A stretch of DNA of 64,000 nucleotides. Origin: Paraphysomonas bandaiensis (Eukaryota > Protista > Chrysophyceae). The first letter of the stretch is position 1. The number at the start of each line of letters is the position of its first letter. Below are positions 1 to 64,000 of the stretch, one piece after another. The notes beneath the pieces were generated by a model that had not been told where the DNA came from, did no database searches, and worked only from the letters and a program-made list of their open reading frames with translations. The position numbers and the translations under genes are program-made. The DNA lies in the NCBI GenBank assembly GCA_965644295.1, contig CBFFRP010000290.1, positions 43,121-107,120 on the forward strand, read 5' to 3'.

Positions 1-262
1 CAGGTACGGGTACGATGATGTTTGGTGTGCCGCTCAGATCATAGTACTGAGACAGGTGCACCAGAGCCGCAAACTGAAACTCCAAATCTTCAAATATCCA
101 TGACGAGTTCAAGATCTTGAAGACAAACTCACTCCCATCTCCGCATACGAGTTTGTAGTTTAAGTCCTGACAGCTCCCCAGAGGCGATATGTCCCCCTGG
201 AGACCATAGTGCACAAGCACAAGATCCCGCACCTCTGATATGTGACGAATAGGGGCTGTCAT
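1..262 (-). CDS. 5' end of an aminoglycoside-phosphotransferase (APH)/hydroxylysine kinase-like gene, runs off the window
   Basis: Manual translation from the ATG at 262 is open to base 1: MTAPIRHISEVRDLVLVHYGLQGDISPLGSCQDLNYKLVCGDGSEFVFKILNSSWIFEDLEFQFAALVHLSQ. The pattern LGSxQDxNY...FVxKI...ExQxAALxHL fits an APH N-lobe. Not in the ORF track; an upstream exon is possible. Confidence 0.65.
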   Translation of the reverse strand, partial: MTAPIRHISEVRDLVLVHYGLQGDISPLGSCQDLNYKLVCGDGSEFVFKILNSSWIFEDLEFQFAALVHLSQYYDLSGTPNIIVPVP

Positions 263-404
263 ACGGTCTAAGTTGGGTAGAGCGATAATGATAATACATT
301 ACGAATGAGTCGGAGGATAAGAAGGCTGTGTATGTAGATATCATTCTGGGGGAGTTGAGGACATATGAACATATGGTTCATATATCTACAGCAGCTATAC
401 GTGT

Positions 405-603
405 GTATGTATGTATGTATGTATGTATGTATGTATGTATGTATGTATGTATGTATGTATGTATGTATGTATGTATGTATGTATGTATGTATGTATGTAT
501 GTATGTATGTATGTATGTATGTATGTATGTATGTATGTATGTATGTATGTATGTATGTATGTATGTATGTATGTATGTATGTATGTATGTATGTATGTAT
601 GTA
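405..603. repeat. (GTAT)n microsatellite in a divergent promoter
   Basis: Pure tetranucleotide run of about 50 units between the APH-like and CWC24 start codons. Confidence 0.99.
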
Positions 604-718
604 CACAGAGTGGAGTGTAGAGGTGTGTTGATTGGTTTGTTTGTTTGAAAGTGAGGTATGTGAATATGGTGAGGAGTGCGTGGGGCTGTTAGTTGTATAG
701 TTGTGTATAGTTCTCATT

Positions 719-2160
<1,442 letters not shown>

Positions 2161-3313
2161 ATTATGTGTTTATTGAAGAAATAGTCCAACCATGTTATGT
2201 GTCGGAAGAATTCATATGGATTACGCAGCGAAAATGACAAATAAACTCGAGAAATAGCTAAATTATGAAATAAATGTTATTCATTGGTTTATTTGACTTG
2301 CTTTTTGCTACGAGACTATCGTGCAAACACGATCAAGGCAGAAATTATTGCTCTTCAATAATATCACATGCTCATCGTGCCACTAAATCTTGTAGTAAAG
2401 AAGTAGGTGATTTGGTACCTTCTAATCTAGAGAGAAAAAGAAGTATTTATCAACCGATCACGCTTGAAATAGCTATATAGACATTATTGAAACACGTGAC
2501 GTCGTATGTAATATGTAACTACACACTACATAACTACTAATGTTTACATGAAAGGTACATTAGTTAAATTGTTTTGCTACACTGTTTTGACTCTTACACC
2601 CCTAGTTTTTGCTAAATATCAGACATTCACTACTACTTTTCTAAGCTTAACAGATATAATGGGTTTGTACGTTTGTACCTATGACCAGATAATCAGTAGT
2701 TATGCAGCTTAATACGCTAACCTTCATTTTTAAAACATCAATTGATTTAATTGGCAATTCAATTGGTGTGCGAGCCTGGTTCTAACAATGACATATATAA
2801 ATTTCAAATTTTACTCTATTCTATATTATGCACAATGAAGATTTAATCTTAATAATAGTAAGAAAAACGTTGTGATTACTAGAATGCAAAATTGATCTTT
2901 ATATGCACTGCTATTGTGCCGCTTACATTTGAATCTTAACTACTTCAGTATGAAGTGCAAGTCTTACCATGCGTAGTTGTATCATTTTATTGCTGATTAT
3001 AGTATTGCTCTTGATATGAGTTTGTTATCTGTTATCTGCACACGGGAATTCGTGCAGAAGCTCAAGAACACATATTTCATGCAATATGCATTGTTTAATT
3101 GAAGCTAGTTTTATAGATCAGTTTCGTCGATAAAGATAAGAAAGGATACTACAACTTTTGTAACATAATTTGAAAGATATTTTGGTAGTAGAGAAGACCT
3201 TAAGCAATCACATTATATTTTTCTACCAATAATCATGGGATCGTGTGTAGAAAATCAGATCAGATTCCTTGTCAACGGAAGAATGAAATTACAACAAATA
3301 CATAAACTATAAA

Positions 3314-6006
<2,693 letters not shown>

Positions 6007-6308
6007 TCAAACGATCTGACGGGTTAAGTGACAATAAATGGTTTCAATGCTGTGCAGTGCTGTCGACTTGCTATCATGAATATGAATCAAGACGAACATA
6101 CATATAATGAGTGCATATGTGAAGCTTTTGGCTTCACACTAGGGGTTTTTAGATGAGGAAAAAACCCATAGAGCTTCACATATGCAGTCCATACATATAA
6201 TGAGTGCATATGTGAAGCTTTTTGCTACAACTGTGAAGCTACGTATTCTCTGTATACTGTGTATATGGTATACATAGGTATACGTGTACGTATATGAGTG
6301 TATACCTC

Positions 6309-8710
6309 GTAGAGCTAAATGATGATTCGGTATAGAAGTCTTCGAGTGATGGAAATGAAAGTCAACGTGCACATTCGTTTTTGTTACAGTGATTATGTTT
6401 TTCAGTTATTGTACATGTGTGACTCTGTAGGATACGAGTGAGAGTGTACAGTAGAACATGATCAGCTGTAGTATTATTGTGTTGTAGGGAGACACCATAA
6501 TTTTCTATCACTAACGATTTCTGTAGTATTTGCAAAGAGACTTGTCTTTTGCCTACCTGTAGTGTAGTTTGAACGGAGGACAACGGGCGAACTGGATCCG
6601 TGAGTGTTTGATTGATCTGTAGTATCAGTGTTGTATTTTCGATCCAAGTACGTATTTCTCTACGTGATAGGAAATTATGAAGAAGTCGAGCAACGAGAAG
6701 CTCAAGAAGTTTAGGAACAAGGCATTGGACCAGCGGTCCAGGGGCCAAGGGGCAGAGGCATTGACCCCAACGGTGCCGATTCTGAAGTATGGGACGAACA
6801 CCAACCTGGCGGTATTTAAGCAGAAGCTCACAGTGGCCGCCATGATGCTATTTGGTGACCTAGCGAGGCTCGTGGAGACCGATGAGTATTATGAACCACC
6901 CAAGATAAAGATCGAGGACTATGATCTTGATAATGACCCCCACGGTCTGAACCTGGAAGAACTTAAGGATGCGAGAAAGACACGCCAAAGGAAGATTGAC
7001 CAAATGCGTGACAACCGATCAGCTTTCTATGCGTTCATGTATGACAGACTGAGCAACGAGTCCGTGGACGCGATTAAGCAATTGGAGGAATACGAAGAGA
7101 TTAACTCCTCCAAGGACCCGCTACTGTTGTGGCTCGCTATCAAGCAGACTCACAAAACAGCGACGAACTCCAATGTAGGGACCATCATGCGTGCAGAGAC
7201 GAGAAAGAAGTACCAAGACGTGCGTCAGGGTCCATTTGAGAGTATCGTGGCCTATAAGGAGCGTTTCGATTTTCTTTTGGAAGCGTACAATGATATGGAG
7301 AATCCGAAGATGGAAGAAGAAGATATAGCGATGGACTTCTTCAGGGGTCTGGACGACACCAGATATGAGGAGTTTAAGACCAGTTTTATGAACGACTTAA
7401 TGATGGGTACCCAGAAGCCACCCAAGCACGTGAACGAGATCTACACTAAAGCTTCGAAGTATATCACCCCGAAGAGAGGAGCGAAACCTAATGGTGGTGT
7501 TGCATTTGTGAGCAGGAAGGACACCTCGACTAAACAACAGCGTCGCGCAGGTGATGCTGATGACAAGACGAAGTCGAATGGGACCGACGAGTCGAAAGGA
7601 GGCGTGCGAAAGCATAGAGGCCCTATTGTATGTTGGGGTTGTGGAAAGACTGGACACAAGCTAAACCAGTGTCAAGAGAACGTCGAACCAGAGGAGAAAC
7701 AATGCTCAGTGACTATGCAGAATGCGTTCACATCGGGAGGAGAGCGTTTCGAATGGTACGAAGTTCTACTAGACAATCAGGCGGATGTGTCCGTTGTGCA
7801 CCCGTGGCTACTGACAGATGTGAGACCTGCCGATCGTAAGTGTAAAGTAGCTGGCTTGTCTGGTCACGCAGTAGAACTGCCCAATGTGGGAGAGCTGCCA
7901 CAATTTTTCACATGTAAAACTGCCGACAACCTACGAGTCAGTGTGCTGTGCCAAGCTGATGTCGAAGACCTGTACCCTATTGTGTATGAGCCAGGAGTGT
8001 CATACACGGTGTGTCTACCTAATAGAGAGCTAGTGTTCTACAGACGGAACAAAATGTATATAGCTGATATGTGGGATTGGGTGACACAAGGCAGGGTAAA
8101 TATTACGACAACAAGAATGAAAGAACAAGAATACACTAAAAGCGAAGTGGTGAGAGCTCGGAGGGCGCTGGAACTTGTACGGAACGCGGGTTTCGACTCA
8201 GAGCAGGGAGCCATGAACCTTGTGAGCGACGGAAATGTAACAGACGTGCCGTTGACGGCGCAAGACGTGAGGCGAGCTTTCGACATATACGGGAAGCCTT
8301 ATGAAGCGGTTAGGGGGAAGACCACTAAACGTAAGAGCTGTAGGCAGTACGTGGACGTGGAAATCAAAGCAGATCAGCCCAAGCCGCAACGTTTGTATAC
8401 CGATATATTCAGTGTGAGAAAACAACCGTTCCTGATAACACTGTCCGAGCCACTGGGGTTGACTCTTGTATCTCCGGTAGCTAGTGAGAAGACTGATGAT
8501 CTAGGTCTAGCTTTTCAGGAGCAAGTATCTCTACTAAGAAGTCATGGTTTCGCACCAACTGTAGCCTATCTGGATCCGCAGCCTGGTTTCCAACCCCTCA
8601 GAGGACAGATTACAGGGGTGGAAGTGGATGTGTGTGGAGCAGGGGATCACATGGACAAGGTAGATCTCAAGATCCGGAGACTGAAAGAGACTATTAGATC
8701 TGTGCAGGCA
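6309..8710 (+). mobile_element. 3'-truncated Ty1/Copia (CoDi-like) retrotransposon: probable 5' LTR ~6309-6510, gag, protease, partial integrase
   Basis: ORF 6677-8761 has the zinc knuckle CWGCGKTGHKLNQC, the protease LLDNQADVSV and integrase core YTDIF...YLDPQ...IRRLKETIRS. It breaks at 8710 into duplicated host DNA; no RT. The LTR end TTCTATCA is tentative. Confidence 0.85.
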
Positions 8711-8761
8711 GCAAAGAACGGCCAGACACCATTAACTCAAGTGCCTTTTCCACACCAATGA
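6677..8761 (+). CDS. Copia Gag-PR-partial IN polyprotein (last ~16 codons come from host DNA)
   Basis: 694-aa ORF with a CCHC knuckle and aspartic protease motif in Copia domain order. Confidence 0.85.
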   Translation: MKKSSNEKLKKFRNKALDQRSRGQGAEALTPTVPILKYGTNTNLAVFKQKLTVAAMMLFGDLARLVETDEYYEPPKIKIEDYDLDNDPHGLNLEELKDARKTRQRKIDQMRDNRSAFYAFMYDRLSNESVDAIKQLEEYEEINSSKDPLLLWLAIKQTHKTATNSNVGTIMRAETRKKYQDVRQGPFESIVAYKERFDFLLEAYNDMENPKMEEEDIAMDFFRGLDDTRYEEFKTSFMNDLMMGTQKPPKHVNEIYTKASKYITPKRGAKPNGGVAFVSRKDTSTKQQRRAGDADDKTKSNGTDESKGGVRKHRGPIVCWGCGKTGHKLNQCQENVEPEEKQCSVTMQNAFTSGGERFEWYEVLLDNQADVSVVHPWLLTDVRPADRKCKVAGLSGHAVELPNVGELPQFFTCKTADNLRVSVLCQADVEDLYPIVYEPGVSYTVCLPNRELVFYRRNKMYIADMWDWVTQGRVNITTTRMKEQEYTKSEVVRARRALELVRNAGFDSEQGAMNLVSDGNVTDVPLTAQDVRRAFDIYGKPYEAVRGKTTKRKSCRQYVDVEIKADQPKPQRLYTDIFSVRKQPFLITLSEPLGLTLVSPVASEKTDDLGLAFQEQVSLLRSHGFAPTVAYLDPQPGFQPLRGQITGVEVDVCGAGDHMDKVDLKIRRLKETIRSVQAAKNGQTPLTQVPFPHQ

Positions 8762-9331
8762 GACGTGGAAGACGCTGTGTACCTCCCGCACCTGCACATA
8801 GATAATTGAGGAATGAATGACATACGCTTAGAACTTATTACCCGGGAGAATGCCAAGATGTACTTCAGGTAACCCCACAGATGCAGTTGGAGACGCCATT
8901 CTCCAGTGACACGAAAGTGCAACCTCTAAACCACCGCCCAGTGCCACACCATTGATACAGGCAACAAGCGGTTTATCAAACTCGTCTAGTGAAGCAATTA
9001 CCTGCATTATTCAATAAATATTTGAGATGTTCTGCACATAACACACACCTCTGTGAGTCCAGGCTTCATCATATGCTTCCCAAGTGAGAACTCAGCGATG
9101 TCAGCTCCTGCAGAGAAGTTCTTTCCTTCTCCAAACAGCACCAGAGAGTTGCTTCTATCAGATCGAGCCTGATCCAACAGTCTCAACACGCCGTCTCGAA
9201 CAGCCAGTGAGAACCCTGTCAGCATACAGCTCACCACATCAACAGCTGTTACAGATATGTATGATACCATTAACAGGAGGATTAGATATCTTTATAAATG
9301 AAACTCCGTTCTTCAAAAAATAATGAGCCAT
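8711..9331 (-). pseudogene. Duplicated 5' exons of the enoyl-CoA hydratase/HACD gene, truncated against the Copia
   Basis: Copy of 5386-6006; the frame stops a few codons into antisense Copia sequence (SGRSLLPAQI*). Confidence 0.85.
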
Positions 9332-9429
9332 TCAAACGATCTGACGGGTTAAGTGACAATAAATGGTTTCAATGCTGTGCAGTGCTGTCGACTTGCTATC
9401 ATGAATATGAATCAAGACGAACATACATA

Positions 9430-9514
9430 TAATGAGTGCATATGTGAAGCTTTTGGCTTCACACTAGGGGTTTTTAGATGAGGAAAAAACCCATAGAGCT
9501 TCACATATGCAGTC
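9430..9514. mobile_element. 85-bp minimal (ends-only) derivative of the Crypton-like element; also at 6105-6189
   Basis: Left end TAATGAGTGCATATGTGAAGCTTTT fused directly to the right-end block ...AGCTTCACATATGCAGTC, with CATACATA on both sides. Confidence 0.7.
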
Positions 9515-10263
9515 CATACATATAATGAGTGCATATGTGAAGCTTTTTGCTACAACTGTGAAGCTACGTATTCTCTGTATACTGTGTATATGGTATACAT
9601 AGGTATACGTGTACGTATATGAGTGTATACCTCTGGGTGACTTCGAAGTGAATGTGATGTGGAGATATGCATATACGAGTACATGATTCAGAGGCTCTGC
9701 TGCCTCCTCTACTCACAGACACGAGTGAGGACTATCAACAGTGTGTGGTCATAGTGGTGTATAGTGGTGTGGGCTCCTCATGAGGAGAGAGACTCGTATG
9801 ATCATATGAATAATACCGCAGCAGATACACACACATACATACAGAACACCCACACACATATACATGCATAGACCGCATGGAGCACCCTGAATAGTCATAT
9901 AGCTGCACCAGAAGCCTTCACCACTAATGCGCTCCTGAGTGTGTTATTTTATATGGTGTATCTGCATTAATGGTGCTGTGGAAGCTTATGTATCCGTTAG
10001 AAGACTGTGACGCTGTTGTTAATGCAGCTGGTGGTGATCGTCCATATGAGGACTTCCTCTATAAGGATAACATATGAGTAATATGAGAGTGTGGATGAGT
10101 TGTGGGGGTGGTGAGAGTGTATGTATGTGGTAGATGGGCGCCTCTTACGACCCAACCAGTGAAGAGCCTGTCGACCATATGACTCCTAATACTGTATCAT
10201 TCGTAATGATCTGTTTTGTCATGTAAATATGACTGAGGTTTACATATATCATTTATCAAGATT

Positions 10264-10410
10264 AAGGTGATGTCGAAGATAAGATGTATGTGTATGTATG
10301 AAGGTGATGTCGAAGATAAGATGTATGTGTATGTATGAAGGTGATGTCGAAGATAAGATGTATGTGCATGTATGTATGAAGGTGTTGTCGTAGATAACAT
10401 ATGTATGTAC
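10264..10410. repeat. 37-41-bp minisatellite inside the Crypton-like element (copy 2 at ~12581-12768 has one extra unit)
   Basis: Tandem units AAGGTGATGTCGAAGATAAGATGTATGTGTATGTATG with no spacers. Confidence 0.9.
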
Positions 10411-10542
10411 ATATATTACTAGTGTTGTGTATCAGACCGTGTAGAGTCGTTTACTAATCATTTATCAAGATGACGGTGCTATTGTAGCTAAGAGATTGTA
10501 GCGTTTGATATGCACTACTTAAAATTAAAGAACTATCATTTA

Positions 10543-11545
10543 TCAATGCCGTACACGATTGAACTTGCAGATTTCATTGTACAAGCAACGTACGAAATTC
10601 ACAATTATATCCAGCACACTATAAAATATTTCATCATTAGCACGTGGAGGAACATTATTGAGGTTGCTGTATCCATCTGGCAGCAGCCCATTATCACTCA
10701 CGATAGTATTAACAAATGACCTCACGCACTGTACTAGCTCGAGTACAAGCAATAACATCACTCTTCTGTAGTCAAACGTCAACCGACGACTTATGAGACG
10801 ATATGGTCTTATTCCGCTCACCCTATCTCCATAGAACCATAAATCATACAGACAGATCAATTGAATTCTGGCTGTAAATCTTCAACCCTTTGAAACGAAG
10901 TGCATAATCTGATCATCTTATCAGTTAAAGGGTTTCCACCATTTCATATTACATTCATGATTATCTTGCATAATGCTCTTCTTTATCACTGACTTTTATG
11001 TCCGCTTTGTGCCCTTGCTCTTGAACAAGCATTGAGTCACCTTTCCAGCCAAAAAGTTCAATCATCAATGAAGCTACTGAATCAGATCTACTCATCAAAT
11101 TCCACATCAGTACAAAATATGCCCACATGAACAAGATATAGGACCAACTGCCTGCAATGGCATAGTGTACCATTAACATCATCTTCGTCGCTAACGTGTT
11201 ACAGCCATTCTTCTTCAGTTCATTGATATCTTTCTTGTAGCCATCTATTGCCTGGCTTAGTTCTACATATGCCCAAAGTAATCAAGACAGATGTCTTTCG
11301 GGAATGGAATCTTCAAATTTTCATCATCATCAGAGCTTCAGGGTACTCTGCTTTACACCACACTGCAATATGGCCAACCTTTGCTTGTATGCTGCTTTCA
11401 TTCCTGCTTTAGTTCGTTTCTTCTTATAGTCAGATACATTATCAGCATTGGAGTCAACAGACACAACCGGCTGTCGGCGTATACGGCCACTTCCTCTTCC
11501 CCTTTGAGGCAACTCTTCTTCCCTGTCTGAATCTGTCTCACTCAT
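10543..11545 (-). pseudogene. Degenerate, internally deleted Crypton-type tyrosine recombinase (copy 2 at 12901-13903)
   Basis: Frame-broken peptides AIDGYKKDINELKKNG, FMWAYFVLMWNLMSRSDSVASL...FGWKGDSMLV...KAD (catalytic-Arg box of stramenopile Cryptons) and the C-terminal LWFYGDRVSGIRPYR. Confidence 0.68.
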
Positions 11546-11839
11546 GTTCGCAGTAACTATGGTCGAATATTGATATATGCCTCTAACGGATATGACGTTC
11601 AAGGAGAATAGTAGAGTATTCTAACAGTGTAAAGTGACAATTTCCCTGTAAAATGGTATTTTTATTATAGCAAAGTGCCGGTTTTTGTGTGAAGCCTAAA
11701 GCTTCACATATGCATTGAATATGATTATCTACTATATATTTGTCCGTATTCGAGGCATATGTGAAGCTTTTGGCTTCACACTAGGGGTTTTTAGATGAGG
11801 AAAAAACCCATAGAGCTTCACATATGCAGTCCATACATA

Positions 11840-14189
11840 TAATGAGTGCATATGTGAAGCTTTTTGCTACAACTGTGAAGCTACGTATTCTCTGTATACT
11901 GTGTATATGGTATACATAGGTATACGTGTACGTATATGAGTGTATACCTCTGGGTGACTTCGAAGTGAATGTGATGTGGAGATATGCATATACGAGTACA
12001 TGATTCAGAGGCTCTGCTGCCTCCTCTACTCACAGACACGAGTGAGGACTATCAACAGTGTGTGGTCATAGTGGTGTATAGTGGTGTGTGCTCCTCATGA
12101 GGAGAGAGACTCGTATGATCATATGAATAATACCGCAGCAGATACACACACATACATACAGAACACCCACACACATATACATGCATAGACCGCATGGAGC
12201 ACCCTGAATAGTCATATAACTGCACCAGAAGCCTTCACCACTAATGCGCTCCTGAGTGTGTTATTTTATATGGTGTATCTGCATTAATGGTGCTGTGGAA
12301 GCTTATGTATCCGTTAGAAGACTGTGACGCTGTTGTTAATGCAGCTGGTGGTGATCGTCCATATGAGGACTTCCTCTATAAGGATAACATATGAGTAATA
12401 TGAGAGTGTGGATGAGTTGTGGGGGTGGTGAGAGTGTATGTATGTGGTAGATGGGCGCCTCTTACGACCCAACCAGTGAAGAGCCTGTCGACCATATGAC
12501 TCCTAATACTGTATCATTCGTAATGATCTGTTTTGTCATGTAAATATGACTGAGGTTTACATATATCATTTATCAAGATTAAGGTGATGTCGAAGATAAG
12601 ATGTATGTGTATGTATGAAGGTGATGTCGAAGATAAGATGTATGTGTATGTATGAAGGTGATGTCGAAGATAAGATGTATGTGCATGTATGTATGAAGGT
12701 GTTGTCGTAGATAAGATCTGTGTGCATGTTTGTATGAAGGTGTTGTCGTAGATAACATATGTATGTACATATATTACTAGTGTTGTGTATCAGACCGTGT
12801 AGAGTCGTTTACTAATCATTTATCAAGATGACGGTGCTATTGTAGCTAAGAGATTGTAGCGTTTGATATGCACTACTTAAAATTAAAGAACTATCATTTA
12901 TCAATGCCGTACACGATTGAACTTGCAGATTTCATTGTACAAGCAACGTACGAAATTCACAATTATATCCAGCACACTATAAAATATTTCATCATTAGCA
13001 CGTGGAGGAACATTATTGAGGTTGCTGTATCCATCTGGCAGCAGCCCATTATCACTCACGATAGTATTAACAAATGACCTCACGCACTGTACTAGCTCGA
13101 GTACAAGCAATAACATCACTCTTTTGTAGTCAAACGTCAACCGACGACTTATGAGACGATATGGTCTTATTCCGCTCACCCTATCTCCATAGAACCATAA
13201 ATCATACAGACAGATCAATTGAATTCTGGCTGTAAATCTTCAACCCTTTGAAACGAAGTGCATAATCTGATCATCTTATCAGTTAAAGGGTTTCCACCAT
13301 TTCATATTACATTCATGATTATCTTGCATAATGCTCTTCTTTATCACTGACTTTTATGTCCGCTTTGTGCCCTTGCTCTTGAACAAGCATTGAGTCACCT
13401 TTCCAGCCAAAAAGTTCAATCATCAATGAAGCTACTGAATCAGATCTACTCATCAAATTCCACATCAGTACAAAATATGCCCACATGAACAAGATATAGG
13501 ACCAACTGCCTGCAATGGCATAGTGTACCATTAACATCATCTTCGTCGCTAACGTGTTACAGCCATTCTTCTTCAGTTCATTGATATCTTTCTTGTAGCC
13601 ATCTATTGCCTGGCTTAGTTCTACATATGCCCAAAGTAATCAAGACAGATGTCTTTCGGGAATGGAATCTTCAAATTTTCATCATCATCAGAGCTTCAGG
13701 GTACTCTGCTTTACACCACACTGCAATATGGCCAACCTTTGCTTGTATGCTGCTTTCATTCCTGCTTTAGTTCGTTTCTTCTTATAGTCAGATACATTAT
13801 CAGCATTGGAGTCAACAGACACAACCGGCTGTCGGCGTATACGGCCACTTCCTCTTCCCCTTTGAGGCAACTCTTCTTCCCTGTCTGAATCTGTCTCACT
13901 CATGTTCGCAGTAACTATGGTCGAATATTGATATATGCCTCTAACGGATATGACGTTCAAGGAGAATAGTAGAGTATTCTAACAGTGTAAAGTGACAATT
14001 TCCCTGTAAAATGGTATTTTTATTATAGCAAAGTGCCGGTTTTTGTGTGAAGCCTAAAGCTTCACATATGCATTGAATATGATTATCTACTATATATTTG
14101 TCCGTATTCGAGGCATATGTGAAGCTTTTGGCTTCACACTAGGGGTTTTTAGATGAGGAAAAAACCCATAGAGCTTCACATATGCAGTC
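11840..14189 (-). mobile_element. Non-autonomous Crypton-like element, copy 2 (head-to-tail with copy 1)
   Basis: Offset 2317 before and 2358 after the minisatellite, with a few substitutions; followed by (CATA)n at 14190-14215. Confidence 0.72.
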
Positions 14190-14462
14190 CATACATACAT
14201 ACATACATACATACACCCCCACACCCCAGTATCTTCCGTGTATGTATGTATGTATGTACATATTCGTAGAGGTAGGTAGGTACGTATATTCAGGTATTCT
14301 TATTGTAGTGTTGTAGTGTATCACTACATGCTCAAGGTGTCGTAGTTGAGAAGGAGTAAGTTCAGTCGTCAGGAAGAGTCGCATGTCCTGTGAGTGTGAC
14401 ATACTGTATATGCATATATAACATCACTGCTCAGCATTCAGTCTACACACCAAATCTCTCAC

Positions 14463-15255
14463 ATGTCAAGTTTTGGTTCTCGTACATCAACAGGTTCAAA
14501 AGTTGTTCTGAATGTGTATGATCTCGGCCCGTACAATGACATGCTGTATCAATGGGGTATGGGGACATACCATAGTGGTGTACACGTAAACGGAAGAGAG
14601 TTTACATTTGCAGAGGGGGCTGGAGTTTTCTCACATGAGCCAAAGGATGTACCAGGAGATGCTCGTTTCAGAGAGGCCATAGAGTTGGGATCGTTCAGCG
14701 GCTCGTTGAGTGAATTTGATGGCATATTAGACGAACTCAGAAGCCAATTCGCCGGAAACTCATATAATGTATTGACCAAAAACTGTAACCACTTTGCCGA
14801 AGCTTTTGTGTTAAAACTATTGAATAAACCTATCCCAGGTTATGTTAATCGTTTAGCTACTCTGGGTGGAATGGTCAGTTGTCTGTTTCCCCCATCTATG
14901 TTAGGAAACGCCCCTGTGAACCAGCAAAAGAGCACAGACTTATCTGGTGGTAATGCGTATCAAGTTATTGCACCAAGAAATAAGGTCCCATCTAATCAGC
15001 CTACTCCCGCCCCATTACAAGCTTTCGCTGGATCTGGGCGAGTGCTCGGTATGTTTATACTCAGCATTCTACATACCTGACTTTTCTTATAATGAAGGAT
15101 CATCAAGTGGCACTTCATCGACATCTGAAAATCTTGGTCTCAATGTATGTGATTGACATGTCTGTAAAATTAATGTTATTTCTATGTTCTAGGATCGGCG
15201 GGAAAGAGCAAGAGCTGCCGCTTTGAAACGGTTTGAAGGAAATGCATCCACATAG
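14463..15255 (+). CDS. DESI2: PPPDE/DeSI family deubiquitinase/desumoylase (3 exons)
   Basis: VVLNVYDL, GTYHSGV (catalytic His), YNVLTKNCNHFA (catalytic Cys), IPGYVNRLA; last exon DRRERARAAALKRFEGNAST*. Confidence 0.9.
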
Positions 15256-15617
15256 CCACGAAGTTATTGTATTTTGTGGTTGTGTGTGTATTGTAATATA
15301 TTGAATCTCTTGCAAGTATGTTATGGGGTTTGTGTATCATATAGTATGAGGTCTATGCATACGTAGTTCACAGCACTACATTAATATCGACTTTCAAATA
15401 TGTTGAATTGATTTCATCACAATATACTAGGAATTACAACACTTGTTAGCGCATTATTAAACATGTTAAGAACAATTATTATTGCAATTTCAGTAGGGGC
15501 TCAGAGTTGAAATAAATCCTTATTCTAATGTTGCTTGATAACTGCGATGTCTTATTACTAGTCAAATTCTAATCACTTGAGCAACTTGTTCTTTACCTAC
15601 AATCATAATCTTAATAG

Positions 15618-15700
15618 CAGGGCCTGGTAACCATTAATGAGCCATTAATGGTAGTCCAGTTCCCGGCAATTATAATTATAATGATGGTATTAAGTTAATA
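15618..15700. mobile_element. Terminal fragment of the hAT-type MITE family seen at 22349-23310
   Basis: CAGGGCCTGGTAACCATTAATG...GTTCCCGGCAATTATAAT matches the ends of the 22349 element. Confidence 0.6.
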
Positions 15701-15900
15701 TCTGTAATAATAACTCTCTTATATATACAGTGTACAGTGTACAGCACCAAGATCTTTGCGCTACATAACAGAGTTTCCACGTTTACTAAATTTAATGGGA
15801 GCTGTACCACCTGTTAGGTTGTCTGTCAGCATAATTACGAAATCAGTTATATGCACAAAAAATTGTACTTCCGGAAAGACCAAATACTACTCCTCGTCAA

Positions 15901-16505
15901 CTATAATTCCACAGTCTCAGCATTTCGTGCACGAATTAACAATTCTTTAAATCCTGTAGTATTATCATATTCTCGAACAAATTGAAGCAAAGGTTGCTCA
16001 AGAATAACTATTTCTGCAGTAGTATGAATAACACATCCGTGCAACACGTGACCCCCTTTGCAGTCTCCTTTTTCGTCACAAACCGTCATATGCAAATGCG
16101 TATTAAAAACATCACTGCTACCATCAGAACCACCATATGATAGGGTTCCTGTAAGACTTGTGATTTCAAAGTTTCTATCTTGCATATTCAATACTTCCAT
16201 TGAGTTCGACTTCACGCTTGTAGCTAATCGCAACGCAACACTGCTCAGTGATCCAACGCACGATACAACGGCACCGGCTCTAATGCTGTAGGATTTCGTG
16301 AGTAACTCCAATTCCCTCTGTGGTTAAATTAATGCCAAAATGAATTGAATTAAGTAACTACCCTCATATCTTGGCCAGGTCGTAATCTCACACTTACAGT
16401 ATACACTGAGCTCGATACACCTGTATCATGAGTCCCTTGTGTTGGTGAGGCATCAACTGACCATCCCAAGCATACTAAAATCAATACAATAGAGCTGAGC
16501 TGCAT
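15901..16505 (-). CDS. PPC/DUF296 domain protein with an apparent signal peptide (2 exons)
   Basis: MQLSSIVLILVCLGWSVDA..., VRLRPGQD, SCVGSL, FEITSLTGTL, HLHMTVCD, GGHV, TTAEIVI, REYDNTTGFKEL. Confidence 0.88.
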
Positions 16506-16847
16506 CGATGCCAATACATAAAGGTAGCACACTCCTACTTGCAAAGTGCTGCAATAAGAAAGAGAAGAGTACGTGATAGTATAGTATGGTGTGGATACCA
16601 CACAGCCATGTCCACTACGCACCCCTGCTGTACATATATACAGTACTGTACATATAGGTACAACAGTGCACACGTACACACCTTCATACACTCTATATAG
16701 AGCAGTACACGGGTACATGTATACTCACATGGAGGTGTAGGAGAGTACGTACACATTCTTATATAGCTAGCAGCGCCCCTGATAGAAGTCCAGAGGACAT
16801 CCATACATTAGAGATTGTTGATCGAATAAGTGCTATAACTCACAGCA

Positions 16848-17224
16848 ATGGATATTGTTACATCTGACCAACTGAAAGAGAGGATCGAGGAAGCCTTGGA
16901 TCCTATCTTTGTGAGTGTGGAGGACGTGTCTGACGGCTGCGGTCAAAAGTTTGAGATTGTAGTAGCTAGTGGGTGTGTAGACCACCTTAACACCTTGTAT
17001 TTTGCTTATTAATATTCATTACGTGTAGACAATTTGCAGGAGTTGCAATGCTCGCTCAGCATAGACTCGTGAACAAGGTATATATTCATACGTATATTGA
17101 ACGGTTTAAATGGTATACTGTGCAACAGGCAATAGAGGAATATCGTGATAGAATTCATGCATTGTCATTGAAAACAATGACCCCAGAGAAGTGGGAGAAA
17201 CAGAAGAGCAATATTGATTCCTAG
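16848..17224 (+). CDS. BOLA2: BolA2/Fra2-like protein (3 exons)
   Basis: Manual splice: MDIVTSDQLKERIEEALDPIFVSVEDVSDGCGQKFEIVVASG/QFAGVAMLAQHRLVNK/AIEEYRDRIHALSLKTMTPEKW. Absent from the ORF track. Confidence 0.88.
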
Positions 17225-17639
17225 ATCCGCTGCATTCTTGAGCTGTGTTGTGTTAAGCAAGAGAAGATGAGGTAGAACACTTGCAAAGTATACGCAACGC
17301 GTAAATATAAATTTGTTTATTTTTTTGTCCTCTCTGTTCGCTCAATATCTGTATGGATTCGGATGTTTACATTACAGCTGCAATACATTGACTAGTATAG
17401 ACCCAGTATATAAATTTGCTGCTATGAAGACGGCCGGAAAACAGTATTTTGCAATGTGTACCATCAATCCTAGCTACGTAGTACTTGAACCTATTTCGAA
17501 TATGTAATACATCAAGCTAATTTCATCTAGAAACGTTCATACTTCTTGTACTAAAGGCTTCGTTTCTGAAACTTTGTACGACCATGGATAAAGGGTACGT
17601 ATATTATATGCTGCATATATATTATATATTTAATATACG

Positions 17640-18550
17640 TATACCCATTTTGTCTCAAAAAAATGTTTTGATCGGAATTGGGTTCAACAGAACGCTCATA
17701 CTAGCACCAGGTAAATATAGAAATTAAACATTTATATTTGGTTTGAAGAAAACTCGCTTCTACGTTGATTATGATAATGACTTTGATTCGTATGTAATTC
17801 ATTATTCATTATATTACACAATTGTGAAATAAACACAACAATGAGTCAACTTTCAAAAGCAGATCATCATACACTCCAAGCTATATTTCATCCTTAGCCT
17901 GATGTAGAAGATCATCATGTTTACATTGTAAGCAATCTATTTTCATTACCTGACCTGATCTTCATCGCCAGGACTTCGAAACAACTTCGGGAATATTACT
18001 GGTGGAGAATATTAAGGAGATGAAGATGATTAGGAGTACTGGCACCCAATCTATTCCGGTTTCGGGCCACGACGTGCGTATCATATCATACACAATACAC
18101 ACAGCATTTGAGTTAGTTGCACTAGCAAGGGTTACGTGATGTATCTCAATGTGATGATGATGCCCGCAACATAAAAGAGCCTTGCGTGACTACAACTTTT
18201 TACATTCATCATCACATTTACATACAAATTTCAATACCTCACAGTTGCTATACACATAAGAATCGTTCTGTGGTAGGAGTACATTTGTTGTAGCCAGTAG
18301 CCATTATTTTAATTGCCATTCTTTAAGCTTATATATAGATCCCATTAATATTTTATTTTTTCTTAATGTTAATCAGGGAAACTCTATTTCCTCATACAGC
18401 AAGCCAGCTACAAATAGATACATTAAAAATGCTAGATTAAAAAAATAGTCATGAAGATAATCTACAATTTAACCTGGGGATAAGGAGTACTTTCATCCAA
18501 AATTTTTAGCGCAGAATGATGTAGCCTCCTTATTACTTGTGGATAGCTAG
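17640..18550. repeat. Diverged dispersed repeat, copy A (copy B ~21590-23410; short pieces ~50790 and ~56595)
   Basis: Collinear shared blocks CCAGGACTTCGAAACAACTTC, GTGGTAGGAGTACATTTGTTGTAGC, GCTACAAATAGATA and GGGATAAGGAGTA. Confidence 0.75.
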
Positions 18551-18787
18551 CTATACCTTCAAGATTACTTAACACTTTTCATTCATTTTAGAGACCAATC
18601 AAATCGTATAACCACTAGTCAGACAAAAGTATGCGCAGCAAGCGTATTAAGTTATAATAAACATTATTATTATGCGGTAAGATTGATTTCGTTTCGAGAA
18701 TATTAAATATGGTAATAAAATAATTATAATGTCATAAATCAAATTATGTAGCCAATAGAGCAGCGAGAAAATAAGAGCAGAACGGAA

Positions 18788-20785
18788 TTAGTCAATCTCC
18801 TCAATCTTAGGCCCGTCATCTCCTCCTCCAGACGGTGGTGCCCCTCCAGCGCCGCCAGGCATTCCTCCACCAGGGAACCCACCAGGCATTCCTCCACCTG
18901 GCATACCGCCTGGCATACCTCCAGGCATACCACCCTCTCCGCCACCAGAGAGATTCTGAAGGATGGGGAGGACTACAGATTCCAATGATTTCTGCTTGGC
19001 TTCATATTCTTCCTTCTCGGCGTTCTGGTTGTTATCCAGCCACTGTGTGGTTTCAGTAATGGCGGCCTCGACTTTCGCCTTGTCGTCTGCAGAAATCTTG
19101 TCGGCCATCTTCTCATCATTCATTGTGTTTCGCATCTGGTAAGCATAATTTTCGAGAGAATTCTTGGCCTCTATGCGTGCACGATTAGCTTCGTCCTCTG
19201 CCTTATATCTTTCAGCCTCTTGCACTAAGCGCTCAATCTCCTCAGCGCTCATGCGACCTTTGTCGTTCTTGATAGTGATCTTCTGTTCCTTCCCTGTCGA
19301 TTTCTCAGCAGCGGATACGTTTAAGATACCGTTAGCATCGATGTCAAAAGTAACATCAATCTGGGGAACACCACGAGGCATGGGAGGGATTCCCTCAAGT
19401 TGAAACTTCCCAAGAATGTTGTTATCCTTGGTCATGGCACGCTCTCCCTCGAACACTTGGATGAGCACGCCGGGCTGGTTGTCAGCGTAAGTGGAAAACG
19501 TTTGGGACTTCTTGGCAGGAACAGTGGTGTTTCTTTTAATGAGTGCAGTCATGACACCACCAGCAGTCTCTATACCAAGAGAAAGAGGTGTTACGTCTAG
19601 GAGTAGAAGATCCTGGAGTTTCTCAGATTGGTCGGCGCCGGAGAGAATGGCGGCCTGCACAGTGGCACCGTATGCAACAGCCTCATCAGGATTAATAGAC
19701 TTGTTCAGTTCCTTGCCATTGAAGAAATCACTGAGCATCTCCTGAATCTTAGGGATACGGGTGGACCCTCCAACCAACACGATTTCATGTACCTGTGATT
19801 TTGATAGTTTGGAGTCCTTCAACACTTTCTCAACAGGGTCCATGCACTTACGGAAGTAGTCCATATTCATGTCCTCGAATCTTGCACGAGTGATAACAGA
19901 GTTGAAATCTACACCTTCGAAGAGAGAATCGATCTCAATATGAGCCTGAGTGGATGAGGAGAGAGTACGCTTGGCACGTTCACAAGCAGTACGCAAACGA
20001 CGCAGAGCACGTTGGTTGTCACCGATATCTTTGCGGAACTTGCGCTTGAACTCTTGCACGAAATATTCGACCATGCGATTATCAAAGTCTTCCCCACCCA
20101 AGTGAGTGTCTCCTGCAGTGGCTTTGACCTCAAAGATACCCTCCTCAATAGTCAGAAGAGACACATCAAAAGTACCTCCACCCAAATCAAAGATTAGAAC
20201 ATTCTTCTCAGTGCCTTTTTTATCCAGACCATACGCAATTGCAGCGGCGGTGGGTTCGTTGATAATACGCATCACATTTAGTCCTGAAATAACTCCAGCA
20301 TCCTTGGTAGCTTGCCTTTGAGAATCATTGAAGTATGCCGGCACAGTAATAACAGCGTTCTTGACTTCACGTCCGAGGTAAGCTTCCGCAATTTCTTTCA
20401 TCTTAACAAGAACCATGGATGATATTTCCTCCGCGGCAAATTGCTTTACTTCTCCCTTGAAAGTAACTTGGATAAGGGGTTTGTTGCTGGGCCCATCCAT
20501 CACTTTAAAAGGCCAGTGCTTTAAGTCATTCTGAACCACAGAGTCACCGAATCTTCTGCCAATCAACCGCTTCGCATCAAACACAGTGTTCGCAGCATTC
20601 ATTGCCACTTGGTTCTTGGCTGCATCACCGATAAGCCTCTCAGTCTCATTGAAAGCGACATAAGAGGGGGTGGTTCTGTTGCCCTGGTCATTGGCAATGA
20701 TCTCCACTCTATCATTCTGCCATACACCCACACAAGAATAAGTGGTACCGAGATCAATTCCAACTGAAGCTCCTTCTACTGCCAT
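18788..20785 (-). CDS. HSP70: Cytosolic HSP70, intronless
   Basis: [36 protein letters not shown] repeats and C-terminal GPKIEEID. Confidence 0.99.
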
Positions 20786-20963
20786 GTTTTAAAGGTGTTA
20801 AGTATATTTCGCTTGTAATGTCTTGTCGTTTACTGTAATAGTGATTGTTGTGATATTATGATACTGCGAGGAGATCATGGATACATGCACTTATCTCACC
20901 ACATCATCAACCGAATGTTCTTCAATCCTGATGTCCAATCACATCCATCCTTCACAGCACTTT

Positions 20964-20978
20964 CGAAGCTTCCGGAAA
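20964..20978. promoter_or_regulatory. Heat-shock element upstream of HSP70
   Basis: cGAAgcTTCcgGAAa is three perfect alternating nGAAn units ~180 bp 5' of the ATG; a two-unit cGAAtgTTCt lies at 20912-20921. Confidence 0.8.
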
Positions 20979-21589
20979 CATGAGGGTATTCTCATGTATA
21001 CCATTGTATATATGCAATACACTATGACATCACCAGCAGCAGCTCGGCAGTCATTGGAGCAATAGGCATCATGATGAAGCAAAGATCTTAACCAGCACCA
21101 TTGCAGTTCAACTCCACCAAACGAGTAGGGCTGAGCAATCATCCGTTGAATGTTATTGTGATTAAAGTTCAATGATCATGTATGGTATCGTCGCATCGTT
21201 GTGATTGTGATTGAAGGTGGAGAACGAGCTGTAGGATCTGTAGGGAGCGTGGTGCACATGTTATGTGTATGCATCGTTGTTATCACGTAGATGTAATAGT
21301 AGCTGTATCGTGATGAACGCATTCAGAGAAATCATTTGTTGATAGTTACAAAGTATTATTCTGTTTTAGTGATAATCACAAGTTGCTCCCATGGCAATGG
21401 AACTCTGTATTGCGATACTGTTCTTCCAGTTGCAACATCAACAATAATAATATTATCACTCAGTCTCGATTAGCTTTCATAAACAGTTTTATGTTAAGTC
21501 GCACATATGTATTCGAACATTTAATAGCGAGTGGTTGGTTATTACTATAATTTTCTAACTAGAAGATTTTGTGTGCTCCTATTTACCAT

Positions 21590-23410
21590 TATCCCCATTT
21601 TGACTCAAAAAAAGCTTGTGTTTGACCTGATTTTGTCTCACCAGAGCGCTCATATCAGCACTGGGCAAATATAGACATTCAACTTTAATATTCTGTTTAA
21701 CAAAAGCTACTTCTATCTTAATTAAGATAGTGACAGTCATATGTAGGTAAGTATGTATGTATGCAGTACACAATTATAGAGAAACCACAATCATGAGTCA
21801 ACTATACATAGTGAGGTCAGTGCAAGTGATCTGTCTTTATATCCAGGACTTCGAAACAACTTCAAGAATATTTCAGGAGAGTTTAATTGTCATATCTGCA
21901 GTGGCACCCAGTTCGTTTTTCTCAGGATATTGTGTGCCTCATATCATTCGATGAGTTGCACTCTCAGAGGTTAGCCCTATTGCATATAAATGTAATCATC
22001 ATGCTAATTAAGGCAACAAGAAGCCCCTCTTGCGCCTACAACTGTTCACATTCATCATCACACTTATGGTCATATTTCAACACCTCGCAGTTTCTATTCC
22101 CACAGTATTCGTTTGTGGTAGGAGTACATTTGTTGTAGCTGTTATAGAAACTTGGGGTACTATTGCTACTCCCTAAGCATACAGTATACATGTTATTGAT
22201 TTGAAACTATATAAGTTCTTATTTGTGTTCTTTCGTAATACAGCAAGCATGCTACAAATAGATATACAATCTAATATTAAGTTTTCAACATCATGAGGAC
22301 AAGCTACAACTTAACCTAGGGATAAGGAGTATCGCCCTTTGTCTAAATTAGGGCCTGGTAACCATTAATGACCCTTTAATGGTAGTCTAGTTCCCGGAAA
22401 TTATAATGGCATTAATGAAAAATATCCCGGCATTCTACTAACTTAAAGTAGATAGCACCACTCATATAATAGATCAGGGCCTGGTAACAATTAATGGTAA
22501 TGCAATTATAATTGCCGGGACATTTTTAATTAATGCCATTTTAATTGCGGGGAACTGGACTACCATTAATGGCATCCCATTAATGACCTGTACTGCTATA
22601 TATAGAACTGAGTGTATTTAATATAATAGAAAATAGTATCTCCTCTCTAAACAATATTAGACAACAATGTTCATGCAACTCTACAGGCACTCTGTGGCAA
22701 CTTTGTTCACTATCTTCTGACAATATCCATAGTGTCCTGAGAATAGTGTCCTGACGATATCCATAGCAACGTACCCATATACCCAAAAACTCTAAAATAA
22801 TCATTGAAAATATGCATATTCACCTAGAAACATTCATAAAAACACTATTTTTCCCCAAAGTTTAAAGAAGCTACTGTACACAACTCTGTATTTATACCAT
22901 CCCACATCCTGCATATTAAGAGAGCGACTAGTAGTTAAAATTTGTAGTCTGATATTCAACTAAAAATTAGTAATTTAGGGAGCACAACACAATCTATTAT
23001 ATGAGTATCTATTATATGAGTGGTGCTATCTACTTTAAGTTAGTAGATATTAATGGCCATTAATGGCCATTATAATTGCCGGGACATTTTTCATTAATAC
23101 CATTATAATTGCCCGGAACTGGACAACCATATGGGCCATTAATGGTTATCAGGCCCTGTAATAGATAGTGTTGTGCTCCCTTAATTACCAGTTTTATAGA
23201 TAGCAGTACAGGACATTAATGGCGGTCCGATTACCGACAATTATTATTGCATTAATGAGAAATGTCGCGGCAATTATAATGGCATTACCATTAACTCTTA
23301 CCAGGCCTTGGTCTAAATTCTAAATTTAAACTACTCGGACTTTTCGCCCTAGTTTCAAAATTTGAGCGCGGGACGATATAGCCTCCTAATTGCACGTGGT
23401 TAAATCTAAT
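21590..23410. repeat. Diverged dispersed repeat, copy B (interrupted by the MITE)
   Basis: Same blocks as 17640-18550 in the same orientation; similarity resumes after 23318. Confidence 0.7.
22349..23310. mobile_element. Non-autonomous hAT-type element (962 bp) with an 8-bp target-site duplication
   Basis: GTCTAAAT at 22341-22348 and 23311-23318; TIRs TAGGGCCTGGTAA / TTACCAGGCCTTG; long subterminal inverted blocks rich in CCATTAATGG. Confidence 0.85.
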
Positions 23411-23775
23411 TTAATGCACATTTTTTGCTGGAACGTGTCAAAATTAAGTAATTAATATTAATTCAACCACTGAGTCATGATAATGTTCAATTTCATTGCT
23501 TCTGCTGGTAGAGTTTGGTTTTAGATGTATATAATATTTAGTTATCATATCCTCTCTACCTTCGTACTGTCAAGACCACACATACGTATCAAAATACAGT
23601 GACAGGAAGTGGACATATTGGCATGTCAATCAATTTGTAAACCAGTATTACCTAGCAAGATAAATATAGCTAAATATACTGGTAGGGAATTCTACACAAT
23701 GTAGCACACAAGAATATATTCGTCAAAAATATGCACCCATGGGTATAAACACACGCATGATCCATTATACACCCT

Positions 23776-24852
23776 TCAAACCGTACTATTCTCGAGTTGT
23801 GGATTAACACTTTCAAATTCAAACTGGCCTTTTCCAACAGTATTAGGCGATGAGAATTCTCTCTCCTTGGCCATGTCGTAGTTGGACCTTCGACGAACAG
23901 CAAACATTCCACCCACAAGTAATAGTAGGCCAAAGAAGGCAGCAATTGATATACCAACAATAGCTCCAACACCAAGACCGGAAGTATCGTCATCACTCTT
24001 TTTCTTTTCATTGTTTGTAGTAGTATCGTCACCCACTACAATCACTCCTTTCATAGTTGGGTGCACAGAACAGTAGTATATGTAGGACCCTTCAGAATTA
24101 AATTGAACTATGTAATAGTTTGAACTCCCAGTCATCACATTGCTGCTTTCAAAAGTTTGATACGAGGAAAGAACAGTCGTGTCATTGGTAGATGTCACAT
24201 CATGTGGGAGTTCATCTGACCAGTTCCACATCACATAATCTCCAACAGCCACTGAAGTTTTTCCTTGGTCACCAACATCCACTCCCCAGGGTAATATTTG
24301 CATATTGGTTGGAGCAGCAGTAGGAGTAGGCGAAGGGGCTGGGCTAGGCATACCAGTAGGGGGACTACTTGTGGGTGCACTTGTGGTCGGGGAAAAACTC
24401 GGAGGAGATGATGTCGGATTCGGGGTACGTGCTACAACCTCGATTTGTCCCGTCATACTCGAGTGGACGGAGCAATCGTATGGGTAGATCCCAGCATTAT
24501 TAAATCGGACTGTATAAGAGTGTCCTTCGCCACTTTCCACCACTGAACTCGAAAAGCTATTCTCAGGGGTGGTGCCAAGCGAGCGAACACTGTGGCTCAA
24601 GTTATCAATCCAGTCCCATGTTACAGAATCTCCTTCATATATCACAGTCGTTCCTTGATTTCCGACGCTAATACCCCAATCGACTTTGGTTGTGACCGGA
24701 GTAAAGGTCGGGGAAGCTGATACCGACGGCATGGCTGAGGGAGAGGACGTTACTGGCGACAGAGTCGGTGCAGACGTCGACAAAACACACCCAATTAAAT
24801 AAAAGCAAGCACATGTAAACAGCATCTTTCCTGTTGGAAGTTGTATCATCAT
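23776..24852 (-). CDS. Type I membrane protein with two plastocyanin/amicyanin-like cupredoxin domains
   Basis: N-terminal hydrophobic leader; two HxV...YxCSVHxxMxG type-1 copper motifs; S/T/P-rich linkers; TM helix GAIVGISIAAFFGLLLLVGGMFAV followed by RRR. Confidence 0.85.
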   Translation of the reverse strand: MMIQLPTGKMLFTCACFYLIGCVLSTSAPTLSPVTSSPSAMPSVSASPTFTPVTTKVDWGISVGNQGTTVIYEGDSVTWDWIDNLSHSVRSLGTTPENSFSSSVVESGEGHSYTVRFNNAGIYPYDCSVHSSMTGQIEVVARTPNPTSSPPSFSPTTSAPTSSPPTGMPSPAPSPTPTAAPTNMQILPWGVDVGDQGKTSVAVGDYVMWNWSDELPHDVTSTNDTTVLSSYQTFESSNVMTGSSNYYIVQFNSEGSYIYYCSVHPTMKGVIVVGDDTTTNNEKKKSDDDTSGLGVGAIVGISIAAFFGLLLLVGGMFAVRRRSNYDMAKEREFSSPNTVGKGQFEFESVNPQLENSTV

Positions 24853-25255
24853 ATCGCTGTAATAAGTATATGTAAACTAACCAGCAGATCAATACTGTTA
24901 CTGCTATACAGTTGGGGATGTTATCATCACAGTACACAACAGTACAGTTCAAATACAACCCATAGCCAGCTGTGCACTTCTACGCACTGAAGTCTATTGC
25001 TTGTATCTGCACTATCATCATCATCATCAGCAGCAGCAGCAAAATCATGTTCAAAAGATTTGTGAAACAGGAGGAGCAGCAGCTCACGTTGAGGACGTTA
25101 TTGTGGAGGTTTAAAATCGTCAGATATGCAGTAAAATACGGGCAGTATTTCGTCTATGATTTCAAATATGGTCATTTCCAATTGACTTAAGGCGACTCTT
25201 CTGTGTACTGTGATTCTCCACCTCATTCCAGAACCGTAAAGAGGATTGTGTTGAA

Positions 25256-27184
25256 ATGTCATCTCTTGCTAGAAGTTTTCGCAAGCGTATGACGGATGCA
25301 TTCGAGTCACCTGACAGTAAATCTCGTAAGCTTCACACTGACGATGACTGCCATGATCCTCGCAAAACAATAAACAAGCCTTCTGCTTTTCCTCTATCTC
25401 CCTACCATAGCTGTGGCAGTGCAGCACAGCCGAAATACTTCGCTGATATCGTTCACAAGCAAATCAAATTGGAGCCCCTCTGTGTACGTATTGTAGATAC
25501 TCTGGAATACCAGCGCCTGTCGTCGCTGAAACAACTTGGTACATGTAATTATGTGTTTCGGGGTGCAACCCACTCTAGATTTGAGCATTCTATTGGTGTG
25601 GCGTACTTAGCGGAGCGTATGGCCAGAGGATTAATGGAATCACAACCAGAACTAAATATAACAGAGATTGATGTTTTATGTGTCAAAGTCGCTGGGCTTT
25701 GCCATGATCTCGGCCACGGGCCTTTCAGTCATGTTTTTGATGGAGTTTTCATCCGTCGAATGTACCCCAATGGTTTAGATGGTAATGGTACGAAATGGAG
25801 ACACGAGGATGGTAGTGTGAAAATGTTCCGGCACCTTCTCAAAGAAAATAACATCGACGTCTCGAAGTATGGCATTGGACCGCGAGACCTCATCTTCATT
25901 GAAGAGATTATCAATGGCACAGTGGAGAGTGAGAGAAATGGGAGAGATCCACTGAAGTTTTTTCTTTATGGTATGCTCTGGCTTTGTCTATGTCACCTAC
26001 CTAATGTTTGCACTGTCATTTAGATATTGTCAACAACTCGCGGTCTGGTTTGGATGTTGATAAGTTAGATTACTTTCAGGTATGTTGGTTGTATGCTTTT
26101 TGTTTTTCTAATCATAGTTGTATGTAGAGGGATGCGATGATGACAGGAGTTTCGAGTAATGTTGATTTTGATCGATTCTTTCAGCTGGCTCGAGTGGTTC
26201 CTGCCCAGCCGATTAACCCCGGAGTTGATCTTCTTTCCCCAGATTCAGACTACCCGTTAATGATATGTTATCCCCAAAAGATGGTCTCAGAGGCTGTTGG
26301 ACTCTTTGCGACGCGATTCAATATGCATAAGCAGGTATACACACATCAAGCAGTTAAGCAGGTCGAGTTCATGATAACGGACGCTCTGGAGCTTGCTGAT
26401 CCCTACATAACTATCCGTGGCAACCCATCTGACCGATTTCCCAAGGGCGAGTATCGTATCTCTGAAGCAGTTTTCGATATGCGAGCTCTGTCAAATCTGA
26501 ACGACACAATATTGGACGTTATTCTCTCTAGTACTGACAAGAGACTTGAACCAGCACAAGCTCTCATTCACCGTGTGCTACGGCGCCAATTGTACCGTTG
26601 CGTGGGAAAAACAACAATAGACGCCGATGATGACTGCTCGGATAAATCAGAAGCAGATATCCTTCAAGAAATAATTGCATGCAGCCACCGGGTAGATGGG
26701 GGAATGTTTAATGGTGAGTTAATAGATTCGCAAGGAGAGGATATTCAGCCGCTGCCGTACGACGACAACACAAACTTAGGCCATGAGGATAGTGGTGGAT
26801 TTGTGGTACTCGAGGAGAAAGATCTTATAGTCGAGAAGATGCATATTCACCACGGGTAAGATACCTGCGCTTCATATACCGTGATGTTATCGTTTATTAT
26901 GTAGAATGAAAAATCTTAATCCGGTATCGCGGCTACGTTTCTTCCCGAAAGCGTTGACTCTTCCTGGTAGCACCCTCAGATCCCGGCATTCCGGCCCTGT
27001 TGCAAGGCAGCTGGATGAACGGGTTTACCAGACACAGCTACCAAGAGTGTTTGAAGACAAGTCCATAAGGCTTTTCTGTCGTGCTCCGGAGAAGGAAGCT
27101 GCAGCTGTGCAAGCATTTGAAAAATGGTGTAGTGAGAGGAACTCCCACTTGCCTTTCCCATCGCTTAGCCAACCAGATAATTGA
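25256..27184 (+). CDS. SAMHD1: SAMHD1-like HD-domain dNTP triphosphohydrolase (no SAM domain), 4 exons
   Basis: QRLSSLKQLG, HSRFEHSIG, GLCHDLGHGPFSH, WRHEDGS, NNSRSGLDVDKLDY (mini-exon ~26024-26079), RFNMHKQVYTH, RRQLY. Confidence 0.9.
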
Positions 27185-27351
27185 TAATAGATGTTTACTT
27201 GGTTTAGATAATTGTCGTACATAGTCTGTAAGGAGCTAGAATTCGAATTATATCTGCTAATTAATTTCTTCTGGGTTACTTAACGACAAAGCTTTGTAGA
27301 AAATGTTATACGAACTAATATACGTATGAGTGAACTTATGCCATCAACACA

Positions 27352-27509
27352 ATGCAAGAGCGAGTGCATGAGAAAACGACATGTATTGTGCACTGCGTTC
27401 TATGAATAGAGTATCTGAAATACATAAAGCATGCAAGAGCGAGTGCATGAGAAAACGACATGTATTGTGCACTGCGTTCTACGAATAGAGCTGCTGAAAT
27501 ACATAAAGC
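27352..27509. repeat. 79-bp tandem duplication
   Basis: ATGCAAGAGCGAGTGCATGAG...ACATAAAGC occurs twice with a few mismatches. Confidence 0.9.
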
Positions 27510-27617
27510 CCAACCATAAAAAGGAAAATAAAACTGTGATGTACCGTGCTATTATAACATTAAGAAAGTACCTAACGCACTACACGTCATAACTCCTCAT
27601 GTTAAAACTAGCAGAAT

Positions 27618-28038
27618 TTACTCCTGCTGGTCAGCAATGGTAACTTCGACATCAACCCCAGGCTCAATGCTGATGTTGGTGATCTGTCTAACCTCATCGG
27701 CAGGGGAGTAAAGGTCGATCAAGCGCTGTACAGATAATTATTTACAAGTGAGTACAGAACGTAACGATATATCCTACCTTGTGGATACGCATCTGGAATC
27801 TGTCGTAGGTGTTGGTACCCTCACCATTAGGAGCCTTACGGGTCATAAGGCGGAGCACCTTGGTGGGCATACGAACAGGTCCAGAGACCTTGAGGTTCTT
27901 GCTGATAGCCCGGTTCTTGAGCTCAGCACACACTCTCTCCAAAGCCTCAACCTTTCTGGAGGTAAGAGTGATACGAATGCGATGAATGGCGACTTCGCCA
28001 ACATCAGCGGCCTTCTGTTTCATGGGAGGAGCTGCCAT
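27618..28038 (-). CDS. RPS20: 40S ribosomal protein S20 (uS10), 2 coding exons
   Basis: [49 protein letters not shown]...[13 protein letters not shown]. Confidence 0.97.
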
Positions 28039-28462
28039 TATTAGGACGAGGTGTAGCTTAAGACCACGGTAACCTGATCCTTCACACAATATAATGCCTC
28101 ACCTCTGTGTACATCAGCATGAAGACTCTAAACAAAAAACTTACAAAGCCACCACGCCATCAATCCACAAAGGACGGCCATATCTTTAAACGTCTTTTCA
28201 GTATGGTAATACTGTAAACAAAAAAAACAGATTTATCGGGATTTCAACATAAAATCTGATATTTCTAATAAAATCAATGATTTTCAGATGTACTGCTGTA
28301 CTTCTGCTGTATACGCACTTTCTTCGATTGTCTTTGAAGTGCAGATCAAGAAGATGAAGTTCAATATCCATCCTGATTTAGAACTTGATTCACTACAGAC
28401 ACACACATACACGATCTCTCCATATAGTAAAGATAGAAGCACCTCTACGCGATATCAGAGTC

Positions 28463-29698
28463 ATGCAGCCCCAGATAGAAATTATTCAATTGAAATTCTG
28501 GACTCTTCAAGTCCCGCTGAAGAAGCCCTATAAGGTGGCTATGGGTGTTGGTACACATACGAATAATATAGTGGTGTCTTTAACTGCTATGGATGTGAGC
28601 AGAGATCAGTTGATAGAGGGATGGGGTGAGGCGGATCCGCTGGATGGGTTCACACCAGAGACAGTGGAATCAATAAAAGACACGCTGAAGAAGATGGTAC
28701 CGGTGTTGTTGGGTCAGAATGCGCTTGATATAAACCGTTTAAATATACTAATGAGAAGCATTGTCCCACACTCTCCATTAGCCATTGGCAGTGTTGATAT
28801 GGCATTGTGGGATATAATGGGAAAGTACAAACGCGCACCAGTGTATACCCTGTTGGGTGGTCACTGTGGCAGGACATCGTTTCCTTTGCTTTGGCCTCTA
28901 TCTAGCCAAAGTGCTGCTGATGATCTACAACAACTACCTAGTCTGATTGACCAAGGTTACCGCACATTCATGTTAAAAATGGGTGGAGCCGATGACGACA
29001 TAACTGCTCAAATAGATCGCATTCGTACGATTAATGAATCCTACCCTGATGGTGAGCTTTTCATCTGCACAGACGCCAATCAGGGGTGGAACATTGACCA
29101 AGCAACAACTTTTGTGCGTGGAATAAGTACTATGGGAGGCCGTGTTGATTTTTTTGAGCAACCCCTTCAGTGCGGACGTGAAGAAGAAATGATATTACTT
29201 CGGCGTGCCTGGGAGGAGGGGCAGTGCAGCCGTGAAGACGGTCAAAGTGTCTCAGTGAAATTTTCAGCAGACGAGAGTGCTCAGACCCTGTCCCAGGTCA
29301 GTAAATGCCTACAGACCAATGATTTCGACTATATCTCTTTGAAGGTGAGCAAAAACGGGGGAATATCGCGTATGAAAGAAATCGCTTCGGCATGTGCTGT
29401 TATGGGCAAGGCAGTGTTGGTTAATTCCATGTTGGAGCTGGGTATTACCCAGGCTGCCGCACTACATGTAGCCGCCACATGTGAACACCTACTTCCATGT
29501 GGTCATTGCTTTATGTCCACTCTTCGTTGTTCAGATGATGTCACAAATTTTAGAACATTAATTCAGGATGCAGTTGTACACCTACCAAGTGGTGACAAAT
29601 GGGGATTGGGTATCACAGTCGAAGTAGACAAACTAGAGCAATATTCTGTCTGTCCAGTTCTTACATTCAAAAAAGCTTCAAGTGATATAACTATGTAA
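28463..29698 (+). CDS. Enolase superfamily, muconate cycloisomerase/dipeptide epimerase subgroup, intronless
   Basis: GWGEA, VDMALWDIMGK, DANQGW, FEQP, ADES, LKVSKNGG, GLGI; start taken at MQPQ. Confidence 0.9.
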   Translation: MQPQIEIIQLKFWTLQVPLKKPYKVAMGVGTHTNNIVVSLTAMDVSRDQLIEGWGEADPLDGFTPETVESIKDTLKKMVPVLLGQNALDINRLNILMRSIVPHSPLAIGSVDMALWDIMGKYKRAPVYTLLGGHCGRTSFPLLWPLSSQSAADDLQQLPSLIDQGYRTFMLKMGGADDDITAQIDRIRTINESYPDGELFICTDANQGWNIDQATTFVRGISTMGGRVDFFEQPLQCGREEEMILLRRAWEEGQCSREDGQSVSVKFSADESAQTLSQVSKCLQTNDFDYISLKVSKNGGISRMKEIASACAVMGKAVLVNSMLELGITQAAALHVAATCEHLLPCGHCFMSTLRCSDDVTNFRTLIQDAVVHLPSGDKWGLGITVEVDKLEQYSVCPVLTFKKASSDITM

Positions 29699-30920
29699 AA
29701 TAATGAGATTGGGTTGCTTCTATGAAATTTTAGTGCCTCGCTGATATAAGATAAATAACTAATATCGTGACGAAACTACTGTAAATGGCACCTAAAGTAC
29801 ACTGTTTTACTAATTACTTGTAACCTCTAGAACTACAACTTTGGCAACATGTTATTCTCGTACATGTAAATGCAAATGCTAGCACGTAGCTTTTCAAATT
29901 CGCAATTTAAAATTTAAATTTTTTTATTAAAAGAAAATTTAGACAATTGAACAACTAGTAGCGCAGATAGCAAGTTAGTGCTGGGGTTATTATAGACCTA
30001 TTCAAATATCTCCTGATAGGTGTTGGATACCGATTATCTGGTTTTAGTAACAAACACGATTAACGATATACCTGAAGATTCAGCCAACCTAGGTTGTCTG
30101 CAAATGATGACATTGTTCAGTTGACTTATATTCGCTATATTCATATAAATATAATGCCATGACGCATCCACCAAATAGAAAAGTAAAGTAGATGATGTTT
30201 ATAATTTCGCTTCCACTCTACAAGAGCAAAAACTGCTATATTTTGTAAAGTAAGATAATTGACTGCATAAAATCACCACTGCACTTCTTGGAGCACTGAC
30301 AATGTTGGTTGAATCAAACTCCATGGGATGTATAACGCCGACTCATGTGTATCGGTATATGTGGCACGCATTCCACTCAGCATCATCTCGTTCAATGGTC
30401 AACTTTAACAAGAAAATAACACCATAGCGCATACAGAAGACATTGGTCATACCTCATTTGTCGAGATAGATACCTACTGCTGCAAGTATTTCTTTGTGCG
30501 AATTCGCAATTGCAATTTTAATATTGACCACTTGAGTACAGAGCCTTCGTCCACGATGAATGTCATGAATAAAAAAAGAGGGAGCGCTAATCTCTGCATC
30601 CAGAAATACACTTTTCACATACTGCGACCATCTCAGCATGTTTCTCCAAAGATCAACTCCTCAGTAAATATCATATCTAACCATATAAATTGTGCTGCAT
30701 GCAATATGAATACAGTGGTATGAACCATCGAAACAGAGCGACATCAGTACAGATGAATGAGAGCCATGAAGGCCAGTCATATCAATAGCGCCACCATACT
30801 ATCCCAATGTAACTCCTACTAACACACCCCTTACAAGAGAGAACACAGTGCTGTAAGTAATCCGGCACATCGCTCCATATCTTAGCTATCTAGTACATCA
30901 TACACCACGTCATACAGCAG

Positions 30921-32507
30921 TACATACATACATACATACATACATACATACATACATACATACATACATACATACATACATACATACATACATACATACA
31001 TACATACATACATACATACATACATACATACATACATACATACATACATACATACATACATACATACATACATACATACATACATACATACAGTACATAC
31101 ATACATACATACATACATACATACATACATACATACATACATACATACATACATACATACATACATACATACATACATACATACATACATACATACATAC
31201 ATACATACATACATACATACATACATACATACATACATACATACATACATACATACATACATACATACATACATACATACATACATACATACATACATAC
31301 ATACATACATACATACATACATACATACATACATACATACATACATACATACATACATACATACATACATACATACATACATACATACATACATACATAC
31401 ATACATACATACATACATACATACATACATACATACATACATACATACATACATACATACATACATACATACATACATACATACATACATACATACATAC
31501 ATACATACATACATACATACATACATACATACATACATACATACATACATACATACATACATACATACATACATACATACATACATACATACATACATAC
31601 ATACATACATACATACATACATACATACATACATACATACATACATACATACATACATACATACATACATACATACATACATACATACATACATACATAC
31701 ATACATACATACATACATACATACATACATACATACATACATACATACATACATACATACATACATACATACATACATACATACATACATACATACATAC
31801 ATACATACATACATACATACATACATACATACATACATACATACATACATACATACATACATACATACATACATACATACATACATACATACATACATAC
31901 ATACATACATACATACATACATACATACATACATACATACATACATACATACATACATACATACATACATACATACATACATACATACATACATACATAC
32001 ATACATACATACATACATACATACATACATACATACATACATACATACATACATACATACATACATACATACATACATACATACATACATACATACATAC
32101 ATACATACATACATACATACATACATACATACATACATACATACATACATACATACATACATACATACATACATACATACATACATACATACATACATAC
32201 ATACATACATACATACATACATACATACATACATACATACATACATGCATACATACATACATACATACATACATACATACATACATACATACATACATAC
32301 ATACATACATACATACATACATACATACATACATACATACATACATACATACATACATACATACATACATACATACATACATACATACATACATACATAC
32401 ATACATACATACATACATACATACATACATACATACATACATACATACATACATACATACATACATACATACATACATACATACATACATACATACATAC
32501 ATACATA
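30921..32507. repeat. ~1.59-kb (TACA)n microsatellite
   Basis: Near-perfect run with interruptions only near 31091 and 32247. Confidence 0.99.
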
Positions 32508-32567
32508 GTAACTGCAGTTATGTAACATATTTCTTAGTCGCATCCTTTTCCAGCCTACACACACACA

Positions 32568-34074
32568 ATGTCTACTAGTGCTGGTATTCTTGACCCTAGG
32601 GCCCATGCATCTGGTGCTGGTGAGTCCTCTATGTTTGGGTCTGGGTATATAGTGGATCCTATGGAAGCTGAGAGGTTCGTGGAGGGAATCAGAAAGTTCG
32701 ATCTTGAGGAGGTAGGATCATCTGCCTGGATGCGTCAACATGAAGTGTTGGAGAAGTTGAATCTTCAAGCTCATCAGAGTGCGATGACGAGATCTGATGA
32801 GTATATTCTGGAGTCAGTTCTCACTTTTGGTAAATTGGAGGTCCTCATTTACGACTTATTGGTTATTGAGGCGTGGAAGGAGTACGTGTATCCTTTACTT
32901 GTGGATAAACTAGCTGGTAGAAACTCTATGCGGTTGTATTTTATACTCTATCACGAAGCCACTGTGATCAATCTTCTAGAAGTGTTTCTCTATCACAAGC
33001 ACGTGTGTGAATCTGGAGGAGAAAAATTACTCGAACTAGTCGATTATGTCGCCCGTAAAATGACCCGTCTGAATGGAGGCTACGATTTCTCATACATGGA
33101 CGAATTAGACACAAGTATGACGGGTGTAAGCGAGGACTCTGCCAAGGAGTTTGCAGAGTCCCTTCAGCACCGCCGACCGACAGATGACCTTCGTAGACAG
33201 CTTACAGAGATCGAATTCCGTATTTGTGTTTCTGCTTGCTCTGTTGCAAGGTACTCTCAATTTTCGTTGATTTAACTGCTATTGATACGTTCTCGCGTAG
33301 GTTCCTCTGCGAACACTCTGATAACCTTCCGCTCAGTGTTGTGAGCCGTATATGCGACACCCACGATCTACTTATGCTTTTCATTCCCCTAATAGAAAAC
33401 CCTCCCTGGACACGTCGTCTTCCAAATGGTGTGTATTTTCAGCCCACTTTTTCATAAAATTGGAAGCTCTGATTATATCATTTAGGAAAGTGGCAAAAAC
33501 TTGTGGATTTCAAGTGGCAGGATGTACAACCCATTGACTTGTTGAAGATTACCAGACTTGAAGGTCAACCGTGGATTTCGCTTTACTATTTGATGGCCAA
33601 ACAGGTTTTCCGGGAACGTTACCACCTTAATTCATTCCGAAAAGGGCAGGTAAGATAGTACATGGATGTTTGGTATTACTGTGATGTTCAATATAGATTC
33701 TACGCGTTCGCAAGTACCTCTCCGAGGTTATGCTCGACCAACTCCCGTTTTTGGTTGATATTCAACGCTACATGGATGAACTCGCTATTACAGAGGTTCC
33801 AGAGCCTGTTGGGGGCGCAAGTAGCAATATTTTCATGTTCCAACAAGTGTCAGTAATGCGTGAAGGGCTCCTGAAAGGAAAAGAGTGGGAGACCGTGGCA
33901 AATACTCAGATGGATACCGTATTCACGATGACAGATAAAGACGATCCTGATCTTCGGAGGATGGCGGAGTTATACGCAGACGATGCGGTAGAGGGTGTTT
34001 TAGAGCCACCTATACCCCAAGAAGGAGAAGAAGATGATTTGGAAGAAATATCATCCCAGCTCCGGCAAAGTTGA
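32568..34074 (+). CDS. ZMYND10: ZMYND10/BLU-like axonemal dynein assembly factor lacking the MYND finger (4 exons)
   Basis: EVGSSAWMRQHEVLEKLNLQAH, YFILYHEATVINLLE, THDLLMLFIPLIENPPW, LEGQPWISLY, LDQLPFLVDIQRYMDEL. Confidence 0.85.
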
Positions 34075-34933
34075 TAAACTCGTGACCGTATTTGTACGTG
34101 ATCAGTAATTGAAGTGGTATTACTTTGGCGAAAAGTACTGGAGATGAAGTCAAGTCATAGCATGGAAATAGTATTAGCGATTGCTGGAAAAAGTTGTGAC
34201 TTTCGTTTGGTACTTATCTTCTACTGTAACTACTAACTGATCCCTGTTTTTAACATGCTCTTGCACTATGCACTATAATCTGACTCAAAATTTGAATTCA
34301 CCAATGCACTATTGTCTGCACTGATATAACAGCTCTCTAGAATATTCGACTTATGTATACCATTTTGCTGATATTCGTCACTTCATTACACAGTGTTGTT
34401 GTAATAGTATAGGTAGTACATAGTACAGACGGTACTAGTGGGGGGCGGGGCGTGGTAACCGTTAATGGGTGCCAAGTTCCCCGCTAATGGTTGTTTCAAT
34501 TTTCAATGACTAACTCGATAATATCGCTCATAATAGATAATGTGACGCCACCTAACAGACTGGGAATCGTAACTACGTAACTACATTAAATCAATAAATA
34601 CCCATCATTACTGTTCTCGTTCTCTTATGGCACTTTAGGATTTAGGATAATCATGGAGGGTAGTAGCCTCCCACAACATGGGATTGGCTCAAAGGAATAG
34701 CAACGACTAATAGACAATGACGCTAAGGTGTCGTAATCAACTTTTCACGACTAAAGAGCCTCTCAATAATATTAGATTGTGCTTTGATAAGAAGCAAGCT
34801 GTGGTACTAAGTCGAGCACTCTTGTTGACCTCGGTGCTATCCCGAACACGCTGTGCAAAGTCATTAAGAGTTCCACTTTTCGTATTGCCTGTCAGTCCTC
34901 TGTCATCGTCCCATAAAATTTAGTCGCTGTCCT

Positions 34934-37900
34934 TATTGAACTACAACCAACTCCTACGTGCGTACTTGAAGTTTGGTAAAGCCAATCGCTAGTAGTTATC
35001 CTGTATTCTATGTAGCAATGAAATACAGAATATACATGACTACAGTATAGGAGTAGCTATTACAAGTATACAAAGAAACTGAAAATATAGTAGCTGTTAA
35101 AGATATGATTTGTAGAACAGAATGTTGATGTTGGTGAATGACGTGGTTCCTAACTCATAGGGCTACAACATTATAAACTTACTATATCTCCTATAATATC
35201 AATCAGTCAATATTGCACTAACTATAAGCGTAAGTTAATATGGCAGCGGATGGAAATTTCACGAATGTCGCCTCAGGCTCAAAGGTACCTCCCTTCGAGG
35301 AACTGAACTTCAAGAAATTCAAGAAGTTCTTCACCTCATTCCTCATGAGACACAATCGAGCTCATCTTGTCCTCTCAAAGGATAAACCAAGGCACATTCA
35401 TGATCTAGACTCTACAGTCCCAGCGGGAGCTCATATGACTGATGCACAGAAGAAGCGACTAGGCAAAGCGAAGAAACTCTGGAACACCCGGAACGAGACC
35501 GCGTACTCCTTCCTGATGGAAGTGTGCAATGCTCACCCAAAAGCAGGCACAACAGCGGCTCTCTACGAAGGAAGGACAGCAAAAGGGTTACTACAGGCAC
35601 TGGAAGAGAGATTTCTCAATGTTGAAAAGAATACAGTACAGGCAGAGATCACAAAGTTCAATTCAATGAAGATTACCTCAAGTCAGTCAGGAGCAGAGTT
35701 CGTCGACAGCGTTGAAGCCCAGGCCAAGATTCTCGAGAATCTAGGTCGTGAAGTCACGGAAGACGACAAGCTCACTCGACTAAAGGAAGGTCTCACAGAC
35801 AAGAGATATTCCCAACTAGCACACAGCCTGTATACAGCAAGCGATGTGACATACGCAAGAGCAAGCAGCCTAATCAAAGGGTATGAAAACACATCATTCG
35901 GCAAGCATGCGTTGCAAAATTCAGGGGAAGACAGTGTAAATCAAGCAGTGGATGACAGTAAATGGAAAGAGCACAAGAGAAAGGGCAGATGCAATAAGTG
36001 CAAGAAACTTGGCCACTTTGCTAGGGAGTGCAAGACTCCAGAACATGTCATAAAGAGGATGAAGGGGACAAGATCACAGAGAAAAGATAGAGATCACAGA
36101 AACAGGGGTGATAACAAAACAAAGCTACCTGTGTGTGAGATATGTGACATCCCAGGCCATCAGACTAAAGACTGCTTCCACTTGAAGACTGCTAAAGCTG
36201 CAGTGGTCAGTTCTAAACGGGGGCGAGACTCTAGAAGGGAAACGGCACCCTACAAGAACAAGAAGAAACCGCGAGTGTCTGTACATGATTCAGAAGATGA
36301 AGCGGGATATGAATCAATGATATGTGTGGAAGAAGAGGTGAATCTAGCACAGAGCATGTCAGATGTTATTTATTTAGACAGCGGGTGCAACAAGATGATC
36401 CTTACCTCCAAAAACCACATGACCAACCTTCAGCGCGCTGATAGGCAGATGTCCACAGCGAACAAAGGTAAACTGTCAATACACAGTGTTGGCGATGTAG
36501 GAAGCTTTAAGAAGGTGTACTACGCACCTGAAGCAAGTAAGAACCTCGTAGATATGAAGAGTATCACAGATAGGGGCTGTGTTGTGACGTTCGATAATGA
36601 TGAAGTCGTCATTCGAAATAAGACTACGAACAAGACACTCATTAGACAGAGAAGTGTTAATGGATTATATCCAGTTCGACTCGAAGACTTACTTCAGCTT
36701 GGAGAAGAATCCTCAGCAGCACTTGAGGAGCAGGGATTTGATGACCAGCGAGTTCTATGGCACTAAAGACTTGGCCATGTCAACTATGATAAACTGACTG
36801 AGTCCGACCGCCGAGGCCTAGTTGATGGAATAAATCTGGACAAGAAATATTTCAGGAAAAAACATAAAAAAACGATATGCAAATGTAATACCTGCATGCG
36901 ATCGAAACTCACTAGAAAAAACTTCAGGACTCCACGCCAGCTGATGAACTTAGACAACAACCCAAAGGAGAGAGGGGTGCTCAGTGCAGATACGATGGAA
37001 GTCCTAAACACGCCATCGATGGAAGGCTACAAACATGTGTTACTATTCAAGCACAGTGATGCAAAACATGTATGGGCTTATGGCTTAAAAAACAAGACTG
37101 GGAGTGAAGTGTTAAAGTGTATGAAGGACATGGTAGAGACCCAACTTGTCAAAGAAGGATTGCAACTACGACGATATCATGCAGATGGCGCAGGAGAACT
37201 TGTAGGGCAACATGTCAGGCAGTACTTACGTGAAACCAACAGCACAAGGACTGTACAGGTTACTTGGACTCCACGTGACACACCCGAAATGAATTCGCTA
37301 TCGGAACGCACTAATCGTACAGTGAAGGAGATGGTCCTTGCTATATTGCTCGATAGTGGCATGCCATCAGTATTCTGGTTCAAAGCAGTCTTGCATGCTG
37401 TATATCTGATCAACAGGTTACCTACGAAGACAACGAAAGGATACATCTCACCTTTTGAGTATATTACTGGAACCGCACCAGATGTGAGTGACTTGAAGAT
37501 CTGGGGCTGCAAGGCATGGGCTATTGTGCCGAAGGAGCAGCGCCGCAAAGAGTGGAAAGAAAAGGGAAAGCCTGGATACTATATGGGACAATGTCAACAA
37601 CCTGTTGGACACCAAATATATATTCCAGACCTGAATGCTATTATTGTTGCGGTCAATGCACAGTTTGATGAGTCTATTCCAGAGCGTTCACAGGAGTATT
37701 TCGACGAAATAGATAATCTACAAATTGACACCTCAGAAACAGCAGAGAGTGTAAATGATTATCAGTACCTGGTTGGCCTCAGACATCTTGATGGACACCT
37801 GTGCTATGTTACCACCAGAGTGATAGAGAGAAGAGGAGTCATTGTTGCATATAGGAAACTTGATACGGAAGGAAATACTACCGAGGAGCAAACTCCGATT

Positions 37901-39812
37901 CATATCAAAGATGTAGTAAAGATGACTCACTCTACAAAGTGTCAGACCGACAAGTTTAATAATTTGCGAAATGAGTTGGATCAGACTTGTAATGACAGTG
38001 ACAATGAGCAGAGGACTCCTGACCGCTCATATCGGGGCGCATCTTCAACAGGTGGGGCAGATCGAAATCCCAGAACTGAAAAACGACCTCGAAAAAAACG
38101 GCACATTGTTAACGTTGGTGTCCTCGGCGATGTCTCATTGTTTCTTGATTCCTCCAACAGCACAATTAAAGAGCCACAGACTCTAGCAGAAGCAAAGAAG
38201 ACTCCACAGAGAACATACTGGATTGAAGCTACCAGGAAGGAGGTGCACAAGCTTGAACGAAGGACATGCTGGAAGATTGTCCGAAGGCCGAAACACCGAA
38301 AAATCATAAAATCTAAATTGGTCTTTAAAGTAAAGCGCGACCATCTTGGAAAAATTAAGAAGTTCAAAGTTCGACTTGTAGCGAAAGGGTTTACTCAAGA
38401 ACAAGGAGTCGACTATAATGAGACATTCTCCCCAGTAGCTAAAGGTGTATCATTTAGGCTAGCACTGGCACTGGCTCTGCGATACAATTTGCAACTCCGT
38501 CAACTCGATGTAGAAACGGCATTTCCGTATGCAGATCTGGACGAAGATGTGTTTATGTCTCCACCTGCAGGAATAGATGTTCCACAAGGCTGTTGCTTGA
38601 AGATTCTGAAGAGTTTGTATGGCCTAAAACAAGCGCCTCGAAATTGGCATTCAATGCTGAAGGACAGTATAAAGGCGATGGGGTATAAACAATGTGTTCT
38701 TGACCCATGTTTATTTGTCCTCAAGGGCACTGATACTAACCTACATATGATACTTGTGTATGTAGATGATATCATTGTGCTCAGCTCTGACAGCCGTCAT
38801 ATTGAAGAAGTCATCAACGCTTTTAAGACTCAATATGCCATGCAAGATATGGGGGATCTTAAGCATTATTTAGGTCTTACCATTGAGCGTCATAATGGCC
38901 AGATTAAGTTACATCAGTCTGCGTATGCTAAAGATGTTGTGGCCAGATTCAATCACTTGTTGTCAGAAAAGAAGAGACGGTGCAAGGCAACCACACCTCT
39001 ACCACCTGGCCTAAAGTTGTCCAAGGATGCAAAAGAGGAAGAAACTCGAAAACAGAGAGAATACGTTGATGCATTTCCCTATCAATCTGTTATTGGTGCC
39101 TTAATGTATTTGGCAGTGCATACTAGACCAGACATGGCATATACAGTAAATCTTCTCTCCCGGTTCACCACAAGACCCACGTACGCTGCATGTCAAGCTG
39201 CTCTGCATACTTTATTGTATTTAGAAAATACAGTTGATCAAGGTATCATATTTCCTAATTTCACAGATGAAGACCCTCTATGTGTGTACTCTGATGCAGA
39301 TTGGGCCGGAGATCTGGATACATGCAGATCCACTACAGGGTATATCGTATATCTGTGGGGTGCTCCAATTGCATGGCAGTCCAGGCTGCAGCAAACAGTG
39401 GCTACGTCGACTATGGAAGCTGAATATATGGCTGCATATGCTGCAATTCAGGAGATTGTATGGATACGAGGGGTGATGACAGAGCTCGGAATTCGTGGAT
39501 TTGAGCTCAGTAAGAATGCGTCTCCAACAATCTTGAATATGGACAGCAAGAGTGCGATTGATCTAGCTCAGAATCCGGTAAATCATAAACGTTCCAAGCA
39601 TATTCGGATCAAGTATCATTGGATTCGAGAGCAAGTGGGAGACTGTATCGTCAGGCTGAATCATGTGCCAACGGCAGAGATGACAGCAGACGTGATGACT
39701 AAAGCCTTGTCCGAGAAGCTGCACTATCAGCATGTGCACACTATGGTATCGCACTAAGTAGACTTGCTTGTTACAGTATATTCTGATATGTTCATTGAGT
39801 GGGAGTATTGAA
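34934..39812 (+). mobile_element. Near-complete Ty1/Copia retrotransposon; probable 5' LTR 34934-35170, 3' LTR lost after 7 bp
   Basis: Full gag-PR-IN-RT-RH order. The polypurine tract GAGTGGGAG (39797-39805) is followed by TATTGAA, which also opens the candidate 5' LTR (ending CAACA at 35170). LTR limits are tentative. Confidence 0.88.
35240..39757 (+). pseudogene. Copia Gag-Pol with a single in-frame TAA (36764-36766)
   Basis: Two CCHC knuckles, YLDSGC protease, LWH*RLGH...CNTC, HADGAGE, SERTNRT, QLDVETAF, YGLKQAP, YVDDII, YSDADWAG, EAEY, ADVMTK; both ORFs are in the same frame. Confidence 0.92.
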
Positions 39813-41220
39813 AAAAACGGGGAGGGAGGAAGAAGGACAAGCCTCTTTTCTACCCCACTGCCCCTCAAGGGGCCTCTTCTCTTCGAGTGTTTCCAATTAC
39901 AACCTTCGGTTGTAATTCCTTCTCTTTGCTAATTTAACTTTATATATTTTTAATTACTTTATATATTATTAATAACTTTTAATTACTTTATATATTATTT
40001 ATATTCTTAAATAAAATTAATAACTTTATATATTTTTTATAATGTTTATAATAAAAAGTAATATAGATAGTAAAGTAGATTTAATAAGTAGATTTAATAG
40101 TAGATATAGAGAGAGGGAAAAATTAAAATGAAAAATAATTTAAATTTATAAGGTTTGTAAAACCCCGGGATTCTACCATTAAAACTACTTATTAAATCTA
40201 CTTTGTTATCTATATGACTTTTTTATAATAATGTATAATGGCAATGCTTAAAGCTCTGGAATGTAGTTGTAGTGATATAATGGCGAATATGCTTAAAGCT
40301 CTGGAATGTAGTTGTAGTGATATAATGGCGAAGCTTTAAGCAAAAACTCATAAAACCTTGAATTCTAATTTAAATATATATAAAATGGTTTAAAAAGAAA
40401 TTATTATATACATATATATATATTACAATGGCTGAAGAATGGAAAGTGATTGATGGATACAACAATAATTACAGTATATCAAACAAAGGAAATATAAAGA
40501 ACAATAAGACAGAAAGAATATTAAAGCAAACTATAAATAGAAACGGATACAATATATTTAGTCTCTATGTGAATAGAAAGAAAAAAACAGTTGAGATTCA
40601 TAGATTAGTGGCTTTAACATTCATTCCGAATCCAGAAAATAAACCCCATGTAGACCATATAAATAATAACAAAATAGACAACAATGTTAATAATTTGAGA
40701 TGGGCCACTCGATCGGAAAATCAACATAACCAAAAATTGAGCAAAGCAAATACATCCGGCGTGAAAGGCGTATCATATAACAAAAGTAAAAAAAAGTGGG
40801 TTGCGCAAATACAATTAGACGGCATTGCAATTCACATTGGATATTTTGATACAATCGAAGAAGCAAAACAAGCAAGAATAAAAAGAGCGAATAAAGCATT
40901 CGGAGTCTTCATAAATGCCTGTGAAAGAGAATAAGAATCCTACATAACAATAACAATGAATATAATGAATACGACACATATAACCAAACAAAGACAATAT
41001 ACCTGATATGCACTCATAATGACATCATCATATTTCCTTTATTTCCATGCTTGTTATATATCACAATGATATAGACACAATGACAATGAATATTATGAAT
41101 GAATATATATATAATGTATACATATACTCGTAGACACACAAACAACACAACAGCATCACAACAACAACACACAAATACAGAAAATATACAGACTAAAAAT
41201 ATTACATTTATATATTTAAA
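39813..41220. mobile_element. AT-rich virus-like island (possible terminus of a Polinton-like virus or other endogenous dsDNA virus)
   Basis: Abrupt switch to a GC-rich hairpin cluster, then very AT-rich DNA with inverted and direct repeats and an intronless phage/giant-virus-type HNH gene. No capsid, polymerase or integrase gene is present. Confidence 0.55.
40428..40934 (+). CDS. NUMOD4-HNH-AP2 homing-endonuclease-like protein
   Basis: EEWKVIDGY..YSISNKG (NUMOD4); IHRLVA..F..VDHINNNKIDNNVNNLRWATRSENQHN (HNH); NTSGVKGVS...KWVAQI...IGYFDTIEEA (AP2-like). Confidence 0.93.
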   Translation: MAEEWKVIDGYNNNYSISNKGNIKNNKTERILKQTINRNGYNIFSLYVNRKKKTVEIHRLVALTFIPNPENKPHVDHINNNKIDNNVNNLRWATRSENQHNQKLSKANTSGVKGVSYNKSKKKWVAQIQLDGIAIHIGYFDTIEEAKQARIKRANKAFGVFINACERE

Positions 41221-41238
41221 TCATGTCATCACGTAGTA

Positions 41239-41341
41239 GGAAAGACGTTTGGAGTCGTTCCGGATGAAATAGTCTGTGGCGGCAGATGAAATAATCTGGT
41301 TCGATTCCCTATGCCGCCACATTGAAAAAAGGCGTTTTTCT
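41239..41341 (+). ncRNA. Candidate ~100-nt RNA polymerase III-type structured ncRNA
   Basis: TATA-like at about -30, A-box-like TGGAGTCGTTCCGG at +12, perfect B-box GGTTCGATTCC at +60, T5 at 41335-41339, complementary 5' and 3' ends and several internal stems. Confidence 0.5.
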
Positions 41342-41389
41342 GAAAAAAAAATGGAACTCAAATACTGTTAATGCTAGGCTTGGACCACA

Positions 41390-44103
41390 TTAACACGCAT
41401 GAGGGTTCCAAACCATTTCAAGTTGGTCTACTATGCATGGCTGACAGAGACCTATCAGAGTTAACACACGACGCTCCCCATCAAGTGCTGCGTCATTACC
41501 CGACATTGGTTTCACATCTGTCATCATAGCGACTTGTTTATCGTCATGTACCTCCAGATTACTGGACCGCCAAGTCTCACTCGGAGCATCCCACAAATCA
41601 TCATCATTGGGTACCTACCCATCATTATCATCCCACTCATCGTTATAGTTTCCTCCAGACTCATCGTAAGTATCTAGATGTGACACTTGCGAAACCCTTG
41701 GTTTAGAATCAACACGACTGTTCAACGAAGGTTTGTTGGACTGTTGAGAGAATAGTTCCTTTCTCCTCTTAAGATAGTCCTCGTGCTTCTGTTGAAACAT
41801 CGTAGTCGACTCCATAGGTAACTGTCGGTACGCGATGGTTACTTGATAATGATCCAAGAGTACAGCCGAATACTCTTTGAAAAATTCGCTCATAGAGTCA
41901 AATTTATTAGTCGACATGCACCCCAACACATACTTAACATAGGTCCCGTCATTCAAAGTCTTAAAGAGTCTTATCAATCCGTACTCTTTGTCATCGATAC
42001 GAGGACACCATGTTTTGTTTGAGACCAACATGATAGACAACATCGTTTGGAACGACTGCATCAAGTTCAATTGCTGATGATAGAATGCCTCAAAAGTCAC
42101 AGCATTTACATACTTCCAGTCCATGATCTGGATATGTTTCAAGGAATCTCTGAGTTCATTATAAAATGCCACGCAATTGAACACCTTGGTCTCCTGAGCC
42201 ACAATGAGAAGCAAATCCGAAACATCCATTTGTGCTAGCTGCGCATGTGTGATGCTGTACACATTCCGCAGATGTGCCTTCAAACTGGTTGAAAGTACCT
42301 TTTGAATTCGCACCTCAGTTTCTTCTTGCTCTTGAAACTCTAAGATGTCTTTGATCGCCTTCGCCACTTTACCCAACTTAAAGTCATTGATGCGAACATG
42401 ACACCTCCTTTCCTCTCTAGTTATGGTAACTGTTTTGGCACTAGCCACCTCAGAACTTTTCTTCAAATCCCTGAATAACTTGCCCGCTTTCTTGCCCTTA
42501 AAGATGTTATCCATGAGGGTAGGCACATCATTAACACCATCACCATCAACATCGGGATTCGAACCATCGTCCTCCTTGTTGCTATCTTCCTCCTGAGGAA
42601 TAATGCGAAACTTAGCCATGTTTTCCAGAGTGGAATACCTCGGCTGACGTTTGTGTTTCGACGTGCGCTTGGTAACCTTTTGCCGCTGATGTGAGCCCAC
42701 AGAAGCCTGAGACTGACTGCTCTCACCATCCTCAACATTTTGTACTCTATTCTCCAATATTTGCATCCTGCTGCTGAGGTTAGACACTGCAGTAGCCACC
42801 TCTGTAAAAGACTGAGACATGGCACGAACTGTATCCAAAATCTCCTGGTTTGGATTGATGTTTGGAGCAGAAGACTCCTGAACGACATCCTGCACACCTC
42901 CAGCCGCATCTTGTTTGGTTTCACCACTACCAGCGGCTTCCTGATCTTTCCCAGGAGTTTTCTTGCCGCCTCTCCTCGTTTTACCAGTCGGAGTAGACAT
43001 GGTTAATGAGAAGGACTTCCGCCTCAAAGACTATATCCACCAAACTTTTCCCTAACACACTGAGACAAGCAACCCTGGCAACTCCTAGAACCACTGACCC
43101 AGAACTCAACAACACACCAAGACACCACAAGACAAATCCCAAAGACAACCCTGCGTAAGAATCCAAAAACTCAACACTCAACACTCAACACTCAAACCCG
43201 TTGAACCCGTCGGATTTGTACAAGTGACAACAGTTAACACACAGGCGGTATCCACGGTCGATTGACTTCGAAAAGAACCGAATTTCCCCAGTCACCACAC
43301 TGTGTATCAAACAATCACCACTGAACAAAGAGCCTAGAGAACAACTACTGACAACTCACACCCAGAGAACAACAGACAACCAACAACCACAAGCAACCGA
43401 AGGCAACAGACAACAAGCCCAAAGAATCAAGCCCAAAGAAGCGTGTCGCAGTTAGTTTCTTATAAGAGTGTGAAACAACAGCGCAAAGACAGAAATTTCT
43501 GTACGAGCAGTAAAGTAAATATTTACTATAACAACACCCGGTTTGATAACCAGGGTGTTGGCTCGTAAACAATAAAACTACAACAACACCTACACTGAAC
43601 CAACAAGCACAGTAATAACGGTATTATTATTAAAACACTTTTTTCCAAGTTTAGACCTAAACTCAGTTAGTGACTCCCGCGAAGAGTCACCGCGCAATGG
43701 TATACCGCTGGCACCCAAGATCACTAGCACCAAGCTTTGGTCTAACTTAAAACAAGTGAGAAACACCATAGAAGCATATATGCACACACACACTCCTAAC
43801 ATGGTGCAACACACGTGGTATCATCACACCACCACAGGTTGCGTAACTCTTCAATCAAAAACTGAAAAATACACAGCAACCTGATAGGGAGTGACTCACC
43901 AGCATATGCCGAGAGTACACCGTATACTACGTATCTATACCCTACAAGAGACTGAAAACCCCATAATCCAGGAAATACATAAATACGGTACGTATAGTAC
44001 GTATAGTACGCATACCACATTGCAATCCAACCCCAATAAGCCTTGCATGAACACTCGTGCACCTCAAGTGTATAATAGCGACTTCTCTCCTTTGATGGTC
44101 ACA
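41390..44103 (-). mobile_element. 3'-truncated Gypsy-like element (leader/LTR region plus gag)
   Basis: The gag-like ORF 41615-43027 shares blocks with the 61334 Gag (KAIKDILEFQ vs RFLEDIAEFE; PRIDDKEYGLIRLF vs PLVTIKNGGSLETF); no pol. Limits are approximate. Confidence 0.6.
41615..43027 (-). CDS. Gypsy-like Gag (truncated)
   Basis: 470-aa ORF with an N-terminal coiled coil, similar to the Gag at 61334-63091. Confidence 0.6.
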   Translation of the reverse strand: MRRKSFSLTMSTPTGKTRRGGKKTPGKDQEAAGSGETKQDAAGGVQDVVQESSAPNINPNQEILDTVRAMSQSFTEVATAVSNLSSRMQILENRVQNVEDGESSQSQASVGSHQRQKVTKRTSKHKRQPRYSTLENMAKFRIIPQEEDSNKEDDGSNPDVDGDGVNDVPTLMDNIFKGKKAGKLFRDLKKSSEVASAKTVTITREERRCHVRINDFKLGKVAKAIKDILEFQEQEETEVRIQKVLSTSLKAHLRNVYSITHAQLAQMDVSDLLLIVAQETKVFNCVAFYNELRDSLKHIQIMDWKYVNAVTFEAFYHQQLNLMQSFQTMLSIMLVSNKTWCPRIDDKEYGLIRLFKTLNDGTYVKYVLGCMSTNKFDSMSEFFKEYSAVLLDHYQVTIAYRQLPMESTTMFQQKHEDYLKRRKELFSQQSNKPSLNSRVDSKPRVSQVSHLDTYDESGGNYNDEWDDNDG

Positions 44104-44444
44104 TGTACTTGCCCCCCTATAGGGTAGTACGGGTAATACATGTATGTATGTATATGGAAGTATATACTGCAACTGCTACACAGGAATACGGGCCCACATA
44201 ACTTTGATATAAATTTGCAGCAGGTTTCACATCGACCGAAGTCACCAGCAGCAGATCATAGTCGTACATCATCATCAGCAGATAAAAATTGGACATCATA
44301 CCCGAACGTTGGCTCAATATGTAGGTACACTGTGGTACATTACCAATGTCCAAATGGTGTTGCATAATATGTATTCTGAACGCAATGAAGGTCCTAAAGC
44401 AATATATAGGGTCCTGATATAGGGTCTTAAACCAACATAGGGTC

Positions 44445-45861
44445 CTAAAAGTCAATGTAACCATGCATGTGACTCAATAGCGTGATACTATAGCCACGTA
44501 GATAGGGCATGGGAAATGCCACGTGGTCACAGTCTCGTCCTTTTTGATAATCTGACGATGGACCACTGTCTTCATAATTTGCAAGTTGATCAGAGTGGTC
44601 GTGGAAATATTCGTTACTTTGAGTCTGGAATTCCACTCTCTTGAACTTCGGTTTTCCTCTTGTTGATGACTTGTTGTCGGAGGAGCTTTTCATCTCTTGA
44701 ATCTTCTCCCAGGAGTGCTTGCATTCCGATGCAATGTGCCCCTTTCCTCCGCATCTGAAGCACTTAATGTCTTTATCGGTTCTCTTATCATGTTTCTGTT
44801 TATTGGAGCGATATTTGGAAGAAGTCCCTCTTTTTCGCTTAAAATTGACTTTGCTGCGGGAAAATGGGGTTTTTGATGCTGCGAGGTGACTACAGTCAGT
44901 TTTTGTGTCTTCATTGTTGGATGATAGGAGCGTTCCAACAGACGAGCTTCCTAACCCGCGAAGACTGCGAATCAATACTTTATAATCATCAATTGGATGT
45001 AGCTGCAGATTAATTGCCAATTCTCGGTAAACCATGTTATCTTCTGAAACAATTCCCTGTCGTATTCGGGATATTAAGTCTTGGTCGTTGATCCGATGAC
45101 CATAATTGATAAGCTTGTTTTTGAGCTTTTCGATAGCGTCAAGAAAATTGATTATTGACTGACCTTTTTTGATTTTTATGCTCTGAAATTGACCAATCAG
45201 ATCGGTGATTACATCGTTAGTCGTTTTTTCTTTGAAGTGGGTTAGCAAATCGGTCCAGGCGGTTTTTCCGTCTCCATCGGGGACGTTTTCCAAAATCCCT
45301 TCGGCCTCTTCATCCTGGCCAATGACAGCGCTCGAAATGACAGACCATAGGTAATTATTACCTTCATCATAATATATATCGTTTCGTTTCGTGATACTGG
45401 TCGAGTCGATATTGATAATCTTCGTCATCTGAAATCTCTCCTTCTTCAGGTTCAGTTGGATGATCGTTTTGTAGGGTATAAACGATCTTGGGCTTTCTGT
45501 AAAACCATGCACGGCACTTCTTCTGCCACTTGGAGAAGTTCTTCGCGTCGAACTTTGGCATTGAGTCTTTCTGTTTTTCGGTTGTTGAATCCGAGTCGGT
45601 TGAGTCGTAACTTGTAACTTTAACTGACATCTCGCTACCAAATAAAGAATTGATCTTTATAATAGTAAAACAATGTTGTGATTATTAGAGTGTAAGTAAT
45701 GAACACGATAGAGTGAAAATTATAAATAACAATATAGAACGTACTATCATGCACAACGGAATAGTTAGAAGTGTAACTGATAATGACGACGTTATGATGA
45801 CGATCATGTATCTTGAACAGATACTATCATTAATTCAGTTCGTGATATATTTCATTGAACA
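44445..45861 (-). mobile_element. Copia gag relic with a frameshift and a probable 5' LTR (45674-45861)
   Basis: ORF 45367-45630 (PKFDAKNFSKW) shifts frame into 44445-45641 (DGKTAWTDL...CFRCGGKGHIASEC); an upstream segment is bounded TGTT...AACA. Confidence 0.75.
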
Positions 45862-46899
45862 TCATAACTCACACACACTATCTTACATTAAGATGAATCC
45901 TAATAAAAACGAAGTTGGTAGGTGTGTTTAGATGCTCTCCGAGCCAGTAATATGTCCTATGGTGGGGAGCAAGTATCTTGGACAGGCAGAATCTTTCAGC
46001 TACGATATATCGAACGAACTGCAAAATCCTTTCAAGATGCGTTTTGGTTTCGTAACCAATCATTTGCGTATGTTGTTTTGTGTGTGAGGTCTTGGTTCGA
46101 AGGGAACTTGAAGAAATATATGGATTTTCTGTTCAGAGAACGAAGAAGAGATTATTCCTGTTTATGCTACTTGAGAGGTGGAGTCCTGTCTATGCTACTA
46201 TGAAATATCTCTTTTTCTATACTCTAACTCTGCTTTGACCTGATCTATGCTGCATTGGTTTCACTTTACCTGCTGTGTGACTGCATCGTTCTGTAATGCG
46301 TAGTTATATGCGAGTACATTTTATGACTAGGTTTATAACTAAAAATGACTAGGTTGAACCATTTATTACTGTCTCGTAAAGTTTTGTCCCCAGTGATGTT
46401 GTATTGTTTGTGGCATTTTCGGAGCGGGACCGATTTCAACGACAAGTGTTCCGGATGGGGGAAGTCGCGCTTCAACAATTCTGCCAACGACTGGGCATAT
46501 GATTCGGTCTTCGGGAATTTTTGTAATGGCAAAGGTGGAAGTTTCAGTAGGGTTACCCAGGATGGTCCGGATCAGTAGCCGGGTATCGAACAGATAGTGT
46601 GTCGAGTAGTATTGTACGATGGGCGCATAGTTGTTCTCTAGGGGTTGCCGATCTGCTGATGATTCAGGGTGAGAGAGTCTGAATAGGGCTGGAGCCACTG
46701 CGTTGTGGGGTTGTGAGAGATATAGAACCACTAAACAAAAGAATAATGGTGAAGGGACAAAACATCCCATTGCCAGTTGTTAAGTTATCGATGCCTCACT
46801 GCCTTGATTTGGGAAGCACAGCTGAGTTCGCTCATGATAATATCACCACAAATATATTATGAAGTTGTGGACAGAATTAAAAGTATGAGTGATGAAGAG

Positions 46900-47650
46900 T
46901 GAATGCATCATGGTACAAGCATCACCCAAGAAAACGCCCAAGACACACGTTTTGAAAAGAATGAAGGCACTAATGATTACGTTAAAAAATATTGGTGATG
47001 AATGATAACGTCATATTGCTGCTGACCCCTCGACTCTATGGGGAGTACTTTGGGTGGATTCTACTTCAGTGGCAACAGTGTACAGGACCATCAAATTGAA
47101 TAATACTGGAAATATCAAGAAGAATCCAGAGGAGCAGATTCAATTCTTGGAATGCATCTCACACAGAACTGCTGGAAGCATTATGGATATTGATAGATAT
47201 GGTTGGGCAACAAGGGGTGAAGATTGTGAGCGCGGACAGATACGTTCTTTTGCTGTTCACGCTGCCAATACTGAATAGGGATTTCTAGCATGGCATATTT
47301 TAGAAGGTCTTCTTTCCGACAACGAAATTATTTTTCTTGAAGTTGATTGTGCCATTACTTAACGATGATCCATATGGTTTATTTGATAATGCTGCAAATC
47401 AACGAACAGAAACTGTACCGATTATAATTGGTGATCCTTTTCGAGAATATTGTGTGCCATTCTCTCGGGAACTAAAACCTATCAAACATGGATTTGCGGC
47501 TGTTAAGAGTTTCATTGCGAAAGTGACAATGAACTGCGTTGGTGAGATGACCCAGTAGGACTTATTAATTTTGCATTTAGGGCAGCTGGGAGTTTGCATT
47601 TCGACGTTGCCTGCATGCAGAATTAATTGCAAGGAATTGGTTTTCATTAT
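46900..47650 (+). pseudogene. Degenerate Tc1/IS630-family DDE transposase
   Basis: RYGWATRGE, GFLAWHILEG, LFDNAANQ and VPFSRELKPIKHGFAAVKSFI (cf. PPYSPELNPIE), with stops and frameshifts. Confidence 0.75.
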
Positions 47651-48192
47651 GTAGTATGCATTAACACTGATTACATGCATTGATTTCAAGTACGATATTA
47701 ATGTGTTCGATTGAAATACTATATATAGACACCAATTTGGTAGGCGTTTATAAAAATCTGCTATTGCAAGTTATCGTCAATCATGCGTACACTGGTAGGA
47801 ACAGGACTGAGATATTTATGGTATGAAAAAGAATATGATCCTCAATGCATTTTTCCACTTCGTACTGTATACCGGCATACTGTATATATATATATATATA
47901 CTGTAGGAACTACCGGTATATATATATGGCTCAAGTGTAACAAACTACAGCGTGTATATACATATATACTACATATATAGATATCCGACATGCATGTGGT
48001 TTCTTCCCATATCTACAAGCATATTTTACACACCATTGTGAAGCATTTTGTCACGACAGTACCACTCATTTTATATCCAACGATTTGTTTCCGTGTCTGA
48101 TGAACATATCCGTAGATTAGGATTTCCAGGTTTCTTCGTACTTGTTCGTATACAGCTCTTGCCGTTGATTTTATATGGTATAATAAGATTCT

Positions 48193-50442
48193 ATGGAAGA
48201 GTATGCATGTTTTTTAAGGTATCCAGTACTTGTTTTTGCCGATAACCCTGAGATGGTTCATAACAGGGGCATTAAGACTAATGTGTTGCTACAAGAAGCT
48301 CAAGAAAACCAGCGGGCATGTAAATCATTTCTGGATTTCATATCACCGCAGAAGTTCGACAGTTTAAGTTTAGTGAGTCGTGACCCACCTCACTGGGCGA
48401 CCACAGACTATCGCCCACTGGAGTCCTTGTCAGATATCATCATTCCAGAAGGGTTTTCTGTTCTGTTGGACTGGAAATTCAAGGTAGTAGAGGGGAGGAC
48501 TGATAAGAGGGGTTGGGTATATATGACTGAATTTATCAATCTTAACAGTCAAAGCAATAATTGTCATTCTGAGGCTAAGGTACGCTCCAGAAGCTGGCAG
48601 AGACTTTTGGTAGGTTCTGATCAGCAAGAGGATGCAAAGAAGAGAATGCTGAATTTCTTGTCTATCCGATGTCAGTATCGGTCGCTTTCGCCTTGTTTGA
48701 TCCAAGCAGCATTGTTACAACATGACTATCAGATTCAGATGGTGATGGAGTGTCAGCGCCTCTCTGATCACAAATATTCATCCACTCACCTACTCTCCCA
48801 CGATCCCCCTATATGGTCCGCAGGCACAGCTAACCTAACTTCGGACCCTCGTACGTTTCCTGTACAAGAGTTGCAGGAGGTAATTGCCACTGTTTTTAAT
48901 CGGGCTAATGGATGGGATACATTACATGAATTCATATTTACACTATATCCTAATAAAGACGAAATGGGTTGGGAATACAATCAAGACTTCGATCAGCGGG
49001 AATCCTGGACAAGCGCTCCATCGCGGGTGAGTTGTGTTCGACGACGCATCTGGATGCGTACCTGTGTACGAGACTCCAAGCTTTATGAGTGTCGCCAAGC
49101 GCTGCGAGAGTATATAGATAATCACCCGAGAGGCATCTGCCGAAGTGGAGCAGTGGAAAGGCAGAGCAAATATCGCAAGCGTTGGACAGAGGGATTGGCC
49201 GTACTGACAGACACCCACCTGGAGATTACTCTTGATAATAATTACCAGAGTAGGGTTGTACATTCCTTACGTGGATGCGAGGCGGTCGTAATTGAAGGGG
49301 AGAGTACAGGAGCACTGGTGGTGGAACAGAGAAAGTACAGGTTTGGTTTGAGACAACTTGGGCCAGGGGGCAAAGATGAAGGCGTTGTGTGTGTGTTGAA
49401 TGCCCGATCTATAAGAGATAGAGATGCCTGGATTGCTGCTCTTGCACATCAGACGGCCCTTGTAAACCTCATTTATTGGCCCTTAGTGATTGGGCCTCCA
49501 ACCGCGGACCAGGTTATTATAAAGGGAGAAATGTGGAAGCAAGGGCACTTGGTACCTAACTGGAAATTCCGCTCTTTTGAGCTACGACGGGATGGCACAC
49601 TAGCGTATTCGAAAGACGGAGTAATAAAGGGAAAACTACGATTGAGAGGGTGCGAAGTTCAGGATGCTGATTGTACTGATGGCGAACATGCTTTCAAAAT
49701 TGTGAAGCGATCAGGCTACTGGTTGGCACTACGCACCCATAATGCTGAAACCAAACAGAAATGGGTAACTGCTATACGGGAACACATATCCGGCGCTGGG
49801 TGCGATGATGAAGCATTGTTAGGAGAGGTTGGACTGTACACACCCATAGATCACACCGAGGAGATGTATGGAAGCTACCGCCGGAATTCAACTGATAGGA
49901 ATTCTCTCCGGAAGAGTGCTAAAAATATCAATGAGCCAGAAGTAATCAGTAAATATAACAGTGATTCCTGTGAAGCAATGCAACTGGGTAGAGTAGACAT
50001 TTTTTGTGGCTCTCCGCATTCACCTCGAAGTAGTTCTCGTCGAGTCTCTGCTGGTCCGGGTGTTCCACTGCAAATAACTCAGCCATTTACTCACACTCAT
50101 GATATCAAGACTGATACGGCAAGTGGAAGGAGGTGCTGTATTCTTGATGCACACGTGCTCTCCACGGCACGGGAGGAAGGTGTATGGGAAGCTGATGACG
50201 AAAACGATGATGGTGACGGAGACTCATTGCCCCGGGTGTCTTCCTTTAACCATATGGCGCCACAAGTACACTCCCTGGGATCTGTATTTGAGCCAGAGTG
50301 TGGATCAGAGGAGGTCTCTGTTGCAGTTGATGACAGAAGATTGACCACCGATATTATGTGCGATAAGATTGGGCTTGCGGATGGCAATTCCAGCAGAACG
50401 ATTTGTGACGAGAAAATTGACGAGAAGGATGTCCAATCTTAG
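48193..50442 (+). CDS. Protein with two dysferlin (DysF)-like and two PH domains
   Basis: DWKF...TDKRGWVY...VRSRSWQR and KDEMGWEY...VRRRIWMR (DysF); RKRW...RDAWIAAL and GEMWKQGHLVPNWKFRSFEL...KQKWVTAI (PH). The true start is uncertain. Confidence 0.75.
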   Translation: MEEYACFLRYPVLVFADNPEMVHNRGIKTNVLLQEAQENQRACKSFLDFISPQKFDSLSLVSRDPPHWATTDYRPLESLSDIIIPEGFSVLLDWKFKVVEGRTDKRGWVYMTEFINLNSQSNNCHSEAKVRSRSWQRLLVGSDQQEDAKKRMLNFLSIRCQYRSLSPCLIQAALLQHDYQIQMVMECQRLSDHKYSSTHLLSHDPPIWSAGTANLTSDPRTFPVQELQEVIATVFNRANGWDTLHEFIFTLYPNKDEMGWEYNQDFDQRESWTSAPSRVSCVRRRIWMRTCVRDSKLYECRQALREYIDNHPRGICRSGAVERQSKYRKRWTEGLAVLTDTHLEITLDNNYQSRVVHSLRGCEAVVIEGESTGALVVEQRKYRFGLRQLGPGGKDEGVVCVLNARSIRDRDAWIAALAHQTALVNLIYWPLVIGPPTADQVIIKGEMWKQGHLVPNWKFRSFELRRDGTLAYSKDGVIKGKLRLRGCEVQDADCTDGEHAFKIVKRSGYWLALRTHNAETKQKWVTAIREHISGAGCDDEALLGEVGLYTPIDHTEEMYGSYRRNSTDRNSLRKSAKNINEPEVISKYNSDSCEAMQLGRVDIFCGSPHSPRSSSRRVSAGPGVPLQITQPFTHTHDIKTDTASGRRCCILDAHVLSTAREEGVWEADDENDDGDGDSLPRVSSFNHMAPQVHSLGSVFEPECGSEEVSVAVDDRRLTTDIMCDKIGLADGNSSRTICDEKIDEKDVQS

Positions 50443-50923
50443 ATTAGTACTTGCGAAACATCGCCCAGTGGTATTTGCACCACAGGGTTGCAGATTCTAG
50501 TTTGATGACTACTTGTTTGACTCCATTTCTCGCAGACGAAGTAGTCTTTAACTTTTTGTTTAGATATGTACGCAACTCTTTGTCCGTTGTAAGTATGTAT
50601 TTGCGCACATTCTTATCATGATGTCTTTAGTGGTGTATATCGTTTCATTGGCGGAATCATATTTATACAGTTAAAAATATTGACACAATGTTTTCAACTG
50701 AGTAATTGCAAGATGAAAGGGCTGTTTTCAGTATCGACCGTTCTGAAGATATTTGTATACTATGATTTAGATTTCGCACACTATTATAGTTATCCCCATT
50801 TTGCGACCTGAATTGGGTTCAACAAAACGCTCATATAAATACGCAAATATAGACATTCAACTTCAATATTCGGTTCGAACATAAACTCTCTGCAAGGGCT
50901 AGGGAAATATATATTAGGGTGTA

Positions 50924-52510
50924 CAGGCTTGTATAACCATTAATGGTAAAGGCTATTTATGGCCATTAATGGCCTTCCCCCATAAAATGGAAAAAAAGCA
51001 ATTCATTAATGGCCATAAAAATGGGGGAGAGATGTAGTGCCCATTAATGGCAATATCCATTAGGTAGTATCTTGTTGTCAGCACCAATGAGCACCGAGAG
51101 ATAGTGTATGACGTGTATTGATTGCACAGTGTCTATATATTGTACAGTCATACTTCTACGTGTGTTATGCTCAGGCAGGGTGCACCGAGAGATAGTGTGT
51201 GACGTGTATTGGTTGTGTGATGGGTATATGTTGTATATTGTTATGCTACACTTCTATTCTCTCGTTGAGCCGAGTGCATGCAAGAGGCTCACGTTGTACT
51301 AAGAGACAATAGTGTATCACGTGTATTGTTTGTGTGATGGCAATGGGGTGAACTACAGTACAATGTGAGTGAGAAAGTGATAAATATTCATGGACTTAGT
51401 GTAAAAGGAAAGTTATCATGATCGTACGTAAGTTGTATATTTAAATCACAAGTGGCTAGAAACAATGTAGCTACGAGTAGGGCAATGACTGCTGACTGCT
51501 GGCAACTACACATATTTCGCTCATCATGATGATCAATGGGTTGACAGTGCTAGTATGAGGGCAGATAACGTGGGTGCTGGTAAGCAAAAAGGCGCTTCTG
51601 TTACATCCTATGAGACTTAAAATTATAATAAAATTAATATTTTTTGTTGTCTCTAACCCTAATATCACAAATAGAATAGTTTCTTTAACATTTCTACTTA
51701 AATACTGTAAATACTCTTAAATTTCCCAAAATATCGTAAAATTCCCACGTTTGCATAATGTTTACTTCATGTAAAAATACGTGACAAGCCACGACCTTCC
51801 GGTCCATTATACCTATTTAAGTCATTTAAGCAATCTGTTTTAAGAATTCATATAAATTGGTGTGATAACATCACAATCATGTTGTACATGTTAACATGAA
51901 TTGATTATATACCACCTTTTCTAGTTTTAAATTCACAGCGCAGCCACTTGTCAGCATAAGCAATAAGAACACTATGTAATATATTATAATAATACAAAAA
52001 GATAAAAATATGTAAAGATTGTGAGTATAGTGAATAAGCAATAAACGGAGATTTTAATTTAAACGAGAAGAAATTACAACACGAGTGGCTCGATCATATT
52101 TGCAGTGTGTACGTGACAACACATATATAATATAATGAACAAACGTTGCATTTTTAATACTTCTTATTAAATCGCCATTTGCTCAGAGTTCTCAGTCATG
52201 TTGATCTGCAACTTCATCCATCTCTTGTTTATGTTCCCATTTTTTTCCCTCTTTTTTGCGTTGTTGCAACAAATATACCATTTATTGATGATATTATAGT
52301 TGCTGATGATGTTTAAGAACATTGTTCGCATTATTAGCTATAATCTCTGACCTGTAACATGGGAACGAACTGCTCATCATTGCTGTTAAATAGCTAGTAC
52401 TTTTAGTCTAATTATTAACACTTTCCATTTACTTCTTTCTAAAGCAATGAAGCAATAGTAATCAAACCATTAATGGCCATAAAAATGGGGGAAGCAAAAT
52501 GCCATTAATG
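50924..52510. mobile_element. Decayed DNA-transposon remnant with CCATTAATGG subterminal repeats (again at ~56726-58311)
   Basis: Begins CAGGCTTGTATAACCATTAATGG, resembling the hAT-type MITE ends; no intact ORF. Confidence 0.45.
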
Positions 52511-52777
52511 ATGCATTCCCCTATCAATCTGTTATTGGTGCCCTCTAACGTACTTGGCAGTGCATACTAGACCAGACATATGGCATATACAGTAAATCTT
52601 CTCTCCCGGTTCACCACTAAAGACCCACGTACGCTGCTTGTCAAGCTGCTCTGCATACTTTACTGTATTTAGAAAATACAGTTGATAAAGGTATTCTCTT
52701 CCCTAATTTCACAGATTGGGCCGGAGATCTTGATACCTGCAGATCCACTACAGGGTATATCATCGTATACCTGTGGG
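52510..52777 (+). pseudogene. Copia RT/RNase H fragment of the same family as 34934-39812 (again at ~58311-58578)
   Basis: Aligns by eye to ~39068-39359 with small indels. Confidence 0.9.
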
Positions 52778-52779
52778 AC

Positions 52780-55020
52780 GGGACATTGACTCGCACGCCT
52801 GGTGTGTCGACTACGTCACCACCTCTACAACATATCTTCGCTACAAGTGCGCATCCCCAGACTGCAAACTTTTTTAGTGCTTAACACACAAATACTTCCG
52901 ACACTACTCTACAAAGCCACCAAAGCCTCGTGGACCTATGATAGGTATCTTGACATAGACAAACTAATTGCACGTGCAGCCAGGAAAGTCCTCCGTCTAC
53001 CCCCAGGATACCCCACCGCCCTCATCTACCTACCCACGAAATACAAAGGACTAGGCCTGCGCAAGTTCTCCACCTGTGCCCAGACCCAAAAGTGGCACAC
53101 ACTCCAAAGGGCCATCACCCTTGGAGGGGAATCCAAGAGCGCCGCCATATCCATATTGCAACGTCACGATCACAACCACCCAAACCTCGACCTGTACATT
53201 ACCAGCCTGGTCCAATGGGGACAACAGCTCGGAATCCGACTGCAGCCCCCATCCCCGGCCACATCCCAATTCTGAGAAACCATCGACATGGTTCAATCAC
53301 AGCTCCAACTGCACGATAATCATCCACATGATTTTCAAGCCATCTTCACTGATGGTTCTTTTTCACTCGCACTAACCTCTCTCCTGCTCACCTACTAGTA
53401 GGTGATTCCCACACGCAGCCCGCAACGCACAACGGGGGGCAGCAATTGTCTGGCTTCCGCCCAAAACCAACTGGAGCACAGGACTAACCAAAATCCTCCG
53501 ACTTACAGCCCCTGAGCATACCCTACCTGGGCTCACCCCATACACCTACGAGACCCTGGCAATATGTCAGCAGCCCTCACGTTCTCTAAACTCATATCCC
53601 CCTCCGTACCTATGTGCACCGACTGCCAAGCAGTACAATCACGAACCACGGAAGCTCTCTCCCGTCGGCGGCGAGCCCTCGGCACAAAACCCCAGGGCAT
53701 CTTTTACGAATGCCTCGCCACAACAGATAATCACCGACAGCGGCCGATCCGATGGGTCCGCTCCCATCCAGAACGCCGAACACAAGATTGGAACAAATGG
53801 AACTACAATGACTACGGCATTTACATAGCTGACGCTGCCGCCAGTGGGGAGTGGTCGACGATAGACAAAATACTAGGCGGCACAAACTACAGCGTGGTCA
53901 CAACTGAGATCACACATCTCATCGACGAATTCTTCACTGCCGGCCAATGGCAATGGAGAAGATATGACAAATTCCTCCACACCGACTGCGGACCCATGCT
54001 CGGGGACGTCACCGAACTCCAACACCAATGGGACCTCCACCAATACATCCTCACGCGGGACGGCACGTACCCCACAAGTGCAACCCGAGACTCGCAGTAC
54101 TGGACACGCAGCGGAACCAGGCTTTTCCACACAAACTTCATCCCCTCAAGACAAATAACTCTCCCAAATGCTATGTCCCATTCCACGACCGCATTCGCGA
54201 AACAGCATACGTGTGGGACAAATCCTACGCGATGGGCAGAAATCGAGCCAAGGGCAAACAAGGAGACGAACTCACAACAGCAGCCAAATGTACAGATTGC
54301 GACCACAACTTGGACATCATGGCGCACATGCTCCTCCAATGCCCACACCCCGAGATCGCCCAAATACGTGAAAAAGCCTTCCACGCACAACAAACTCAGC
54401 TTACCAAACTCCATGAGAAACGACAACCCATCCCCTGGCTACACAATGCCCTACGTAGACACGCGAGGGCTGCTTGGGATCCCGACACACCTCAAGTTGT
54501 GAGATACTGGACCGGCCAACTAACAGCCTCGCAACTGGCTAACGCTTTCGGCCACAACATTTCCACCTCGATACTTGATCACCAGTTCCACAAGCTCGAA
54601 AACTCAGTCACCAAAATCCTGCTCCCTCTCTACAATGGAGGACTAAACATGCTCAAAAACAGAGGCTGTAGGTTTCACAGACTCGACGCGACAACAATGA
54701 CTCCACCCCCGGCTAACGCCAGCAGCTCACAACCACACCGCACACACTCCGCCACCAACCCGACGATCCTTCAGCTACTTAAAGTAACATCCACCCCCAG
54801 AGCCGTGCCCCCCAAGAGACCTCGTCCCCAACGCGGGCCTGTCAACCCGATCCGGAGGCAGACGACACTCATTCCCGACAGAACTCCAACCGCAACTAGC
54901 GAACCCAAAACCCCCGCTGCCACACATTCACAGAATGGCACGTCACCCCCCTCCCCCCGGCTCGCACACGGAACTGGACCACCAGACACACTACCCAAAG
55001 GAAGACCACCTGACTAAACG
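52780..55020 (+). mobile_element. 5'-truncated, frameshifted non-LTR retrotransposon (RT C-terminus, RNase H, Cys/His finger)
   Basis: ILPTLLY...ARKVLRLP...YLPTKYKGLGL; RNase H IFTDGS...YTYE...CTDCQA...WVRSH...IADAAA; CTDC...AHMLLQC; C/A-rich sense strand. Confidence 0.75.
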
Positions 55021-55275
55021 TAAAACAAGGGATGGTTGCACCAAGGTGCTTGCAGCAATGCACAAGAAGCAACCTTAAGACAAACGTGGGACAAATGTTG
55101 AAATTTGGGACTTTTGATTGAAAGCTATATTCTACGAGTATTTTTAATGTTGATTTGTCCCTATACGTGTTATTCGAGTAGTTTGCAAGAAGTTTTCATA
55201 ATAATAATATGATATTTTAATAAAATATATGAATCATCTATTCTTTATAAGTGGTAACCGTGCGTCTGTTACTCC

Positions 55276-55756
55276 GAACTTCAGGACTCCACGCCAGTTG
55301 TTGAACTTAGACAACAACCCAAATGAGAGAGGGGTGCTCAGTGCAGATACTATGGAGGTCCTAAACACGCCATCGATGGAAGGCTACAAAAACACGTGTT
55401 ACTGTTCAAGCACAGTGATGCGAAACATGTATGGACTTTTATGGCTTGAAACACAAGACTGGGAGTGAAGTGTTAAAGTGTATGAAGGACATGGTAGAGA
55501 CCCAACTTGTCAAAGAAGGATTACAACTACGACAATGTCATGCAGATGGCGCAGGAGAACTAGTAGGGCAACATGTCAGGTAGTAGTACATACGTGAAAC
55601 CAACAGCACAAGGACTATGTACAGGTTACTTGGACGACGACTCCACGTGACACCCAAAATGAATTCGCTGTCGGAACACACTAATCGTACTGTGAAGGAG
55701 ATGGCCCTCTTGCTATCTTGCTCGATTGTGGCATCAATATTTTGGTTCAAAGCAGT
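55276..55756 (+). pseudogene. Copia integrase fragment of the same family as 34934-39812
   Basis: Aligns by eye to ~36920-37388 (NFRTPRQL.NLDNNP.ERGVLSADTMEVLNTPSMEGYK). Confidence 0.9.
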
Positions 55757-56135
55757 GCTGAAGTTGTTGTGATGAACAAACCTGGAGAAACGCTCTAAAC
55801 CTGGTGAAATTTTAAAAATGTCGATTTTAGTTGTGTTTTTATGTGTTTTGCAATAAGTAATAATGTAGTAGGTGTATAGAGATCATGTTTTTAGAGACAT
55901 TTAATATATTTTATATAAGTTACAGCAGGTCCAAAAAGTGAGAATGTAACGGTTAATGAAACGGTTAATACATACATGCATACTATTATATAGTACTATA
56001 TTATATATATATATTATTACAAAGTACTATCTATTATCGTCTGAGTCATTGACGATTATAATATCACCACAATCCCAGCCCTCCTCCCTCCTCCTGGCAT
56101 CAAGCATTGCCTTCTTTGCACGTGCTTCTTTCTGG

Positions 56136-59100
56136 CAGAAGATTGACCACCGATATTATGTGCGATAAGATTGGGCTTGCGGATGGCAATTCCAGCAGAA
56201 CGATTTGTGACGAGAAAATTGACGAGAAGGATGTCCAATCTTAGATTAGTACTTGCGAAACATCGCCCAGTGGTATTTGCACCACAGGGTTGCAGATTCT
56301 AGTTTGATGACTACTTGTTTGACTCCATTTCTCGCAGACGAAGTAGTCTTTAACTTTTTGTTTAGATATGTACGCAACTCTTTGTCCGTTGTAAGTATGT
56401 ATTTGCGCACATTCTTATCATGATGTCTTTAGTGGTGTATATCGTTTCATTGGCGGAATCATATTTATACAGTTAAAAATATTGACACAATGTTTTCAAC
56501 TGAGTAATTGCAAGATGAAAGGGCTGTTTTCAGTATCGACCGTTCTGAAGATATTTGTATACTATGATTTAGATTTCGCACACTATTATAGTTATCCCCA
56601 TTTTGCGACCTGAATTGGGTTCAACAAAACGCTCATATAAATACGCAAATATAGACATTCAACTTCAATATTCGGTTCGAACATAAACTCTCTGCAAGGG
56701 CTAGGGAAATATATATTAGGGTGTACAGGCTTGTATAACCATTAATGGTAAAGGCTATTTATGGCCATTAATGGCCTTCCCCCATAAAATGGAAAAAAGC
56801 AATTCATTAATGGCCATAAAAATGGGGGAGAGATGTAGTGCCCATTAATGGCAATATCCATTAGGTAGTATCTTGTTGTCAGCACCAATGAGCACCGAGA
56901 GATAGTGTATGACGTGTATTGATTGCACAGTGTCTATATATTGTACAGTCATACTTCTACGTGTGTTATGCTCAGGCAGGGTGCACCGAGAGATAGTGTG
57001 TGACGTGTATTGGTTGTGTGATGGGTATATGTTGTATATTGTTATGCTACACTTCTATTCTCTCGTTGAGCCGAGTGCATGCAAGAGGCTCACGTTGTAC
57101 TAAGAGACAATAGTGTATCACGTGTATTGTTTGTGTGATGGCAATGGGGTGAACTACAGTACAATGTGAGTGAGAAAGTGATAAATATTCATGGACTTAG
57201 TGTAAAAGGAAAGTTATCATGATCGTACGTAAGTTGTATATTTAAATCACAAGTGGCTAGAAACAATGTAGCTACGAGTAGGGCAATGACTGCTGACTGC
57301 TGGCAACTACACATATTTCGCTCATCATGATGATCAATGGGTTGACAGTGCTAGTATGAGGGCAGATAACGTGGGTGCTGGTAAGCAAAAAGGCGCTTCT
57401 GTTACATCCTATGAGACTTAAAATTATAATAAAATTAATATTTTTTGTTGTCTCTAACCCTAATATCACAAATAGAATAGTTTCTTTAACATTTCTACTT
57501 AAATACTGTAAATACTCTTAAATTTCCCAAAATATCGTAAAATTCCCACGTTTGCATAATGTTTACTTCATGTAAAAATACGTGACAAGCCACGACCTTC
57601 CGGTCCATTATACCTATTTAAGTCATTTAAGCAATCTGTTTTAAGAATTCATATAAATTGGTGTGATAACATCACAATCATGTTGTACATGTTAACATGA
57701 ATTGATTATATACCACCTTTTCTAGTTTTAAATTCACAGCGCAGCCACTTGTCAGCATAAGCAATAAGAACACTATGTAATATATTATAATAATACAAAA
57801 AGATAAAAATATGTAAAGATTGTGAGTATAGTGAATAAGCAATAAACGGAGATTTTAATTTAAACGAGAAGAAATTACAACACGAGTGGCTCGATCATAT
57901 TTGCAGTGTGTACGTGACAACACATATATAATATAATGAACAAACGTTGCATTTTTAATACTTCTTATTAAATCGCCATTTGCTCAGAGTTCTCAGTCAT
58001 GTTGATCTGCAACTTCATCCATCTCTTGTTTATGTTCCCATTTTTTTCCCTCTTTTTTGCGTTGTTGCAACAAATATACCATTTATTGATGATATTATAG
58101 TTGCTGATGATGTTTAAGAACATTGTTCGCATTATTAGCTATAATCTCTGACCTGTAACATGGGAACGAACTGCTCATCATTGCTGTTAAATAGCTAGTA
58201 CTTTTAGTCTAATTATTAACACTTTCCATTTACTTCTTTCTAAAGCAATGAAGCAATAGTAATCAAACCATTAATGGCCATAAAAATGGGGGAAGCAAAA
58301 TGCCATTAATGATGCATTCCCCTATCAATCTGTTATTGGTGCCCTCTAACGTACTTGGCAGTGCATACTAGACCAGACATATGGCATATACAGTAAATCT
58401 TCTCTCCCGGTTCACCACTAAAGACCCACGTACGCTGCTTGTCAAGCTGCTCTGCATACTTTACTGTATTTAGAAAATACAGTTGATAAAGGTATTCTCT
58501 TCCCTAATTTCACAGATTGGGCCGGAGATCTTGATACCTGCAGATCCACTACAGGGTATATCATCGTATACCTGTGGGACGGGACATTGACTCGCACGCC
58601 TGGTGTGTCGACTACGTCACCACCTCTACAACATATCTTCGCTACAAGTGCGCATCCCCAGACTGCAAACTTTTTTAGTGCTTAACACACAAATACTTCC
58701 GACACTACTCTACAAAGCCACCAAAGCCTCGTGGACCTATGATAGGTATCTTGACATAGACAAACTAATTGCACGTGCAGCCAGGAAAGTCCTCCGTCTA
58801 CCCCCAGGATACCCCACCGCCCTCATCTACCTACCCACGAAATACAAAGGACTAGGCCTGCGCAAGTTCTCCACCTGTGCCCAGACCCAAAAGTGGCACA
58901 CACTCCAAAGGGCCATCACCCTTGGAGGGGAATCCAAGAGCGCCGCCATATCCATATTGCAACGTCACGATCACAACCACCCAAACCTCGACCTGTACAT
59001 TACCAGCCTGGTCCAATGGGGACAACAGCTCGGAATCCGACTGCAGCCCCCATCCCCGGCCACATCCCAATTCTGAGAAACCATCGACATGGTTCAATCA

Positions 59101-60596
59101 CAGCTCCAACTGCACGATAATCATCCACATGATTTTCAAGCCATCTTCACTGATGGTTCTTTTTCACTCGCACTAACCTCTCTCCTGCTCACCTACTAGT
59201 AGGTGATTCCCACACGCAGCCCGCAACGCACAACGGGGGGCAGCAATTGTCTGGCTTCCGCCCAAAACCAACTGGAGCACAGGACTAACCAAAATCCTCC
59301 GACTTACAGCCCCTGAGCATACCCTACCTGGGCTCACCCCATACACCTACGAGACCCTGGCAATATGTCAGCAGCCCTCACGTTCTCTAAACTCATATCC
59401 CCCTCCGTACCTATGTGCACCGACTGCCAAGCAGTACAATCACGAACCACGGAAGCTCTCTCCCGTCGGCGGCGAGCCCTCGGCACAAAACCCCAGGGCA
59501 TCTTTTACGAATGCCTCGCCACAACAGATAATCACCGACAGCGGCCGATCCGATGGGTCCGCTCCCATCCAGAACGCCGAACACAAGATTGGAACAAATG
59601 GAACTACAATGACTACGGCATTTACATAGCTGACGCTGCCGCCAGTGGGGAGTGGTCGACGATAGACAAAATACTAGGCGGCACAAACTACAGCGTGGTC
59701 ACAACTGAGATCACACATCTCATCGACGAATTCTTCACTGCCGGCCAATGGCAATGGAGAAGATATGACAAATTCCTCCACACCGACTGCGGACCCATGC
59801 TCGGGGACGTCACCGAACTCCAACACCAATGGGACCTCCACCAATACATCCTCACGCGGGACGGCACGTACCCCACAAGTGCAACCCGAGACTCGCAGTA
59901 CTGGACACGCAGCGGAACCAGGCTTTTCCACACAAACTTCATCCCCTCAAGACAAATAACTCTCCCAAATGCTATGTCCCATTCCACGACCGCATTCGCG
60001 AAACAGCATACGTGTGGGACAAATCCTACGCGATGGGCAGAAATCGAGCCAAGGGCAAACAAGGAGACGAACTCACAACAGCAGCCAAATGTACAGATTG
60101 CGACCACAACTTGGACATCATGGCGCACATGCTCCTCCAATGCCCACACCCCGAGATCGCCCAAATACGTGAAAAAGCCTTCCACGCACAACAAACTCAG
60201 CTTACCAAACTCCATGAGAAACGACAACCCATCCCCTGGCTACACAATGCCCTACGTAGACACGCGAGGGCTGCTTGGGATCCCGACACACCTCAAGTTG
60301 TGAGATACTGGACCGGCCAACTAACAGCCTCGCAACTGGCTAACGCTTTCGGCCACAACATTTCCACCTCGATACTTGATCACCAGTTCCACAAGCTCGA
60401 AAACTCAGTCACCAAAATCCTGCTCCCTCTCTACAATGGAGGACTAAACATGCTCAAAAACAGAGGCTGTAGGTTTCACAGACTCGACGCGACAACAATG
60501 ACTCCACCCCCGGCTAACGCCAGCAGCTCACAACCACACCGCACACACTCCGCCACCAACCCGACGATCCTTCAGCTACTTAAAGTAACATCCACC
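56136..60596. repeat. Unit 2 of the tandem duplication, cut by a Gypsy insertion
   Basis: Essentially identical to 50334-54795; identity ends at ...ACATCCACC|TGTCACG. Confidence 0.95.
58581..60596 (+). mobile_element. Duplicate of the RNase H LINE fragment
   Basis: ORFs 58603, 59365 and 59829 repeat 52802, 53564 and 54028. Confidence 0.75.
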
Positions 60597-61333
60597 TGTC
60601 ACGCAGCAGTATACACTGCGTGTATTTGTATATAGAATACTGTGCTGTATATAGTGTGTATATATCGTATATATCTGGAGCAGTATATGGTATATATATG
60701 GTATACATATGCATATAGAGGTTGTCATATACAGGGTATATTCACTGTATTTGGGACTTACCTTTATCAGTTTACGACATTCGAGGCTTTCAGTTTAGTA
60801 GCTGAGATACGTTTTTCAGTTTCTGACGGCGATTCACATTTGATTTGGACTGAAGTCCAGAACTTCGAAGTTTTAGTACAAAATACGTGATTTCGTAGAT
60901 AGTCGAAGTTTTCGTATGTGAATATTGGTTTTAGTACGTGAATATTGTTTTTCGAGTGTGAAGTGTTGATCGTAGTGTAGTGTTGATCTACGTTGAACGA
61001 GATGGGTGTTTGCTCATTCTTGTCGCTGACTTTATAATTTACTTTTCTTAAAGAGCACCTACGGTTTGTTAGTGTTTCTGGCAGTGCGCCCGTCGTTGCG
61101 CCCTGGACAGTATCGCAGCCCGCTGGCGGATACTATTTTGGTGGGTTGTAGAGTTTAGACAAGAGATCATCTTTTCTTGGTCCATTCAGAGTTGAGTCAC
61201 GGTTTGTGAGTCATCTGCGGGCACAGAAAAGTTACAGTAATATTACTTAGCTTAGCTTAGCAGTATATTTGTACCAAGTTAATATATATTGAGCCCAAGA
61301 GATAAGTGTGTTTAGTTTTCGTGTGATTGAGCC

Positions 61334-63091
61334 ATGGAGCCTGGAGGCTTCCAAGACATGGTCAACATGTTCAGTCAACAATTTCAGCAGCTAAGGGACG
61401 AGCTTCGGGAGGATATTCAGCAGCAGTTGCAGCAGCAGGAGGAGCGTTCCAAGAAGCAGAATCAACAGCTTCGGGACGATATTCAGCAGCAGTTGCAGGA
61501 GCAGAACCAGCAGCTTCGGGAGGACATGCATCAGCTTAACCAGCAACAGCTAAGGCAGGAGGAGAATTTCAATGAGTTTCGAGTTGAAGTTACTCAACGT
61601 CTTACAGCAGTCGAAGAGATAAGATCTCGGAGGACTTCACCAGCAGCTTCAGTTGTAGGTCTAGATGAAGTGGTACCTCGTGAGGAGGACATATCGAATA
61701 TAATTCATAATGAAGATGCGTCAACTACTTCTAGGGGTATTGAAGTTAATGTAGGACCCATTACTCATCATCATACAGAGCAGTACATTGATCCAGCTCT
61801 ATTGCAGTCACAAATTGAGACAGCTATTCGACAGGGAGTTAGAAATGCCACTCAGAGTATTTTGGAGGAGAGCAGTATAGTGCAACCCCGTCAGGATAAG
61901 AGACAAACGCTACAAACGGTACAGGAAGCGGTTGCTGAAGCAGAGAAGAGGCAAGTCAAGAAGATTATGTTGACAACTGAGGACAAGTCATATAAGAGAA
62001 CGATTTCGCTTTCGGAAATTGATTTAGATAAGTTCATGCGGTTTCTTGAGGATATAGCTGAGTTTGAGAAGTGCAATTATGATCAGCCAATTCCTTCAGT
62101 ATTCATATTGATCAAGGGTCGAGCCAAAGAGACTGTGAAGCATACTTTAATGGGGTTATTTCCTCATGTGTATCCAACTACTTTGAGTTGTAATGATGCT
62201 TCGATAACTGATATAATGTCTGCAGTAAAACATGATATCAGGCCACTGGATGTAGTCGCATTTAATGATATGTTGTTAAAATCTTGCACTGCGTACCAAG
62301 TGTATATGGATAAGTTGGAGGATTTTAAGAGAGTTGATGAGGAGTTATGCATTCTTGAAACAAAGTTTACACAGCGTTATGAATTCTTGGTTGATGCGTG
62401 CAAAAGTAATGGTTTGTATGAAAGTATTCCATTAGTAACAATTAAGAATGGGGGTTCTCTGGAGACTTTCATGAGGTTGATTCCATTTAGCATGAAGGAT
62501 ACTATGAGAAGACTTCTGAAAGTGGAGAATTTTGCCTCTGTACAAGCATTTCTTACTGAGTTCTTTAGTCATTTGAAGATTACGAGAGAGTTAGACGAGA
62601 AGCACCAGCAGTTTAAACGGAGGTTCCGCTTTAATTTTAAGAAGAAAGGGGATGTGAAAACTGTGAATTCAGCAGAAGGAGCAGATGATTTATCTTTTGA
62701 AAGAAGTAGTGATAAGGATAATCCCAGTGAGGAGGAAAACAGTGTCTTAGTTGTGAAAGATATGGAACAGTCACCATGTTATAGACAGATGACTCAGGAA
62801 GGTGGTTGCAAAGAGAAGAATTGTAAATTTTCACATGATAAGGTAATTCTTAATGAAGCTTTTAAGAAGATGGGTTCTCGATTAGGATTCAGTTTGATAC
62901 CAAAACCGTCTTTTAATGCGCCTCCACAGAAGAATCAGTCGTCTAATCCAGGTCATTTTAGGAAAATCCCGGGAACTGGTAAACATCAACCCAAAGTCAA
63001 ATTGTTGAGTCACTTGAGAGCAGAAGCAGATACGGATAGTGGTGGTAGTGGCGAAGAAATTGACTATGATGATAACGATGATGATTTGTGA
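61334..63091 (+). CDS. Gypsy Gag with a Q-rich coiled coil and a CCCH-type finger
   Basis: 585-aa ORF; repeats QLREDIQQQLQ; CYRQMTQEGGCKEKNCKFSH. Confidence 0.8.
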   Translation: MEPGGFQDMVNMFSQQFQQLRDELREDIQQQLQQQEERSKKQNQQLRDDIQQQLQEQNQQLREDMHQLNQQQLRQEENFNEFRVEVTQRLTAVEEIRSRRTSPAASVVGLDEVVPREEDISNIIHNEDASTTSRGIEVNVGPITHHHTEQYIDPALLQSQIETAIRQGVRNATQSILEESSIVQPRQDKRQTLQTVQEAVAEAEKRQVKKIMLTTEDKSYKRTISLSEIDLDKFMRFLEDIAEFEKCNYDQPIPSVFILIKGRAKETVKHTLMGLFPHVYPTTLSCNDASITDIMSAVKHDIRPLDVVAFNDMLLKSCTAYQVYMDKLEDFKRVDEELCILETKFTQRYEFLVDACKSNGLYESIPLVTIKNGGSLETFMRLIPFSMKDTMRRLLKVENFASVQAFLTEFFSHLKITRELDEKHQQFKRRFRFNFKKKGDVKTVNSAEGADDLSFERSSDKDNPSEEENSVLVVKDMEQSPCYRQMTQEGGCKEKNCKFSHDKVILNEAFKKMGSRLGFSLIPKPSFNAPPQKNQSSNPGHFRKIPGTGKHQPKVKLLSHLRAEADTDSGGSGEEIDYDDNDDDL

Positions 63092-64000
63092 CTAGAGGTG
63101 TTAACAGCAGTTGTGAACTTGAATCAATTTTCATGCAAGGAGTTTAGAGCTGCTGCTCATCGTTGTGGTGTCATTGTAAATAGTGATAGTGAAGAGATTG
63201 ATGTCGATATCGTTTTGTTTGATTCGGGTGCCAGTTCGAATAATTTTATATCGGATAAGTTTTACAAGAGATATGAACGTTTTTTGGAAAAGGATGTCAT
63301 TTATAATAAATTAATAGTGAGAGTAGCAAATGGACAGGAGGTAGTCATACCTGGATATGTACCAGTGAAAATTGTATTCAAAGATCATGATAAGGAGTAC
63401 GAAGCATGGGTTAAACTGTATATTTTGAAAGGAATGACAAAGGATATCATTATCGGATTGCCTACAATATGTGAACATTTCAGTGAATTATTTATCAAAA
63501 TGATTAAATCAGCGAGTAATGATTCAAATAATTTGTTGTCTCAGTTGGCAGTTGTTAGTGATGATGTTGAGGAACTGAAGAATTATATTGTGTCCGGTTC
63601 AGTTATACAACCATGGGAGAATCCAGTTAATCAATGTGCTGAGGAGGATGACCTAATACCAGAGCCTTGTAGTTTTGGAGGAATTTTGAATTTTCTGGAA
63701 GTGTCAGTTGCGAAAGCAAGAGAGTTGTATTTGGAAGAAGTGGAGTCTAGAGTTAATTCGGAATTTGCTAGTGCGACTGATGTGGTTCAATTCCTAAAGG
63801 AGGAGGCAATTGATGTGTTTGTGCCCTGTGATTGGAAAGGTATTCAACATGTTAAACCATTGAGATTACAGACCAAGAATAGTATTCCCGATCGTATTAA
63901 GCCCAGGAATATGAGGAGGATTCCACCTGCGTTGTATCAGAAAACTAAGGAGGAGTTTCAGAGAATGAATAAATATTTCTACCGACCAAGCACCAGTCCT
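63092..64000 (+). CDS. Gypsy Pol (protease and start of RT), in frame after the gag TGA; partial
   Basis: Manual translation is open to the window end: LEVLTAVV...VLFDSGASSNNFIS...VRVANG...DIIIGLPTI...KEEFQRMNKYFYRPSTSP. Confidence 0.9.

Follow-up and report, generated by a model that had tools for sequence, protein, structure and literature searches.

A discrete HNH endonuclease cassette with a conserved, possibly cis-acting 3' tail in the genome of Paraphysomonas bandaiensis

An HNH cassette with fixed ends and changing surroundings

The window analysed here, a stretch of 64,000 nucleotides from the chrysophyte Paraphysomonas bandaiensis, contains an AT-rich island that consists of a lone cassette of 1.6 kb. 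This cassette is flanked by retrotransposon remnants and ordinary cellular genes of a eukaryotic nuclear genome, its neighbours being Copia gag/pol, HSP70, an enolase-type enzyme and a PH-domain protein (Table 1). The product of its only gene was found to match the Pfam families NUMOD4 (E = 3.5e-15) and HNH_3 (E = 5.3e-9), followed by an AP2 domain at 33.2 bits against a Pfam cut-off of 33.3. In addition, it matches HNH families of PHROGs, and the closest solved structure is that of I-HmuI (1U3E, E = 9e-20, residues 4-133). By these domains and by its similarity to the solved enzyme, the protein can be assigned, at the level of sequence, to the I-HmuI-type HNH endonucleases. No RuvC domain was detected in the 168 residues with Pfam, and a sequence comparison of the AP2 part with solved structures found no ERF domain. 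The gene is under purifying selection, with dN/dS values of 0.13-0.46 between the window and ten intact copies (intact in 11 overall), and dS amounts to 0.35-0.69.

HNH-AP2 nucleases are already known (PMC5318435), relatives of I-HmuI act as site-specific nickases, and the NUMOD4-HNH_3-AP2 form has been reported in a Symbiodinium Polinton-like virus (PMC12220804). More distant relatives of the present protein sit in contigs of the virophage or Polinton-like virus (PLV) type, and relatives were found to adjoin a Pox_A32 ATPase (locus L005) and a V18-19 capsid-type gene. A protein-based search of IMG/VR returned only relatives at 38-42% identity, and a search for truncated gene calls with the C-terminal part of the protein gave nothing new.

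Table 1. Features of the HNH cassette and its tail (positions in the window)
Feature	Position	Strand	Remarks
Whole HNH cassette	39810-41418	+	about 1.6 kb, about 27-31% GC; discrete repeated unit
GC-richer 5' end of cassette	39810-39930	+	purine-rich tract, then hairpins 39860-39873 and 39895-39917
AT-rich tandem iterons	39918-40065	+	repeat family, about 19 nt each
Inverted repeat	40053-40223	.	52-nt arms, 90% complementary, 67-nt spacer
44-nt unit	40244-40332	+	two perfect tandem copies, starts 45 nt apart, 5' of HNH gene
HNH endonuclease gene	40428-40934	+	intact, 168 aa; NUMOD4 + HNH_3 + AP2 (Pfam); only gene of the cassette
Non-coding stretch, HNH stop to candidate	40935-41238	+	ACA-rich tract about 41141-41190, then conserved AT-rich block
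Candidate patch (stem-loop 1)	41239-41341	+	first of two conserved stem-loops at the cassette tail
Base stem A	41239-50 / 41330-41	+	12 bp, four G-U pairs
Stem B	41251-57 / 41302-08	+	7 bp
Local hairpins	41261-76, 41283-98	+	identical 6-nt loops
10-bp perfect inverted repeat (10-mer pair)	41275-84 / 41312-21	+	holds GCCGCC; arms 27 nt apart
T-loop/B-box-like motif	41298-41308	+	11-mer
T5 run	41335-41339	+	within base stem A
A9 run	41343-41351	+	joins the two stem-loops; A10 in L006
Stem-loop 2	41352-41410	+	21 predicted pairs

Comparison with further copies defines the cassette as a unit. At the left end, copies L001 and L003 align from 39810 and 39812, respectively, at 94-95% identity, whereas the DNA to the left of this point is mutually unrelated in L001, L003 and the window. 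The right end is common to two copies, since L006 aligns as far as 41418 and diverges beyond. Furthermore, marine (Tara) metagenome contigs carry copies that are 76-95% identical and lie next to unrelated flanks; the contexts of the cassette are mosaic. Within the unit, the iterons are nearly invariant in L001 and L003, and the hairpin at 39895-39917 keeps its stem in these copies and differs at its tip. The 44-nt tandem unit is found in L001, in contrast to L003, where a different stretch occupies that place, and the ACA tract of L006 holds 29 bases more than that of the window.

Several conventional types of element were considered for the island and rejected. The original prediction had entertained an endogenous Polinton-like virus; such a virus or a virophage does not fit a window without viral hallmark genes, as none of its 20 scanned ORFs encodes a capsid, packaging ATPase, polymerase or virus-type integrase. 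An intron of group I or II as the carrier of the HNH gene is opposed by the lack of an Rfam match at either end, and also by flanks that are non-coding and unrelated in three copies. As for a transposon, comparison of the left end with the reverse-complemented right end gave a score at chance level (reached by 41 of 300 shuffles), which speaks against terminal inverted repeats, and no target duplication was seen at the cassette junctions. A long terminal repeat of the neighbouring Copia element was dismissed as well, with neither a 5' copy nor an LTR pair present.

Structure and conservation of the tail

The candidate patch begins 304 nt past the HNH stop, on the same strand and with no ORF in between, much as originally predicted. 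The motifs on which that prediction was built were all recovered at their positions, including a TATA-like run (41209-41220, inside the conserved AT-rich block 5' of the candidate), the B-box 11-mer, the T5 run, the stems and the hairpins. The helix said to cross the previous stem is likewise present, and proved to be longer, extending to a perfect 10-bp inverted repeat. In the region 41180-41420, T5 is the only plus-strand run of at least four T. The bias towards the sense strand was also borne out: 8 of the 35 pairs in the patch are G-U on the plus strand, which folds at -37.1 kcal/mol (z = -3.98 against shuffles) compared with -29.4 kcal/mol (z = -3.6) for the minus strand. The folding is thus unusual when set against shuffled sequence, but less so within its surroundings, since, after adjustment for GC content, 250 of the 12,780 stretches of this size in the window fold equally well or better (patch z = -2.53, top 2%).

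For the window sequence, a long hairpin is the favoured fold (-37.1 versus -33.1 kcal/mol for the alternative), while the 10-bp helix is preferred when the patch is folded as DNA. The two helices had been taken as a possible pseudoknot. This model was rejected because the 3-nt linker would be unable to span a stem of about 15 bp, and the crossing helix is more plausibly an alternative to the long hairpin, the two being predicted folds in competition. The T stem next to the T-loop-like motif comprises two pairs only.

Copy L006 is the only other one that extends into the patch, so that all statements on its conservation derive from a two-copy comparison. Identity is 75% within the patch, compared with 95-100% in the adjoining non-coding stretch 40935-41238 and 97% in 41342-41418. 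This lower value conceals a mosaic, in which about 58 nt are nearly fixed and about 45 nt of arms drift. Base stem A including T5, the two GCCGCC-bearing 10-mers, the T-loop-like motif, the A-run and stem-loop 2 are kept, whereas the arms between these blocks differ in L006 yet still pair. Within the motif, a T-loop-type pentamer is fixed in both copies and its next two letters are variable. In stem B, letters have changed on both arms with pairing retained; relative to the fixed 3' anchor, the changes are A-T to T-A, G-T to T-A and C-G to T-G. In stem-loop 2, a pair that is C-G in the window is U-A in L006, both of its letters having changed. With two copies to compare, the covariation amounts to three or four pairs, and such changes could also arise by template switching from one arm of a DNA palindrome to the other.

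The strand bias recurs in L006, where 9 of 38 pairs are G-U on the sense strand and the plus strand again folds better than the minus strand. The predicted fold of this copy is no better than that of shuffles (z = -1.76); its 10-bp helix has a probability of 0.7, and the RNAalifold consensus of the two copies is the alternative fold rather than the long hairpin. The pair of hairpins with GAAATA loops, which is present in the window, is absent from L006.

In this second copy, the patch is inherited together with the HNH gene. A general partnership with NUMOD4-HNH-AP2 genes is not supported: L021 and L022, members of the same family, lack the tail module, their homology ending near 41157-41190, and no tail homologue was found with the HNH relatives at 56-61% identity in virophage/PLV-type contigs. 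No second copy of the tail exists within the 64-kb window. Three conserved strings and a gapped pattern, scanned exactly against IMG/VR, yielded chance matches or nothing. In JGI metagenomes, a 20-mer of stem-loop 2 gave 0 matches, and a gapped pattern of the fixed blocks gave 100, all of them GC-rich bacterial coding sequence or chance. A search with a spurious minus-strand ORF that covers the patch yielded no match, and the proposed homology between the tail and a patch downstream of the L005 HNH gene was dropped because the similarity is not significant. Neither the rest of the cassette nor any of the 19 related loci examined contains the hexamer GCCGCC; the 8-mer TGCCGCCA has two further occurrences in the window.

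Possible roles of the tail

The explanation that is preferred, at a probability of roughly 0.38 and with moderate to low overall confidence, is that 41239-41341 is a cis-acting, sense-strand structured segment of the 3' tail of the HNH cassette. Stem-loop 1 and the better conserved stem-loop 2 would together form this tail in the sense of the gene, and would most likely act within a sense transcript, where they may set the 3' end of the HNH transcription unit and shield it. A protein, possibly the AP2 domain encoded in the cassette itself, could recognise the tail through its two GCCGCC-bearing 10-mers and the T-loop-like motif. This reading is favoured because the cassette is discrete, with one left end against three flanks and a right end found in two copies, and because its gene is intact in 11 copies under purifying selection. 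Action on the sense strand is suggested by the G-U bias of both copies together with the better plus-strand fold, and a function of the tail by the fixed blocks amid about 45 drifting nucleotides, by the pairs of stem B and stem-loop 2 that outlast two-sided changes, and by the restriction of GCCGCC to the 10-mers. In addition, a 3'-end role agrees with the viral-type genes, Pox_A32 ATPase and V18-19 capsid-type, that adjoin HNH relatives. Against this reading, the gap of 300 nt between stop codon and stem-loop is long for a virus-type terminator, and a hairpin that merely marks an end would not need invariant 10-mers. Moreover, the two copies appear from their predicted structures to prefer different folds, the modelled fold of L006 does not exceed its shuffles, and L021 and L022 lack the tail.

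In the original prediction the patch was a small-RNA gene of RNA polymerase III (Pol III), in which the TATA-like box and an internal B box would drive an RNA of about 100 nt from about 41239 to T5. As in other small Pol III RNAs, the two ends are paired, and the product might be a hairpin precursor or the partner of a protein. This account is considered unlikely. The geometry agrees with published rules (PMC10137851), as the TATA-like run lies at -30/-23 from 41239, the B box at +60 matches the consensus perfectly, and T5 is the sole T-run nearby. The block upstream, including the TATA-like run, is 95% identical in L006; this does not single it out, because conservation is just as high in every AT-rich non-coding part of the cassette. 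It also fits that the two variable letters of the motif fall partly at a free consensus position, and that a fixed 3' arm opposite a drifting 5' arm is expected if one strand also bears a promoter element.

The box A consensus of type 2 genes, TRGYnnARBGG, lies about 11 nt past the start, and box B, GGTTCRAnYCY, follows 30-40 nt past box A (consensuses from PMC10137851 and PMC5391098). In the patch no A box exceeds chance. Near the start, the best match deviates at 3 positions, which is also the commonest best value among 56-nt stretches of the window (3 mismatches in 50% of random stretches, fewer in 40%). The A-box-like string proposed at 41250 is no better than chance and not among the best matches, and the best match in L006, with 2 mismatches, lies at a place not homologous to that in the window. 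The perfect B box stood up to inspection as a match, but the motif is common here, with 4 perfect matches in 64 kb and a looser form once per 4 kb, and it carries one mismatch in L006. In the latter copy, a T4 run occupies positions 13-16, inside the putative RNA, and such a run would halt Pol III early in many eukaryotes. Rfam, which includes the virus-associated RNA, vault, Y RNA and HEARO families, gave no match at the gathering score in the whole window and only chance-level snoRNA and miRNA matches at E up to 10, which leaves the suggested VA-like, vault-like or IscB-type RNA without a counterpart. A C/D snoRNA was rejected, its matches having E-values of 3-4 and its box-like letters not being kept in L006. 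Altogether, the support for a separate Pol III small-RNA gene is thin.

A broader version of the RNA hypothesis is improbable. It holds that a compact mobile HNH-nickase cassette carries its own structured RNA gene, whose tRNA-like product, with a T-loop and a 10-bp helix and the ability to switch between two folds, would be made by Pol III or a viral polymerase and either serve the nickase as a partner or give rise to small RNAs as their hairpin precursor. To our knowledge, RNA-assisted HNH elements of this type are known neither from eukaryotes nor from the viruses that infect them.

The fixed letters could instead belong to a DNA-level site, with the inverted 10-mers bound by the AP2 domain of the cassette's own nickase, so that the patch would be a recognition or nicking region or a self-regulatory operator and not an RNA. 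The two 10-mers form a perfect inverted pair with 27 nt between them and do not differ between the copies, whereas letters inside and outside the pair drift; their hexamer is unique to them among the cassette and related AT-rich loci, and the 10-bp helix is the one preferred in DNA folding. In plants, AP2/ERF domains bind the GCC box, AGCCGCC, whose core is GCCGCC (PMC9748296), and both HNH-AP2 nucleases (PMC5318435) and site-specific nicking by I-HmuI relatives (PMC12220804) are on record. This explanation is nevertheless held to be quite unlikely. With an AP2 match only at the Pfam threshold and no solved ERF domain found by sequence, the specificity cannot be read from plant ERFs; a protein site in duplex DNA leaves the sense-strand G-U bias and the pairing of stems A and B unexplained, and TGCCGCCA recurs twice in the window.

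A patch without any function of its own is a further, improbable explanation. A GC-richer palindrome with coincidental motifs would then be maintained at the level of DNA, for instance by template switches from arm to arm or by cassettes exchanging modules. The fold, in the top 2% of the window only, the z value of L006, the mosaic contexts and an identity of 75%, near the free-drift expectation from dS, are all compatible with this view. It is harder to reconcile with about 58 nt that stayed nearly fixed while synonymous sites of the HNH gene changed by 35-69%, the more so as these nucleotides coincide exactly with the paired base, the T-loop-like motif and the two 10-mers. Least probable, and very much so, is a relic of a tRNA gene or tRNA-derived SINE, carried with or inserted beside the HNH gene, of which the T-arm-like motif and the acceptor-like helix would be the surviving parts. 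The outline resembles a minihelix, in that a strand beginning 3 nt past the T-loop-like motif has its partner 27 nt upstream; the module is separable from the gene, as L021 and L022 illustrate, and downstream of the L005 HNH gene lies a non-homologous patch with a T5 run that weakly resembles a T arm. Set against this, ARAGORN scans of the window, L006 and 11 other loci returned 0 tRNA genes, and the tRNA model of Rfam gave no match at E up to 10. In addition, the T stem has two pairs only, D arm and anticodon arm are missing, the window holds no second copy, the conserved blocks match only GC-rich bacterial chance sequences in IMG/VR and JGI metagenomes, and the similarity of the L005 patch is not significant.

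Relation to known systems and significance

In Mimiviridae, hairpin-forming palindromes end transcripts according to the 'hairpin rule' (PMC4402537). These hairpins likewise stand 3' of a gene on the sense strand in an AT-rich context, and their arms drift with pairing kept. The candidate differs in lying 300 nt past the stop and in being much larger, branched and equipped with invariant blocks; whereas the viral hairpins terminate transcripts, the cassette stem-loops are known here from sequence and predicted folds. Small type 2 Pol III RNAs, which comprise tRNA-derived SINEs, 4.5S RNAs, vault and virus-associated RNAs (PMC10137851), share the B-box match, a TATA-like run near -30, the T-run end and the paired ends, in contrast to which the patch has neither an A box nor an Rfam match and its L006 copy contains an internal T4. 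IscB/HEARO guide RNAs are comparable as structured non-coding elements adjoining an HNH-domain gene; here, the gene encodes a 168-aa I-HmuI-type nickase without RuvC, Rfam finds no match, and the module is missing from the sister copies L021 and L022. By the T-loop rules used for the comparison with tRNA-like minihelices and T-loop modules, the fixed pentamer, the two variable letters and the adjoining 10-bp helix correspond, unlike the T stem of two pairs, the missing CCA end and the lack of a match by tRNA detectors.

The closest resemblance in protein is to the I-HmuI family of HNH homing endonucleases (phage SPO1; free-standing or intron-borne), with the same domain order. That family likewise consists of small selfish genes with non-coding flanks of their own and has relatives in virophage/PLV-type contigs. 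The present case differs in being a unit of 1.6 kb whose ends are fixed and whose flanks are unrelated, a nuclear Copia element being among them, and in having no single homologous site and no detected intron. Free-standing homing-endonuclease genes are usually described as bare ORFs, instead of which a unit with a structured tail has here arrived in a eukaryotic nuclear genome. If the tail works as a signal in RNA or as a site that the nuclease recognises, such cassettes would bring their own expression or targeting modules, and these would travel between giant-virus, virophage and host genomes; if it is merely a terminator-like palindrome, the finding is an ordinary one. The cassette also carries ultra-conserved non-coding DNA, far better kept than the synonymous sites of the HNH gene.

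Genomic setting and architecture of the HNH cassette

The window is eukaryotic nuclear DNA, with genes for an intron-free HSP70, an enolase-superfamily enzyme, a plastocyanin-domain protein, a PH-domain protein and a Copia-type gag and pol. It contains no Polinton-like virus (PLV) gene, which does not support the endogenous PLV originally suggested as one possible source of the candidate RNA. The Copia-type polyprotein is divided between two ORFs and has at least one interruption; neither an integrase-core match nor an LTR pair was found for this element in the window. A second, convergent gag is 25% identical to the first and is followed by a 470-aa ORF that matches no known family. The cassette starts 50 nt past the stop of the Copia pol ORF, opposite the convergent gag-bearing remnant, and lies exactly between the 3' sides of the two remnants.

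Coordinates of features in the window and identity to the metagenome copy L006
Feature	Position	Strand	Identity to L006
Copia-type remnant	35240-39757
Convergent gag-bearing remnant	41615-45641
Cassette	39810-41418
5' hairpin of cassette	39895-39917
AT block upstream of the candidate			95%
HNH gene	40428-40934
Coding part			85%
3' non-coding			95%
ACA-rich tract			100%
Candidate (stem-loop 1)	41239-41341	+	75%
Stem A	41239-41250 / 41330-41341	+
Stem B	41251-41257 / 41302-41308	+
10-mers (inverted repeat)	41275-41284 / 41312-41321
T-loop/B-box-like motif	41298-41308
T5 run	41335-41339
Stem-loop 2	41352-41410
A-run + second stem-loop			97%
Shared 10-nt string	39806-39815; 41321-41330
Palindromic hairpins	11681-11783; 14041-14143	+
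Third hairpin	43808-43910	-
Low-complexity tract	30882-32606
Repeated ORF set	52802-55017; 58603-60635

The HNH gene encodes NUMOD4, HNH_3 and, at threshold level, an AP2 domain. The protein belongs to the I-HmuI family, and this nicking enzyme is its closest solved relative. HNH proteins at 76-90% identity were found only in marine metagenome assemblies at ENA, several from Tara Oceans, where they sit on short contigs. Two of these contigs (L001 and L003) are 94-95% identical to the window from 39810/39812 rightwards, and to the left of this point all three sequences are mutually unrelated; the L006 alignment runs to 41418 and then diverges. Therefore, the unit recurs beside different neighbours. 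No terminal inverted repeats or target duplication were found at its ends. The unit begins with a purine-rich, hairpin-bearing 5' end and also contains 19-nt iterons, an inverted repeat with 52-nt arms and a 44-nt tandem duplication. In the 5' hairpin the 10-bp stem is kept, and in L001 and L003 a longer palindromic tip takes the place of the window's tip. Among 11 intact HNH gene copies, dN/dS was 0.13-0.46 and dS 0.35-0.69, whereas the AT-rich non-coding cassette DNA differs by 0-5% among the window, L001, L003 and L006, suggesting either very strong constraint or recent module exchange. A Symbiodinium Polinton-like virus is reported to carry the NUMOD4-HNH_3-AP2 form (PMC12220804). What is new is the packaging: here the gene sits in nuclear DNA within an ultra-conserved unit of 1.6 kb that has fixed ends and a structured tail.

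In L006 (897-964), a 21-nt spacer directly after the right end of the cassette is followed by the last ~20 nt of the cassette in inverted copy; together they make a long hairpin, which Rfam scores as miRNA-like but far below threshold. In addition, one 10-nt string occurs both across the left junction and in the candidate bulge; it is borderline against shuffles (8/300) and is not kept in L006.

Fold and conservation of the candidate

All the motifs named in the original prediction lie where it had placed them. The candidate has 46% GC against ~27% in the surrounding island, and its + strand RNA folds at -37.1 kcal/mol (equalled by 0/200 shuffles; z -3.98), compared with -29.4 kcal/mol for the - strand. 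The argument for an RNA of + polarity also holds, with 8/35 pairs of the window copy being G-U on that strand. Chance nevertheless accounts for more of the pattern than the original prediction allowed: after GC adjustment, 2% of same-size window stretches fold at least as well.

Conservation was assessed from two copies, the window and L006, since among the other copies L006 alone extends into the candidate. Fixed between them are the base of stem A and its T5 run, a block of 13 nt surrounding the 5' 10-mer, and the A-run 3' of the candidate; a 26-nt block with the T-loop-like motif and the 3' 10-mer is kept with two letters changed. Some 45 nt of the arms differ in L006, which still forms a long hairpin, though its fold is no better than shuffles (z -1.76). 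Counted from the fixed 3' anchor, pairs of stem B have gone from A-T to T-A, from G-T to T-A and from C-G to T-G without losing their pairing. In L006 stem A is shorter on both sides and lacks one of its G-U pairs, and in stem-loop 2 one pair has changed both of its letters. The two hairpins with GAAATA loops are both present in the window copy but are specific to it.

The predicted crossing helix corresponds to a perfect 10-bp inverted repeat. Because a 3-nt linker cannot bridge a ~15-bp stem, this helix and the long hairpin are read as two competing folds, and the proposed pseudoknot probably represents these alternatives. In the window copy the hairpin beats the alternative fold, in which the 10-bp helix is combined with stem A, by 4 kcal/mol; in L006 the two are equally stable (-31.7 for the alternative vs -32.0; helix probability 0.7). 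The RNAalifold consensus of both copies is the alternative fold.

Proposed role of the tail and competing explanations

The reading we favour, tentatively (probability about 0.38), is that the candidate is the first of two sense-strand stem-loops that make up the 3' tail of the HNH cassette and would act in cis. By analogy, the tail would most plausibly act on the transcript 3' end; it is most closely paralleled in Mimiviridae, where the formation of transcript ends is known to depend on hairpins (PMC4402537). As for the fixed blocks, they may serve as protein recognition points. Both invariant 10-mers contain GCCGCC, a hexamer found nowhere else in the cassette or related loci; plant AP2/ERF domains bind the GCC box, of which this hexamer is the core (PMC9748296). 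One lead, again by analogy, is that the cassette's AP2-like domain could target the hexamer.

A Pol III-transcribed small RNA, as first proposed, is unlikely. Its geometry is compatible with such a gene, but an A box is lacking: near the start, nothing comes closer than 3 mismatches to the printed box A consensus (PMC10137851), the modal best for any 56-nt window stretch. The B box is a perfect consensus match, yet the 64 kb contain four such sites, and a looser motif (PMC5391098) occurs once per 4 kb in the window. Moreover, a T4 run is internal to the L006 copy. Somewhat less likely still is a DNA site for the nickase: the family of the HNH protein and the inverted repeat speak for it, but it does not explain the + strand bias of the G-U pairs. 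A functionless palindrome ranks lower again; the shuffle-level fold of L006 speaks for it, and the near-fixed base of stem A, 10-mers and T-loop-like motif speak against it. The least probable is a tRNA or SINE relic: a T-loop-like motif speaks for it, but ARAGORN and Rfam reported no known RNA, even at E up to 10.

The tail does not accompany the nuclease family as a general partner. Homology of L021 and L022 to the window ends near 41157-41190, so both lack the tail, and no tail homologue was found in a 61% HNH relative (L005, whose contig also has a Pox_A32-type ATPase) or in a 56% relative with a V18-19 capsid-type gene 27 nt away. The contexts of HNH copies are mosaic. The end of L021 (947-984) is identical to the start of L008 (1-38), an HNH contig from a different sample, suggesting neighbouring cassettes or alternative flanking modules. 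A GC-rich patch in L005 (706-765), ~70-125 nt 3' of the HNH stop, carries a T-arm-like hairpin (4-bp stem, 7-nt loop) and then a T5 run; it was rejected as a candidate homologue, its similarity not being significant and its fold no better than shuffles.

Other hairpins and repeats in the window

The three strongest 103-nt hairpins of the window are two at -53.0 kcal/mol, 2360 nt apart, which suggest a repeated palindromic element, and a third at -50.4 kcal/mol. The low-complexity tract (25% GC, GC skew near -1) contains three overlapping long minus-strand ORFs and many identical hairpin-forming units. Furthermore, one GC-rich (54%) ORF set of no Pfam family is present twice, 5801 nt apart, and the 8-mer TGCCGCCA is also found there, once in each copy.

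Follow-up and report, generated by a model that had tools for sequence, protein, structure and literature searches.

Gag and Pol of a young Ty3/Gypsy retrotransposon of Paraphysomonas bandaiensis are encoded in one reading frame and are separated by a single in-frame UGA codon. Comparison of copies and related families indicates that this stop is a maintained feature of the element, and the best explanation of the data as a whole is that Gag-Pol is very probably made by programmed readthrough of the gag UGA. The element lies at the end of a 64,000-nucleotide stretch of DNA (contig C290, positions 43121-107120), which is referred to below as the window.

gag and pol share one frame with a UGA codon at their junction

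The following features of the gag-pol region are given in window coordinates.

61334..63091, + strand: gag ORF, 585 aa including its TGA terminator (from the ORF list)
62777..62836, + strand: C-X9-C-X4-C-X3-H zinc-finger motif of gag (found in the translation by regular expression)
63089..63091, + strand: TGA terminator of gag, the proposed readthrough codon; the sole in-frame TGA in gag plus pol of the copy on contig C186
63092..63095, + strand: CTAG, a leaky-stop context, immediately 3' of the gag TGA (read from the window letters)
63092..64000, + strand: start of pol, with the protease and then the beginning of the reverse transcriptase (RT; from the translation; pol is truncated by the contig end)

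Translation of the window placed pol in the frame of gag, with 303 open codons from the gag stop to position 64000. The protease motif LFDSGAS is present in this frame, its DSG being encoded at 63221-63229, and in the window pol frame the codons from the gag stop to the protease active site include no Met. At the gag-pol junction, the two alternative frames are shut after 4 and 25 codons. All elements of the layout described in an earlier sequence-only reading of this DNA, namely a TGA at 63089-63091 followed by CTAG and a frame that stays open through the protease without a Met, were found again. A lone conserved in-frame stop, a pol that lacks an initiator before its protease and the closure of the other frames together make readthrough the simplest route to Gag-Pol.

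The protease in the window pol fragment gave a weak match to RVP_2 (Pfam). No Pfam family scored above threshold in gag, for which the Atlas feature search returned weak gag-like and zf-CCCH leads only. The zinc-finger segment matched zf-CCCH_3 weakly (E 0.032), and it is the only part of gag that is matched by sister families at the DNA level (~79%). The ORFs upstream of the element (59365-60635) contain no Pfam family, and there are no tRNA genes within the 64-kb window. The pol of the window copy is incomplete, as the contig ends inside the element.

The element is a recently active Ty3/Gypsy LTR retrotransposon

The 5' LTR of the window copy was delimited as follows.

60597..61236, + strand: 5' LTR, 640 bp, with TGT...ACA termini and a ~98.5% match to both LTRs of the C186 copy

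A complete copy of the element is present on the minus strand of contig C186 (locus L028). It encodes in one frame a gag of 564 aa, a TGA and a pol of 1314 aa with the terminator TAA-T; its gag differs in length from the 585 aa of the window copy owing to an in-frame difference in repeat length close to the N-terminus. Gag plus pol of the C186 copy comprise 1879 codons, of which one is an in-frame TGA and 19 are TGG. Since the junction TGA is single among these 1879 codons and pol ends with TAA-T, TGA is not a general sense codon in this element.

Pfam searches of the C186 pol detected, in this order, RVP_2 (weak; residues 41-127), RVT_1 (322-469), RT_RNaseH (565-671), Integrase_H2C2 (776-827) and rve (859-938). 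The order protease, RT, RNase H, integrase is the Ty3/Gypsy (Metaviridae) arrangement. A chromodomain was not detected by Pfam in this pol. The two LTRs of the C186 copy have 1 mismatch in about 646 positions, the insertion is flanked by a 4-bp target-site duplication (ACAC), and the 3' LTR is directly preceded by a polypurine tract, GGAAGGAAAAAGAGGG. Thus, the TG...CA ends, the short duplication and the polypurine tract of Ty3/Gypsy LTR elements are all present. In the primer-binding-site region the letters after the 5' LTR do not begin with TGG; self-priming as in Tf1 is possible.

Over an 801-bp probe across the junction, the copies on contigs C301, C290 (the window copy) and C186 are 100% identical and the copy on C93 is 99% identical; C410 carries an older, rearranged copy of ~94-95% identity. 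The near-identical LTRs of the C186 copy, together with the several dispersed copies of 99-100% identity, indicate that the stop-bearing form transposed recently. The element is a young, intact and recently active Ty3/Gypsy LTR retrotransposon.

The in-frame stop is conserved in copies, sister families and external relatives

The TGA is kept in all near-identical copies, which form one lineage and are not independent witnesses of conservation, and C410, the older copy, has it as well. The junction is also spanned by contigs from three other samples, all of them unchanged at positions 63089-95. None of the runs that contain the stretch is on record as RNA; one was guessed to be RNA, and its contigs are short, none of them reaching across the stop with 31 nt on each side.

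When the pol N-terminus was used as a protein query against the genome, sister families B, C, D and E were identified, which share 52-59% identity over this region. All four have a TGA at the homologous place, where it follows a conserved ..DD/E-L, and in each gag is open for >490 codons upstream in the same frame. In several further families of the genome (42% and 38% identity), pol is an open frame of 1313-1335 aa that is not fused to gag in any of them, and from this length a stop would also be expected immediately ahead of the protease in each.

The 113 database relatives with an alignment across the junction comprise 67 single-ORF gag-pol fusions and 46 sequences that start at pol. DNA was fetched for ten of the pol-only relatives; one of these, L060, turned out to be family E again, leaving nine external relatives. 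Each of the nine has an in-frame stop, four TGA and five TAG, in the contexts TGA-GCAG, TGA-GCAT, TGA-CTAG, TGA-CGGG and, five times, TAG-G. A gag ORF is present upstream of the stop and in the same frame in 8/9; the contig of the ninth, L064, begins 28 bases before its stop. No more relatives were detected when metagenome contigs were scanned with a single protein or with an alignment of 4 sequences. The sequence-only reading had named a sense codon at this position in other copies as the observation that would speak against readthrough, and none was found among the copies, the four sister families and the nine external relatives. Retention of the stop at all these levels, including the other samples, means that programmed readthrough is well supported by comparison.

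A tiny intron over the stop was considered as a candidate and rejected: a GT at 63088-89 combined with an AG within 20 nt would give an intron of ~20 nt, and the sister families have no GT there.

The CUAG context is a family-level feature

The CTAG that follows the TGA is identical in the copies of 99-100% identity and in the contigs from the three other samples, and CTAG after TGA occurs independently in one external relative (L065). It is replaced by ACAT, GCAC or TCGG in the sister families, so that their +4 base is A, G or T, and by CAAG in the older C410 copy. The UGA-CUAG context emphasized in the sequence-only reading therefore holds for this family and for L065 but not for the sister families and C410; judged from these comparisons, CUAG is a feature of the family and not of the lineage.

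A stem-loop is located downstream of the stop

Two complementary segments downstream of the stop form the arms of a predicted stem.

63105..63120, + strand: 5' arm of the stem, CAGCAGTTGTGAACTT, without substitutions in the C410 copy
63140..63155, + strand: 3' arm of the stem, GAGTTTAGAGCTGCTG, with 63147 G>A as the sole variant, carried by C410 and by a minority contig of run X4

[quoted passage not shown] This 15-of-16 stem, already reported in the sequence-only reading at the same distance from the stop, was recovered as the core of the minimum-free-energy fold, and it dominates the predicted fold. Dinucleotide shuffling of the 77-nt stretch gave z = -1.8, with 8/200 shuffles folding as well. 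The 90 nt starting at the stop fold with -25.7 kcal/mol, the lowest value among 358 equal windows across gag and pol of the element, and of 300 recodings of its peptide with synonymous codons, 98.7% have a higher folding energy than this 90-nt window (p about 0.013). Hence, the stem is real and moderately, though not overwhelmingly, unlikely to be due to chance. All five substitutions (5/5) in the C410 copy avoid paired bases, and so does the sole variant in the other samples, the 63147 G>A change, which falls on the unpaired G/G position.

Alignment with the sister families, proposed earlier as a check on conservation of the stem, gave a mixed outcome. Hairpins centred on the same codons are predicted at the same place in families B-E, with spacers of 15-17 nt; their pairing register, however, is shifted by 3 and their stability is ordinary (14-45th percentile of windows). 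For families B-D, pairing holds in 98.6% of cells and 2 pairs are compensatory, with G-U intermediates, but 80/500 shuffles of these only five sequences do equally well, and covariation in the sister hairpins is thus only suggestive. Among the distinct external relatives, 7/10 have no unusual structure after the stop, and L069 is the only exceptional one among nine scored. The folding models used are models without pseudoknots. By eye, one A/U-rich 8-bp match is visible between the stem loop and sequence downstream of the stem.

Proposed readthrough and alternative explanations

From sequence comparison we infer readthrough, its efficiency and any role of the CUAG or the stem. Most ribosomes would halt at the gag UGA and produce Gag, and a minority would use a near-cognate tRNA to decode the UGA and go on translating without a change of frame, resulting in a Gag-Pol fusion that would bring protease, reverse transcriptase/RNase H and integrase. 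In this way, UGA readthrough would set a low Pol:Gag ratio. In this family the UGA-CUAG would constitute the most readthrough-prone context known, and the unusually stable 16-position hairpin 13 nt after the stop would probably raise efficiency. The earlier proposal of alphavirus-style readthrough is consistent with a stop conserved in all copies, sister families and pol-only relatives compared and with the absence of another open frame at the junction, but the alphavirus-style details are found only in this family.

The role of the hairpin is the least settled part of this model. That it acts as a stimulator of readthrough has, on these data, about an even chance or a little better. Alternatively, readthrough would take place with the UGA and its immediate context setting the efficiency, and the hairpin would be a chance product of the Ala-Ala codons (GCA-GC / GCT-GC) present on both arms or would act elsewhere, for example in packaging, dimerisation or stability of the RNA. 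We regard this alternative as possible though somewhat doubtful. It agrees with the retention of the stop in sister and external families that have no unusually stable structure, with the difference in pairing register between this family and families B-D, with the modest z value of the shuffles (only -1.8) and with a spacer that, at 13 nt, is longer than the 6-12 nt known from characterised stimulatory stems (PMC3159437). A stimulatory role is favored by the position of the lowest-energy window of the element exactly downstream of the stop and its low rank among synonymous recodings, by the substitutions in C410 and in other samples, which spare the paired bases, and by the occurrence in B-E of hairpins on the same codons with two compensatory pairs and G-U intermediates.

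The remaining alternatives concern the stop itself. Pol might be produced by internal initiation, by reinitiation after the gag stop, or from a spliced or edited RNA without the stop, and a Met 8-13 codons past the stop in some sister and external families would be compatible with such a route. We consider it quite improbable, since in this family no Met precedes the protease active site and the downstream Met is not conserved across families; moreover, inspection revealed no GT...AG pair flanking the stop that is common to the families, the contigs from other samples show no joint at the junction, and a common frame for gag and pol, which is relevant only if ribosomes cross the stop, is found in every case. 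Decoding of the UGA as selenocysteine would fit with the junction UGA being the only one in frame in the element and with the one tRNA-Sec candidate in the host genome (69.6 bits, above Rfam's threshold). This reading is nevertheless very improbable: a search of the full copy including the LTR at E up to 1 detected no SECIS or other Rfam family, and five external relatives have at the junction a UAG, which cannot be served by selenocysteine decoding. Finally, the stop might be a disabling nonsense mutation in dead copies, in line with the fact that the same-junction copies in the genome are 99-100% identical and hence represent one lineage. However, four sister families and nine external relatives have their stop at the homologous position, gag and pol are otherwise uninterrupted across 1879 codons, and recent transposition of the stop-bearing form is evident from the near-identical LTRs and the multiple dispersed copies. 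Comparison of these sequences effectively refutes the nonsense-mutation reading.

Comparison with known systems

Readthrough of a UGA between gag and pol is already known in Ty3/Gypsy elements, and the present element is an added case and not a new mechanism. In Tj1 of Schizosaccharomyces japonicus, a Ty3/Gypsy element, the gag UGA is needed for transposition, which is abolished by removal of the stop (PMC4600332). The 8-nt sequence GAA-TGA-CT is conserved in Tj1, Tosmo1-3 and Tcry1 and was interpreted as programmed readthrough (PMC10085805). The background given in the sequence-only reading, according to which Ty3/Gypsy elements usually use frameshifting or a single ORF, understates these documented cases of UGA readthrough (PMC4600332, PMC10085805). 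Compared by layout, the element described here resembles Tj1, Tosmo1-3 and Tcry1 in being a Ty3/Gypsy element whose gag and pol share one frame and are separated by a single TGA with CT after it, and in having a pol without its own AUG. It differs from them in its host, a marine silicifying protist instead of fission yeast, in the codon before the stop (Leu instead of GAA), in that no chromodomain was detected, and in the presence of a stable 3' hairpin.

An in-frame gag/pol stop is shared with the gammaretrovirus MuLV, whose Gag-Pol is made by readthrough that is stimulated by a 3' RNA structure (PMC3159437, PMC5009743). MuLV has a UAG, an 8-nt purine-rich spacer and a compact pseudoknot, whereas the present element has UGA-CUAG, a 13-nt spacer and, in pseudoknot-free folding, a simple hairpin. 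The UAG-G context of external relatives L063, L064 and L066-L068 is MuLV-like.

In alphaviruses, plant viruses and fly genes, readthrough of UGA is stimulated by stems 3' of the stop (PMC3159437), and the stimulatory stems considered by Firth et al. are of 10-14 bp, with spacers of 8-12 nt (PMC3159437). CUAG is cited as a readthrough motif, after Loughran 2014, in PMC10085805. As at the alphavirus nsP3-nsP4 junction and in mammalian UGA-CUAG genes, the UGA of the present element is followed by C or CUAG and by a downstream stem that has at least 10 bp and is interrupted at one base. The loops closed by alphavirus stems are, however, 100-150 nt long, as compared to 19 nt here, the spacer is slightly longer here, and CUAG is not conserved in the sister families.

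The Tca2 element of Candida albicans belongs to a different superfamily (Ty1/copia) from the Ty3/Gypsy element studied here. Tca2 has a pseudoknot. In-frame gag/pol stops in two LTR retrotransposons, Tca2 and Skipper of Dictyostelium, are mentioned in PMC10085805, where Matthews 1997, Forbes 2007 and Leng 1998 are cited for them.

Implications and host

The present case adds a marine protist lineage that is distant from both fission yeast and vertebrates. Throughout the whole clade, both within this genome and among marine samples, the in-frame stop is retained, and the sequence that follows the stop and the local RNA structure vary freely; the clade thus offers a natural panel of stop contexts for readthrough studies. 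For annotation, it implies that elements of this type should not be called two genes or pseudogenes.

A broader possibility is that UGA termination is permissive in general in this host, owing to a weak release-factor response or to an abundant near-cognate or suppressor tRNA. The five families examined in the genome all have an in-frame UGA (5/5), with all four bases occurring at +4. General permissiveness would account for the stop before pol in all Gypsy families examined, while fusions make up 67/113 of the database relatives. We consider such permissiveness unlikely; if it were true, the genome would provide, in one cellular background, a natural series for studying the tuning of readthrough by stop context and 3' structure.

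The host may be a heterotrophic silicifier, and no match to LHC or PsbO was found in its genome. The stretch itself was matched in marine and seawater metagenomes and in several organisms. The genome also encodes several silicon transporters.

Stop context and RNA structure in the external relatives

Five of the external pol-only relatives from other samples, which carry an in-frame stop between gag and pol, form a subgroup with a UAG junction.

L063:1684, L064:29, L066:2468, L067:1410 and L068:2240: UAG junctions of the subgroup

At each of these loci, the bases after the UAG are G plus purines (GGA or GAG), a context that resembles that of MuLV. A hairpin begins 1-2 nt past the stop, and the sequence of its inner stem varies by member, being GAGGAG/CUCCUC in some and AGGGAG/CUCUCC in others. 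The overall stability of the sequence windows in this subgroup was not unusual. Another external relative, L069 (2310-2400), has the stop context TGA-CGGG, and the 90-nt window after this stop is the most stable of the whole element (-37.5 kcal/mol vs a mean of -22).

Variable and conserved segments of gag

Two features were delineated in the gag gene of the window element.

61380-61540: repeat region rich in Gln, close to the N-terminus of gag
62777-62836: CCCH-type finger motif, C-X9-C-X4-C-X3-H

The finger is of the CCCH type and stands in place of the usual CCHC knuckle. When the window gag was compared with the sister families, which have a TGA at the homologous gag-pol position, the match at the DNA level was restricted to the finger segment (~79%). 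The length of the Gln-rich repeat differs among copies and samples, and each difference is a multiple of three: the window copy and the complete copy on contig C186 differ by 63 nt, and 33, 45 or 78 nt are skipped in contigs from other samples.

Other copies and families in the host genome

The 3' LTR of the C186 copy is broken by two perfect tandem copies of an ~2.48-kb unit (C186:2261-7235, L021), which has a 7-bp overlap in common with the LTR sequence. This tandem pair could be an insertion that was later duplicated, or an assembly artefact. The older copy on contig C410 (~94-95%; C410:61600-64900; L005, L006, L023) is rearranged. In this copy, the junction between an inverted LTR/gag fragment and the pol part falls precisely on window 63088, the base preceding the TGA, and an insertion of ~566 bp follows window 63173.

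Many contigs of the host genome contain several further Gypsy families, whose pol open frames span 1313-1335 aa. Judged by open frames, none of these has a gag-pol fusion; in contrast, single-ORF gag-pol fusions make up 67 of the 113 database relatives.

Directly upstream of the window LTR lie two overlapping ORFs, neither of which matched a Pfam family.

59365-60635: pair of ORFs (312 aa and 268 aa) that overlap

The insertion site of the window element may lie within another repeat.

Host genes

The host genome contains a tRNA-Sec candidate (69.6 bits; C339:26360-26445). Searches of this genome for LHC and PsbO gave no match, and several full-length silicon-transporter genes are present (C348, C406, C398, C150 and others); together, these gene contents hint at a non-photosynthetic silicifying protist.
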